This document shows positions 1-32,000 of a stretch of 32,000 nucleotides of DNA, piece by piece. A program made the position numbers and the translations under genes. Numbering within the stretch: the first letter of the stretch is position 1; the number at the start of each line of letters is the position of its first letter. Source of the stretch: Methanosphaera stadtmanae DSM 3091 (GTDB lineage: Archaea > Methanobacteriota > Methanobacteria > Methanobacteriales > Methanobacteriaceae); assembly GCF_000012545.1 (NCBI RefSeq), contig NC_007681.1, forward strand, positions 540,001 through 572,000. Direction: 5' to 3'. The notes under the pieces are model-generated. The model had not been told where the DNA came from, made no database searches, and saw nothing but the letters and a program-made list of their open reading frames with translations.

Positions 1-260
1 TCAACCTTTCAAAACATTCATCCCATATAATAAAAACATGACTTCAAATTAACCACATATTTAGCATATAGTATCATAATAAACGACAAAGAGGGGAAAA
101 ATAGGTGAGAGAAAATGAACAATAAGATAATGATTATTGTATGATGTTATAAAAAATAGTAGTAAAAAGGGAAATGAAAATATAATGTAAAATGCCGAAT
201 TTTACATCACAACTTGAACAAAATTATAAAAGAAAGAAGATATTTAAATTAATTATTATA

Positions 261-1049
261 TTAATTTAAAATGTATGGATTATTTTTAGGATTAAAATAA
301 TCATTAATATTTATCCTAATCTTTTCTTTATATTCTATATTTAATTCATCACAACAATTTAAAATGGAATTTGAAATTTTATAATTATTATTAATTTTTC
401 CTAAATTTTCAAGCATTTTTTTATCTTTAGGATTTATTAATTTTAAAATTTCTTTATTCATATTTAATACTGCTCCAGTTCCATTTAATTGAAAATCATA
501 GTTTTTATTAAGTAACGTATCGTAATGAATAGGAATGAGTTCTTTTGAATTTGAAAAAATTTCATTATATCTTGTTTGGCTATTTTTTTCTATGCGTTCT
601 ACACTTGATTTTAATTTTTGATATTCTTCATAACAACTTTCTTCATCAAACTGACCATTTATATAAAATAGATTAATAACTGTTTGTAAATTATCTTTAA
701 TATTATTATTAATTAATTCTGTCTGGTCTATATTTGTGAATGGATGCATTAATTTGACTTCATCGTAAATATCATCTTTAATTAATGTTACATAATTATT
801 ATTAAATTTATATTTAAATAATTCCCGTTCAATAATCTGTTGTTCTTCATGATTGAGTATAATGTAACGATTATAAAATCTCATAAATAATCTTTCAAAG
901 TAAATTAAATATCTAACAATCTTTTTATTATAAAAACTTGAGATACAATATCCTATCCATGTTTCTATATTTTTTTCAATAGTTAAACCATCACTAGTTT
1001 TAATATCATTAAATGAGTTATTATCCAGTAATTGTATTAAAAATAACAA
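261..1049 (-). CDS. hypothetical protein, no domain recognised
   Basis: 262-codon ORF immediately downstream of, and co-oriented with, the DUF2971 gene. The listed start is a TTG. The frame stays stop-free upstream to about 1180 (43 more codons with no ATG or GTG), so the true 5' end is uncertain. Confidence 0.45.
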   Translation of the reverse strand: MLFLIQLLDNNSFNDIKTSDGLTIEKNIETWIGYCISSFYNKKIVRYLIYFERLFMRFYNRYIILNHEEQQIIERELFKYKFNNNYVTLIKDDIYDEVKLMHPFTNIDQTELINNNIKDNLQTVINLFYINGQFDEESCYEEYQKLKSSVERIEKNSQTRYNEIFSNSKELIPIHYDTLLNKNYDFQLNGTGAVLNMNKEILKLINPKDKKMLENLGKINNNYKISNSILNCCDELNIEYKEKIRININDYFNPKNNPYILN

Positions 1050-1176
1050 TACATTATTGTAATAAGGATATAAAACTGGTGAAATATTATTTTTAAATAA
1101 TAATTCATCTATGAAGAATTGTATCTCATTATTAGTAAGATTTTTAAATGAATCAATAATTCTTGAAAATCCTTTT

Positions 1177-2250
1177 TTAATATCCTATAGATCTCGAATA
1201 ATTAAAATAATTATTAATTAATGATTTACAAGCCTTATTTTTAATAGACTCTACAATAAATAATTCATCTTCCCAATTTTTTTCAGAATATTTTAAAATA
1301 ACATTTTCATAAATTTTAGCATTCCTACTATCTTTTTCCATTTGATAAAGTGAAATTTCTCTTTTTTTACAAATATCAAATATTTTTCGTTTGTTTTCAG
1401 TTGTGATTCTTTTTCCTAAATATATGGCAGAAGGTTTAGGTAATTTAAGAAAATATTTTTCACCAATTTTAATAGCACTTCTTAAAAGAAGTTCCTTATT
1501 AAATAAAATTCGCCACTCTTTTTCATGACTCCACACAGTTTCTTTTCTTAAAAATGGATCAAAAAGGAGTTTAAATGTATTTTCTTCCATATTTGATAAC
1601 TCATCAGTATACTCATAACCATCTTCGTATTTGATAGGAAAACATGAACGTATTATGAAATTTTTAAAATCTTTACTATTATACTTAATACAAATTCCTT
1701 TATTAGAATCAGAATAATAAGACCACATTAATATTATATCATGATTTTCAGAAAAACAAGTTAAATAAACAGTTTTTTTACTATGATTATTAAAATCATC
1801 ATAAATTCCATTCAAAATATCCAAAATCATTTTAGTATTGAATTCATTAAATTCTTCAAAGGGAATATCCTTATTAATTGTAGGTTCGGTTTCATAAATA
1901 TATTCCATTATTTCTAAATAAGGATTATTTGAATTAAGTATTCTTTCTTTTTCTTCAATACTCATTTTTGATCTTTCAAGAAAAGTAGTTATAATGTTAG
2001 GTTCAAGATTTTTATGAAAAACATTTTGAACATCAAAAAATAATTCACCCTCATATAAATCATTTAAATTATTCACATTAGACAAATATATTAAATCATT
2101 TTCTAATAAATCAAAAGTATACCCTTTATCATCAATAGATTTATATTTATAAAGAAAATTTGGTATATTCTTATTTTTTAATTCATGTGCTTTTTTTATA
2201 TTTTTAGTATCATTTGAATAAAATAATTCAAAAAAATCATCAGTCCACAT
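1177..2250 (-). CDS. DUF2971-family protein
   Basis: 357-aa ORF. It carries the pattern I associate with DUF2971: N-terminal 'FLYKYKS...LLENDLIYLSNVNNLNDLYEGE', central 'MWSYYSDSNKGICIKY' and 'HEKEWRIL'. Confidence 0.65.
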   Translation of the reverse strand: MWTDDFFELFYSNDTKNIKKAHELKNKNIPNFLYKYKSIDDKGYTFDLLENDLIYLSNVNNLNDLYEGELFFDVQNVFHKNLEPNIITTFLERSKMSIEEKERILNSNNPYLEIMEYIYETEPTINKDIPFEEFNEFNTKMILDILNGIYDDFNNHSKKTVYLTCFSENHDIILMWSYYSDSNKGICIKYNSKDFKNFIIRSCFPIKYEDGYEYTDELSNMEENTFKLLFDPFLRKETVWSHEKEWRILFNKELLLRSAIKIGEKYFLKLPKPSAIYLGKRITTENKRKIFDICKKREISLYQMEKDSRNAKIYENVILKYSEKNWEDELFIVESIKNKACKSLINNYFNYSRSIGY

Positions 2251-2493
2251 ATTATCATCTATATTTAAAAAAATTTTGTTAGTTATTATATAAAAAGGTG
2301 TATTATTACTATAAATAACAATTTAATCTATTAATATCGTATTTTTATAATTTATTTTCTAAATCAGTTAAATTTAAATAGATAATAGATAAAATAAAGA
2401 GGGGAAATTAATATTTTAAATATTATAAAATAGACACAAGTCTAACTATTTAATAAAATTTTTATTAATAAACATTTCTAAATTTTGTATATA

Positions 2494-5400
2494 TTAATAA
2501 TATTTATCTAAAAATCCTAGCCCTTCTTTTTTGATTTGTGAAAAAGGAATTATATCAATAGGATTTTTCTTTAAATAAATTATAGGTAACTCTTCAGATA
2601 CAATAAACATTGAAAATATTTTATAATTTTTTAAATTATTTCCTATTTTATCACCTAATTTATCGAAATTATTTTTTATCCAATCTTCTCTTCTTTGATG
2701 TTTTTTAATCCAGTTTTTATCATCAAAAAATCTTTCTATTTCATGTATAATCTCACGAGGATTTCGAGCACTTTCAATATTTTTACATTCAATTGAAAAT
2801 AATCGTTGTTTATCCTTATCTAATAATAAAATATCAATATCTCCATATTTCGGCTCAACTTTTACAATTTTATCTATTTGTACGTTAGATTCTAATTTAT
2901 AATTAAATTTTTTTGATAAATTGAGATTATCTGCAAACCATTTAAAAACGATTTCATTAAATTCTTTTCCTTTTTTATCAATCATTTTGCTAATTAAAGA
3001 AGTAAATTTTTTGGAAGAATTATTTGTTTTATAGACTCCTTTAGTAATTAAATTTATTAAATTTAAACCAGAATGATAAACATTTCTAAAACCATAAATA
3101 ACCGTTTCATTTTTGTCATTTTTAATAATTAATGGTTTTAGATAATAAGATAAAGACCTTCTAAAAACCCAGGGATAAATATCATTTTCAGAATAACCTT
3201 CCGGTGGTATCTCCCATCTATCACGATATTTTAATGAAAAATTATCTATTGCATATGAAGATTTATTATATTCCCAGTTTAATTCACATTTTAAATGATT
3301 TATTAAATTAGATTTTGAAATAAAAACAATATCTTCTTCATTTTTTTGAGCTAAACTTATCAAAGCATATACAAAATCAGCATATTCTGTTAAAGTTATA
3401 TCAAATTCTGATTTAAATGCTTCATCTAATTCATCACTTGGTTTTTCTTCAATATTACTTTTACTATCAATATTTGTAGAAAAATTATTTATATGTTCTA
3501 ATGATTTATTATTTCTAAAAGTATCAAAAATTTCTCCTAAATTAGTTTTTATACCAAAACGATTTGATTCTAAAGGCGTAATCTCAAAATCTATATAATC
3601 TGAATTTATATAATCGCTATTGAATGTCCATTCAATATAATTATAAGTTAAAGCCATTAAAGTATCAAAATTTTCATTTGATATTTTTACTTTACTATTA
3701 AAATTTTGTTCTGCAGACAATATTTCTATTAAAATTCTAGTACTTATTGATAGTTTATCCAACTCATAATCATCAGAAACAATGTCTTGTATAACACTAG
3801 AATTGTCTTTATTATTAAAATAATAATATAAATTATTAACTGAAGATATAGATCTATTAAATAAAATATTTTCATAATTTAAAATTAATTTTTTTATAAG
3901 ATTATCCCAATCATATTTCACTATCTCTTTTTTTATACATTCTATAAAATAATTTACAATTTGGTGACTTAATTCAACTGATTCTTTTTTAGTTAATTTT
4001 TGATTATAATCAAACTTGCATTGGATTTTTGTTACTAAGTCATTCATTAATAATTGTATATTATGTTCTTGCAATAATCTTATTGGAGTTTTTACAGGAA
4101 TATTATTAATATCTTCTAAATCATATATTAAAATATATTTTTTCAAACCCAAAGACAATTCTTTATGGATAATTTTAAGTATTCTTTCCGGTGTAAATTT
4201 ATTTTCTAAATTATTTTTTTCTAATAAAGTTCCAAATAATTTTAAAATTTCATTCATTAAAAGTAAATCTGCTTCATTATTTTTTTGATTTGAAATAATT
4301 ATTAAATTTTTACTTATTGTGAAATTAATTTCAAATTTGGACACATGACTAGAAATAATTATATTATCTTTCATTTGATTAGTTATTTCACTATTTAAAT
4401 CTAAATTATTCTCTTCAAGATTAAACGAAATAAAAATAGGTTTTTCTTTTAGTAGTTTTAAATCTTTATAAATTTCATCACCAAATTGGCAAAGCCAGAA
4501 ACAAATCGCTTTAGCTATATCAGATTCAAAATTATTTTCACATTTTACCCAAATATTTTGATTTATTATTTTCGTTAAAAATAAATTAGAATAAGCTATA
4601 TACACAAAATCATTAATTTTATTTACATTAATTAAATTATTTTCATATATTTCTAAATGTGAATCTTTATCTTTAATAGCTTTTATTCTTAATTTTTTAG
4701 TAAAATCTGCTGTAAAATCAAATGTTAATAAAGTGGAATCAATTTTTCTATCATCCATATAAAAAGAATGGTTATTATCAATATAAAAACTAAAGATATT
4801 TAAAAAACTGCATCCAAAAATATTACTATTTTTTAACAAATTTGCAAATTTATAAAGTATCAAACTATCATAATTTCCAGAATTAACTAATATCTCAAAT
4901 TCTTCAGTATTAATTATTAAATCATTTTCAGATATTTCTGTAACATACGATCTTCCAGACATACCGACAAATAAAATTATTAATAGATCCCCGTTTAAGA
5001 AATTAGATTTAGATAGATGTTTCTTAACTATTTTTATTCTATTTTTTATTATAAATTTATAATTTAAATCTATCCTTTCACAAGGCCCATTTTTATCATA
5101 ATCCTTTAAATTATCATTAATTAGAATACAATAAGTTAACTTATCAGTATCTATTTTAAAAATTTTATCTTTGAATATTGTATTTTCCCATTTAGGTAGT
5201 TCATAATTTAAATCTTCAAACTGTAATTTATTTTTTAAATTTAACAAAATATTTGACCATAAATAATTCTGATATTTTGATATAAAGTTCTTTTTTTCAT
5301 TATATTTAATTATATTTGATAAAATATTATGCCTAAGTGAAATAGTTAATAATTGGGGATAAATAAGATAAGTATCATCGATTTTTATTATAGGATAGGT

Positions 5401-6246
5401 GAATAAAGGATTTTTGTATATATTTTCTGAATACATTACCTCTTCAAGAGTTTTTTCATTAAAATTTTTATAAAAATCATTTTCATTAAAGATAATATTC
5501 ATAAAACATTTATCACCTATTTCAATAATAAAATCATCGCATATCATTTCTTTAATGTTGATTGAATTCTTAAAAACTTTTAATTTGTTAATATCAAATG
5601 TAACACATTTTTTTAGATTATTTAATTCATTAATATTAGGAAAAAGGATTTCTTCTCTAAATCTGTTATCAAAAACTTCATAACGTTCATGTCCTGATTT
5701 TTTAGCAATAAAATCACTTAAATATAAGATAAATTTTGAATTTTGATAAAAAAGTTCCATAAATTCATCAGAAAAACTAGAAGAATTATATTGAATACAA
5801 TTAATTATATTCTGTAATATATGATACTCAGTTGTAGATGGCCCTGAAAATATAATATTATTTTTATAGAATTCAATGTTGTTTGTAAATAAATTATCTA
5901 TAGGATCTTCTAACAAACCGATTGGCCCTTTTGAAGGAAGATATTTTAGAAATAATTCATTTAGTTCTTTTATTGAAATATCTCTGTTTCCACATTGAGT
6001 GTTTGAGCAGGCAATTTGTGTAGCTACTTCAAGTCGAACATATTGGGACTGATTTTCCGGACATAGGGATAATGCTACTAATGTTTTAATTAATTCTTTC
6101 TGATTATATTTAGAAAATTCTTCTCGTAACATTTTTAAAGCATTATTTGGAAGATTATTTAGATAATTATCTTTTTTTAAACAACATTTTTTATATTTTT
6201 TTCCACTACCACAGTAGCAAGGGTCATTTCTACCAATTTTCATCAT
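2494..6246 (-). CDS. large SEC-C-motif protein with C-terminal PD-(D/E)xK (NERD/restriction-endonuclease-like) signature
   Basis: Uninterrupted 1250-aa ORF. The N-terminus 'GRNDPCYCGSGKKYKKCC' is a SEC-C zinc motif. The C-terminal 'GDIDILLLD-x11-SIECKN' fits a D...ExK nuclease core. I saw no Walker A or NTPase motif. Confidence 0.75.
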   Translation of the reverse strand: MMKIGRNDPCYCGSGKKYKKCCLKKDNYLNNLPNNALKMLREEFSKYNQKELIKTLVALSLCPENQSQYVRLEVATQIACSNTQCGNRDISIKELNELFLKYLPSKGPIGLLEDPIDNLFTNNIEFYKNNIIFSGPSTTEYHILQNIINCIQYNSSSFSDEFMELFYQNSKFILYLSDFIAKKSGHERYEVFDNRFREEILFPNINELNNLKKCVTFDINKLKVFKNSINIKEMICDDFIIEIGDKCFMNIIFNENDFYKNFNEKTLEEVMYSENIYKNPLFTYPIIKIDDTYLIYPQLLTISLRHNILSNIIKYNEKKNFISKYQNYLWSNILLNLKNKLQFEDLNYELPKWENTIFKDKIFKIDTDKLTYCILINDNLKDYDKNGPCERIDLNYKFIIKNRIKIVKKHLSKSNFLNGDLLIILFVGMSGRSYVTEISENDLIINTEEFEILVNSGNYDSLILYKFANLLKNSNIFGCSFLNIFSFYIDNNHSFYMDDRKIDSTLLTFDFTADFTKKLRIKAIKDKDSHLEIYENNLINVNKINDFVYIAYSNLFLTKIINQNIWVKCENNFESDIAKAICFWLCQFGDEIYKDLKLLKEKPIFISFNLEENNLDLNSEITNQMKDNIIISSHVSKFEINFTISKNLIIISNQKNNEADLLLMNEILKLFGTLLEKNNLENKFTPERILKIIHKELSLGLKKYILIYDLEDINNIPVKTPIRLLQEHNIQLLMNDLVTKIQCKFDYNQKLTKKESVELSHQIVNYFIECIKKEIVKYDWDNLIKKLILNYENILFNRSISSVNNLYYYFNNKDNSSVIQDIVSDDYELDKLSISTRILIEILSAEQNFNSKVKISNENFDTLMALTYNYIEWTFNSDYINSDYIDFEITPLESNRFGIKTNLGEIFDTFRNNKSLEHINNFSTNIDSKSNIEEKPSDELDEAFKSEFDITLTEYADFVYALISLAQKNEEDIVFISKSNLINHLKCELNWEYNKSSYAIDNFSLKYRDRWEIPPEGYSENDIYPWVFRRSLSYYLKPLIIKNDKNETVIYGFRNVYHSGLNLINLITKGVYKTNNSSKKFTSLISKMIDKKGKEFNEIVFKWFADNLNLSKKFNYKLESNVQIDKIVKVEPKYGDIDILLLDKDKQRLFSIECKNIESARNPREIIHEIERFFDDKNWIKKHQRREDWIKNNFDKLGDKIGNNLKNYKIFSMFIVSEELPIIYLKKNPIDIIPFSQIKKEGLGFLDKYY

Positions 6247-6354
6247 ATCAACAACCTATTTTTTAAAGAAATGAAAACATTAATCAATAATAATTGATTA
6301 TATTAAAAATGTTTCTTTTATTATTTGTACTGAAAAAAATCAAATCATGATAAA

Positions 6355-6876
6355 TTATTTATTCAAAATTTCATCTTTCAACTTTTTAAAATCTTTATCA
6401 TTTATTACGGGTTTACCTTTTAGTTCAATTTCTTTATTAACATTAGCAAAAACCATACCTCTTGATCTACCACAATAAACTGGTTCATCCAATTCATACA
6501 CTCTAAGTAACCAGATATTAGCATTTTTAGTATTAAAGTATCCTGAAACGTGTTTTTTAGTCCATATATGATAATTATTAAACTTACCAATACGACTTAC
6601 AGGTGTTTCAAAGACATCTTCTACTGTAGCATAATATTTAACTTCATATGATTTATCTTCAACGTTTGGTAATGTATTTTTCTTAACAAAATCTTTTTCT
6701 GATTCCTTAAAAGAATCAAGATAATCCTCTTTGTTTGCATAACTAACCATGGGATAAAGTAGGAATTCTTTTAGCGTTGTACTGTTTTTTCTTATAAGTA
6801 TTGTTTGTTTTCCTTGTCCTAATGCTTCTACTGTAGCATTCCAATCATTAAGACATTTAGTAATTTTTACCATCAA
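6355..6876 (-). CDS. DUF1802-like / ASCH-PUA-like small protein
   Basis: 173-aa ORF 108 bp upstream of, and co-oriented with, the SEC-C gene. The N-terminal 'LNDWNATVEALGQGKQTILIRK' (G-x-K-x-T-x-x-x-R style beta-barrel opening) and the later 'IWLLRVYELDEPV' match my memory of DUF1802. The fold assignment is an inference. Confidence 0.55.
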   Translation of the reverse strand: MMVKITKCLNDWNATVEALGQGKQTILIRKNSTTLKEFLLYPMVSYANKEDYLDSFKESEKDFVKKNTLPNVEDKSYEVKYYATVEDVFETPVSRIGKFNNYHIWTKKHVSGYFNTKNANIWLLRVYELDEPVYCGRSRGMVFANVNKEIELKGKPVINDKDFKKLKDEILNK

Positions 6877-6962
6877 TATACACCTAATTAATAAATATGA
6901 TTTTATCTTATTAATCCCTTTTTACAACTATTTTTCCCTAAACACGGTTAATGTAAATATTC

Positions 6963-6975
6963 TATACACTGTATA
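6963..6975. promoter_or_regulatory. 13-bp perfect palindrome TATACA-C-TGTATA next to a TATA-like box, candidate operator
   Basis: Lies in the divergent intergenic region between the DUF1802-like gene and the RHH ORF. An 'atataaaat' TATA-like box follows at about 6981, roughly 45 bp upstream of the RHH ATG. Confidence 0.3.
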
Positions 6976-7027
6976 CAATTATATAAAATAAGAGATATAT
7001 GTAATAATTACGAAAGAAGTGATTTTT

Positions 7028-7180
7028 ATGAATAAAAGCACTACTATAAGAATTTCTATAGACAATAAAAAGAGATTAAATGAAATAGGTAACGTAAACG
7101 ATAGTTACAATAGTGTAATTTCGAAACTCTTAGACGAATATGATAAAAATAAAATATTACGGAAAAAAGGACAGTTATAA
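7028..7180 (+). CDS. small ribbon-helix-helix (CopG/Arc-like) putative transcriptional regulator
   Basis: 50-codon ORF not in the supplied track: MNKSTTIRISIDNKKRLNEIGNVNDSYNSVISKLLDEYDKNKILRKKGQL. It has a beta-strand ('TIRISID') then a two-helix pattern typical of RHH. It ends 14 nt before the helicase ATG. Confidence 0.5.
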   Translation: MNKSTTIRISIDNKKRLNEIGNVNDSYNSVISKLLDEYDKNKILRKKGQL

Positions 7181-7194
7181 TCTATGGTGATTAT

Positions 7195-10100
7195 ATGAAA
7201 CCTCCAAAATCGTTAAACAATAAAAATCAAGATACTGTTTTCAACGAATTAAATGAATACTTAACATTTAATTCTAGATTATCTGTTATAAGTGGTTCTT
7301 TCAGTATTTATGCATATAATAAATTAAAAAATAAGTTAAATGATATTGATAATATGCGTTTTATATTCACAGAACCATCTTTTATTAAAAACAAAGATAA
7401 CACAGAAACTCGTGAATATGAAATAAAAGATATTTCTAAAGATATTTTTGGAAACAAATATGAATTAAGACTAAAAAATGAAATGACACAAGGTGCAATC
7501 ACACGTGAATGTGCCGAATGGATAAAAGATAAAGTTGAAGTGAAAAGCTATATCAATTCTAATCCAGCGTATCCTAGAATGATACACTTAGGAAATAAAG
7601 AAGATGAAAAATGTATTAGTATTAATGGAACTGTTGATTTTACTAGTGATGGTCTAGGAATTACACCATCCAATAGACAAGACAATAATACATGTATGTA
7701 TGGTAAAACATGGACAGACAGCCAATTAATGATATTTGAACAACAATGGAACGATACCCAATTAGTAGAAGATGTTAAAGATGAATTTCTTAAGCATTTA
7801 CAGACCATGTATGCAGAAAATTCACCAGAATTCATATACTATTATAGCATGTACCATTTATTCAATGATTACTTACATAACACAGATAAAAATACATTAC
7901 CTAAGACAGAAACAGGGTTTAAAGAAACAAAAATATGGAATACTTTATATAAGTTTCAACAAGATGCAGTAATGGGTGCAATTGATAAAATTGAAAAATA
8001 TAATGGTTGTATAATTGCAGATAGTGTAGGATTAGGAAAAACATATACTGCCTTAGCCATTATGAAATATTATCAACTAAGAAACGATCGTATACTAGTG
8101 CTAGTTCCTAAAAAATTAAGAGACAACTGGACAGTATACATAAAAAATGATAACGTAATATTTTTTTAATGAAGACCGATTTAATTATGATGTGTTAAAT
8201 CATACAGACCTTAGCAGATACAAAGGAAAAAGTGGAGATATTGACCTAAAAACATTAAATTGGGGTAACTATGACTTAGTAGTAATTGATGAATCACACA
8301 ATTTCCGTAATAATCCACAATATAAAGATAAAACAACACGATATCAACGATTAATGAATGAAATTATAAAAAGTGGAGTAAAAACCAAAGTTCTCATGTT
8401 ATCAGCAACACCTGTAAACAACAAAATGACTGATATAAAAAATCAAATCGCACTTATCACAGAAGAACATGATGATGCCTTAACCCACATAGGAATTAAC
8501 AGCATAGATTCAACGCTTAGAACAGCACAAAAAGTATTCAATGAATGGAGTAAATTAGATGCAGAAGAACGAACTACTGAAAACTTCACAAACAAAGTAA
8601 ATACAGACTATTTCAAGCTATTAGATACACTCACTATAGCACGTAGCCGTAAACATATCTTAAAATATTATGATGATAAAGAAATAGGAACATTTCCAAC
8701 AAAACTAGAACCAGAAAATGTAAGATCAGAAATTGACATCAAAAATGAATTCCCTTCAATCAAAGAAATTGATGCTATAATCAATAACCTAAATTTAAGT
8801 GTATATTCACCAGTTAAATACATCCTACCAAACAAAATACAAGAATATACAGAAATACTTGACCAAGAAGTTAAAGGTGGAACTTCAACATTCACCCAAT
8901 TAGATCGTGACACGAATATTGTCCATCTTATGAGAACCAGTCTACTAAAACGTCTGGAAAGTTCAATATACTCATTCAAGAAAACTGTACAAAAAACGCT
9001 TAACAAAATAAACTACTGCTTAACGTTAACAACAAACAGTGTCAATTATGTTAGTGGAATTGATGAAGATTTGTTGGACTCTGAAGAAGAATATGAAGAA
9101 TATAGTTTTGGACAAAATAAAACAAAAACCATTAAATTACAAGATATGGATTTAATACGATGGAAAAAAGACCTAGAAACAGACAAACAACAACTAGAAG
9201 AATTATTAAAAGATGCAGAACAAATAACAGCCCAACGTGACCAAAAATTACACAACTTAAAACAAAAAATAGACGAGAAAATTAACAACCCCATAAACAA
9301 AGACAATAAGAAAATAATCATATTCACAACATACGCAAATACGGCAGAATACCTATATGACAACCTTCATAAAGAAATAAAAGAAAAATACAATCTAAAC
9401 ACAGCATTAGTAACAGGAGGACATAAAAATAAAACTACAATGAAAAAAGTATCTGCAAATGATATAAACGATGTACTATTAAATTTCTCACCAAAATCCA
9501 AAGAAAGAGAAAAAATAGAACCAGAAAAAACAGAAGAAATAGACATACTAATCGCTACTGACTGTATCAGTGAAGGGCAAAACTTACAAGACTGTGATTA
9601 CTTAATAAACTATGACATACATTGGAATCCTGTAAGAATCATACAAAGATTCGGAAGAATCGACCGTATAGGTTCAGCAAACAAAGAAATACAACTAGTA
9701 AACTTCTGGCCAGACTTAGAACTAGACGAATACATAGATTTAAAAGAAAGAGTAGAAAATCGTATGGTAATGGTAAACGTTTCAGCAACAGGAGACGAAA
9801 ACTTACTAGATAAAAACAAAAAACATGAACTAGAATACAGACGAAAACAACTACAACAACTACAAGACCAAGTAATAGAACTAGAAGACATAAGCGGTGG
9901 AATCTCAATAACAGACTTAACCTTCAACGACTTCAAAATAGAATTAATGGAATACAAAGACAAAAATGAAAAAGAACTAGAAAAAACACCAAACGGAACC
10001 TACTCTATTGTAAAAATACCGTCAGAACTAGAAAATGAACTACAAAAAGGAGTGATATTCCTACTAAAAGAAACAAAAACAACAAACCAAGAAAACCCAT

Positions 10101-10435
10101 TAAGCCCATACTATTTAACATACATCACAGAAGACAAAACAGTAGAATACAATTACACGCAATCTAAAAAAATAATGGACTACTATAAAAAACTATGCTC
10201 AGGTAAAACAGAAGTATATCAGGACCTAGTACAAATATTCAACAAAGAAACCAGAAATGGTATAAAAATGGATAAATATTCAGAACTATTACGACTAGCC
10301 ATAGAAAATACGCAAGGAAAAACAGAAGAAGTAGGAGTAAAAAGCCTATTCAGAAGAGGACCAACAACGCGCACAAAAAAAGATATTAATGGATTAGAAA
10401 ATTATGAATTAATAACATTCTTAATATTGATGTGA
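7195..10435 (+). pseudogene. SNF2-family helicase with N-terminal degenerate PLD-like domain, split into two ORFs (7195-8169 and 8159/8192-10435) by a frameshift in a T7 run
   Basis: GGTGAT RBS before ATG 7195. Motif I 'ADSVGLGKTYTALA' lies in ORF 1. Motif II 'VVIDESHNFRN', 'LMLSATPVNN' and 'SEGQNLQDCDYLINYDIHWNPVRIIQRFGRIDRIGS' lie in ORF 2. Removing one T from T7 (8161-8167) fuses the frames as ...NDNVIFFNEDRFNYDVLNHTDLS... The N-terminal 'IHLGNKEDEKCISINGTVDFTSDGLG' resembles an HKD/PLD motif with K replaced by G. Confidence 0.8.
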
Positions 10436-11184
10436 TATCTATGGATCTATACAAAGATTTGCTGAATTATCCTGATGAATGTCTAGATAATCGGAAAATT
10501 CATAAAACATTAATTTATGAAAATGGTGATTTGAAAACAAGAGATAAAAAAATAATAGAACAAAATATAGAACTAATAACATGGAAATACGCATTCACAA
10601 AAGAAGATCTTAACATACCTTTCTATGTTGATGAAATACGAGAATACTTAGAAGTCGAAATTGTGGAAATACAATTAAGAAAAAAACAAAAAATAAAGAG
10701 AATAGCAGATATCCTCTTTAGAACAATGCCACACCCCTCTTTACTATTCTTCAGATATAAAAATGAAGTAAATATTTATGCTGCACATGTAAAAAAACAC
10801 GGCTCAGATTACTCAATATTTACATATGAAGAAGAAATGATAAAAACAGGATGGATAAATTTTAATCAGATAAATAAAAAAACAGAAAAACTAATGAATG
10901 ATTTAAAACTAGAAAATCTGAACAATATGAACTTTTATACATTATACAATGACGTGTATAATGCATTAATAAACTATAGATCTTACATCTTAAAAAATGA
11001 AAAAACTGGAACGTTCATAGATGAAAAAAAGAAAATTTTGAAAGAAATAGATGAAATAGAGAATAATATTAAAGAATTAAAAACCCAAATCAAAAAAGAT
11101 ATTAATTTCAATGAAGTAGTGGAATTAAATATACAAATTAATGAATATGAAAAAGAAAAAGTAGAATTAATCAATAGATTATAG
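10432..11184 (+). CDS. DUF4391-like protein
   Basis: 250-aa ORF. Its GTG overlaps the helicase stop (ATGTGA); an alternative ATG is at 10441. The N-terminal 'NRKIHKTLIYENGDL...IELITWKYAFTKEDLNIP' matches my recollection of DUF4391. Its position between a helicase and a methyltransferase is the usual DUF4391 context. Confidence 0.5.
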   Translation: MISMDLYKDLLNYPDECLDNRKIHKTLIYENGDLKTRDKKIIEQNIELITWKYAFTKEDLNIPFYVDEIREYLEVEIVEIQLRKKQKIKRIADILFRTMPHPSLLFFRYKNEVNIYAAHVKKHGSDYSIFTYEEEMIKTGWINFNQINKKTEKLMNDLKLENLNNMNFYTLYNDVYNALINYRSYILKNEKTGTFIDEKKKILKEIDEIENNIKELKTQIKKDINFNEVVELNIQINEYEKEKVELINRL

Positions 11185-11193
11185 GTGACTATT

Positions 11194-12338
11194 ATGGAAA
11201 TCACGAAATTAAATTTAGAATCAGAAGATATTGTCCAAAACAATATAGAACAATTAAAGCAATTATTCCCTGAAATTGTTACTGAAGGTAAAATAGATTT
11301 TTATAAACTTAAAGAGGTTTTAGGTGATGAAATAGATGATGAAGATGAAAAATATGAATTTACATGGAATGGTAAACATGATGCTATTAGAGAGTTTCAA
11401 AAACCATCACATTGTACTTTAAGACCAGACAAAAATAATAGTAAAAATTGGAATACCACTGAAAATTTATATATAGAAGGTGATAATTTAGAAGTTTTAA
11501 AATTACTTCAAAAATCTTATCAAAGTAAAATTAAAATGATGTACATTGATCCTCCTTATAATACAGGTAATGACTCTTTTATATACAAAGATAATTTTCA
11601 AGAAAATGAAACTGAATATATAGAGAAAGAAGAAGAAAGAGGAAAATTTCAATCTAATCCCAATAGTTCTGGACGATACCATACAAACTGGATGAATATG
11701 ATTTATCCATTACTTCGATTAGCAAGAAACTTATTATCAGAAGAGGGCGTATTATTAATAAGTATTGATGATAATGAATTTTCTAATTTAATTGTCATGT
11801 GTAAAGAAATATTTGGTGAAGAAAATATAGATAACTTAATCTGGCAAAAAGTTGATAACGATTCTGGAAAAATGAAAATAACATATAGGGTACGATTAGA
11901 ACATGAATACGTGTTAATTTGTTATAAAAATAAAAATAAAACATACTTTAATAAATTTATCGAAGAAAGAAATTATAAAAATGAGTATGATAATCCTGAT
12001 AACGATCCTAGAGGACCATACAAACAAGCAATTATTTCATCAACAGAAGAAAAATCCAATAAAGATAGTCCTAATTATTATTCAATCACCACACCTTCCG
12101 GAAAAATATTTACCAGACAATGGAGAGTAAGTGAAGAAGAAATGTTAGAATTAATAGGAGAAGATAGGATTTATTTTGGGAAAAATGGAGATTCTGTACC
12201 TTCACTTAAAGCTTTTATTAATGAACCAAAATTATCAACACCTACCACTATATTAAGTGGTGTTGGAACTGCAAAAACTGCTGGAAAAGATATTGAAAAT
12301 ATGTTAGGTTCAAGAAAAATATTTTCTTATCCTAAACC
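11194..12338 (+). pseudogene. mod: Type III-like (beta-class) N6-adenine DNA methyltransferase Mod, 5' fragment truncated by an IS insertion
   Basis: RBS 'taggtga' before ATG 11194. Motifs seen: 'FTWNGK', 'LYIEGDNLEVLKLL', motif IV 'MYIDPPYNTGND', and 'FSYPKP' at the break point. The ORF-track tail WLSSCWVLKKF* (12339-12375) is read-through into the IS inverted repeat. Confidence 0.9.
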
Positions 12339-13867
12339 GTGGCTTTCCAGTTGCTGGGTCTTGAAAAAGTTTTGATCAAAAAAAATTTGAAAATTTATTT
12401 GAAGATGTAAAAATTTATTTCTTATCTTAATTTTTATTAAAATAAGAAAATAACGTTACACTTGAAATACACGACTCATCAAAATTCAACAAAAACTTTA
12501 ATATAAAAAATAAGAATAATAAACTATTTATTATAGAAAAGGAATAGATATTAATATGAAAACCCAAATATCTAATTCCTTAAAGGATAATATGTCCTCA
12601 ATACAACTTAAACTTAACGATTTTGGTCTCAAAGATCCAATTAAAAAAAATACTGAAGAACTCTTTAAAACTAAAAATACAAGACCTATCAACCAAGAAT
12701 ATGTTTATTTAAATGATAATCACTTTGAATATGATAACCCCACCTGTTCACATTGTCACAAAAAACACGAAAAACATAAAGTTATTAAAAAAGGATTCCG
12801 AACAAGAAAAGTCAGAACAACAAATAAAACCAAAATAACAATATTTTTAAGACGTTATCAATGTAAAACATGTGGAAAAAAATTCCAAACAGAATTATCA
12901 TGGCTATATGATAAAAATAAAAGATACACTAAACAATTTTTTGAATTGATAGATAAAATAATGGAATTTAGAAATATACCATTATCTCTACTACAACATA
13001 TAATAAACGTAGTTCTAAATACTAATATAAATCTTCAAACACTTGAATTTTGGATAAAAATAAAAAATAAATTCTCTAGAAACAAAGAATACTTAAAAAT
13101 AGAACTAATTAAAGATAAAAACATGATAATCAATCATAACATCATTGGATCAGGAATTTATAACTACGACGAACAATACATTAAAATCAACGGAAAAAAA
13201 TACTATCGATTAACACTATACGACTACTCCAAAGACCAACCAATCGCAGAACAAATCATAAAGAAAGAATGGAATAAAAAATCACTCTCAAGCAAAACAA
13301 TAGAAGAATTCATAAAAACAGCAACAAAAGAACGACCATTCAAAGCACTAATAACAGACGGAAAAAAACAATACAACGAAATAGCAAAAAAACTACGTGT
13401 ACAACACCAAACATGTATATTCCACGCAATAAAATACATAAAGGACGAAACAAAAAAATACTTAAGATCAAAAACACTATCAACATTAGATAAAATTACA
13501 ATTGCAAACCAAACATCACAAATATGCCAAATATATAGAGAATTAAGTATTTATGATACATACAAAACACTAAATGAACTAAAAGACATAGAAAACCAAC
13601 TATTAAAACCAATCAAAAAAATACTAAACACCACAGTAGAAAACAACATAAACAAAATAATAACACACCACTTATACTCTGAAATACCAAGAACAAACAA
13701 CGCAGTAGAACAATACTACAGAAACTCTTTACCAAAATCAAAGAAAAACAAAAAAAGAACCATTGACGGCGTACTAACAACAATAGCAACTGAAATGATG
13801 AAAAAATTTAAAAATACAAAAGAAAAATAAATATTCAAAAATCAAGACCCGACAACTGGAAAGCCAC
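12339..13867 (+). mobile_element. 1529-bp insertion sequence (ISM1-like?) with 26-bp imperfect terminal inverted repeats and an 8-bp target-site duplication
   Basis: IRL is 12339-12364, GTGGCTTTCCAGTTGCTGGGTCTTGA. The reverse complement of IRR (13842-13867) is GTGGCTTTCCAGTTGTCGGGTCTTGA, giving 24/26 identity. It is flanked by direct repeats CCTAAACC at 12331-12338 and 13868-13875. Deleting 12339-13875 restores an in-frame mod: ...FSYPKPKELIKHLINMVTD... Confidence 0.9.
12556..13830 (+). CDS. IS transposase (DDE type with N-terminal CxxC...CxxC zinc finger)
   Basis: 424-aa ORF filling the IS. Zinc finger: 'CSHCHKK...CKTCGKKF'. Candidate DDE residues lie in 'YNYDEQYIKING', 'ALITDGKKQY' and 'NNAVEQYYRN'. 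Confidence 0.85.
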   Translation: MKTQISNSLKDNMSSIQLKLNDFGLKDPIKKNTEELFKTKNTRPINQEYVYLNDNHFEYDNPTCSHCHKKHEKHKVIKKGFRTRKVRTTNKTKITIFLRRYQCKTCGKKFQTELSWLYDKNKRYTKQFFELIDKIMEFRNIPLSLLQHIINVVLNTNINLQTLEFWIKIKNKFSRNKEYLKIELIKDKNMIINHNIIGSGIYNYDEQYIKINGKKYYRLTLYDYSKDQPIAEQIIKKEWNKKSLSSKTIEEFIKTATKERPFKALITDGKKQYNEIAKKLRVQHQTCIFHAIKYIKDETKKYLRSKTLSTLDKITIANQTSQICQIYRELSIYDTYKTLNELKDIENQLLKPIKKILNTTVENNINKIITHHLYSEIPRTNNAVEQYYRNSLPKSKKNKKRTIDGVLTTIATEMMKKFKNTKEK

Positions 13868-13875
13868 CCTAAACC

Positions 13876-14671
13876 AAAAGAATTAATTAAACATTTAATT
13901 AACATGGTTACGGATACTAATTATTCACTAAATCCAAATTATCCAAAATCTAGAAAAATTTTTTATCCTGGAGTAAAAATGTCAACTTCAAAACCAGAAC
14001 AAAATATAATATTAGATTTCTTTTCAGGTTCTGCAACAACAGCAGAAGCTGTGATGGATTTAAATCTTCAAAATAATTTAAATAATAAATTTATCATGAT
14101 TCAATATCGTGAAAAAACAGATGAAAAATCTGAAGCCTACAAACAAGGTTATAATACAATTTGTGAAATAGGTGAAGAACGTATACGTCGAGCTGGTGAT
14201 AAATTGTTAGATGAACATCCAGATAGTAATATAGATATTGGTTTTAAAGTTCTGAAATTAGACACCTCAAATTTTAAAGAATGGGATCCTAGTGATAGTC
14301 CTTTAGAAGAATATCTTGATGATAGTGTGATTAATGTAAAAGAAGATAGAACTGATTTAGATTTTATTTATGAAATCATGATAAAATATGGAATTGAATT
14401 AACATCACCTATAGAAGAAATTAAAAAATCTAATTATACATTCTATTCTGTTGGTTATGGAGCATTAATAGTTTGTTTAGATGATAAAGTAAATGAAGAC
14501 GTAACTGAGGAAATAATTGAAATAATAAATGAAATAGAAATAGTCGATGAAAATAAGAAACACAAGAATAGGGTTGTATTTAAAGATATTAGTTTCTTAG
14601 ATGATTCTGTAAAAACTAACATTATCCAAGTACTAGAAAACAACAACATTGAAGACTTTATTACTTATTAA
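13876..14671 (+). pseudogene. mod: Mod methyltransferase, 3' fragment (SAM-binding motif I region)
   Basis: This frame is continuous with the right TSD copy (CCT AAA CCA AAA GAA...). It contains 'ILDFFSGSATTAEAVMDLN' (motif I, FxGxG-like) and 'ICEIGEERIRRAG'. Motif order IV then I across the two fragments indicates a beta-class permuted MTase. Confidence 0.9.
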
Positions 14672-14685
14672 GTTGGTGATTGTTC

Positions 14686-17673
14686 ATGGAATTAAATTTT
14701 GAATCAAATTTGGAATACCAACAAGATGCTATTGGTTCTATTGTAGATTTGTTTAATGGCCAAGCTTCTGATAATTCCCCTTTTCAACTTGGTGGTTTTT
14801 ATAGAACAACTACTTTAGATGATTATGGTAAAACAGCCAGTAATATTGGTATTGGAAATCGTCTTGATTTACGTGAGGACATAATATTAGAAAATATTAG
14901 AAAGGTACAATTAAAAAATGAAATTACTCCTACAGACAACATTAACAAAAGTAAATTAAAATTTACTGTTGAAATGGAAACAGGAACTGGTAAAACTTAC
15001 GTTTATCTTAGAAGTATTTTTGAATTAAATAAAAATTATGGTTTCACTAAGTTTATTATAGTTGTTCCTAGTCTTGCTATCAAAGAAGGAGTTAAAAAAA
15101 CATTAGATATAACACGAAACCACTTCAAAGGATTATATGATAATCCAATTTATAATTATTTTGTTTATAATAGCAGTAGATTAAATGATATTCATAATTT
15201 TGTTGTGGATAACAATATTAATATTATGATTATTAATATAGATTCATTTAATAAGGATTTAAACTTAATAAATCAACCACAAGATACATTACAGGGTAAC
15301 CGCCCGATTGATTTAATTGCTCAAACAAATCCATTTATTATTATTGATGAACCTCAATCTATCACTGCTAAAAAAGATGGTAAAGGTGAACAAGCTATCG
15401 AAAGATTAAATCCTTTATGTACAGTGAGTTTTTCAGCAACCCCTCCAGACAATAGTGAAAACTATATTTATAAATTAAATGCTGTGGATGCATATAATAA
15501 AAAATTAGTTAAACAGATAGAAGTTGATTCTATTTTATCACATAATGATCATAATTCTCCATATATGAAACTAGTTGAAGTTAAAGCTAAACCTTATAGT
15601 GCTAAAATTGAAATAGATGCTAATGTTAAAGGTGTAACTAAAAGAAAAACTGTGAAAGTCAAAAATAAAACTGATTTATCTGATTTATCTAAACGTGAAA
15701 TTTATACGGGATATATTGTTGATAATATCATTTGTTCTGAAGGCAGAGAATCTGTAGAATTTACTAATGGAGAACGAATTAAATTAAATCTTGCTGTTGG
15801 AGAAACTAATGAAAAACTTATTAAGCGAGAATTAATTCATTACACAATTAAAGAACATTTAGATAAAGAGTTACGCCTTCTTAAAAAAGGTATTAAAGTT
15901 TTATCATTATTCTTTATTGATAAAGTAGCAAATTATAGAATCTACGATAAAGAAGGAAATCCAAATTTAGGAGATTACGCTGTCATATTTGAAGAAGAAT
16001 ATAAGAAACTAATTAAAGAAGATAAATACAAATCACTCATGGAATACAATAATATCAATGTAGATATTAGTCAAGTTCATAACGGTTATTTTGCTCAAGA
16101 TAAAAAAGGTTTTAAAGATACAAATGGTAAAGGAAAACTAGACAATGATGCTTATAATCTTATAATGAAAGATAAAGAAAGATTATTAAATATGAAAACT
16201 CCTTTAAGATTTATTTTCTCTCATTCTGCTTTACGAGAAGGATGGGATAATCCTAATGTGTTCCAAATATGTACTCTTAATGAAACTAGGTCAAAAATGA
16301 AAAAACGACAAGAAATTGGTCGTGGTTTAAGATTATGTGTAGATCAAGATGGAAATAGAATTAAAAATAATCCGAATATTAATATTTTAACTGTTATGGC
16401 TAATGAAAGTTATGATCAATTTGCTGAAGGATTACAAAAAGAAATTGAAGAAGATACTGGAATTAAATTTAATAGAATAACTGACACATCATTTAGTTTC
16501 ACAAAATATACTAATAGAAAAGGTGATGAAGAAGAGTTAGGTGATCAGAAATCAAAATTAATCTATAAATATCTTGAAGCGAATGGTTATATTAAAAAAG
16601 ATGGTAAGATATTACCTCAACTTGAAATTGATATTGAGAAGGGTGAATTTAAATTAGCTCCAATAGTAGAAGATATTGCCAGTGATAAAGAAGAATTACG
16701 TAATAATATAATAAATGAAATTCGCACATTAACTGCACCTCCAATAGTTAAAAAACGTGGTGATAGAAAAACTATAAAACTAGATTATGACAAGTATAAA
16801 AAAGAAGATTTCTATAAAATATGGAATAAAATTAAACATAAATCCATGTATAAAGTACAATTTGACACGGAACGATTAATTGAAGAATGTTCTAAACGTT
16901 TGCATGAAGAATTAAACATTGGTAATCCTACGGTAATATTTACTAAAGCAGGTTATAAAATTGAATATAGTGGTATTGAACCACAAGAGGAAATTTGGGA
17001 TGTGATTGAATCACAGGGAGATAGTGTAGATTTACCAAACATATTACAATATTTACAAAATGAAACTACACTTACTAGAAAAACGCTTGCCCGAATTTTA
17101 ATTCAAAGTGAAACTTTAAATCAATTTAAGAAAAATCCTGAAGAATATAAAGAACAAACTCTTCTAATAATCAAAGAGGAATTAAGAAGATTCTTAGTAG
17201 ATGGAATTGCATATACCAAAATTGAAGATTGCTATGATGAAGATGAATTTGAAAGACATGAACTTTTCCGTTATGTTAATGAACTAGGAGAAGATGATAA
17301 ATCAGAAAGAAGTTATAAATCTCCTTATGAATACACTATATTTGATTCAGGTATTGAAAAATCATTCCAAGAAAAACTTGAATTCAGTAATTTAATTAAA
17401 TTTTATATGAAGTTACCAGGATGGTTTGAAATAGATACTCCTATAGGTAAATATAATCCAGACTGGGCAATATTAGTAGAAAGAGAAGGTAAAGAAGAGT
17501 TATATTTCATTGTTGAAACAAAAGGAACGAGTAATATTAAAGAACTAAAACCATCCGAACAATACAAAATTAAATGTGGAATAGAACATTTCAAAGCATT
17601 AGATGAAAGTATACAATTTGAAGTTGAAAGTGATTTTGAAGAATTTAAAATGGACACAATAAGTAAATATTAA
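14686..17673 (+). CDS. res: Type III restriction enzyme Res subunit (SF2 helicase plus C-terminal PD-(D/E)xK nuclease), apparently intact
   Basis: GGTGA RBS before ATG 14686; the track start at 14680 is a TTG. Motifs seen: 'METGTGKTYVY', 'FIIIDEPQS', 'SFSATP', 'SALREGWDNPNVFQICTL', 'QEIGRGLRL'. The C-terminal 'YNPDWAILVE...YFIVETKG' is the nuclease core. Confidence 0.9.
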   Translation: MELNFESNLEYQQDAIGSIVDLFNGQASDNSPFQLGGFYRTTTLDDYGKTASNIGIGNRLDLREDIILENIRKVQLKNEITPTDNINKSKLKFTVEMETGTGKTYVYLRSIFELNKNYGFTKFIIVVPSLAIKEGVKKTLDITRNHFKGLYDNPIYNYFVYNSSRLNDIHNFVVDNNINIMIINIDSFNKDLNLINQPQDTLQGNRPIDLIAQTNPFIIIDEPQSITAKKDGKGEQAIERLNPLCTVSFSATPPDNSENYIYKLNAVDAYNKKLVKQIEVDSILSHNDHNSPYMKLVEVKAKPYSAKIEIDANVKGVTKRKTVKVKNKTDLSDLSKREIYTGYIVDNIICSEGRESVEFTNGERIKLNLAVGETNEKLIKRELIHYTIKEHLDKELRLLKKGIKVLSLFFIDKVANYRIYDKEGNPNLGDYAVIFEEEYKKLIKEDKYKSLMEYNNINVDISQVHNGYFAQDKKGFKDTNGKGKLDNDAYNLIMKDKERLLNMKTPLRFIFSHSALREGWDNPNVFQICTLNETRSKMKKRQEIGRGLRLCVDQDGNRIKNNPNINILTVMANESYDQFAEGLQKEIEEDTGIKFNRITDTSFSFTKYTNRKGDEEELGDQKSKLIYKYLEANGYIKKDGKILPQLEIDIEKGEFKLAPIVEDIASDKEELRNNIINEIRTLTAPPIVKKRGDRKTIKLDYDKYKKEDFYKIWNKIKHKSMYKVQFDTERLIEECSKRLHEELNIGNPTVIFTKAGYKIEYSGIEPQEEIWDVIESQGDSVDLPNILQYLQNETTLTRKTLARILIQSETLNQFKKNPEEYKEQTLLIIKEELRRFLVDGIAYTKIEDCYDEDEFERHELFRYVNELGEDDKSERSYKSPYEYTIFDSGIEKSFQEKLEFSNLIKFYMKLPGWFEIDTPIGKYNPDWAILVEREGKEELYFIVETKGTSNIKELKPSEQYKIKCGIEHFKALDESIQFEVESDFEEFKMDTISKY

Positions 17674-17687
17674 TGGAGGTTCTATAT

Positions 17688-17963
17688 ATGACAACAAAAG
17701 ATAGTTCATCAAATAATCAGTCAAATAATAGTTCTAATAATAGTTCTAATAATAGTTCTAATAATAGTTCTAATAATAGTTCTAATAATAGTTCTAATAA
17801 TAGTTCTAATAATAGTTCTAATAATAGTTCTAATAATAGTTCTAATAATAGTTCTAATAATAGTTCTAATAATAGTTCTAATAATAGTTCTAATAATAAC
17901 AATTCTGGTTGGACTAGCAATAATAGAAGAAACACAGTAACTAAATCAAACGGCGAAAAATAA
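17688..17963 (+). CDS. small Asn/Ser-repeat protein (91 aa), function unknown
   Basis: A strong GGAGG (17675-17679) sits 8 nt before ATG 17688 and overlaps the res stop. The product is MTTKDSSSNNQS-(NNSS)x14-NNNNSGWTSNNRRNTVTKSNGEK. The RBS supports coding status, but the extreme low complexity keeps it uncertain. Confidence 0.45.
   Translation: MTTKDSSSNNQSNNSSNNSSNNSSNNSSNNSSNNSSNNSSNNSSNNSSNNSSNNSSNNSSNNSSNNSSNNNNSGWTSNNRRNTVTKSNGEK
17724..17891 (+). repeat. perfect tandem repeat, 14 copies of the 12-bp unit AATAATAGTTCT
   Basis: Read directly from the sequence: 168 bp with no mismatch, and in frame (NNSS per unit). Confidence 0.95.
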
Positions 17964-17995
17964 TAAATAAAATATAAATATTATTAAGGATACTT

Positions 17996-18508
17996 ATGAT
18001 AGAATCAGATATTAAACGATATGAACTTTTATTGGATTTGCTACAAAAAAGCAAAAAAGAACAAGATGAACAAAATAACACATTAGATCAAAAATGTAGT
18101 TCTATGATTAATATTTTAATTTTAATCATAACAATACAATGTGGCATTTATGCTAATGTTGCTTTATTAAACGAAATTGCATCAAGTGAAATAGCGATAA
18201 TAATCAAAGTGTTATTAATAATAACATTAATTGGTAATTTTATTGCGTTATATTTCTTTATTGCTGCTTATTATTTAAAAGATTTTGAAGGGATGACAAA
18301 TGAAGAAGATATAATTAAATATGGAGAAAATAATACAAATCTTGAAACAATATACAAAGAGATATCTGTTGACTATAAAAGAACAATTGAAGAAAATAAG
18401 ATAGAATTATCCAAAATAGATAAAATAAAATTAGGATTTAAAATTGTTACTTTAACAACGGGAATCTTTGTATTAACTATCATTATTTGTTTAGAAATTT
18501 TAATTTAA
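17996..18508 (+). CDS. small membrane protein with three predicted TM helices, unknown function
   Basis: 170-aa ORF with an AAGGA RBS. Hydrophobic stretches are 'MINILILIITIQCGIYANVALL', 'IAIIIKVLLIITLIGNFIALYFFIAAYYL' and the C-terminal 'IVTLTTGIFVLTIIICLEILI'. The N-terminus and the loop are charged. Confidence 0.6.
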   Translation: MIESDIKRYELLLDLLQKSKKEQDEQNNTLDQKCSSMINILILIITIQCGIYANVALLNEIASSEIAIIIKVLLIITLIGNFIALYFFIAAYYLKDFEGMTNEEDIIKYGENNTNLETIYKEISVDYKRTIEENKIELSKIDKIKLGFKIVTLTTGIFVLTIIICLEILI

Positions 18509-18523
18509 CATCTTCATTAAATC

Positions 18524-18531
18524 TTTTTTTT
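18524..18531 (+). terminator. oligo-T (T8) tract, candidate archaeal terminator for the res-to-membrane-protein transcript
   Basis: A T8 run lies 16 nt after the stop at 18508. Archaeal RNA polymerase terminates at oligo-T tracts (established knowledge). Confidence 0.3.
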
Positions 18532-18580
18532 CATTAAACATTATCAGATAATTTAAGTAATAACAGATATGAGATAAATT

Positions 18581-18728
18581 TGTAGCACATTTCACATTTG
18601 TGCTACTTTTTTGTGCTACAATTCCATCGTGTGCCACATCATTTTCCATGATATTTTTGTGCTACATTTCCCTTTTGTACCACATTTTTTGCCCCTATTT
18701 TTGTGCCACAACCTCCATTTGTGCTACA
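18581..18728. repeat. iteron-like array of eight T-rich-flanked GTGCYACA boxes (one inverted, seven direct)
   Basis: Boxes: TGTAGCAC at 18581 (inverted); GTGCTACt at 18600; GTGCTACA at 18613; GTGCCACA at 18631; GTGCTACA at 18659; GTACCACA at 18677; GTGCCACA at 18703; GTGCTACA at 18721. Most are preceded by TTT. Spacings are 13, 18, 28, 18, 26 and 18 bp. The first two boxes form an 8-bp-stem palindrome. Confidence 0.7.
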
Positions 18729-19227
18729 AAAATATTTTTTACTTCGTTATATGTGGATATAACGAATTAAAAAATCAGAGCTCATCGTTGATGATTATAG
18801 AAAAATGTAATTTTAAAAATAGAAATAAAAAATAAATTATCAAATGTGGTGACTTTAACATTTGATTTCCCTTTAACTAAGAATGTTTTCATAAGTACAA
18901 AAAAACTTAAAAGGTTCAAAAATGTTCAATGGATATAAAACCTATGAAAATTAAACTCTTCAAATCATAATCCCATCTCTTATTATCTGCATGCAATTCT
19001 ATAGGATATGTTACTATTAATTTTACTAGTCACCATAGTAATATGATATCAAAGTTAATCCATAGATTTTTCCTAATCTCCTTAACAATTACTAACTTAT
19101 TCATATCCCCCCGTGTCATTGACATGAATAACTAATATTTTGCTAGGATAATACTCTTTATTCTTGGTTTTGTCCTCCTTTTGGATTTGTTTATTAATGC
19201 ATCATATAATATTTTTACCAAATATTT

Positions 19228-19300
19228 TGTCCTATGTTTGTATGACATACAATTATTTATACCTCATACTATATAAAGGTTGTCCTATGAATGTATGACA
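19228..19300. promoter_or_regulatory. two-box module A: TGTCCTATGTTTGTATGACA (19228-19247) and TGTCCTATGAATGTATGACA (19281-19300) flanking a TATA-like 'ctatataaag'
   Basis: Each 20-bp box is a partial palindrome (TGTC..TA......TA..GACA). The module lies just 3' of the hsdR stop and resembles module B at 22151-22228. Confidence 0.45.
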
Positions 19301-19328
19301 ATAACATCTATTTTTATAAAATAACGAA

Positions 19329-22037
19329 TTAGTCATATATTTCGAATATTTCTAATAATTCTTCTTTTATTCTGTTTCTTTTTACTCTTCGTTCTTTGAA
19401 TTTAGGTTTATTGATGAAACTTGCTTCTATCATCGTGGTATCCATTATTCCTGAGAATTGGTATTCATCAATTAGTTTACGTGTTGCAGTTTCATCTAGA
19501 TTTTCTTTTTCTATGAGGTTACAGAATGCTTGTCTACGTTCGTTTCTCATAAATTCATAGAATTTTTCCTCTACAGTCATTTCTGTTCTATCAAAAGTTC
19601 CCAGTACTTTTTCAATGAATTTTTCTATCAATGTGTTTTTATTTCTTAATTGTTCTGTTTCTTTGGTGATTTTCTTAATTCTTTCAAGATCTTTTTCATA
19701 ATTTGCATCATCTTTGTTCAAGTATTTTAACAATCCAAGAATATAATCCACATTAATAGTGTCATCACGTATTAATTCAAGTTCGAAGTCAATGTCATGT
19801 AGTGGTGATTCTGGTTCTCCATCATTTTTAATTTCATCGTATATGTCGAGGTATACGCTTTTGTGGTCATTGTATTCTTGTTCATCCATATCCAAGTCAT
19901 CGAAGGTGAATTCTGGGAATGTGTCTAGTTTGCTTTTTATTCTGTTTAATTCACGGAAGTTTTCTACATATTCTTTTATTTCTGTTTCACTTTCTAGGTT
20001 TTGTGCATCTTCAACTGTTTGTGTCAACTCAAGGAACTTTTTGTATGCTTCATTGAATTCATCCACATATGTTTGGTAGTCTTTCATTAATAGATCTTCT
20101 AATGGTTCGTTGTCTGAGAATAAGGTTAATGCTTCATCTGTTTCTGCACTTATATCTCTAAAGCAGATAATGTTTCCATAAGCTTTGCTTTTGTCGAATA
20201 TACGGTTGGTTCTGGAAAATGTTTGTAATAATGTGTGGTACTGTAGGTTTTTATCCACGTATAATGTGTTTAGTCTTGGGCAGTCAAATCCTGTTGTGTA
20301 CATGTCTTTTACTAGTAAGAGGTCGATTTCTCTTTTTTCCATTCTGTTAGATATGTCTATGTTGTATTCTTTAAATGTTTCTGGACTGAAGTTGGTTCCA
20401 AATGTTTGGTTGTAGTCTTCCATATATTCTGAAAGGTATGAGTAATCTGATTTTCCATTGGTATCCTCTGAATTTGGGTTAGCATTGTATATTGCTGCTA
20501 TTTTAAGTTCAGGTGCTTTTTCTTTTAGTATTCTGTAGTATTTGTTTATAAATTTTCCTCGTGATACAGTAAACATGGCATTGAATTTACCGTTATGTGT
20601 TTTACTAGGATATGTTTCAAGCAGTTTTTCCACATTTTTTTCCAGTCGTTTATCTTTCATTAACATTTCTTCATATGCTAATGAGTTTACGTCTACGTCA
20701 TCTTTGCTTATTGGAACTGATTCATAGTATTGTATGGAGAATCCTAGTACGTTGTTGTCTCTTATTGCGTCTTTTATCATGTAGGTGTGTAGTCTTTTTC
20801 CGAATATTGTTTTTGTTGTTTTGTTTCCTCCGGAATTTTCTACAAATATTGGTGTTCCTGTAAATCCGAAGCATAGACTGTTTGTGAAGAAATCTATTAT
20901 GCTTTGATGCATTTTTCCGAATTGTGATCTGTGACATTCATCATATATGAAGATGATTCTTTTGTCTTTCATTTGTGCTACTTTAGTTTGATGTTTAGTT
21001 GCAACATTGCTTAATTTCTGTATCGTTGTGATGATAAGTTTAGTTTTTGATGAATTAAGTTTTTTAATTAATGAATAGGTATTGTATACTTTTGCTACAC
21101 TGTCTTTTTCGTACTGGTTGAACCGTTTCATTGTTTGTGTATCCAGGTCTTTTCTGTCTACAACAAATACTACCTTGTCAATATTTGGGTCTTCTGATAG
21201 TATTTGGCTGGTTTTGAATGAGGTTAGTGTTTTTCCACTTCCTGTGGTGTGCCATACGTAACCGTTTTGTTTGATTTTGGTTGCTTGTCTTATTATTTCT
21301 TCTACGGCATATTTTTGGTATGCTCTTAGTATCATGATGTTTTTGTCTATTTGGTTTAGTACCATGAATTGTGTTATCATTTTGGCGAGGTTGCATTTTT
21401 CTAGGAATGTTTGTGAGAATTCTGCTAATTGTTTGATGTTGCGGTTTTCTTTGTTTTTCCAGAAATATGTGTATTCAAATTTCATGGAGCTTGGTATTCC
21501 TGTTGCAAAGTATTTGGTGTCTACACCATTGCTTATTACGAATATTTGTATGTATTGGAATAGTCCTTTGAATGTTGGCAGGTATCGTTCTTTGATTTGG
21601 TTGAATGCCTGTTTGATTTCCACGCCACGTTTTTTAAGTTCTATTTGCACTAGTGGTAGTCCGTTTATGAGTAATGTTACATCATATCTGAAGTTGTGTT
21701 TGTTCTTTGATTTTATTTGGTGTGCTACTTGGAAGTAGTTTTTGCACCATTCGTCTTTATTGATAAATCTTATCCATTTGTCTGCCTGTCCTTCTCTTTG
21801 GAGTGTGTAACTGTCTCTTAGTTTTTGTGCTTTATCGAATATGGTTCCCTGTTTTAGAAAGAGCAATATTTTTTCAAATTCATCATCTGTGAATGTTATG
21901 TTGTTGAATTTTTCTAGTTGTCTTCTAAAGTTTTGTTCTAATTCTTCATCATTTCTTATAGTGATTTTTTCATAACCATTGTTTGCTAGATCATCTACTA
22001 GTATATCTTCTAATGCTGATTCAGATTGTGTTGACAT
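19329..22037 (-). CDS. hsdR: Type I restriction enzyme R subunit HsdR
   Basis: 902-aa ORF. The N-terminus 'SESALEDILVDDLANNGYEKI' looks like HSDR_N. Helicase motifs: 'HTTGSGKTLTSF', 'FIYDECHRSQFG', 'FGFTGTPIF', 'TGFDCPRLNTLYVDK', 'QTFSRTNR'. Confidence 0.9.
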   Translation of the reverse strand: MSTQSESALEDILVDDLANNGYEKITIRNDEELEQNFRRQLEKFNNITFTDDEFEKILLFLKQGTIFDKAQKLRDSYTLQREGQADKWIRFINKDEWCKNYFQVAHQIKSKNKHNFRYDVTLLINGLPLVQIELKKRGVEIKQAFNQIKERYLPTFKGLFQYIQIFVISNGVDTKYFATGIPSSMKFEYTYFWKNKENRNIKQLAEFSQTFLEKCNLAKMITQFMVLNQIDKNIMILRAYQKYAVEEIIRQATKIKQNGYVWHTTGSGKTLTSFKTSQILSEDPNIDKVVFVVDRKDLDTQTMKRFNQYEKDSVAKVYNTYSLIKKLNSSKTKLIITTIQKLSNVATKHQTKVAQMKDKRIIFIYDECHRSQFGKMHQSIIDFFTNSLCFGFTGTPIFVENSGGNKTTKTIFGKRLHTYMIKDAIRDNNVLGFSIQYYESVPISKDDVDVNSLAYEEMLMKDKRLEKNVEKLLETYPSKTHNGKFNAMFTVSRGKFINKYYRILKEKAPELKIAAIYNANPNSEDTNGKSDYSYLSEYMEDYNQTFGTNFSPETFKEYNIDISNRMEKREIDLLLVKDMYTTGFDCPRLNTLYVDKNLQYHTLLQTFSRTNRIFDKSKAYGNIICFRDISAETDEALTLFSDNEPLEDLLMKDYQTYVDEFNEAYKKFLELTQTVEDAQNLESETEIKEYVENFRELNRIKSKLDTFPEFTFDDLDMDEQEYNDHKSVYLDIYDEIKNDGEPESPLHDIDFELELIRDDTINVDYILGLLKYLNKDDANYEKDLERIKKITKETEQLRNKNTLIEKFIEKVLGTFDRTEMTVEEKFYEFMRNERRQAFCNLIEKENLDETATRKLIDEYQFSGIMDTTMIEASFINKPKFKERRVKRNRIKEELLEIFEIYD

Positions 22038-22150
22038 ATATACCCAATACCTCTCTCAATTTTAATCTTAACACTTATTTAAACTATTTGTCTTTATTAT
22101 ATTATAATTCTGTTATATATTCCATTATGGTGTTACGTGAAAAAATATTG

Positions 22151-22228
22151 TGTCCTACATTCTTGTGACACATACCTTTATATAGTAAGTATATAAAAAT
22201 ATATTATTAGTCCTATAAATGTATGACA
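22151..22228. promoter_or_regulatory. two-box module B: TGTCCTACATTCTTGTGACA (22151-22170) and aGTCCTATAAATGTATGACA (22209-22228) flanking TATA boxes in the hsdR / hsdS-M divergent promoter region
   Basis: TATA-like 'tttatata' and 'gtatataaaaatat' lie between the boxes. Each box sits where a TSS would be expected, about 25 bp from a TATA, for one of the two divergent transcripts. Confidence 0.5.
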
Positions 22229-22268
22229 ACATTTTTGATATTAACAAATAACAGGGGAGGTAAATGAT

Positions 22269-22832
22269 ATGACCTACAAAAAACTATCAGAAATAGCAGA
22301 AATATTCACAGGAATACGAATATCAAGATACAAAAACATAGTAGAAGGAACCAAAACCAAAATACTACTAAACAAACTACAAAACAACCAAATAGAATAC
22401 GAAGAAATACAAATAAACAAACCACACCAAAAATACTACTCACAAAAAGACGACATCATAATACACCTATCAGACACAACCAGCATCACACTACTAAAAG
22501 AAGAAAACATACTCATACCACTAAACTACGCAATACTAAGACTCAAACCAGGATACCATGCAGAATACGTATACCAAATACTAAAAAGCACACACTTCCA
22601 AAACGCTATTAAACGGATAAGTGAAGGTAGTAGTATAAAATTCGTTAAAATAAACGACTTAAAAGATATAAAAATACAAATCCTAGAACAGGACAAACAA
22701 GAAAAATACGCAAAAATTATGGAATTATTAAATAAAAGAACCTTATTAAATAGGAGAAAAATAGAAATAGAAGAAGAATATCTTCATGGAATAATACAAA
22801 AAGAATTAGGTGGTCAATATGTCAAATTATGA
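22269..22832 (+). CDS. half-size HsdS-like specificity protein (single TRD plus one helical conserved region)
   Basis: 187-aa ORF with a GGGGAGG RBS. It has the TRD-style opening 'KLSEIAEIFTGIRISRY' and a C-terminal helix 'EQDKQEKYAKIMELLNKRTLLNRRKIEIEEEYL'. Its stop overlaps the hsdM start. Confidence 0.65.
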   Translation: MTYKKLSEIAEIFTGIRISRYKNIVEGTKTKILLNKLQNNQIEYEEIQINKPHQKYYSQKDDIIIHLSDTTSITLLKEENILIPLNYAILRLKPGYHAEYVYQILKSTHFQNAIKRISEGSSIKFVKINDLKDIKIQILEQDKQEKYAKIMELLNKRTLLNRRKIEIEEEYLHGIIQKELGGQYVKL

Positions 22833-24345
22833 AACAAAATTATGGGCAATAGCAGATAAACTAAGAGGAAATATGGATGCAAACGAATTCAAAAACTACA
22901 TGTTAGGGTTCATATTTTACCGATACCTCTCAGAAAAACTGGAAATGACACTCAACGAATTACTTGAAGAAGATGGAATAAACTTCCAAGAAGCATACCA
23001 GGATGAAGAACTCATAGAAGACCTAAAAGAAGAAGGAATCGAAAAACTAGGATACTTTATACAACCAAAATACCTCTTCAGCAGTGTCATCAATGAAATT
23101 GATAAAGGAAGAGAAATACTTGAATGTTTAAGCAATGCATTCATAGAAATCAACGATTCATCGTTCAACACAGAAAGTCAGGACGACTTCCAAAACCTAT
23201 TTGAAGATGTAGATTTAAATTCATCCAAATTGGGAAATACCAATGCAGAAAAAAACAAATTAATCTCAGGTATACTACAAGACATTAGTGATATAGACTT
23301 TGAGTTAGAAAAAGATAATTCTGATATACTTGGTGATGCATATGAATATCTTATCAGTCAATTTGCATCAAGTGCAGGTAAAAAAGCAGGAGAATTCTAC
23401 ACACCACAAGAAGTATCAACCATACTTGCAAGAATAGTAACACTAAACAAAACCAGACTCAAAAGTGTCTATGACCCAACATGTGGAAGTGGATCATTAC
23501 TTCTAAGAGTAAGTAAAGAAGCAGATGTATCAGAATTCTATGGACAAGAACTAAACCAGACAACATACAACCTAGCAAGAATGAACATGATACTACACGG
23601 AGTCAAATACAACCACTTCAACATAAAACAGGGAGATTCACTTGAAAATGACAGACACGAAGAGCTTAAATTTGATGCTGTAGTAGCAAATCCACCATTT
23701 AGTGCAAAATGGAGCAGTGACAAATCATTCATAAATGATGAAAGATTCTCCGGATACGGAAAACTAGCACCAAAAAGTAAAGCAGACTATGCATTTGTAC
23801 AGCACATGATATACCACCTCAACGAACAGGGAACACTAGCAGTAGTACTGCCACACGGAGTATTATTTAGAGGAGCAGCAGAAGGCACCATAAGAAAATA
23901 CCTAATCAAAGAACTAAACTACCTAGATGCTGTAATAGGATTACCAAAAAATATCTTCTATGGAACTAGCATACCAACATGCATACTCGTATTCAAAAAA
24001 TGTCGTGAAGAAGATGACAATATACTCTTCATAGATGCATCAGAATACTATGAAAAAGCTAAAAATCAAAATAAACTACGACCAGAAGACATAGAAAAAA
24101 TAGTTACAACATACAAAAATAGGGAAGAAATAGAAAAATACTCACATAAAGCAACAATTGAAGAAATTGAAGAAAATGATTACAACCTAAACATACCAAG
24201 ATACGTTGACACGTTCGAGGAAGAAGAACCAATAGATTTAGATGAAGTAGTACGTGAAATACGTAAAATAGATGAAGAAATGAAAGAAGTAGATGCAAAA
24301 ATCATAAAATATTGCAAAGAATTAGGAATAGAACCACCAATATAA
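22819..24345 (+). CDS. hsdM: Type I N6-adenine DNA methyltransferase HsdM
   Basis: RBS 'taggtgg' before ATG 22819. HsdM_N-like 'KLWAIADKLRGNMDANEFKNYMLGFIFYRYLSE'. Motif I is 'YDPTCGSGSLLL' and motif IV is 'VVANPPFSAKW'. Confidence 0.92.
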   Translation: MSNYETKLWAIADKLRGNMDANEFKNYMLGFIFYRYLSEKLEMTLNELLEEDGINFQEAYQDEELIEDLKEEGIEKLGYFIQPKYLFSSVINEIDKGREILECLSNAFIEINDSSFNTESQDDFQNLFEDVDLNSSKLGNTNAEKNKLISGILQDISDIDFELEKDNSDILGDAYEYLISQFASSAGKKAGEFYTPQEVSTILARIVTLNKTRLKSVYDPTCGSGSLLLRVSKEADVSEFYGQELNQTTYNLARMNMILHGVKYNHFNIKQGDSLENDRHEELKFDAVVANPPFSAKWSSDKSFINDERFSGYGKLAPKSKADYAFVQHMIYHLNEQGTLAVVLPHGVLFRGAAEGTIRKYLIKELNYLDAVIGLPKNIFYGTSIPTCILVFKKCREEDDNILFIDASEYYEKAKNQNKLRPEDIEKIVTTYKNREEIEKYSHKATIEEIEENDYNLNIPRYVDTFEEEEPIDLDEVVREIRKIDEEMKEVDAKIIKYCKELGIEPPI

Positions 24346-24355
24346 AGGGGATTAT

Positions 24356-25573
24356 ATGTGTAAAATTACAAAAGAAAATGACTCTTTGCAAAGACAAACA
24401 GAAAATAAAGATGAAGATAGTCAGGAATTGCAATGTAATAAAAACATACCAGAACTACGATTTCCAGAGTTTGAAGGGGAATGGATTACTTATAAATTAT
24501 GTGATGTAGTAACAAGAATCATTAGAAAAAATAAAAATTTAGAAACGAAAAGACCTTTGACTATTTCTGCTAAATACGGATTAATAGATCAAATAGAATT
24601 TTTTGATAAATATGTGGCCAGTAAAAATTTAAAAGGATATTACTTATTAAAAAAAGGTGAATTTGCATATAATAAAAGTTATTCTAATGGATTTCCTTAT
24701 GGTGCTGTGAAAAGATTAGATTTATATAATCAAGGAGCTATATCTACATTATACATTTGTTTTGAAATTACAAATAAGATCAATAGTAATTTTTTAAAAA
24801 TATATTTTGATTCGAATAAATGGAATAAAGAAATGTATAAGATAGCTGTAGAAGGTGCTAGAAATCATGGATTATTAAATATACCCATTAATGATTTTTT
24901 TAATACGAAACATCTTTTTCCTTCAATTTCTGAACAAGAAAAAATAGCTGATTTCTTATCAGCTATTGATAAAAAGATTGGGTTCATGGAAAAGGAAATC
25001 AATAAACAATCAAAATATATGAAAAAAATAAGAGAAAATATTCTTAATGATAATTCTGATAACTCAAATAAAGTTCAATTAAAAGAAATATGTATAATAA
25101 ACAAAGGAAAACAATTAAATAAAACAAATATGATTAATGATGGAAAATATTATGTGCTAAATGGTGGTAAAACACCGTCAGGTTTTACAAATTCATGGAA
25201 CGTCCCAGAAAATACTATTAGTATTAGTGAAGGTGGAAATTCTTGCGGATTTGTCAATTATAATGTTCAAAAATTCTATTGTGGAGGACATTGTTATTAT
25301 TTAACAAATATTTCTGATGAAATAGATCCCTTGTTATTATATCATTGTCTTAAAATGAATGAAAATAAAATTATGAATTTAAGAGTAGGTTCTGGACTTC
25401 CAAACATACAAAAAAAAGATTTAGAAAAGTATAAACTGTATATTCCTACAAAAAACCATGAAAAAATTACATATCTATTAAATAATATAAATTTAAAAAT
25501 AGATTTAAATAAAGAGAAATTAAATCATTTAAAACAATTTAAAAAAGGACTACTCCAGAAAATGTTTTGTTAA
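24356..25573 (+). CDS. hsdS: Type I specificity subunit HsdS, expression-site allele (TRD1-alpha / TRD2-beta)
   Basis: RBS 'aagggga' before the ATG, 10 nt after the hsdM stop. It has two TRDs separated by 'SEQEKIADFLSAIDKKIGFMEK...' and ends with 'FKKGLLQKMFC'. Confidence 0.9.
   Translation: MCKITKENDSLQRQTENKDEDSQELQCNKNIPELRFPEFEGEWITYKLCDVVTRIIRKNKNLETKRPLTISAKYGLIDQIEFFDKYVASKNLKGYYLLKKGEFAYNKSYSNGFPYGAVKRLDLYNQGAISTLYICFEITNKINSNFLKIYFDSNKWNKEMYKIAVEGARNHGLLNIPINDFFNTKHLFPSISEQEKIADFLSAIDKKIGFMEKEINKQSKYMKKIRENILNDNSDNSNKVQLKEICIINKGKQLNKTNMINDGKYYVLNGGKTPSGFTNSWNVPENTISISEGGNSCGFVNYNVQKFYCGGHCYYLTNISDEIDPLLLYHCLKMNENKIMNLRVGSGLPNIQKKDLEKYKLYIPTKNHEKITYLLNNINLKIDLNKEKLNHLKQFKKGLLQKMFC
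24417..24994 (+). repeat. IR1 left copy: 578-bp perfect inverted repeat (hsdS 5' conserved region plus TRD1)
   Basis: I compared it block by block with the reverse complement of 27862-28439 and found no mismatch. Identity breaks at 24416/28440 and at 24995/27861. Confidence 0.95.
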
Positions 25574-25600
25574 TTTATATGAAATTACACATAATACTTT

Positions 25601-25978
25601 ATGAAAGACAACAAACATTTACTTAAATTTTCTAAGGATCGAAATATAAAAAATAGTACAATGAAAGGTTATATCTCTACTTTAAAGAGGTATACTTCTT
25701 TTCATAACATGACAATAGATGAATTATTAAATGAAGCATATGCTGATGAAGAAAAAAGAATTCTTCTTAAAAATAGACGAATTAAGAATCGTTTATTGGA
25801 TTATAGAACACATCTTATTTCTCTTGACATGTCACATAATACTGTTAAAACCTATTTTTCTAAACTTATCACCTTTTATTTACATTTTGAAATTGAAATA
25901 CCAAAACTTCCTGATCTTAAATATAATAAAAACTATGAAACAAATTACTTTGATCTTCCAACAAAAAAAAACATATAA
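25601..25978 (+). CDS. tyrosine recombinase, N-terminal core-binding (SAM-like) domain ORF
   Basis: 125-aa ORF. 'TMKGYISTLKRYTSFH...HNTVKTYFSKLITFYLHFEI' is typical of phage-integrase N-terminal domains. It ends just after an A9 run, and its TAA overlaps the next ATG (TAATG). Confidence 0.7.
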   Translation: MKDNKHLLKFSKDRNIKNSTMKGYISTLKRYTSFHNMTIDELLNEAYADEEKRILLKNRRIKNRLLDYRTHLISLDMSHNTVKTYFSKLITFYLHFEIEIPKLPDLKYNKNYETNYFDLPTKKNI

Positions 25979-26643
25979 TGGAAGCTCTTAATTATGTTTC
26001 ACTTGGTTTTCAAGCATTAATTCTTTTCATGTCATCATCAGGTACAGCAAAAGCTGAAACATTATCATTAACAGTGAATGATTTTATAATAGGTGCAAGT
26101 GAATACTATAAAAGTACTGATTTAATGGATATTCTAGAAGAACTTGATTTACGTGATGATATTGTTCCTACATTATATTTAAGAAGAATAAAAACTGATA
26201 AATATTATTATACATTCTGTTCTACAGAAGCAAGCAAATACATAATACGCTATTTGAAAACAAGACAAAATCTTTCATTAAATGATAAACTTTTTCCATA
26301 TAGTAGTTCTCTTGTTATAACAAAATTTCAATATATTAATGATAAAATGAATTGGGGATTTAAAGGAAAATATAGATTTTTTAGAACACATACACTAAGA
26401 AAATTTCATGCATCTAATATAAAACTAAGTGCTGAATACATAGATGCTCTTCAAGGTCGAAGTAAAAATACAGTACATGAAACATACATTAAAACAAATC
26501 CTAAAGAACTAAAAGAAATATATGTTAAATCAATGAAGAATATATTAATTCTGGAAGAAGAAACAAAGACTAGAGAAATTAAGGAAGATATACACATAAC
26601 AATAAATATTTTCCTATCAGATACATCATATAATATTTATTAG
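25978..26643 (+). CDS. tyrosine recombinase, C-terminal catalytic domain ORF
   Basis: 221-aa ORF with 'FRTHTLRKFHAS' (HxxR box II) and 'VHETYIK' (candidate Tyr nucleophile). The box I region 'SSSGTAKAETLSL' has Lys where Arg is expected. One extra A in the A9 run at 25963-25971 would fuse it to the upstream ORF. Confidence 0.75.
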   Translation: MEALNYVSLGFQALILFMSSSGTAKAETLSLTVNDFIIGASEYYKSTDLMDILEELDLRDDIVPTLYLRRIKTDKYYYTFCSTEASKYIIRYLKTRQNLSLNDKLFPYSSSLVITKFQYINDKMNWGFKGKYRFFRTHTLRKFHASNIKLSAEYIDALQGRSKNTVHETYIKTNPKELKEIYVKSMKNILILEEETKTREIKEDIHITINIFLSDTSYNIY

Positions 26644-26647
26644 AAGT

Positions 26648-27250
26648 ACGTTATACCAAAATATAAAGAAATATTATTTAGAAAATCTATTTCCAAAAGA
26701 AAATGAAACTATACCTAATCTACGGTTTTTAGAATTTAACAATGATTGGATAAAAACTACATTGGGTAATTGTGTAATTTTCTTAGATGAAAAAAGAATT
26801 CCTTTGAATCAACAAATACGAAGTCAAATGTTATCTAAATACCCATATTATGGTGCTGCAGGAATCATTGATTATGTGAATAATTATATTTTTGATGATG
26901 AATTAATATTATTAGGTGAAGATGGTTCTATTATTCCCACATTAGCTTCAGGAAAATGTTGGGTTAGTAATCATGCACATGTACTTAAAAATAAAAAAAA
27001 TATCAATTTATATTTCTTATATAATATTTTATCTAAAATTCATTTTGAAAAATACAATACTGGTACTATCCAACCAAAATTAAACAAAAAAACGGCAAAA
27101 AACATCAAAATTAAAATAACTTCCAAAAAAGAACAAGAAAAAATTGTTGATTTTATGTTATCAATAGGAACAAAAATAAAAAAAATTCAAAAACAGATAA
27201 AATTTCTAAAAACGTTCAAAAAAGGATTATTACAGAAAATGTTTTGTTAA
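26648..27250 (+). pseudogene. hsdS: silent hsdS half-cassette (central conserved region plus TRD2-gamma plus C-terminal conserved region), start-less
   Basis: The in-frame translation begins ...TLYQNIKKYYLENLF...NLRFLEFNNDWIKTTLGNCV... and continues into the track ORF 26762-27250, whose listed M is a TTG. TRD hallmarks are 'YPYYGAAGIIDYV' and 'WVSNHAHVL'. It ends with 'FKKGLLQKMFC'. There is no ATG or RBS at the head. Confidence 0.8.
26651..26678 (+). repeat. IR2 left copy: 28-bp perfect inverted repeat TTATACCAAAATATAAAGAAATATTATT
   Basis: Identical to the reverse complement of 27825-27852. It encodes the LYQNIKKYY conserved-region segment at the head of both alternative TRD2 cassettes. Confidence 0.9.
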
Positions 27251-28428
27251 ACAAACATCTTTTGAAGTAAATCCTTTTTATATCTTTTTTCATAATTTAT
27301 TTTCTTACTTAAATATTCTAATTTAATATCAATATTAGATAATATATTAACAATATTTATTTGTGTTTCATACGATGGAATCCTAATAGGAATCATATTT
27401 AAGGTTTCTTTATTCAAAGTTATTCCTTTTGCTGCTTGTGAGCCATATTTTTTTAAATTAATTGAACTTAAATAATAATACATAAATTCTGTATTTATAT
27501 TTTTATTTTTCCATTGAAAATTACATATTGCTTCATTAGAATACATATCCTCTTTTAATATTCCTAATTTACCAATAGTTAATTTAAAACTCATAACAAG
27601 AGTATCTTTCTTTATGATCTCTTTTTTACCAATAGCTATTTTAGTAATATGTTTTTTAGTTTTTGAAATATATTTACTTCCCATATCACTTACAGCCAAC
27701 CATTTAATGTTACCATTCCAATATTCTTCTTTTTTAGTTGAAGGTGTAAATCCCATTTTAATAATAGCAATATCTTTTAGGTTCTTTTTGTTCCAATCAC
27801 TAGTATTGGAAAATAAAACATGTGAATAATATTTCTTTATATTTTGGTATAATGTATGTTTCTTTTCCATGAACCCAATCTTTTTATCAATAGCTGATAA
27901 GAAATCAGCTATTTTTTCTTGTTCAGAAATTGAAGGAAAAAGATGTTTCGTATTAAAAAAATCATTAATGGGTATATTTAATAATCCATGATTTCTAGCA
28001 CCTTCTACAGCTATCTTATACATTTCTTTATTCCATTTATTCGAATCAAAATATATTTTTAAAAAATTACTATTGATCTTATTTGTAATTTCAAAACAAA
28101 TGTATAATGTAGATATAGCTCCTTGATTATATAAATCTAATCTTTTCACAGCACCATAAGGAAATCCATTAGAATAACTTTTATTATATGCAAATTCACC
28201 TTTTTTTAATAAGTAATATCCTTTTAAATTTTTACTGGCCACATATTTATCAAAAAATTCTATTTGATCTATTAATCCGTATTTAGCAGAAATAGTCAAA
28301 GGTCTTTTCGTTTCTAAATTTTTATTTTTTCTAATGATTCTTGTTACTACATCACATAATTTATAAGTAATCCATTCCCCTTCAAACTCTGGAAATCGTA
28401 GTTCTGGTATGTTTTTATTACATTGCAA
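27247..28428 (-). CDS. hsdS: silent (archived) full-length hsdS allele, TRD1-alpha / TRD2-delta, lacking an ATG and its own hsdM or promoter context
   Basis: Residues 2 to about 190 are identical to the expression-site HsdS (IR1). A different central region 'KHTLYQNIKKYY' and TRD ('GFTPSTKKEEYWNGNIKWL', 'SNEAICNF') follow, ending in 'LLQKMFV'. The listed start is a TTG. It converges on the gamma cassette, sharing TTAA (27247-27250) as overlapping stops. Confidence 0.8.
   Translation of the reverse strand: MQCNKNIPELRFPEFEGEWITYKLCDVVTRIIRKNKNLETKRPLTISAKYGLIDQIEFFDKYVASKNLKGYYLLKKGEFAYNKSYSNGFPYGAVKRLDLYNQGAISTLYICFEITNKINSNFLKIYFDSNKWNKEMYKIAVEGARNHGLLNIPINDFFNTKHLFPSISEQEKIADFLSAIDKKIGFMEKKHTLYQNIKKYYSHVLFSNTSDWNKKNLKDIAIIKMGFTPSTKKEEYWNGNIKWLAVSDMGSKYISKTKKHITKIAIGKKEIIKKDTLVMSFKLTIGKLGILKEDMYSNEAICNFQWKNKNINTEFMYYYLSSINLKKYGSQAAKGITLNKETLNMIPIRIPSYETQINIVNILSNIDIKLEYLSKKINYEKRYKKDLLQKMFV
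27825..27852 (-). repeat. IR2 right copy
   Basis: Reverse complement equals 26651-26678 exactly. Confidence 0.9.
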
Positions 28429-28439
28429 TTCCTGACTAT
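27862..28439 (-). repeat. IR1 right copy
   Basis: Reverse complement equals 24417-24994 exactly. Confidence 0.95.
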
Positions 28440-28605
28440 ATAGTTTAAATAATCATCATACTAGTTTTAAAAGAAAAGTTTAAGTCATTAATTTTTCATA
28501 AAAAGTTTCATAAATAAAAACAAGAAATTAACTTTTAATGGATTTAAATGTGTATTATAATATAAAGAATAATATTCTTTAAAAAAAGATAAAATGAATC
28601 AATAT

Positions 28606-29805
28606 CTATTCTTTAGATATTTTAATCATTTCATTTAGGAGTGTGTGGCCAATTATTGTATCGTATTTTCCTTGGCTCATGTCTTCTGAGAAAATTTGTG
28701 TATCATCTGGTGTTTTTATATTTGTACTGTATATTGCAAATGGTACTGGTGACATTGTATGTGTTTTTATGTTAATTGGTGTTGGATGGTCTGGTAGTAG
28801 GGCTATTGTATAATCTTCATCTATATTTGGTAGTTCTTTTAATAATTTTTCAAGTATGATACTGTCAATGTTTTCTATTGCTCTTATTTTTTCAGGTAGA
28901 TTTCCTTCATGTCCTGCTTCATCTGGTGCTTCAATGTGTATAAATTGTACATCATGTGTTTTTAGTGATTCGAGTGCATAGTCTACTTTGTTTTGATAAT
29001 TTGTATCGAAGTATGCTGTTGCTCCAGGAACTTCTATTACATCTAAATCAATATATGTACTTATTCCTTTTAATAGGTCTACTCCGGTGATTGTAGCTCC
29101 TTTTAGTCCATATTTTTCTGGGAAGTTTCCAATTACTGGTTTTGCTCCTTGTCCCCATAACCATATCATGTTTGCTGGTAGTTTTCCTTCTTCTATTCTT
29201 TTTTTGTTTACTGGATGGTTTTCTAAAACTTCAACTGAATCTTCCATTAATTTGTTTATTAGTTTTGATTTTTCATTTTCTGGTTTTAGGTTGTTATTGC
29301 TTGTTTGTTGTCCTACAACATCATGTGGTGGTGTGGATTTTAAATCTTCCATTGCAATATCTGAAATTACAAATAAGTTTCTGTAACTTACTCCTGTATA
29401 GAATTGTCCTATATCACCAAAATGTTCATTTAATGCTTTTATAAGTTCATCTGCTTCTTCTGTTGTGATATGATCTGCTGTAAAATCATTGATGGCTCCA
29501 TCTTTTACATTTATGAAGTTAAGACGGAATGCCACGTCATTATCATTGAGTTCTACTCCAACACTTGGTGCTTCTAGTGGTCCTCTTCCTTTGAGCATTG
29601 ATGGATCAAATCCCATAATTGATGTGTTTGCAACATCACTACCTGGAGTCATTCCATCAGGAACATTTTTTGTAAGTCCTGTGTATCCTTCTCTTGCTAT
29701 AAAGTCCATATTTGGAGTATTTGCATGAACTACTGGAGTTTCACCATTGATTTCATCTAATGGCTCATCAGCCATACCATCTGCTATTACTATTACGTAT
29801 TTCAT
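28606..29805 (-). CDS. apgM: archaeal-type cofactor-independent phosphoglycerate mutase
   Basis: 399-aa ORF. 'MKYVIVIADGMADEP', 'HIEAPDEAGHEGN' and 'LLPDHPTP' are the characteristic ApgM metal-site motifs. Confidence 0.85.
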   Translation of the reverse strand: MKYVIVIADGMADEPLDEINGETPVVHANTPNMDFIAREGYTGLTKNVPDGMTPGSDVANTSIMGFDPSMLKGRGPLEAPSVGVELNDNDVAFRLNFINVKDGAINDFTADHITTEEADELIKALNEHFGDIGQFYTGVSYRNLFVISDIAMEDLKSTPPHDVVGQQTSNNNLKPENEKSKLINKLMEDSVEVLENHPVNKKRIEEGKLPANMIWLWGQGAKPVIGNFPEKYGLKGATITGVDLLKGISTYIDLDVIEVPGATAYFDTNYQNKVDYALESLKTHDVQFIHIEAPDEAGHEGNLPEKIRAIENIDSIILEKLLKELPNIDEDYTIALLPDHPTPINIKTHTMSPVPFAIYSTNIKTPDDTQIFSEDMSQGKYDTIIGHTLLNEMIKISKE

Positions 29806-29889
29806 TGTATCACTTGTATGTTTTTTTTTATTATATTATATTATTATATTTAGATATTATATTTTTTTAGGTTAACTTAAACTTTTTTT

Positions 29890-30633
29890 TTAGTGTACAT
29901 GATTACAACTACATCTTTCTTTACTATATGGACTTCCAGATAAGTCCCAGTCTATAAGGTCATAGTTTTCATAAACATCACATAACACATCTCTTATTTC
30001 CATCATTGCAAATCCAAAGAGGTTTTGACCTATTAATTTACCATCATCAATAGTTACACCCCATTCTAGGTTGTCACTTTTAAAGACAATACATCTATCT
30101 TTTGTTTTTATAAGTTCCTTTGTAAAGTTTATATCTGTAACAATCTTATAGTAGAGTGCATTAAGATATAATGTGTATTTTAATTCATTCCAAAGCTCTG
30201 GAGATTTACTTTTTAAGTCATTTTCTATTAATGATATGATTTCTTTTGCTGAATCATATGTTTTTGTACCAATATGGATGTGATGTGTAGTGTCCTTATA
30301 GATTGTATCATACATTTGAATGTAGTTTTTATCTTCATTAAAATCAATATTATATTTAGGTTTTCCATCCCTTGTCCATAACTTAATAAAGAGTGGTTTA
30401 AGGGTACTTTTAATTAATTCTTGTGCATCTTCACTTAATGAAGTTGAAGGTTCTAATTCTTGTGTAAATGTTGGGGCTTTTGGAAAGATTTTATAGTATT
30501 TGTCTTTATCTGTTATATTTTTATTAAATTTAATAAGATATTCTGCACCACTACCATTTCTCCAGAAATCAGATTTTTCAGGGGCTGTAGGGTATTTAAT
30601 CCATGGGGGAGCAATATATTTGTCATCTGTCAT
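29890..30633 (-). CDS. protein with C-terminal NADAR (DUF1768/YbiA-like) domain
   Basis: GGTGAT RBS before ATG 30633; the track start at 30645 is a TTG. The C-terminal 'WNELKYTLYLNALYYKI...ELIKTKDRCIVFKSDNLEWGVTIDDGKLIGQNLFGFAMMEIR' follows the NADAR pattern (W...KF...L..T....E.s..D..WG.g.d..G.N.LG..LM..R). The N-terminal 'PPWIKYP...FWRNGSGAEYL' domain is not identified. Confidence 0.5.
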   Translation of the reverse strand: MTDDKYIAPPWIKYPTAPEKSDFWRNGSGAEYLIKFNKNITDKDKYYKIFPKAPTFTQELEPSTSLSEDAQELIKSTLKPLFIKLWTRDGKPKYNIDFNEDKNYIQMYDTIYKDTTHHIHIGTKTYDSAKEIISLIENDLKSKSPELWNELKYTLYLNALYYKIVTDINFTKELIKTKDRCIVFKSDNLEWGVTIDDGKLIGQNLFGFAMMEIRDVLCDVYENYDLIDWDLSGSPYSKERCSCNHVH

Positions 30634-30746
30634 TATTATCACCAAAAAATATTTTTTTAAAAGAAGTGTTTTTTACATAAAATATGTAAAAAATAGTTTT
30701 TAAAGATTTTACTTTAAAAAAAGGTTAAGAAGCAGAAAAATAATAT

Positions 30747-31778
30747 TTAATTGTTATTATTTTTTCCTATACTAATTATATCACTTAAAATTGCAGAAGC
30801 TGTTTCTATTGAACCAGCACCTACTCCAACTACTGTCACATCTTCAGATAAATCAGTTTTTAAAGTAATTACATTTAAAGTACCATTCACTGCAAATGGT
30901 GAGCCTTGTTTAACTAGCATTGGAGCAACTCTAAGTTTACCATCGTTTGCTTCAGCAACTAATTTTATTAAATAACCATCTTTTAGAGCTAATTTAACAG
31001 CATTGGATGATATTCCAGAAATTCCTTCTCTTGAAACATCATCTAGTGTTACATCCCAACCCATTAATGAATTTGCAATAATAACTATTTTACATGCAGC
31101 ATCTAATCCTTCAACATCTTGGTATGGATTTGTTTCGGCTATTCCTAATTCTTGGGCTTCTTTTAATGTTGGTTCATATTCTGTTCCTTCATTTGCCATG
31201 CGTGATAATATGTAGTTTGTTGTACCATTTAATATTCCTTGTACTGAATGAATATTATTTCCTGCTAATGATTCTCTTGCTAAGTTAATAACAGGCATAG
31301 TTCCACCAACAGATGCTTCAAATCTAAATTTAACATTATTTTCACGTGCTGTTTCAATTAATGTTTTAAAGTTAAGTGCAAGTGGTCCTTTATTTGATGT
31401 AACAACATCTTTTTTATCATTCATTGCTTTTAATATATGTGTTTGTGTTGGTTGTCCATCATCAATATTTGTTGGTGTTGCTTCAACTAAACAATCATAT
31501 TCTGCCTTGTCAAGAACTTCCACACCATCAACACCACTAACACCATATTCTGGATAGTCCTTTATTTTTCCAGTTTTTTCTTTAGTATCTAGTGCTTGTT
31601 GTAAATCTAAACCATTAGGATTAATAGCAGCACCTGATCTATCACTTATTGCTGTTATTTCCAAGTCAATACCATATTTTTCTATTAATTCTTCATGTTT
31701 CATTAAAACAACTTTAGCTAATCCTTGTCCTACTGCTCCAAAACCAAGAACACATAGTCTCATCTTATTTGATGTCAT
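30747..31778 (-). CDS. hom: homoserine dehydrogenase
   Basis: 343-aa ORF with an AGGAGAG RBS. NAD-binding '[12 protein letters not shown]', plus '[12 protein letters not shown]' and '[14 protein letters not shown]' typical of Hom. Confidence 0.85.
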
Positions 31779-31792
31779 TGATATAATCTCTC

Positions 31793-32000
31793 CTAGATTT
31801 CTTTAATTAATACTAAGTTATCATTGTCTGCAATTTCTTGTAGGCGACGTGTTGTTTCTAGACGTTTGTTATTTCTTGTCTCAAGAACAACTTTACATAC
31901 AGATTCCTTTAGATCATTTCCAATATTCAAATCTATACTGGAAATTTTAATATCATCTAATTCATCAATTTTATGTACTGTGTCCATGATGTTATTTGTA
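31793..32000 (-). CDS. C-terminal part of a small ORF upstream of hom (possibly an ACT-domain regulatory protein), 5'-truncated by the window edge
   Basis: The frame is open to the window end: ...[14 protein letters not shown]... Its stop (TAG) is embedded in the hom RBS. The ACT assignment rests only on context and size, not on a motif. Confidence 0.3.

Follow-up and report, generated by a model that had tools for sequence, protein, structure and literature searches.

An archaeal Upx homologue and an ASCH-fold DUF1802 protein, probably independent neighbours in a defence island of Methanosphaera stadtmanae

Do two adjacent genes of Methanosphaera stadtmanae DSM 3091 form a single defence system, or do they belong to two systems that happen to lie side by side? 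The genes are found in a stretch of 32,000 nucleotides (the window; NC_007681.1:540001-572000), and an earlier note, made from the sequence alone, had proposed that they constitute one linked two-gene module. As that note stated, both open reading frames are present (2494..6246 and 6355..6876, both on the minus strand); they are co-oriented, 108 bp apart, and divergent from a 50-aa RHH ORF that is followed by a PLD/SNF2 helicase operon. The defence-island setting was also recovered, as a DUF2971/PDC-S31 gene, a PLD-SNF2-DUF4391-Mod-Res system and a Type I RM system are found nearby in the window. The features are as follows.

261..2250 (-): DUF2971 / PADLOC PDC-S31 candidate defence gene, downstream of Upx (PDC-S31, 1.1e-40)
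2494..6246 (-): Upx-like gene, 1250 aa (ORF, HMM matches, AF2 model)
2782..2841 (-): PD-(D/E)xK catalytic core of the Upx-like protein, D1136/D1138 ... E1153-x-K1155 (alignment to SeUpx)
6178..6231 (-): SEC-C zinc-binding motif, residues 6-23 of the Upx-like protein (Pfam PF02810, 3.1e-8)
6247..6354 (-): 108-bp spacer between the DUF1802 and Upx-like genes (sequence, pattern scan)
6355..6873 (-): DUF1802 gene, 172 aa, ASCH/PUA-like beta-barrel (PF08819, AF2 model, Foldseek)
6874..7027 (no strand): intergenic region between the divergent DUF1802 and RHH genes (blastn homology to a second lineage)
7028..7180 (+): predicted RHH-type small protein, 50 aa, first gene of the divergent operon (ORF, translation)
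7195..17673 (+): PLD-SNF2 helicase, DUF4391, Mod methyltransferase and Res (Pfam, PADLOC), made up of the next four lines
7195-8169 and 8192-10435 (+): PLD-SNF2 helicase, split into two ORFs
10432-11184 (+): DUF4391
11185-12375 and 13904-14671 (+): Mod methyltransferase in two pieces, with an IS between them
14680-17673 (+): Res

The PLD-SNF2/DUF4391/Mod/Res system, a methylation-based system lying opposite DUF1802, is intact in ten other M. stadtmanae loci (L001-L010), and it also adjoins a DUF365-DUF1802 pair at two further loci (L146 and L187). The DUF2971/PDC-S31 gene, which is split in the window (357 + 262 aa) and is one 663-aa gene in L001 and L003-L010, has a GC content of 19-21%, similar to that of the Upx-like gene.

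We asked what the large protein is. The earlier note had recognised no named system here, but the 1250-aa protein is a homologue of Upx. It is matched by the PADLOC Upx model (5.8e-35) and by NCBIfam NF042954 (Upx_antiphage; E 7.9e-42), the latter at 142.6 bits, which is far under the equivalog cut-off of 1900 bits, so we regard it as a member of the Upx family from a distant clade and not as an equivalog of SeUpx. Pfam PF28173, "Upx-like", is precomputed on an identical protein (P0001), and homologues carry PF02810 together with PF28173. Using phmmer, the protein aligns to 9wuf_A at 1.2e-17. An AF2 model covering residues 51-1250 (pLDDT 87.4, pTM 0.85) was matched by Foldseek to the Upx cryo-EM structure 9wuf across 1290 columns (E 1.4e-42, TM 0.73/0.73), while the second-best match was far weaker (E 0.016). 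The roughly 1000 middle residues, which had previously matched nothing recognisable, are the N-terminal and middle (sensor) domains of Upx. Altogether, the 1250-aa protein is a full-length archaeal homologue of Upx; its place in the family, its fold and its catalytic residues are all demonstrated.

Upx was reportedly described by Gao et al. in 2020 as a single-gene anti-phage system. The family occurs in bacteria and archaea, and SeUpx, HpUpx and PbUpx each defend alone, with the large terminase as trigger and with defence abolished by E1176A (PMC13601566). The nuclease activity of SeUpx depends on Mg, and its catalytic core is D1161/E1176/K1178 (PMC13099982). In the published work, toxicity is set off by the ATPase domain of the tailed-virus large terminase; the two papers conflict over what the trigger is (gp16 versus terminase) and over how Upx acts (PMC13601566, PMC13099982). 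The M. stadtmanae protein shares with described Upx (SeUpx, 9wuf; NF042954; PADLOC PDLC02221; PF28173) a length of about 1250 aa, the three-domain fold, a D...ExK triad at the same C-terminal position, the lack of an NTPase and the habit of occurring as a stand-alone gene in defence islands. It is, however, only 16% identical to SeUpx and has an extra N-terminal SEC-C zinc motif, and its host is a human-gut methanogen, so that its trigger would need to be a protein of an archaeal tailed virus.

The motifs noticed earlier in the large protein held up. The SEC-C motif is matched by Pfam PF02810 at residues 6-23 (E 3.1e-8), and in alignments of homologues C10 is invariant while C12 and C21 are nearly so. 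Because this motif gave no alignment to SeUpx 9wuf using phmmer, the zinc knuckle appears to be an add-on specific to the Upx clade of the window protein. The predicted C-terminal nuclease core, GDIDILLLD...SIECKN, is found at residues 1135-1156, where phmmer pairs GDIDILLLD..SIECKN with GDIDLLAW..VIECKD and the triad aligns with that of SeUpx. D1136, D1138, E1153 and K1155 are invariant in two alignments (A1 and A6; 17 and 38 sequences, respectively). A pattern scan returned no Walker A or B pattern, in agreement with the absence of Walker motifs reported before.

The small gene most likely starts at the ATG at 6873, which is preceded 8 nt upstream by AGGTG and yields a protein of 172 aa, the length of all homologues. 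Pfam PF08819 (DUF1802) covers this protein in full (E 1.8e-27). The suggestion that it is an ASCH/PUA-type barrel is borne out by an AF2 model (pLDDT 94.7), whose best nine PDB matches in Foldseek are all ASCH proteins (E 5e-6 to 5e-4, probability 1.0). These include ZmASCH 5y6c/5guq (E 5e-6), the TRIP4 ASCH domain and YqfB, and the BFVD matches also include annotated ASCH-domain proteins. The Pfam ASCH model did not match, with PF08819 being the sole report at E <= 0.01, and the motif G21-K-Q-T-I-L-I-R28 has Leu where the ASCH signature GxKxxExR has Glu; DUF1802 therefore belongs to ASCH at the level of fold, and not of family. It has in common with ASCH proteins (ZmASCH 5guq/5y6c, TTHA0113 2dp9, TRIP4 ASCH-dsDNA 8yfj, YqfB 9kyf) the PUA-like beta-barrel and an N-terminal strand motif, G-K-x-T-x-x-x-R, that recalls the signature of this nucleic acid-binding family. 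It differs from them in TM-scores of just ~0.5-0.6, in additional helices, in its separate Pfam family, and in a genomic setting of RM, BREX and type IV genes instead of RNA metabolism. Conserved polar and aromatic residues of DUF1802 are E10, W11, Q23, R28, Y40, T42, W104, H108, Y112 and R124.

We then examined the neighbourhoods of DUF1802. Of the 20 lineages left after dereplication at 85% identity, 17 have an RM or BREX component at most two genes from DUF1802, as compared to 0/6 Upx lineages (Fisher p = 4e-4, for a sample that is nearly all Methanobacteriales and a small control set of six Upx lineages). The contexts comprise BREX, Type I, Type III-like and PLD-SNF2+PglX-like systems. In one Methanobrevibacter-like lineage DUF1802 lies within the BREX operon (BrxC>DUF1802>PglZ, with gaps of 0-10 nt), and in other lineages it is divergent from brxA; it is the last gene of a Type I operon in Methanobacterium and also closes Type III operons. 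The divergent RHH-DUF1802 unit recurs, conserved, ahead of two distinct RM systems: blastn homology from 7153 to 6352 to loci L106-L109 and L117 retains DUF1802, the intergenic region and RHH, which there heads a Type I RM operon, and the small protein of that operon clearly resembles the 50-aa protein of the window (by eye, most aligned residues are identical). Fusions also join DUF1802 to Mrr_cat, HSDR_N and AAA_5/McrB-like domains. Several lineages have GmrSD or Mrr as the very next gene after DUF1802, and in relatives another small barrel protein, DUF365 (a homologue of 2kku), often comes before it. DUF1802 is thus a recurrent close neighbour of methyltransferase-based defence systems across independent lineages. 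It has no PADLOC match, and our literature search found no paper describing its association with RM or BREX. The Upx-like gene itself is ordinary; the association of DUF1802 is the lead worth following.

Several known systems resemble this arrangement. BREX loci embed accessory genes such as BrxU/GmrSD, and DUF1802 likewise lies between brxC and pglZ or divergent from brxA in some lineages, although DUF1802 has not been described as part of BREX and its neighbour in the window is a Type III-like RM system with an SNF2 helicase. In type IV enzymes, PUA-superfamily sensors (EVE/SRA/YTH/ASCH) are combined with Mrr, McrB or GmrSD; DUF1802 is elsewhere fused to Mrr_cat, HsdR-N-type and McrB-like AAA_5 domains or immediately precedes GmrSD and Mrr genes. 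In contrast, the DUF1802 of the window is stand-alone, and its nuclease neighbour, Upx, is neither type IV nor a conserved partner. Finally, BapA is an ASCH-fold glucosyl-5hmC hydrolase and an accessory of the Brig3 glycosylase; it acts on modified phage DNA bases and broadens its neighbour's range (PMC13160076). The setting of DUF1802 is similar, in that both are ASCH-type proteins encoded beside an effector within a defence island. BapA, however, exceeds 250 aa and has two barrels (PMC13160076), while DUF1802 has 172 aa. DUF365 and DUF1802 together might conceivably be a two-barrel analogue of BapA.

Are the two genes of the window nevertheless a pair? If they were, DUF1802 would sense modified viral DNA and direct or activate the Upx-like nuclease, as an ATP-independent two-gene system. 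Their orientation and spacing would fit this, as would the ASCH fold of DUF1802, its nuclease fusions and downstream nucleases elsewhere (Mrr_cat, HSDR_N, GmrSD, Mrr), and the known role of PUA-superfamily domains as sensors in type IV enzymes (PMC12191111). The genes are also adjacent in every sampled M. stadtmanae contig: in L001-L010 they adjoin in 10/10 and are both intact in nine, but these loci represent one lineage at 99.9% identity. The earlier note had held that a lack of linkage in other genomes would count against a module, and looked at across lineages the genes are not linked. No DUF1802 was found within 5-6 kb of Upx-like homologues at 66%, 62%, 38%, 29%, 27% and 22% identity (6/6 lineages, with unrelated neighbours), and Upx has no obligate conserved partner gene. 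Conversely, intact Upx adjoins DUF1802 in M. stadtmanae alone among the 20 DUF1802 lineages, and among 80 metagenomic DUF1802 loci only one (L120) has a trace of Upx, a convergent 69-aa C-terminal relic. Homology in blastn stops at the ORF borders, which delimits a DUF1802 cassette (6352-6893) and a Upx cassette (2487-6258), and at other loci neither cassette is accompanied by a conserved 108-bp spacer. GC content is 20.8% for Upx, 27.4% for DUF1802 and 27-31% for SNF2, and in L002 Upx is reduced to fragments beside an intact DUF1802. Within the spacer, a T7 run (6333-6339) comes after the stop codon of DUF1802, and 60 nt before the Upx ATG there is a TATA-like TTTTAATATAA (~6298-6308); these are probably a terminator and a separate promoter. 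Lack of linkage, cassette borders, the GC gap, decay in L002 and the spacer signals thus all argue that the genes are independent, and characterised Upx proteins are single genes that sense terminase (PMC13601566). A two-gene DUF1802 and Upx system is largely refuted by the lack of conserved linkage, and we consider it improbable. A looser logic of a reader plus any nuclease may still take in Upx in M. stadtmanae, as the gene after DUF1802 often encodes a nuclease (GmrSD, Mrr, TPR-PD-(D/E)xK, PLD-SNF2).

Setting Upx aside, DUF1802 could act alone, as an ASCH-fold hydrolase or glycosylase on modified viral bases in the manner of BapA and the Brig enzymes, and lie in RM and BREX islands because islands collect complementary defences, cooperating with no neighbour. 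Many DUF1802 genes are indeed monocistronic with convergent downstream genes, ASCH enzymes (the ac4C amidohydrolase YqfB and the RNase ZmASCH) are among the Foldseek matches, BapA offers an enzymatic precedent (PMC13160076), and the polar and aromatic residues listed above are conserved. Against this, the tight placing of DUF1802 (gaps of 0-10 nt) within BREX operons and as the last gene of Type I and Type III ones suggests functional coupling over mere co-location, and its fusions to nuclease and McrB modules indicate a sensor role. To our knowledge, DUF1802 has no known catalytic activity, and an autonomous enzyme seems rather doubtful. It is very unlikely that DUF1802 is instead a housekeeping ASCH protein, for example of RNA metabolism, which flanks an integration hotspot and whose neighbours say nothing of its function. 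ASCH proteins are classically tied to RNA metabolism (ZmASCH and TRIP4 are among the matches), and DUF1802 is more conserved than the surrounding cargo (99% identity within species, ~65% between genera), but both flanks differ between lineages with homology ending at the ORF borders, L157 has two copies within 8 kb and Methanobacterium has two paralogues (seemingly in one genome), the gene sits inside BREX operons and is fused to restriction modules, and the family is small and patchy (177 clusters at 50% identity).

We therefore favour, as the likely explanation, two independent defence cassettes that are adjacent by chance in the M. stadtmanae island: a single-protein immune sensor/effector of the Upx family, and an ASCH-fold DUF1802 module of methyltransferase-based or type IV systems. 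The N-terminal and middle domains of Upx would bind a viral protein (for the published homologues, the terminase ATPase domain); binding would license the C-terminal Mg-dependent PD-(D/E)xK nuclease (D1136/E1153/K1155), which would then break down nucleic acid, halting the infection or the cell. We infer such a trigger and activity in M. stadtmanae from homologues, and terminase sensing is extrapolated over 16% identity. Modification sensing, as proposed in the earlier note, is plausible for DUF1802, given its RM, BREX and type IV neighbours and fusions, but not for terminase-triggered Upx. DUF1802 would be a nucleic acid-binding module whose partners are BREX, Type I, Type III-like and PLD-SNF2+MTase systems and type IV nucleases, and that of the window most likely belongs with the divergent RHH-SNF2-DUF4391-Mod-Res system. 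It may recognise or chemically strip a modified DNA base, and thereby extend or gate restriction against viruses with modified genomes. Tentatively, DUF1802 could be an undescribed ASCH-fold defence module whose task is to read a DNA base modification or take it off, and which serves BREX, Type I/III RM and type IV nucleases as an exchangeable accessory. It would be part of a fusion protein in some organisms and a separate protein in methanogens, frequently paired with DUF365, and in M. stadtmanae it might also feed into Upx. If this is true, DUF1802 would be a handle on how BREX and other methylation-based systems treat modified and unmodified viral DNA.

Both open reading frames that the earlier note had proposed as one unnamed two-gene, modification-sensing nuclease system are present as it described them. 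The most likely start of the smaller gene is the ATG at 6873, with AGGTG 8 nt upstream; this start yields a protein of 172 aa, the same as in all homologues, and Pfam assigns the protein to DUF1802 over its full length. Window positions 1-12338 and 13868-17778 share 99.4-99.9% identity with ten metagenomic and genomic contigs whose DUF1802 protein is named for M. stadtmanae (99.9% for nine of the ten). The features that concern us are as follows.

261-2250: candidate defence gene (DUF2971; PADLOC PDC-S31) downstream of the large gene, split into 357 and 262 aa
2494-6246, minus strand: large protein, 1250 aa
6355-6873, minus strand: small protein, 172 aa, DUF1802 (PF08819)
from about 7028, plus strand: RHH-SNF2-DUF4391-Mod-Res operon of restriction-modification (RM) type, divergent from DUF1802
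7195-8169 and 8192-10435: the two parts of its PLD-SNF2 helicase gene
12339-13867: IS element (transposase ORF 12556-13830) interrupting Mod
24356-28439: two opposite hsdS genes

Several elements of the large protein had been read correctly: Pfam places a SEC-C motif at residues 6-23, a pattern scan finds neither a Walker A nor a Walker B pattern, and the C-terminal PD-(D/E)xK core (GDIDILLLD...SIECKN) lies at residues 1135-1156. Its residues D1136, D1138, E1153 and K1155 are invariant in an alignment of 38 homologues, down to 17% identity. What did not hold is that the protein is unnamed, as it is an archaeal Upx, a further member of a known anti-phage family. It matches the PADLOC model "Upx" (5.8e-35) and the NCBIfam model "anti-phage protein Upx" (7.9e-42, at 142 bits far under the 1900-bit equivalog cut-off). 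Precomputed annotations assign SEC-C together with PF28173, labelled "Upx-like", to 72 of its 73 significant full-length homologues, and PF28173 alone to the remaining one. A phmmer search of PDB sequences recovers 9wuf_A (1.2e-17), with the nuclease motif aligned residue for residue. We also built an AlphaFold2 model of residues 51-1250 from the 38-sequence alignment (pLDDT 87.4, pTM 0.85). The model matches 9wuf ("Cryo-EM structure of Upx") with an E-value of 1.4e-42. The alignment spans 1290 columns at 16% identity, with a TM-score of 0.73 either way, and the second-best structural match has an E-value of 0.016. Because of this match, the roughly 1000 residues that the earlier note could not place can be assigned to the N-terminal and middle domains of Upx. 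The SEC-C motif does not align to SeUpx, the protein of the 9wuf structure, in the phmmer comparison, and therefore appears to be a feature of the clade to which the M. stadtmanae Upx belongs.

SeUpx is a monomer with Mg-dependent nuclease activity, and D1161/E1176/K1178 make up the core of its C-terminal domain; Upx has been described as a single-gene system (PMC13099982). Upx is present across bacterial and archaeal phyla, three divergent homologues each protect alone, the E1176A substitution abolishes defence, and reported associations are limited to Avs1 or a second Upx (PMC13601566). In the same study, large terminases of diverse phages activate the homologues through their ATPase domain (PMC13601566). 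The two papers, both from 2026, disagree on whether the trigger is gp16 or terminase (PMC13099982; PMC13601566). By analogy, the trigger would be a viral protein bound by the sensor half of the M. stadtmanae Upx; the most likely candidate is the ATPase domain of the large terminase from an archaeal tailed virus. This binding would license the PD-(D/E)xK nuclease without ATP.

Is the DUF1802 protein a partner of this Upx, or merely its neighbour? If the two genes formed one system, as had been proposed, their homologues should be linked in other genomes. They are not, which is the outcome that the earlier note itself had named as refuting its proposal. Six independent Upx-like lineages, ranging from 66% to 22% identity, have no DUF1802 in their vicinity.

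Upx homologues of the six lineages (identity to the large protein; DUF1802 within 5-6 kb)
P0009: 66%; none
P0028: 62%; none
P0040: 38%; none
P0043: 29%; none
P0055: 27%; none
P0065: 22%; none

The genes around these six are unrelated and include provirus genes, OLD/DUF2971, a giant UvrD-DEAD helicase, an IS110 element and a TIR/SLFN/AbiV/DRT island. The Methanobrevibacter homologue P0040 (loci L091-L093) directly follows virus-like genes (Mu F-like head protein, S78 prohead protease), and on that account it may be cargo at a provirus edge. Loci L011-L090, recovered through the SEC-C motif, encode generic SEC-C proteins and do not enter the comparison.

For the reverse comparison we used the window, 80 metagenomic loci (48-91% identity) and loci of other DUF1802 homologues, with our own ORF calls and HMMs; the 80 loci derive from a narrow alignment and represent Methanobacteriales only. 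Among the DUF1802 loci analysed, Upx stands beside DUF1802 only in the M. stadtmanae lineage, that is, in one of 20 informative lineages after dereplication at 85% identity. One further locus, L120, holds a 69-aa C-terminal Upx relic convergent to DUF1802. In other lineages, TPR-nuclease proteins, the longest of 1250 aa, lie downstream of DUF1802; we considered these as possible Upx proteins, and none matches the Upx HMM.

The two genes also behave as separate cassettes. Homology between loci in blastn ends at the ORF borders, delimiting a DUF1802 cassette (6352-6893) and an Upx cassette (2487-6258), the latter present without DUF1802 in five loci (L200-L204); the 108-bp spacer is common to neither cassette elsewhere. 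GC content sets Upx (20.8%) and the DUF2971 gene downstream of it (19-21%) apart from DUF1802 (27.4%) and the SNF2 gene (27-31%). One locus (L002) retains an intact DUF1802 next to an Upx broken into fragments. The spacer contains a T7 run, 16 nt past the DUF1802 stop, and, 60 nt ahead of the Upx ATG, a TATA-like TTTTAATATAA; both would be consistent with separate archaeal transcription units. We consider it quite probable that Upx and DUF1802 are functionally independent and that their adjacency is accidental.

We next turned to the fold of DUF1802. The earlier note had suggested an ASCH/PUA-type fold, and structural matches of a predicted model (30-sequence alignment, pLDDT 94.7, pTM 0.90) bear this out. 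Its nine best PDB matches are all ASCH proteins, TTHA0113 among them; the matches to ZmASCH (5y6c/5guq) have an E-value of 5e-6, a probability of 1.0 and TM-scores of 0.48-0.57. These nine are followed by TRIP4 ASCH-dsDNA complexes and the ac4C amidohydrolase YqfB, and matches in a viral structure library include annotated ASCH-domain proteins. The ASCH signature is GxKxxExR, which the conserved DUF1802 strand G21-K-Q-T-I-L-I-R28 resembles. The small protein gave no match to the Pfam ASCH model, and DUF1802 none to PDB entries by sequence or profile. A tblastn search of plasmids with a bacterial member as query, and a search of IMG/VR viral contigs, found no DUF1802.

If not Upx, what does DUF1802 accompany? 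After clustering the neighbouring proteins, scanning cluster representatives against Pfam and mapping the genes of each locus, we found that its recurrent neighbours are BREX components (BrxA, BrxB, BrxC, a PglX-type methyltransferase, PglZ and BrxL), HsdR with HsdM, an N6_N4 Mod with Res, a PLD-SNF2 helicase with a PglX-like methyltransferase and DUF4391 (loci L102-L105, L125, L128, L139, L144-L156, L159, L163, L176 and others for these systems), and also GmrSD and Mrr. Of 20 lineages, 17 have an RM or BREX component no more than two genes away from DUF1802; the corresponding number for Upx lineages, a small control, is 0 of 6 (Fisher p = 4e-4). In one lineage DUF1802 sits inside a BREX operon, in the order BrxC, DUF1802, PglZ, BrxL, with gaps of 0-10 nt; elsewhere it is divergent from brxA or from hsdM, or stands at the 3' end of Type I operons (in Methanobacterium) or of Type III-like operons. 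The PLD-SNF2/DUF4391/Mod system of the window also adjoins a DUF365-DUF1802 pair in L146 and L187. In L106-L109 and L117, the divergent RHH-DUF1802 unit, intergenic region included, recurs at 77% nucleotide identity ahead of a Type I RM operon.

Other small genes accompany DUF1802. A DUF365 protein, 137 aa with a range of 135-151 aa and absent from the window, is encoded directly upstream of DUF1802 in 16 loci with gaps of -4 to +13 nt (among them L146, L151, L154, L159, L161, L162, L164, L165, L171, L176, L177, L179 and L184). DUF365 is homologous to PDB entry 2kku/AF2351 (E 2e-18), and the DUF1802 model has the same entry among its weak structural neighbours (rank 27), so that the DUF365-DUF1802 pair may consist of small barrels related to each other. 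In relatives, the small genes that follow DUF1802 were considered as hidden paralogues and gave no HMM signal. In L152, L163-L165, L171 and L173, DUF1802 is followed by a large TPR and PD-(D/E)xK protein (NucS_C/YhcG-like) and then a DUF6508 protein, which might form another sensor-nuclease module. A wastewater lineage (L195-L197; 26-28% identity to the window's DUF1802) encodes tandem DUF1802 proteins of 199 and 190 aa, then an 861-aa AAA_13/SMC-like ATPase; a close relative, P0346, is labelled "restriction system protein" in one source.

With 177 clusters at 50% identity, the DUF1802 family is a small one; it includes fusions to Mrr_cat, an HsdR-N-type nuclease domain, AAA_5 (McrB-like) and DUF6398, as well as tandem DUF1802. 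About ten representatives have in common a C-terminal domain of about 130 aa with conserved H, E, D, E..D..FEV[QH] and KLKHAxDxW, which has no Pfam or PDB match; our guess is that it is a divergent restriction-endonuclease or PD-(D/E)xK-like fold. Proteins with these fusions or this domain are P0224, P0272, P0246, P0284, P0214 and P0197, and P0221, P0242, P0258, P0281, P0293, P0295, P0300, P0304, P0335 and P0244.

The natural partner of DUF1802 in the window would be the divergent RHH-SNF2-DUF4391-Mod-Res system, not Upx. That system is damaged in the window's strain, with an IS element in Mod and a split SNF2 gene. The IS is absent from all ten closely related contigs, where the Mod of this Type III-like system is a single 647-aa gene. 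The PLD-SNF2 gene is split at a T7 homopolymer (window 8160-8195) and in related contigs is intact (1080 aa, L007) or split at other points; this could reflect phase variation, decay, or a homopolymer-related error of the assembly. The split DUF2971/PDC-S31 gene is likewise a single 663-aa ORF in related contigs, with a GC content of about 20%, low like that of Upx. Farther along, the two opposite hsdS genes have in common a perfect inverted repeat of 581 nt (24417-24997 and 27859-28439) and flank a partial hsdS (26762-27250) and an ORF pair (25601-25978 and 25978-26643) that by eye is a putative split site-specific recombinase; the arrangement resembles a phase-variable shufflon for Type I specificity.

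We propose that DUF1802 would be a module that binds nucleic acid and either recognises a modified base or strips it, acting beside methylation-based and type IV restriction; our confidence in any specific mechanism is low. As precedents, PUA-superfamily sensors are found in type IV enzymes (PMC12191111), and BapA, a hydrolase with the ASCH fold, removes glucose from phage DNA on behalf of its neighbour Brig3 (PMC13160076). The literature searched made no mention of DUF1802 or PF08819 in a defence context, and PADLOC has no model for it; the association with RM and BREX, seen as genomic context within one archaeal order, is apparently unreported.

These results document a SEC-C-bearing Upx clade in human-gut methanogens, which could be tested against the terminases of archaeal tailed viruses, and they caution against reading adjacent genes of a defence island as operons. 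To our knowledge, the effector mechanism of BREX is still unresolved. Because of its recurring association with BREX and RM systems and its Mrr, HsdR-N and McrB fusions, DUF1802 is a concrete candidate for a modified-DNA sensor or de-modifying accessory of methylation-based immunity, BREX included.

Follow-up and report, generated by a model that had tools for sequence, protein, structure and literature searches.

Type III enzymes are the textbook case of minimal ATP-dependent restriction: they are made up of a modification subunit (Mod) and a restriction subunit (Res), with site communication occurring by ATP-triggered sliding. In the archaeon Methanosphaera stadtmanae DSM 3091, the genes for such a pair are preceded by two others, one for an SNF2-type ATPase and one for a DUF4391 protein, and the question arises as to what these two additional proteins might do. 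The locus occupies positions 7028-17673 of the window, a 32,000-nt stretch corresponding to positions 540,001-572,000 of NC_007681.1. We propose, with a probability of about one in two, that it is the decayed copy of a defence cassette composed of four genes and a regulator, in which DUF4391 links the Type III methyltransferase to an SNF2 motor whose nuclease domain is dead.

As listed in Table 1, the genes follow one another in the order RHH-like regulator, PLD-fold/SNF2 ATPase (hereafter, the helicase), DUF4391, beta-class Type III Mod and Type III Res, all on the + strand. The helicase gene runs 4 nt into that of DUF4391, mod follows the latter with no gap (0 nt), and 8 nt lie between mod and res. 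The initial annotation had described six co-oriented, tightly packed or overlapping genes. The five cassette genes that it named are all present with this spacing and orientation; the sixth, left unnamed, corresponds to the transposase or else to the second piece of the helicase, since the helicase gene is split and an insertion sequence (IS) lies within mod. The ORF of the putative regulator opens upstream of its ATG, at a GTG at position 7019. Its sole match, to a VapB/RHH-type antitoxin, is sub-threshold (E 0.0088); the sequence fits a beta-strand followed by two helices, and the corresponding slot in other cassettes holds an RHH, XRE-HTH, HTH_17 or WYL protein. The surroundings within the stretch are a defence island, with a Upx-like gene, a DUF1802 gene and the genes of a Type I R-M system close by.

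Table 1. Coordinates of the features of the locus. Positions are those of the window; L002 is a metagenome contig carrying the same cassette.
Feature	Coordinates	Strand	Evidence
Small RHH-like protein, putative regulator of transcription; 50 aa, counted from the ATG at 7028	7028..7180	+	Sub-threshold match
Inactivated-PLD/SNF2 ATPase pseudogene, ORFs 7195-8169 and 8192-10435	7195..10435	+	Pfam, PADLOC
N-terminal PLD-fold domain without HKD catalytic residues	7195..7929	+	AF2 model, motif reading
T7 homopolymer with +1 frameshift splitting the helicase	8161..8167	+	T7 here, T6 in L002
DUF4391 protein, 250 aa, intact	10432..11184	+	PF14335
Type III Mod, 5' part (DPPY motif IV, target-recognition region)	11185..12338	+	PADLOC MTase_III, 2.2e-120
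IS, 1529 bp, transposase ORF 12556-13830	12339..13867	+	Absent from L002
Type III Mod, 3' part (AdoMet motif I 'DFFSGSATT', C-terminus)	13868..14671	+	PADLOC MTase_III, 1.2e-70
Type III Res, SF2 ATPase and C-terminal PD-(D/E)xK nuclease, intact	14680..17673	+	PADLOC REase_III, 1.6e-303

The two Mod fragments are complementary parts of a single protein: along the 621 positions of the MTase_III model (PDLC03634), the 5' fragment covers 3-394 and the 3' fragment 391-618. Both match PF01555, and 'IDPPYNTG' and 'DFFSGSATT' can be read in their translations, giving the order motif IV, target-recognition region, motif I that is typical of a beta-class Mod. Res combines an SF2 ATPase with a PD-(D/E)xK nuclease and adjoins mod, as expected of a Type III subunit. 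It matches the PADLOC model over its full length, as well as the Pfam families ResIII (1.6e-17) and RE_endonuc (1.8e-36), and the name given to its cluster mates is 'type III restriction-modification system endonuclease [Methanosphaera stadtmanae]'. This core resembles the canonical Type III enzymes (EcoP1I, EcoP15I; Mod2Res1) in having a beta-class Mod with a DPPY motif, a Res made of SF2 and PD-(D/E)xK domains, and mod placed before res. It differs from them in the co-inherited PLD/SNF2 ATPase and DUF4391 encoded upstream, in the small regulator, and in that its Res forms a distinct subfamily, scoring 361 bits (8.9e-108) against NCBIfam PRK15483, under the model cut-off of 564.

The assignment of the product preceding Mod to the DUF4391 family was borne out. 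The protein is a strong member, scoring 198.5 bits against PF14335 (E 1.9e-58; gathering threshold, 29.9), with residues 11-242 aligned to positions 1-231 of 232. Its AF2 model (pLDDT 90.1) shows an N-terminal alpha/beta domain spanning residues 1-165, followed by a C-terminal part of three long helices; when this model was compared to PDB and BFVD with Foldseek, no match was returned. K25 is the sole invariant residue among 86 DUF4391 sequences. With one invariant residue and a long helical tail, the protein looks non-enzymatic. The family comprises about 2600 clusters at 50% identity, and the papers found to mention it do not study it: we found no published characterization of DUF4391, nor any of the cassette itself, for which the initial annotation had likewise named none. 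Since no PADLOC model matches DUF4391 either, the HMM sets now used to find defence systems would report the locus as nothing more than a Type III R-M system.

The helicase matches the Pfam families SNF2-rel_dom (PF00176) and Helicase_C (PF00271), and its two ORFs match the PADLOC model C3a139 'HKD+Snf2' at 1.9e-27 and 2.2e-98, respectively. The intact allele, found in L002, encodes 1079 aa. Motifs I, II, III and VI (GLGKT, DESH, SAT and QRxGRxxR) are invariant across 11 orthologues. The N-terminal domain, previously described as a degenerate HKD-like domain, proved to be just that. In the AF2 model (residues 1-245, mean pLDDT 73.5) it adopts a PLD fold, Foldseek matches being to SauUSI (5.9e-7), the NgoAVII R-protein (6.3e-6), BfiI (1e-4) and phosphatidylserine synthases, all with a probability of 1.00 and modest TM-scores of 0.47-0.49. 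The catalytic HxK(x)4D...GSxN motif of PLD nucleases is missing from the M. stadtmanae protein, which reads Y-P-R where HKD-intact relatives have H-G-K (His to Tyr, Lys to Arg) and GTVD where they have GSSN. None of 80 cassette helicases retains both the His and the Lys. Because the PLD domain appears catalytically dead in every cassette examined, the added helicase is, as judged from its motifs, a motor and not a second nuclease.

Two lesions separate the M. stadtmanae locus from L002, which is 99.9% identical and has both helicase and Mod intact. A single extra T in a homopolymeric run splits the helicase into two ORFs, with the frame break falling between motifs I and II; this T is the sole indel over 6252 aligned bases (99.94% identity). 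The second lesion is the IS, which sits between the target-recognition region and motif I of Mod. The element has perfect 15-nt terminal inverted repeats (0.02 such matches expected by chance), its transposase shows weak matches to IS66, ISH6 and ISL3, and it is flanked by an 8-bp target duplication (CCTAAACC at 12331-12338 and 13868-13875), the same 8 bp by which the two flanks overlap in L002. Excising it in silico restores the Mod reading frame, giving '...SYPKPKELIKHL...'. The DUF4391 and res genes are intact; mod being interrupted, no intact mod-res pair is left at this locus. With Mod split and the motor frameshifted, the system is inactive in this window, and on this evidence the M. stadtmanae copy is a double pseudogene, a decayed cassette.

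Elsewhere, the cassette recurs far beyond chance. DUF4391 adjoins the helicase in 70 of the 72 GTDB loci with room for it; in the two exceptions, one inserted gene follows the helicase and then the contig ends. All four genes, on the same strand and in the same order, are found in 55 of the 60 loci with at least 7.5 kb of downstream sequence, in Archaea and at least eight bacterial phyla. The order helicase/DUF4391/methyltransferase/Res, which the initial annotation had described as recurring in bacterial genomes, is also that of 7/7 plasmid contexts from six phyla or classes, of an archaeal plasmid and of 8 metagenomic loci. The helicase has at least 588 confirmed matches in species-representative genomes and is present on 121 plasmids. 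The cassette is carried by 88 of 5426 E. coli genomes, with an intact copy in the leuX island of the uropathogenic strain CFT073. The four proteins also co-diverge, their pairwise-distance correlations ranging from r 0.76 to 0.93. Over 53 complete cassettes, the Mantel r was 0.93 for helicase and Res, 0.89 for helicase and DUF4391 and 0.85 for Mod and Res (p = 0.001 for each of these pairs).

This census largely refutes the notion that the helicase-DUF4391 pair and an ordinary Type III R-M system are independent neighbours in defence islands. The present stretch is indeed such an island, Mod-Res can be found without the pair, and the pair was found without adjacent Mod-Res in one locus (L008, on a short contig) and with other partners in another (L060). 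Nevertheless, the constancy of strand and order over so wide a taxonomic range, the overlapping or abutting genes and the co-divergence of the four proteins all speak against it, as does the fact that the pair comprises no nuclease or other effector. The linkage to Mod and Res being conserved, chance juxtaposition does not account for the data and we consider mere neighbourhood very improbable.

An added ATPase is not unprecedented in Type III systems. Murray et al. (2021; PMC8259958) reported that a helicase-like ATPase lacking a nuclease motif is encoded 5' of mod in hundreds of genomes. This protein was not needed for methylation, as Mod alone gave full methylation, and it was absent from a partially purified, active preparation of Eco86II. 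Eco86II and BspHIV share with the cassette an extra SF2/SNF2-type ATPase, devoid of a nuclease motif and consistently linked to Mod-Res. As published, their ATPase gene is immediately 5' of mod, with no DUF4391 between; in M. stadtmanae the ATPase is also encoded 5' of mod, with DUF4391 in between and with a remnant of a PLD domain. The likely equivalent of the Eco86II-type ATPase is a ~950-aa SNF2 protein encoded on Rhizobium, Salmonella and Klebsiella plasmids, which has no PLD domain and no DUF4391 and shares only helicase motifs with the M. stadtmanae helicase. That a Mod-Res core can do without the pair is suggested by Thiodictyon plasmid pTs485, whose mod and res genes, with an equally close Res (44% identity), are not accompanied by helicase and DUF4391. 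From this comparison, the core is probably self-sufficient.

Another parallel is offered by MANTIS (Gao_RL, GAO_29; BREX-related type 2), which likewise brings together an RHH regulator, an ATPase and a small protein whose fold is unknown with an N6-adenine methyltransferase and a helicase-nuclease effector. In MANTIS, the asymmetric sites are hemimethylated and the ATPase and small protein act on the methyltransferase (bioRxiv 10.64898/2026.09.23.753747), which provides a precedent for such an action. The components are different, however: MtsA is a DUF499 AAA+ protein, MtsB belongs to DUF3870 and MtsD is an active HKD-helicase, whereas the cassette has an SNF2 protein with a dead PLD for its ATPase, DUF4391 in the place of the small protein and a Type III Res as its effector. 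DUF499 and DUF3870 were not reported in the Pfam and PADLOC scans of the locus, which does not qualify as MANTIS. The parallel gene logic nonetheless raises the possibility that the SNF2 ATPase and DUF4391 are needed to load or activate Mod so that self-methylation can occur, which is what MtsA and MtsB do for MtsC, and give no aid to restriction. The position of DUF4391 directly before Mod and its fusion to a methyltransferase in a sister clade (see below) would fit this explanation. We find it unlikely, because Mod is a standard beta-class Type III enzyme, a class that is generally self-methylating and remains so in systems with another extra ATPase (Murray et al., PMC8259958), because a closely related Mod-Res pair exists without helicase and DUF4391, and because the MtsA (ORC/Cdc6-clade AAA+) and MtsB families did not come up in the scans.

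Other candidate identities were rejected. Class 1 DISARM (DrmD SNF2, DrmMI methylase, DrmC PLD, DrmA and DrmB) also has an adenine methyltransferase alongside an SNF2 ATPase and a domain of the PLD family, and DrmD models are the best named partial matches of the helicase (PADLOC 1.4e-36, NCBIfam 2.9e-47). Yet these matches are limited to the helicase C-lobe (161 bits, for a cut-off of 610) and in place of DrmMI the cassette has a Type III Mod. DrmB/DUF1998 had no match on any ORF, DrmA and DrmD giving weak partial matches on the helicase lobes; DISARM was therefore dismissed for want of a DrmA-DrmB (DUF1998) core. BREX was dismissed as well, PglZ and BrxC/PglY being absent from the Pfam and PADLOC matches in the locus and its flanks. 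On both counts the initial annotation was right. Lastly, the Type IV enzyme SauUSI, the best structural match, has an N-terminal PLD fused to an ATPase motor; it differs in being stand-alone, modification-dependent and endowed with an active HKD, whereas the cassette helicase has lost its HKD and lies within a methyltransferase operon.

A clade of helicases that has kept the HKD bears on the role of DUF4391. In 80 metagenomic loci of this clade, the helicase is followed by a ~1250-aa protein, directly in most loci and after an extra ORF in some. All five such proteins scanned with Pfam contain an Eco57I-type methyltransferase and TaqI_C, and three of the five also match PF14335; at the family level, DUF4391 aligns to the N-terminus of the Eco57I-type methyltransferases of this clade over 139 columns (hhalign probability 96.9%, E 1.8e-10). 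The sister system uses the same helicase family (PADLOC C3a139 over the full length, 1e-132; N-domains 36-39% identical) and, like the cassette, has a DUF4391-homologous module between motor gene and methyltransferase. In contrast to the cassette, its PLD keeps HxK and GSxN, its DUF4391 module is fused to a gamma-class methyltransferase and Res is lacking; given the preserved motifs, its helicase is presumably the nuclease. We found no name for this two-gene system, nor any study of it, in the literature. It looks like a Type ISP enzyme (LlaGI or LlaBIII, for instance) split in two, enzymes of this type being single polypeptides with a coupler domain.

Altogether, the linkage, the co-divergence, the dead HKD next to invariant ATPase motifs, the non-enzymatic look of DUF4391 and the sister-clade fusion (in the manner of a Rosetta stone) point to the coupling of motor and methyltransferase by DUF4391. 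In the mechanism that we favour, Mod, a beta-class N6-adenine methyltransferase, would read and methylate a short asymmetric site and Res, through its SF2 ATPase and PD-(D/E)xK domains, would cleave unmodified DNA. The second ATPase, an SNF2 motor with a dead N-terminal PLD, would be tethered to Mod via DUF4391, the latter taking the part of the coupler domain of single-polypeptide Type ISP enzymes. In this way, an ATP-driven DNA translocase would be joined to the methyltransferase bound at its target, aiding or licensing long-range communication and cleavage by Res, and the small RHH protein would control the operon. We infer that DUF4391 contacts both Mod and the motor, that the SNF2 protein translocates on DNA and that restriction is affected.

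Some observations run against coupling. Mod-Res occurs on pTs485 without the pair, and the different extra ATPase of Murray et al. (2021; PMC8259958) was unnecessary for methylation. The fusion partner in the sister clade is a gamma-class Eco57I-type enzyme and not a beta-class Mod, so that we infer the adaptor role for Mod by extension; moreover, DUF4391 has no structural homologue to confirm a coupler-like fold. DUF4391 and Mod are often separated by cargo genes, which fits a looser coupling. The initial annotation had suggested, besides a second sensing or translocation module, an anti-anti-restriction layer. In such an explanation, the pair would act outside normal cleavage, as a back-up, anti-anti-restriction or control layer that intervenes only when Mod-Res is blocked or that restrains Res on host DNA. 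Blocks could include DNA mimics or modified phage DNA; restraint could come from competition for Mod. Besides the ability of related Mod-Res pairs to stand alone, the dead nuclease domain suggests a role in sensing or remodelling, and the other defence genes nested in the cassette are in keeping with a layered defence hotspot. We judge this explanation rather improbable, if somewhat less so than the activation of Mod, since divergence is coupled to that of Res (r 0.93) as closely as it is for Mod, the fixed order of the genes favours a complex of defined stoichiometry over a facultative add-on, and the pair has no effector domain of its own.

The coupling model can be extended, in a form that we advance only tentatively, by supposing that DUF4391 is a general coupler of SNF2-type motors to methyltransferases, free when it serves a Type III Mod and fused when it serves an Eco57I-type enzyme, and that the cassette represents a class of two-motor, ATP-dependent restriction enzymes not recognized before, hybrid between Type III and Type ISP. 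If true, translocation by the nuclease-dead SNF2 motor would alter the way in which sites communicate, making the need for inverted sites less strict, for instance, with Res doing the cutting.

In conclusion, in a widespread lineage the Type III core is obligatorily accompanied by a second ATPase and a putative adaptor whose fold is unknown, implying that the biology of Type III systems is not fully explained. Coupling by DUF4391 offers a concrete hypothesis for the extra-ATPase puzzle of Murray et al. (2021; PMC8259958) and gives this Pfam family a testable role. Through its fusion to Eco57I-type methyltransferases, a DUF4391-like module ties Type III, Type ISP-like and HKD-SNF2 systems together. 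As for M. stadtmanae, the locus of the type strain is a dead relic of the cassette, the intact version of which is kept by other populations of the species.

The + strand of the cassette segment carries every sizeable ORF (see the table below): a small regulator gene, the helicase and DUF4391 genes (hereafter the pair) and the Type III mod and res genes (the core). Successive gene junctions consist of a 4-nt overlap, 0 nt and 8 nt. The initial annotation had described six co-oriented, tightly packed genes; the observation is confirmed in part, as it did not mention two lesions: a frameshift in the helicase gene and an insertion sequence in mod. Its DUF4391-like product proved to match the PF14335 family over the full length, and the absence of DUF1998, PglZ and BrxC from the locus was borne out by profile searches. 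PADLOC models would call the locus Type III R-M, with DUF4391 left unmatched. The PADLOC label of the helicase, C3a139, was rejected as the name of a defence system, as it denotes a neighbourhood cluster of type III CRISPR loci (Shah et al. 2019). A promoter and terminator scan of the locus (90 sites versus 94 expected; 0 terminators) is uninformative in AT-rich archaeal DNA.

Features of the cassette, of its flanks and of related loci. Positions are in the window unless another locus is named.
Feature	Position	Strand	Details
DUF2971 protein	1177-2250		Adjoins the SEC-C/Upx-like gene
SEC-C/Upx-like protein	2494-6246	-	1250 aa; SEC-C motif at N-terminus; C-terminal half resembles anti-phage Upx (NF042954, 7.9e-42, far under cut-off)
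DUF1802 protein	6355-6876	-	Beside the cassette
DUF1802 protein	L002, 269-787		Beside the cassette
Cassette segment	7019-17673	+	Every sizeable ORF on this strand
RHH-like regulator		+	50-53 aa ORF; sole match RHH/VapB-type, sub-threshold, E 0.0088
SNF2-family helicase		+	Two ORFs; PADLOC "C3a139 HKD+Snf2", 1.9e-27 and 2.2e-98
Helicase lesion	8161-8167		T7 in the window versus T6 in L002
DUF4391 protein		+	250 aa; Pfam match, full length, 198.5 bits, E 1.9e-58
Type III Mod		+	Two ORFs, two halves of one model (PDLC03634, 2.2e-120 and 1.2e-70)
Mod lesion (inserted element)	12339-13867		1529 bp; perfect 15-nt terminal inverted repeats; 8-bp target duplication CCTAAACC
Transposase-like ORF		+	424 aa, between the Mod halves
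Type III Res		+	997 aa; PDLC03647, 1.6e-303; Pfam ResIII and RE_endonuc
(SNNS)n protein	17673-17963		96-aa ORF whose first base is the final one of the Res stop codon
Tandem repeat	17712-17898		12-bp unit AATAATAGTTCT, 15.6 copies, 98% matches; fills the 96-aa ORF
Type I R-M cluster	19329-27250		hsdR (-), half-size hsdS, hsdM, full hsdS; two short integrase-like ORFs; further hsdS remnant
NADAR-like protein	29890-30645	-	251 aa; weak NADAR-family matches including the DS32_2 anti-phage model (1.2e-6, under cut-off); between phosphoglycerate mutase and homoserine dehydrogenase housekeeping genes
DUF1802-Mrr_cat fusion	L009 (unrelated locus), 12033-13189		DUF1802 just past Res, fused to Mrr_cat nuclease domain
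Variant locus	L060 (Pseudoxanthomonas sp. Root630), 12144-19012		DUF4391 carries a fused C-terminal stretch of about 500 aa; 585- and 952-aa proteins without Pfam match where Mod and Res would stand
E. coli CFT073 cassette	L187 (leuX island), 10096-20661		Intact WYL/HTH, helicase, DUF4391, Mod, Res

The lesions were mapped by base-by-base comparison with L002, a metagenome contig 99.9% identical to the window across the whole locus, which encodes an unbroken 1079-aa helicase, an identical DUF4391 protein, a 647-aa Mod and a 995-aa Res. Both lesions are in the window. The longer T run shifts the frame of the helicase between ATPase motifs I and II; its reading as a phase-variation switch is not supported, T7 runs being common at 27% GC and one alternative allele only having been found. 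The inserted element separates the DPPY motif and target-recognition part of Mod from the AdoMet-binding motif. Its transposase gives weak profile matches only (ISH6, IS66, ISL3); by size, 8-bp duplication and methanogen host the element may resemble the ISM1 family, an IS family originally reported from Methanobrevibacter smithii. Because DNA recognition by Type III Res depends on Mod, loss of Mod disarms restriction too, and the intact res gene is harmless. The copy in the window is thus a dead, pseudogenised relic. Degraded cassettes are common, further examples being L020, L025, L078, L082 and an Acetobacter copy.

The N-terminal domain of the helicase is poorly captured by sequence profiles. 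PLDc_2 was matched in one of 10 orthologues (E 0.0047), and sequence and profile searches of the domain against PDB and Pfam gave nothing useful beyond that match. A fold search with an AF2 model of residues 1-245 instead retrieved PLD nucleases, namely SauUSI, NgoAVII R-protein and BfiI (5.9e-7 to 1e-4). Homologues of the domain with an intact HKD motif (36-39% identity) match PLDc_2 and RE_NgoFVII and keep the motif LHGKMYHI...GSSNFT; the window helicase has Tyr and Arg in place of the catalytic His and Lys. The fold match and the HKD-intact homologues settle that the initial description of the domain as degenerate HKD-like was right. None of 80 cassette helicases from different species retains both residues (His is kept in two, Lys in one), and the ATPase motifs are invariant, a pattern which identifies the added helicase as a predicted motor carrying a vestigial nuclease domain.

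A census of related loci was seeded with the helicase alignment, since patterns from DUF4391 alignment A1 matched nothing and A5 and A2 were too diverse. One genome per species was scanned in GTDB, yielding at least 588 confirmed matches; 80 loci were kept and gene presence was scored with HMMs built for this analysis. DUF4391 directly follows the helicase in 70 of the 72 loci with room for it, and all four genes are present in 55/60 loci whose downstream flank is 7.5 kb or longer. In three loci, all from Bacteroidota, the order is permuted to Mod, Res, helicase, DUF4391. Metagenomic contigs with close and distant DUF4391 homologues have the order helicase, DUF4391, Mod (sometimes two Mods), Res. 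The same order is found in all seven annotated plasmid contexts (Desulforapulum, Paraburkholderia, Methanomethylovorans, Shewanella, Providencia, Lactiplantibacillus and Acetobacter; Res disrupted or unannotated in two). The recurrence stated in the initial annotation is therefore real, linkage of the helicase to Mod and Res being conserved elsewhere, and the census largely excludes the explanation that two systems were juxtaposed by chance, which we regard as very improbable. Pairwise distances of the four proteins are strongly correlated among 53 complete cassettes (helicase-Res 0.93, helicase-DUF4391 0.89, Mod-Res 0.85), a co-divergence to which shared host phylogeny may contribute.

Among the matches listed, the nearest relatives of the archaeal helicase include Clostridium and Veillonellaceae, which indicates that the cassette moves between hosts as a unit. 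The helicase was found on 121 plasmids, and helicase-DUF4391 DNA in 88 of 5426 complete E. coli genomes. The standard uropathogenic laboratory strain CFT073, whose intact cassette adjoins what is left of BREX and of further defence genes, would provide a convenient experimental model; ABU 83972 also has an intact cassette of this type, and another lies on a 16.7-kb L. plantarum plasmid (L018). The DUF4391 family comprises 2593 clusters at 50% identity (E up to 1e-3). The regulator position is occupied elsewhere by RHH, XRE, HTH_17 or WYL proteins. A census of the longest upstream ORF, noisy where GC content is high, was used qualitatively only.

The cassette acts as a hotspot at which other defence-type genes insert. 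Unrelated genes are often nested in either of two gaps, DUF4391-Mod and Mod-Res (L020-L099, L186), encoding SLFN_AlbA_2 with HATPase_c_4, Fic, RhuM, Bro-N, AAA_13, AAA-ATPase_like with PDDEXK_9, DUF2779, PLDc_2, GmrSD/DUF262, UvrD, or an OLD-like nuclease with DUF2130. At one locus (L008) only an HTH_11 protein follows the pair. The flanks of the window cassette form a defence island that includes DUF1802, the SEC-C/Upx-like giant protein and the Type I R-M system. DUF1802 may be a recurrent neighbour of the cassette. The L002 contig terminates within the 12-bp tandem repeat. The hsdS 3' ends have direct repeats in common (72%); no inverted repeats were found, and a shufflon reading of the hsdS copies was rejected.

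The AF2 model of DUF4391 is confident (pLDDT 90.1) and combines an alpha/beta domain with three long helices. Structure searches of PDB and BFVD with this model gave nothing at E 0.001 or better; the top hits, CorA and pre-ribosome factors, were discarded (TM-scores 0.2 or less). A single residue is invariant among 86 sequences, which argues against an enzyme. In the literature searched the term DUF4391 appears in only two papers, the protein itself being the object of study in neither, in line with the earlier remark that no biochemical characterisation was known. Most informative was a sister system, for which no name was found, recovered by scanning metagenome contigs for the HKD-intact helicase (at least 516 confirmed matches). 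In 80 loci (L106-L185) a protein of about 1250 aa is encoded downstream of this helicase, immediately so in most and beyond one extra ORF in some. Five such proteins were scanned with Pfam: all five combine an N6-adenine methyltransferase of the Eco57I type with a TaqI_C specificity domain, and three have a PF14335 match at the N-terminus. When the DUF4391 family was compared with these N-termini profile to profile, the probability was 96.9% (E 1.8e-10, 139 columns). An AAA_15/SMC-like ATPase gene often lies downstream, and some loci have insertions of KilA-N or YhcG/DUF1016 genes. DUF4391 is thus free-standing between the motor and Mod genes in the cassette and fused to a methyltransferase in the sister system, a classic indication that the two would work together. 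Type ISP enzymes have the architecture nuclease-motor, then coupler-methyltransferase-TRD. The sister system is laid out like a split Type ISP enzyme, an analogy which suggests that DUF4391 may occupy the coupler's place.

Gao_RL was considered as the identity of the cassette and rejected: Gao_RL is MANTIS, which is based on DUF499 and DUF3870 and is a different system, though its logic is parallel. That the pair loads or activates the methyltransferase in a MANTIS-like manner seems distinctly unlikely to us. The core also occurs without the pair. A Thiodictyon plasmid has a plain Mod-RhuM-Res locus whose Res is 44% identical to that of the window, as close as Res from full cassettes, so the pair is apparently not obligatory for the core. 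Plasmids of Rhizobium, Salmonella and Klebsiella encode, upstream of Mod-Res, another SNF2 protein of about 950 aa that is preceded by an HTH gene. It is unrelated to the cassette helicase, lacks the PLD domain and is not followed by DUF4391; linkage of this SNF2 to Type III Mod-Res was seen on 56 plasmids, such as L101 (Rhizobium p7) and L188 (Salmonella pR18.1595_113k). It is probably the extra helicase-like ATPase found immediately 5' of mod in Eco86II, BspHIV and more than 500 genomes (Murray et al. 2021, PMC8259958). That ATPase, the closest published observation to the added helicase of the cassette, is dispensable for methylation, absent from the partially purified active enzyme and of no known function (Murray et al. 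2021). A back-up, anti-anti-restriction or restriction-control layer is a conceivable, if unlikely, role for the pair.

The mechanism that we favour, at a probability of about 0.5, is one in which Mod would recognise an asymmetric site and hemimethylate it, the nuclease-dead SNF2 motor, tethered to Mod by DUF4391, would supply ATP-driven translocation to a system whose Res normally only slides, and Res would do the cutting; the small RHH gene would be the operon controller. The domain identities, the loss of HKD, the gene linkage, the co-divergence and the fusion are demonstrated; we infer the contacts of DUF4391, the translocation and any phenotype. Altogether, the results support the original interpretation of a Type III-like operon augmented by the helicase and DUF4391. 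Cassettes of this family represent a widespread but uncharacterised Type III R-M variant, and DUF4391 now has a specific, testable hypothesis.

Follow-up and report, generated by a model that had tools for sequence, protein, structure and literature searches.

In the SpnD39III/ivr (cod) locus of Streptococcus pneumoniae, with CreX/PsrA, one hsdS gene behind hsdM is expressed, silent inverted partial copies are present, nested pairs of inverted repeats (IRs) of very unequal lengths lie in the N-terminal and central conserved regions, and a tyrosine recombinase is encoded within the locus. All of these features recur in a Type I R-M locus of Methanosphaera stadtmanae DSM 3091, which was analysed in a 32,000-nucleotide stretch of the genome (CP000102:540001-572000, hereafter the window, to which all positions refer), and the logic of two TRD1s combined with three TRD2s recurs in wild M. 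stadtmanae strains. Unlike the pneumococcal locus, this one belongs to an archaeon, its recombinase is detectable by fold only, a half-size hsdS lies upstream of hsdM, one TRD1 has been lost and the recombinase is frameshifted in the type strain, and the variation is known from comparison of strains and samples. The phase-variable Type I R-M system of Bacteroides fragilis (PMC7641763) and the hsd/HvsR system of Mycoplasma pulmonis are likewise gut- or host-associated, give rise to several specificities by inversion of hsdS half-genes and have a dedicated tyrosine invertase, the putative role of the recombinase here. The invertase clade is different; the M. stadtmanae family is confined to Methanobacteriaceae.

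The kind of system is known, and the locus itself is already catalogued. In the supplementary tables of Atack et al. 2020 (PMC7394358), S1.MstDORF479P is listed at CP000102 564356-565573 with a 578-bp inverted repeat, and this entry is exactly the M. stadtmanae locus studied here. Huang et al. 2020 (PMC7672463) give 4 Euryarchaeota inverton loci in REBASE and 11 in NCBI. Because the locus was present in a published REBASE survey, its novelty is lower than was implied in the preliminary description, in which no experimentally characterised example was known from a methanogen. A literature search did not turn up any experimental study of inverting hsdS in an archaeon. A search of the literature for M. 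stadtmanae methylome data also found none. In contrast to these catalogues, which are surveys that contain no analysis of the locus, the natural configurations, the recombinase frameshift and the second TRD1 were analysed here.

The Type I system was found to be complete, with intact ORFs and Pfam domains in hsdR, hsdM and hsdS. The hsdR gene (19329-22037, minus strand) encodes 902 aa with HSDR_N, ResIII/SWI2_SNF2, T1R_D3-like and EcoR124_C domains, and hsdM (22810-24345, plus strand) encodes 508-511 aa with N6_Mtase (9.5e-119) and HsdM_N domains. The expressed hsdS (24356-25573, plus strand; ABC56880.1, S1.MstDORF479P) encodes the 405-aa alpha-beta protein, whose TRD2 cassette beta occupies 24995-25573 (plus strand). 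Two further TRD2 cassettes, gamma (26679-27250, plus strand) and delta (27247-27824, minus strand), lie tail to tail, and the silent hsdS' alpha-delta (27247-28428, minus strand; ABC56884.1) encodes 393 aa if it is read from a TTG within the repeat, which is its sole possible start. Methylase_S was detected by Pfam in every hsdS piece. Since the TRDs are at most 32% identical to one another, different specificities are implied. A phosphoglycerate mutase gene (28606-29805, minus strand) flanks the locus and served as a fixed anchor for orienting all contigs. No Rfam families or tRNA genes were found in the window.

The inverted repeats, the tail-to-tail cassettes and the start-less second hsdS noted in the preliminary description were borne out. 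The left arm of IR1 (24417-24994, plus strand) is an exact reverse complement of the right arm (27862-28439, minus strand), with 0 mismatches over 578 nt and 1 mismatch when extended to 581 nt. With sub-boundaries drawn from strains carrying a different TRD1, the left arm was divided into the N-terminal conserved region (24417-24485), TRD1 alpha (24486-24930) and the first half of the central conserved region (24931-24994), all on the plus strand; the right arm contains a second N-terminal conserved region, TRD1 alpha and the central conserved region. The 28-bp arms of IR2 (26651-26678, plus strand, and 27825-27852, minus strand) are also perfect, with 0 mismatches over 28 nt. Both encode LYQNIKKYY, and their sequence occurs twice in the window, whereas 100 shuffles gave an expectation of 0.00. 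Both repeats are situated in conserved regions, and exchange stays in frame. The gamma stop ends at 27250 on the plus strand and the stop of delta and the silent hsdS' is at 27247 on the minus strand, so that the two share TTAA. The expressed hsdS has an ATG, an AAGGGGA ribosome-binding site and 24 initial codons that are absent from the silent, promoter-less hsdS', and neither gamma nor delta has a translation start of its own.

The four configurations expected from inversion at IR1 and IR2 were built in silico, with the crossover of each hybrid HsdS placed where the perfect repeat ends (junction residue K). All of the resulting hybrid ORFs were in frame and encoded 405, 417 and 415 aa, with TRD1 alpha in common. 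In ENA/Logan assemblies of public gut metagenomes, every predicted recombinant HsdS had exact full-length matches: the 417-aa alpha-delta protein in 4 contigs, the 415-aa alpha-gamma protein in 5-6 contigs, and the silent forms alpha-gamma (391 aa) and alpha-beta (381 aa; 6 contigs). Contigs of different samples were colinear with the configurations inverted at IR1 (INV1), at IR2 (INV2) and at both (INV1+2) over 5-9 kb at 99.3-99.9% identity. Single colinear alignments were obtained with INV1 for L002 (7012 nt, 99.84%), L143/L144 (9242 nt, 99.76%) and L145; with INV1+2 for L004 (6674 nt), L005, L146/L147 (8750 nt, 99.6%) and L148 (5421 nt, 99.8%); and with INV2 for L149 (7075 nt, 99.25%). The 5.4-kb hsdR-hsdM flank showed just 0-2 SNPs between strains of differing configuration. 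Because the predicted proteins and the colinear inverted contigs were both found, it may be concluded that in natural populations the shufflon rearranges at the sites that were predicted. The four configurations and three S proteins (alpha-beta, alpha-delta and alpha-gamma) proposed at the outset are therefore matched by independent assemblies, the evidence being a comparison between strains and samples at the level of metagenome contigs. Contigs ending at IR2 (L003, L064 and L067) were considered as evidence for mixed populations and rejected, being k=31 Logan contigs.

Wild strains were found to harbour a second TRD1 and thus a 2x3 system of two TRD1s and three TRD2s. Their IR pairs are three: a 69-bp N-terminal repeat, a 64-bp central repeat and the 28-bp IR2. 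The second TRD1, designated eps (458 nt), has the same sequence (100% identity) whether it stands in the slot near hsdM (L004) or in the distal one (L143, L148), which indicates that the N-terminal repeat recombines too. Only in the type strain is the repeat 578 bp long, because alpha fills both TRD1 slots there, whereas wild strains carry short IR pairs. The type-strain locus is a partly degenerate derivative, with alpha in both slots, three specificities instead of six and a split recombinase gene, and DSM 3091 is probably a poor model of the wild 2x3 system.

Taken as a whole, the locus is very probably a genuine multi-site hsdS inversion shufflon. In the proposed mechanism, the hsdM-hsdS operon would express whatever TRD1-TRD2 pair stands behind hsdM, and the start-less second hsdS and the two tail-to-tail TRD2 cassettes downstream, inverted and with the tyrosine recombinase gene between, would serve as its partners. 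Reciprocal recombination at the inverted conserved segments (the 578-bp IR1 and 28-bp IR2 in the type strain; the 69-bp, 64-bp and 28-bp pairs in wild strains) would re-join the cassettes in frame and create a new bipartite target of the methyltransferase and endonuclease. We infer that the encoded recombinase catalyses the inversions, that a clone switches frequently and that the methylome changes. Two archaea dominate the human gut, and M. stadtmanae, which is immunostimulatory, is one of them. If its Type I specificity switches, a heterogeneous methylome and a shifting barrier to viruses and incoming DNA would be expected, as in pneumococcus and Bacteroides. To our knowledge, no archaeal phasevarion has been demonstrated by experiment. 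Since every configuration is documented in nature and intact and frameshifted recombinase alleles both occur naturally, the locus lends itself readily to such a test.

The tyrosine recombinase gene reported inside the larger invertible segment was recovered there as two ORFs rather than one. ORF1 (25601-25978, plus strand; 125 aa) corresponds to the core-binding, SAM-like domain, and ORF2 (25978-26643, plus strand; 221 aa) to the catalytic domain with HxxR and Tyr. They are split by an A9 homopolymer (25963-25971, plus strand) that is A7 in intact alleles, and the stop of ORF1 and the start of ORF2 overlap in TAATG. The frameshift falls where the core-binding domain meets the catalytic domain, and the overlap is at the native Met126. 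Intact homologues are single proteins of 344-347 aa (346 aa in most related contigs). The A7 allele was found in 13 contigs and the A9 allele in the window and at least six other assemblies (L063, L064, L066, L067, L068 and L148); A9 strains occur in several configurations. A third poly-A state in L065 was rejected, as this scaffold is chimeric, with unrelated GC-rich sequence upstream. The gene is otherwise almost without variation (0-2 SNPs).

Sequence searches of NCBIfam, PADLOC and PDB with the recombinase gave 0 matches. The PF00589 gathering score was not reached, the best value being 13.7 bits, for one homologue, against a cut-off of 27.1, and P0001 and ORF2 of the window had no match to this family. 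Support for the assignment came from an AF2 model (pLDDT 77.7) with a two-domain fold, core-binding and catalytic, which Foldseek matched with probability 1.0 to XerA (5hxy, E 7e-7), IntI (2a3v), Cre and lambda Int. His263-x-x-Arg266 and Tyr295 are invariant. A weak hhalign alignment (E-value 0.4) to XerD placed Ala149, followed by Lys150, at the Arg-I position and Arg286 at the His-III position. Judging from the model, the protein is a very divergent tyrosine recombinase, recognisable by its fold only. Since the gene is frameshifted in DSM 3091 (A9 vs A7), the designation of the shufflon as recombinase-driven applies to that strain conditionally.

It is conceivable, though doubtful, that the type-strain locus is a frozen relic of a shufflon that worked in an ancestor: with an inactive frameshifted recombinase and one TRD1 lost, DSM 3091 would be locked in the reference configuration and express alpha-beta only. 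The division of the recombinase gene into 125-aa and 221-aa ORFs and the duplication of alpha in both TRD1 slots are consistent with this, as is the finding that, in the collection searched, the proteins of the reference configuration were carried by DSM 3091 only. However, the A9 allele spans two or more configurations: L148 has both repeats inverted, and L066 and L068 are inverted at IR2, while L063 is not. Moreover, the split at a domain boundary and the TAATG overlap could let both domains be made, and a perfect repeat of 578 bp is well suited to homologous recombination without any invertase. As the type-strain copy is degenerate, switching of the shufflon in DSM 3091 may be slow, or may rely on residual or split recombinase activity or on RadA-mediated homologous recombination between the 578-bp arms. 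A more far-reaching suggestion, which seems unlikely, is that the A9 allele, rather than being a dead pseudogene, acts as a second-tier switch or encodes a working enzyme in two parts, and that the recombinase is a dedicated R-M specificity invertase tuned by poly-A length or transcriptional slippage.

Homologous recombination by RadA between duplicated hsdS segments might also drive the inversions in general, the recombinase then being an unrelated integrase remnant. The length of IR1 in the type strain (578 bp) accords with this, and the recombinase appears to be without the canonical Arg-I in the weak alignment and fails PF00589. Some of the more distant members of its family occur in other contexts, near housekeeping or mobile-element genes, and may be ordinary integrases. 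Yet the 28-bp IR2, which is short for efficient homologous recombination, has been inverted repeatedly (L004, L005, L066, L068 and L146-L149). Furthermore, the order hsdS, recombinase and inverted hsdS is kept in contigs of Methanosphaera, Methanobrevibacter and Methanobacterium at a recombinase identity of 60-75%. Members of the same recombinase family, which is limited to Methanobacteriaceae, are also found beside Eco57I-family enzymes whose C-terminal parts are present as inverted copies. A RadA-driven process of this kind is therefore very unlikely. In Methanobrevibacter, it is the C-terminal parts for target recognition in Eco57I-family (Type IIG/PglX-like) enzymes that the family appears to shuffle.

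That the alternative configurations are assembly artefacts, arising from chimeric joins across repeats, is barely credible: repeats do break assemblies (some contigs stop precisely at the IR boundaries, L003, L064 and L067 at 26678-26680, and L063 and L066 at 24993), but at least 12 contigs agree across samples and assemblers (metaSPAdes, MEGAHIT k141 and Logan), strains with two TRD1s have repeats of 28-69 bp, below the k-mer length, yet contigs span them, and each alternative layout was found in at least two independent samples, save INV2, which was found once. In practice, short-read assemblies of this locus will break or differ from sample to sample.

The half-size hsdS (22269-22832, plus strand) is situated 5' of hsdM, outside the invertible region, and encodes a 187-aa protein with a single TRD (Pfam Methylase_S, 4.5e-7; PADLOC Specificity_I, 1e-13). 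An exact-sequence look-up revealed an identical protein in 41 contigs.

The exact-sequence look-up identified hsdS (24356-25573) as ABC56880.1/WP_011406080 and the minus-strand hsdS copy as ABC56884.1, both of Methanosphaera stadtmanae DSM 3091, whose chromosome comprises 1,767,403 bp; the G+C content of the window is 26.2%. The ORF map and Pfam gave the gene order hsdR (minus strand), a half-size hsdS, hsdM, hsdS alpha-beta, recombinase, gamma (plus), delta (minus), a second alpha (minus) and a phosphoglycerate mutase gene, where alpha is a TRD1 sequence and beta, gamma and delta are TRD2 cassettes. Both perfect inverted repeats claimed in the preliminary description were found: IR1 (578 bp) at 24417-24994 and 27862-28439, and IR2 (28 bp) at 26651-26678 and 27825-27852, with two matches in the window versus 0.00 expected from shuffles. 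Gamma and delta lie tail to tail and end at TTAA (27247-27250), as had been described. The expressed hsdS is located 10 nt past the hsdM stop and has an AAGGGGA ribosome-binding site and ATG. Because IR1 starts 61 nt into this gene, the distal copy lacks the start region, in agreement with the same description.

The half-size hsdS (22269-22832) encodes 187 aa with one TRD and runs into the start of hsdM. Such a gene is kept upstream of hsdM by many strains as well as by related species (metagenome contigs L017, L018, L071 and L075). Its product could form a homodimer with an additional constant palindromic specificity.

Inversion at IR1 and IR2 had been predicted to give four configurations and three expressed S proteins. 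These configurations were built in silico with the crossover set at the perfect-repeat ends, and the resulting products were the expressed alpha-beta (405 aa), alpha-delta (417 aa) and alpha-gamma (415 aa) proteins and the silent alpha-delta (393 aa), alpha-beta (381 aa) and alpha-gamma (391 aa) proteins. All six were found by exact full-length look-up among approximately 15 billion proteins. In this look-up, the two reference-configuration proteins occurred only in the reference genome, and each recombinant protein occurred in one to six metagenome contigs. Every one of these contigs formed a single colinear alignment to one of the four layouts. The layout flipped at IR1 was found in L002 (7012 nt, 99.84% identity), L143/L144 (9242 nt, 99.76%) and L145; that flipped at IR2 in L149 (7075 nt, 99.25%); and that flipped at both in L004 (6674 nt), L005, L146/L147 (8750 nt, 99.6%) and L148 (5421 nt, 99.8%). 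The breakpoints in these alignments lay at the inner end of IR1 and at IR2. The 5.4-kb hsdR-hsdM flank differed by only 0-2 SNPs between strains with different configurations; therefore, on the scale of point mutation, the rearrangements were recent. Two configurations (L001 and L008) were also found for a more diverged allele of the locus, whose hsdM is 79% identical. These between-strain data support the shufflon interpretation at the population level.

The two TRD1 slots differed in most contigs. Eps, a TRD1 sequence of 458 nt, occupied the hsdM-proximal slot in L004 and the distal slot in L143 and L148, with 100% identity among these copies. The repeats of the wild strains were the N-terminal conserved region (69 nt, 24417-24485 in the window), the first half of the central conserved region (64 nt, 24931-24994 in the window) and IR2 (28 nt). 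The wild-strain design is thus two TRD1 by three TRD2. Of the six possible proteins, four were represented by complete called gene products (alpha-beta, alpha-delta, alpha-gamma and eps-gamma); eps was also joined to beta in L064, a junction present in L143 and L148 as well. Still other cassettes were carried by L146, L147 and L149. Since the TRDs share at most 32% identity, their specificities should, judging from sequence, differ from one another. In DSM 3091, alpha occupies both TRD1 slots, and the two short repeats and TRD1 have thereby merged into one 578-bp repeat. The earlier count of three specificities is right for DSM 3091, but this genome is a reduced derivative of the wild design.

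To the left of the Type I locus, strains differed: some had KAP NTPase and Mrr genes, others HTH/Peptidase_M78 genes (L002:13437-20517; L143:1-2306; L146:360-1819). In L002, the hsdR/hsdM side was wholly replaced, and no methyltransferase accompanies the cassettes and recombinase. In L149, hsdM was absent and hsdR was a C-terminal fragment only.

The tyrosine recombinase gene reported inside the invertible segment was supported by the predicted fold of its product, but in DSM 3091 it is divided between two ORFs (25601-25978 and 25978-26643). Each homologue is one protein of 344-347 aa. P0001, a homologue with 99% identity, reads PTKKHIM, corresponding to a run of seven adenines (A7), and the window has nine (A9) at 25963-25971. 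A7 was present in thirteen contigs, and neither A8 nor A10 was seen among the window and the contigs compared for this tract. A sequencing error was ruled out, since A9 was carried by the Sanger reference and six independent Illumina assemblies (L063, L064, L066, L067, L068 and L148). In the AlphaFold model, the split falls at the linker and the catalytic domain's first helix, from residue 122 onward, and at the domain boundary the native Met126 codon and the ORF1 stop overlap as TAATG. A9 alleles occurred in DSM 3091 with the reference layout, in L148 with both inversions, and in contigs with either state of IR2 (L063 versus L066 and L068). This distribution fits inversions older than the frameshift, recurrent mutation of the poly-A tract, or residual activity, whether by slippage on the poly-A tract or through an enzyme made in two parts; the 0-2 SNPs in the recombinase gene are too few to discriminate among the three. 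The 578-bp repeat would also allow homologous inversion without the recombinase.

Pfam gave only sub-threshold SAM-like N-terminal matches to the recombinase and no PF00589 match, and no matches were obtained in NCBIfam, PADLOC or, by sequence, PDB. The AlphaFold model (26 homologues, mean pLDDT 77.7) matched archaeal XerA, IntI, Cre, Tn1549 integrase and lambda Int with probability 1.0. The motif H263-x-x-R266 and residue Y295 are invariant, consistent with box II and the nucleophile, respectively. A weak alignment by hhalign with an approximate E. coli XerD sequence puts Ala149 at the Arg-I position, followed by the nearly invariant Lys150, and Arg286 at His-III. Therefore, the family to which the protein belongs appears to be one of divergent tyrosine recombinases, possibly with an atypical active site.

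Essentially all members of this family come from Methanobacteriaceae; a few carry bacterial MAG labels, which probably reflect erroneous binning. For members with approximately 60-75% identity, the order hsdS, recombinase, inverted hsdS recurred in Methanosphaera, Methanobrevibacter and Methanobacterium contigs. A more elaborate shufflon than that of the window is present in rumen Methanobacteriaceae (L017:4715-12270), where hsdM-hsdS is followed by two inverted recombinase copies (1256-nt repeat, 93% identity) and four hsdS pieces. Another subgroup adjoins inverted C-terminal copies of Eco57I-family enzymes. In L028:9977-16577, a homologue (approximately 63% identical) lies beside a 1192-aa Eco57I/MmeI-like enzyme with a TaqI_C specificity domain, and a minus-strand 633-aa ORF is an inverted copy, approximately 2 kb and 70% identical, of its C-terminal part; the Eco57I/MmeI-like arrangement also occurs in L024-L031, L033, L042 and L078-L088. 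It appears to be a Type IIG/PglX-like specificity shufflon of archaea. More distant members, beside BrxL, Mrr, purD or PCNA genes, may be ordinary integrases. In L074 and L096, family members are flanked by BrxL genes.

The design of the window shufflon matches SpnD39III/ivr, the system of B. fragilis and the hsd system of M. pulmonis. The kind is known, and the locus itself had been catalogued before: Atack et al. 2020 (PMC7394358) list S1.MstDORF479P (CP000102, 564356-565573) with a 578-bp IR in their supplementary tables, which places the window at CP000102:540001-572000. Huang et al. 2020 (PMC7672463) give counts of Euryarchaeota inverton loci, Chanin et al. describe archaeal invertons as understudied, Milman et al. 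left archaea out of their scan, and a 2021 review of archaeal tyrosine recombinases makes no mention of R-M invertases. Our literature search yielded no experimental work on inversion of hsdS or on phase-variable methylation for any archaeon. The present analysis adds the configurations found in nature, the two-by-three architecture of wild strains, the degenerate state of the type-strain locus, and a recombinase that is both split and divergent.

Other defence genes of the window are also split. A Type III-like mod methyltransferase gene (11185-14671) is divided by an IS66-family transposase (12556-13830) into N-terminal (11185-12375) and C-terminal (13904-14671) parts, and the matching Type III res gene (14680-17673) is intact (PADLOC REase_III, E-value 1.6e-303). 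An HKD+Snf2-type defence helicase (7195-10435), followed by a DUF4391 gene, comprises two ORFs (7195-8169 and 8192-10435) that match one 948-aa PADLOC model and may be another frameshifted defence gene of the same island.
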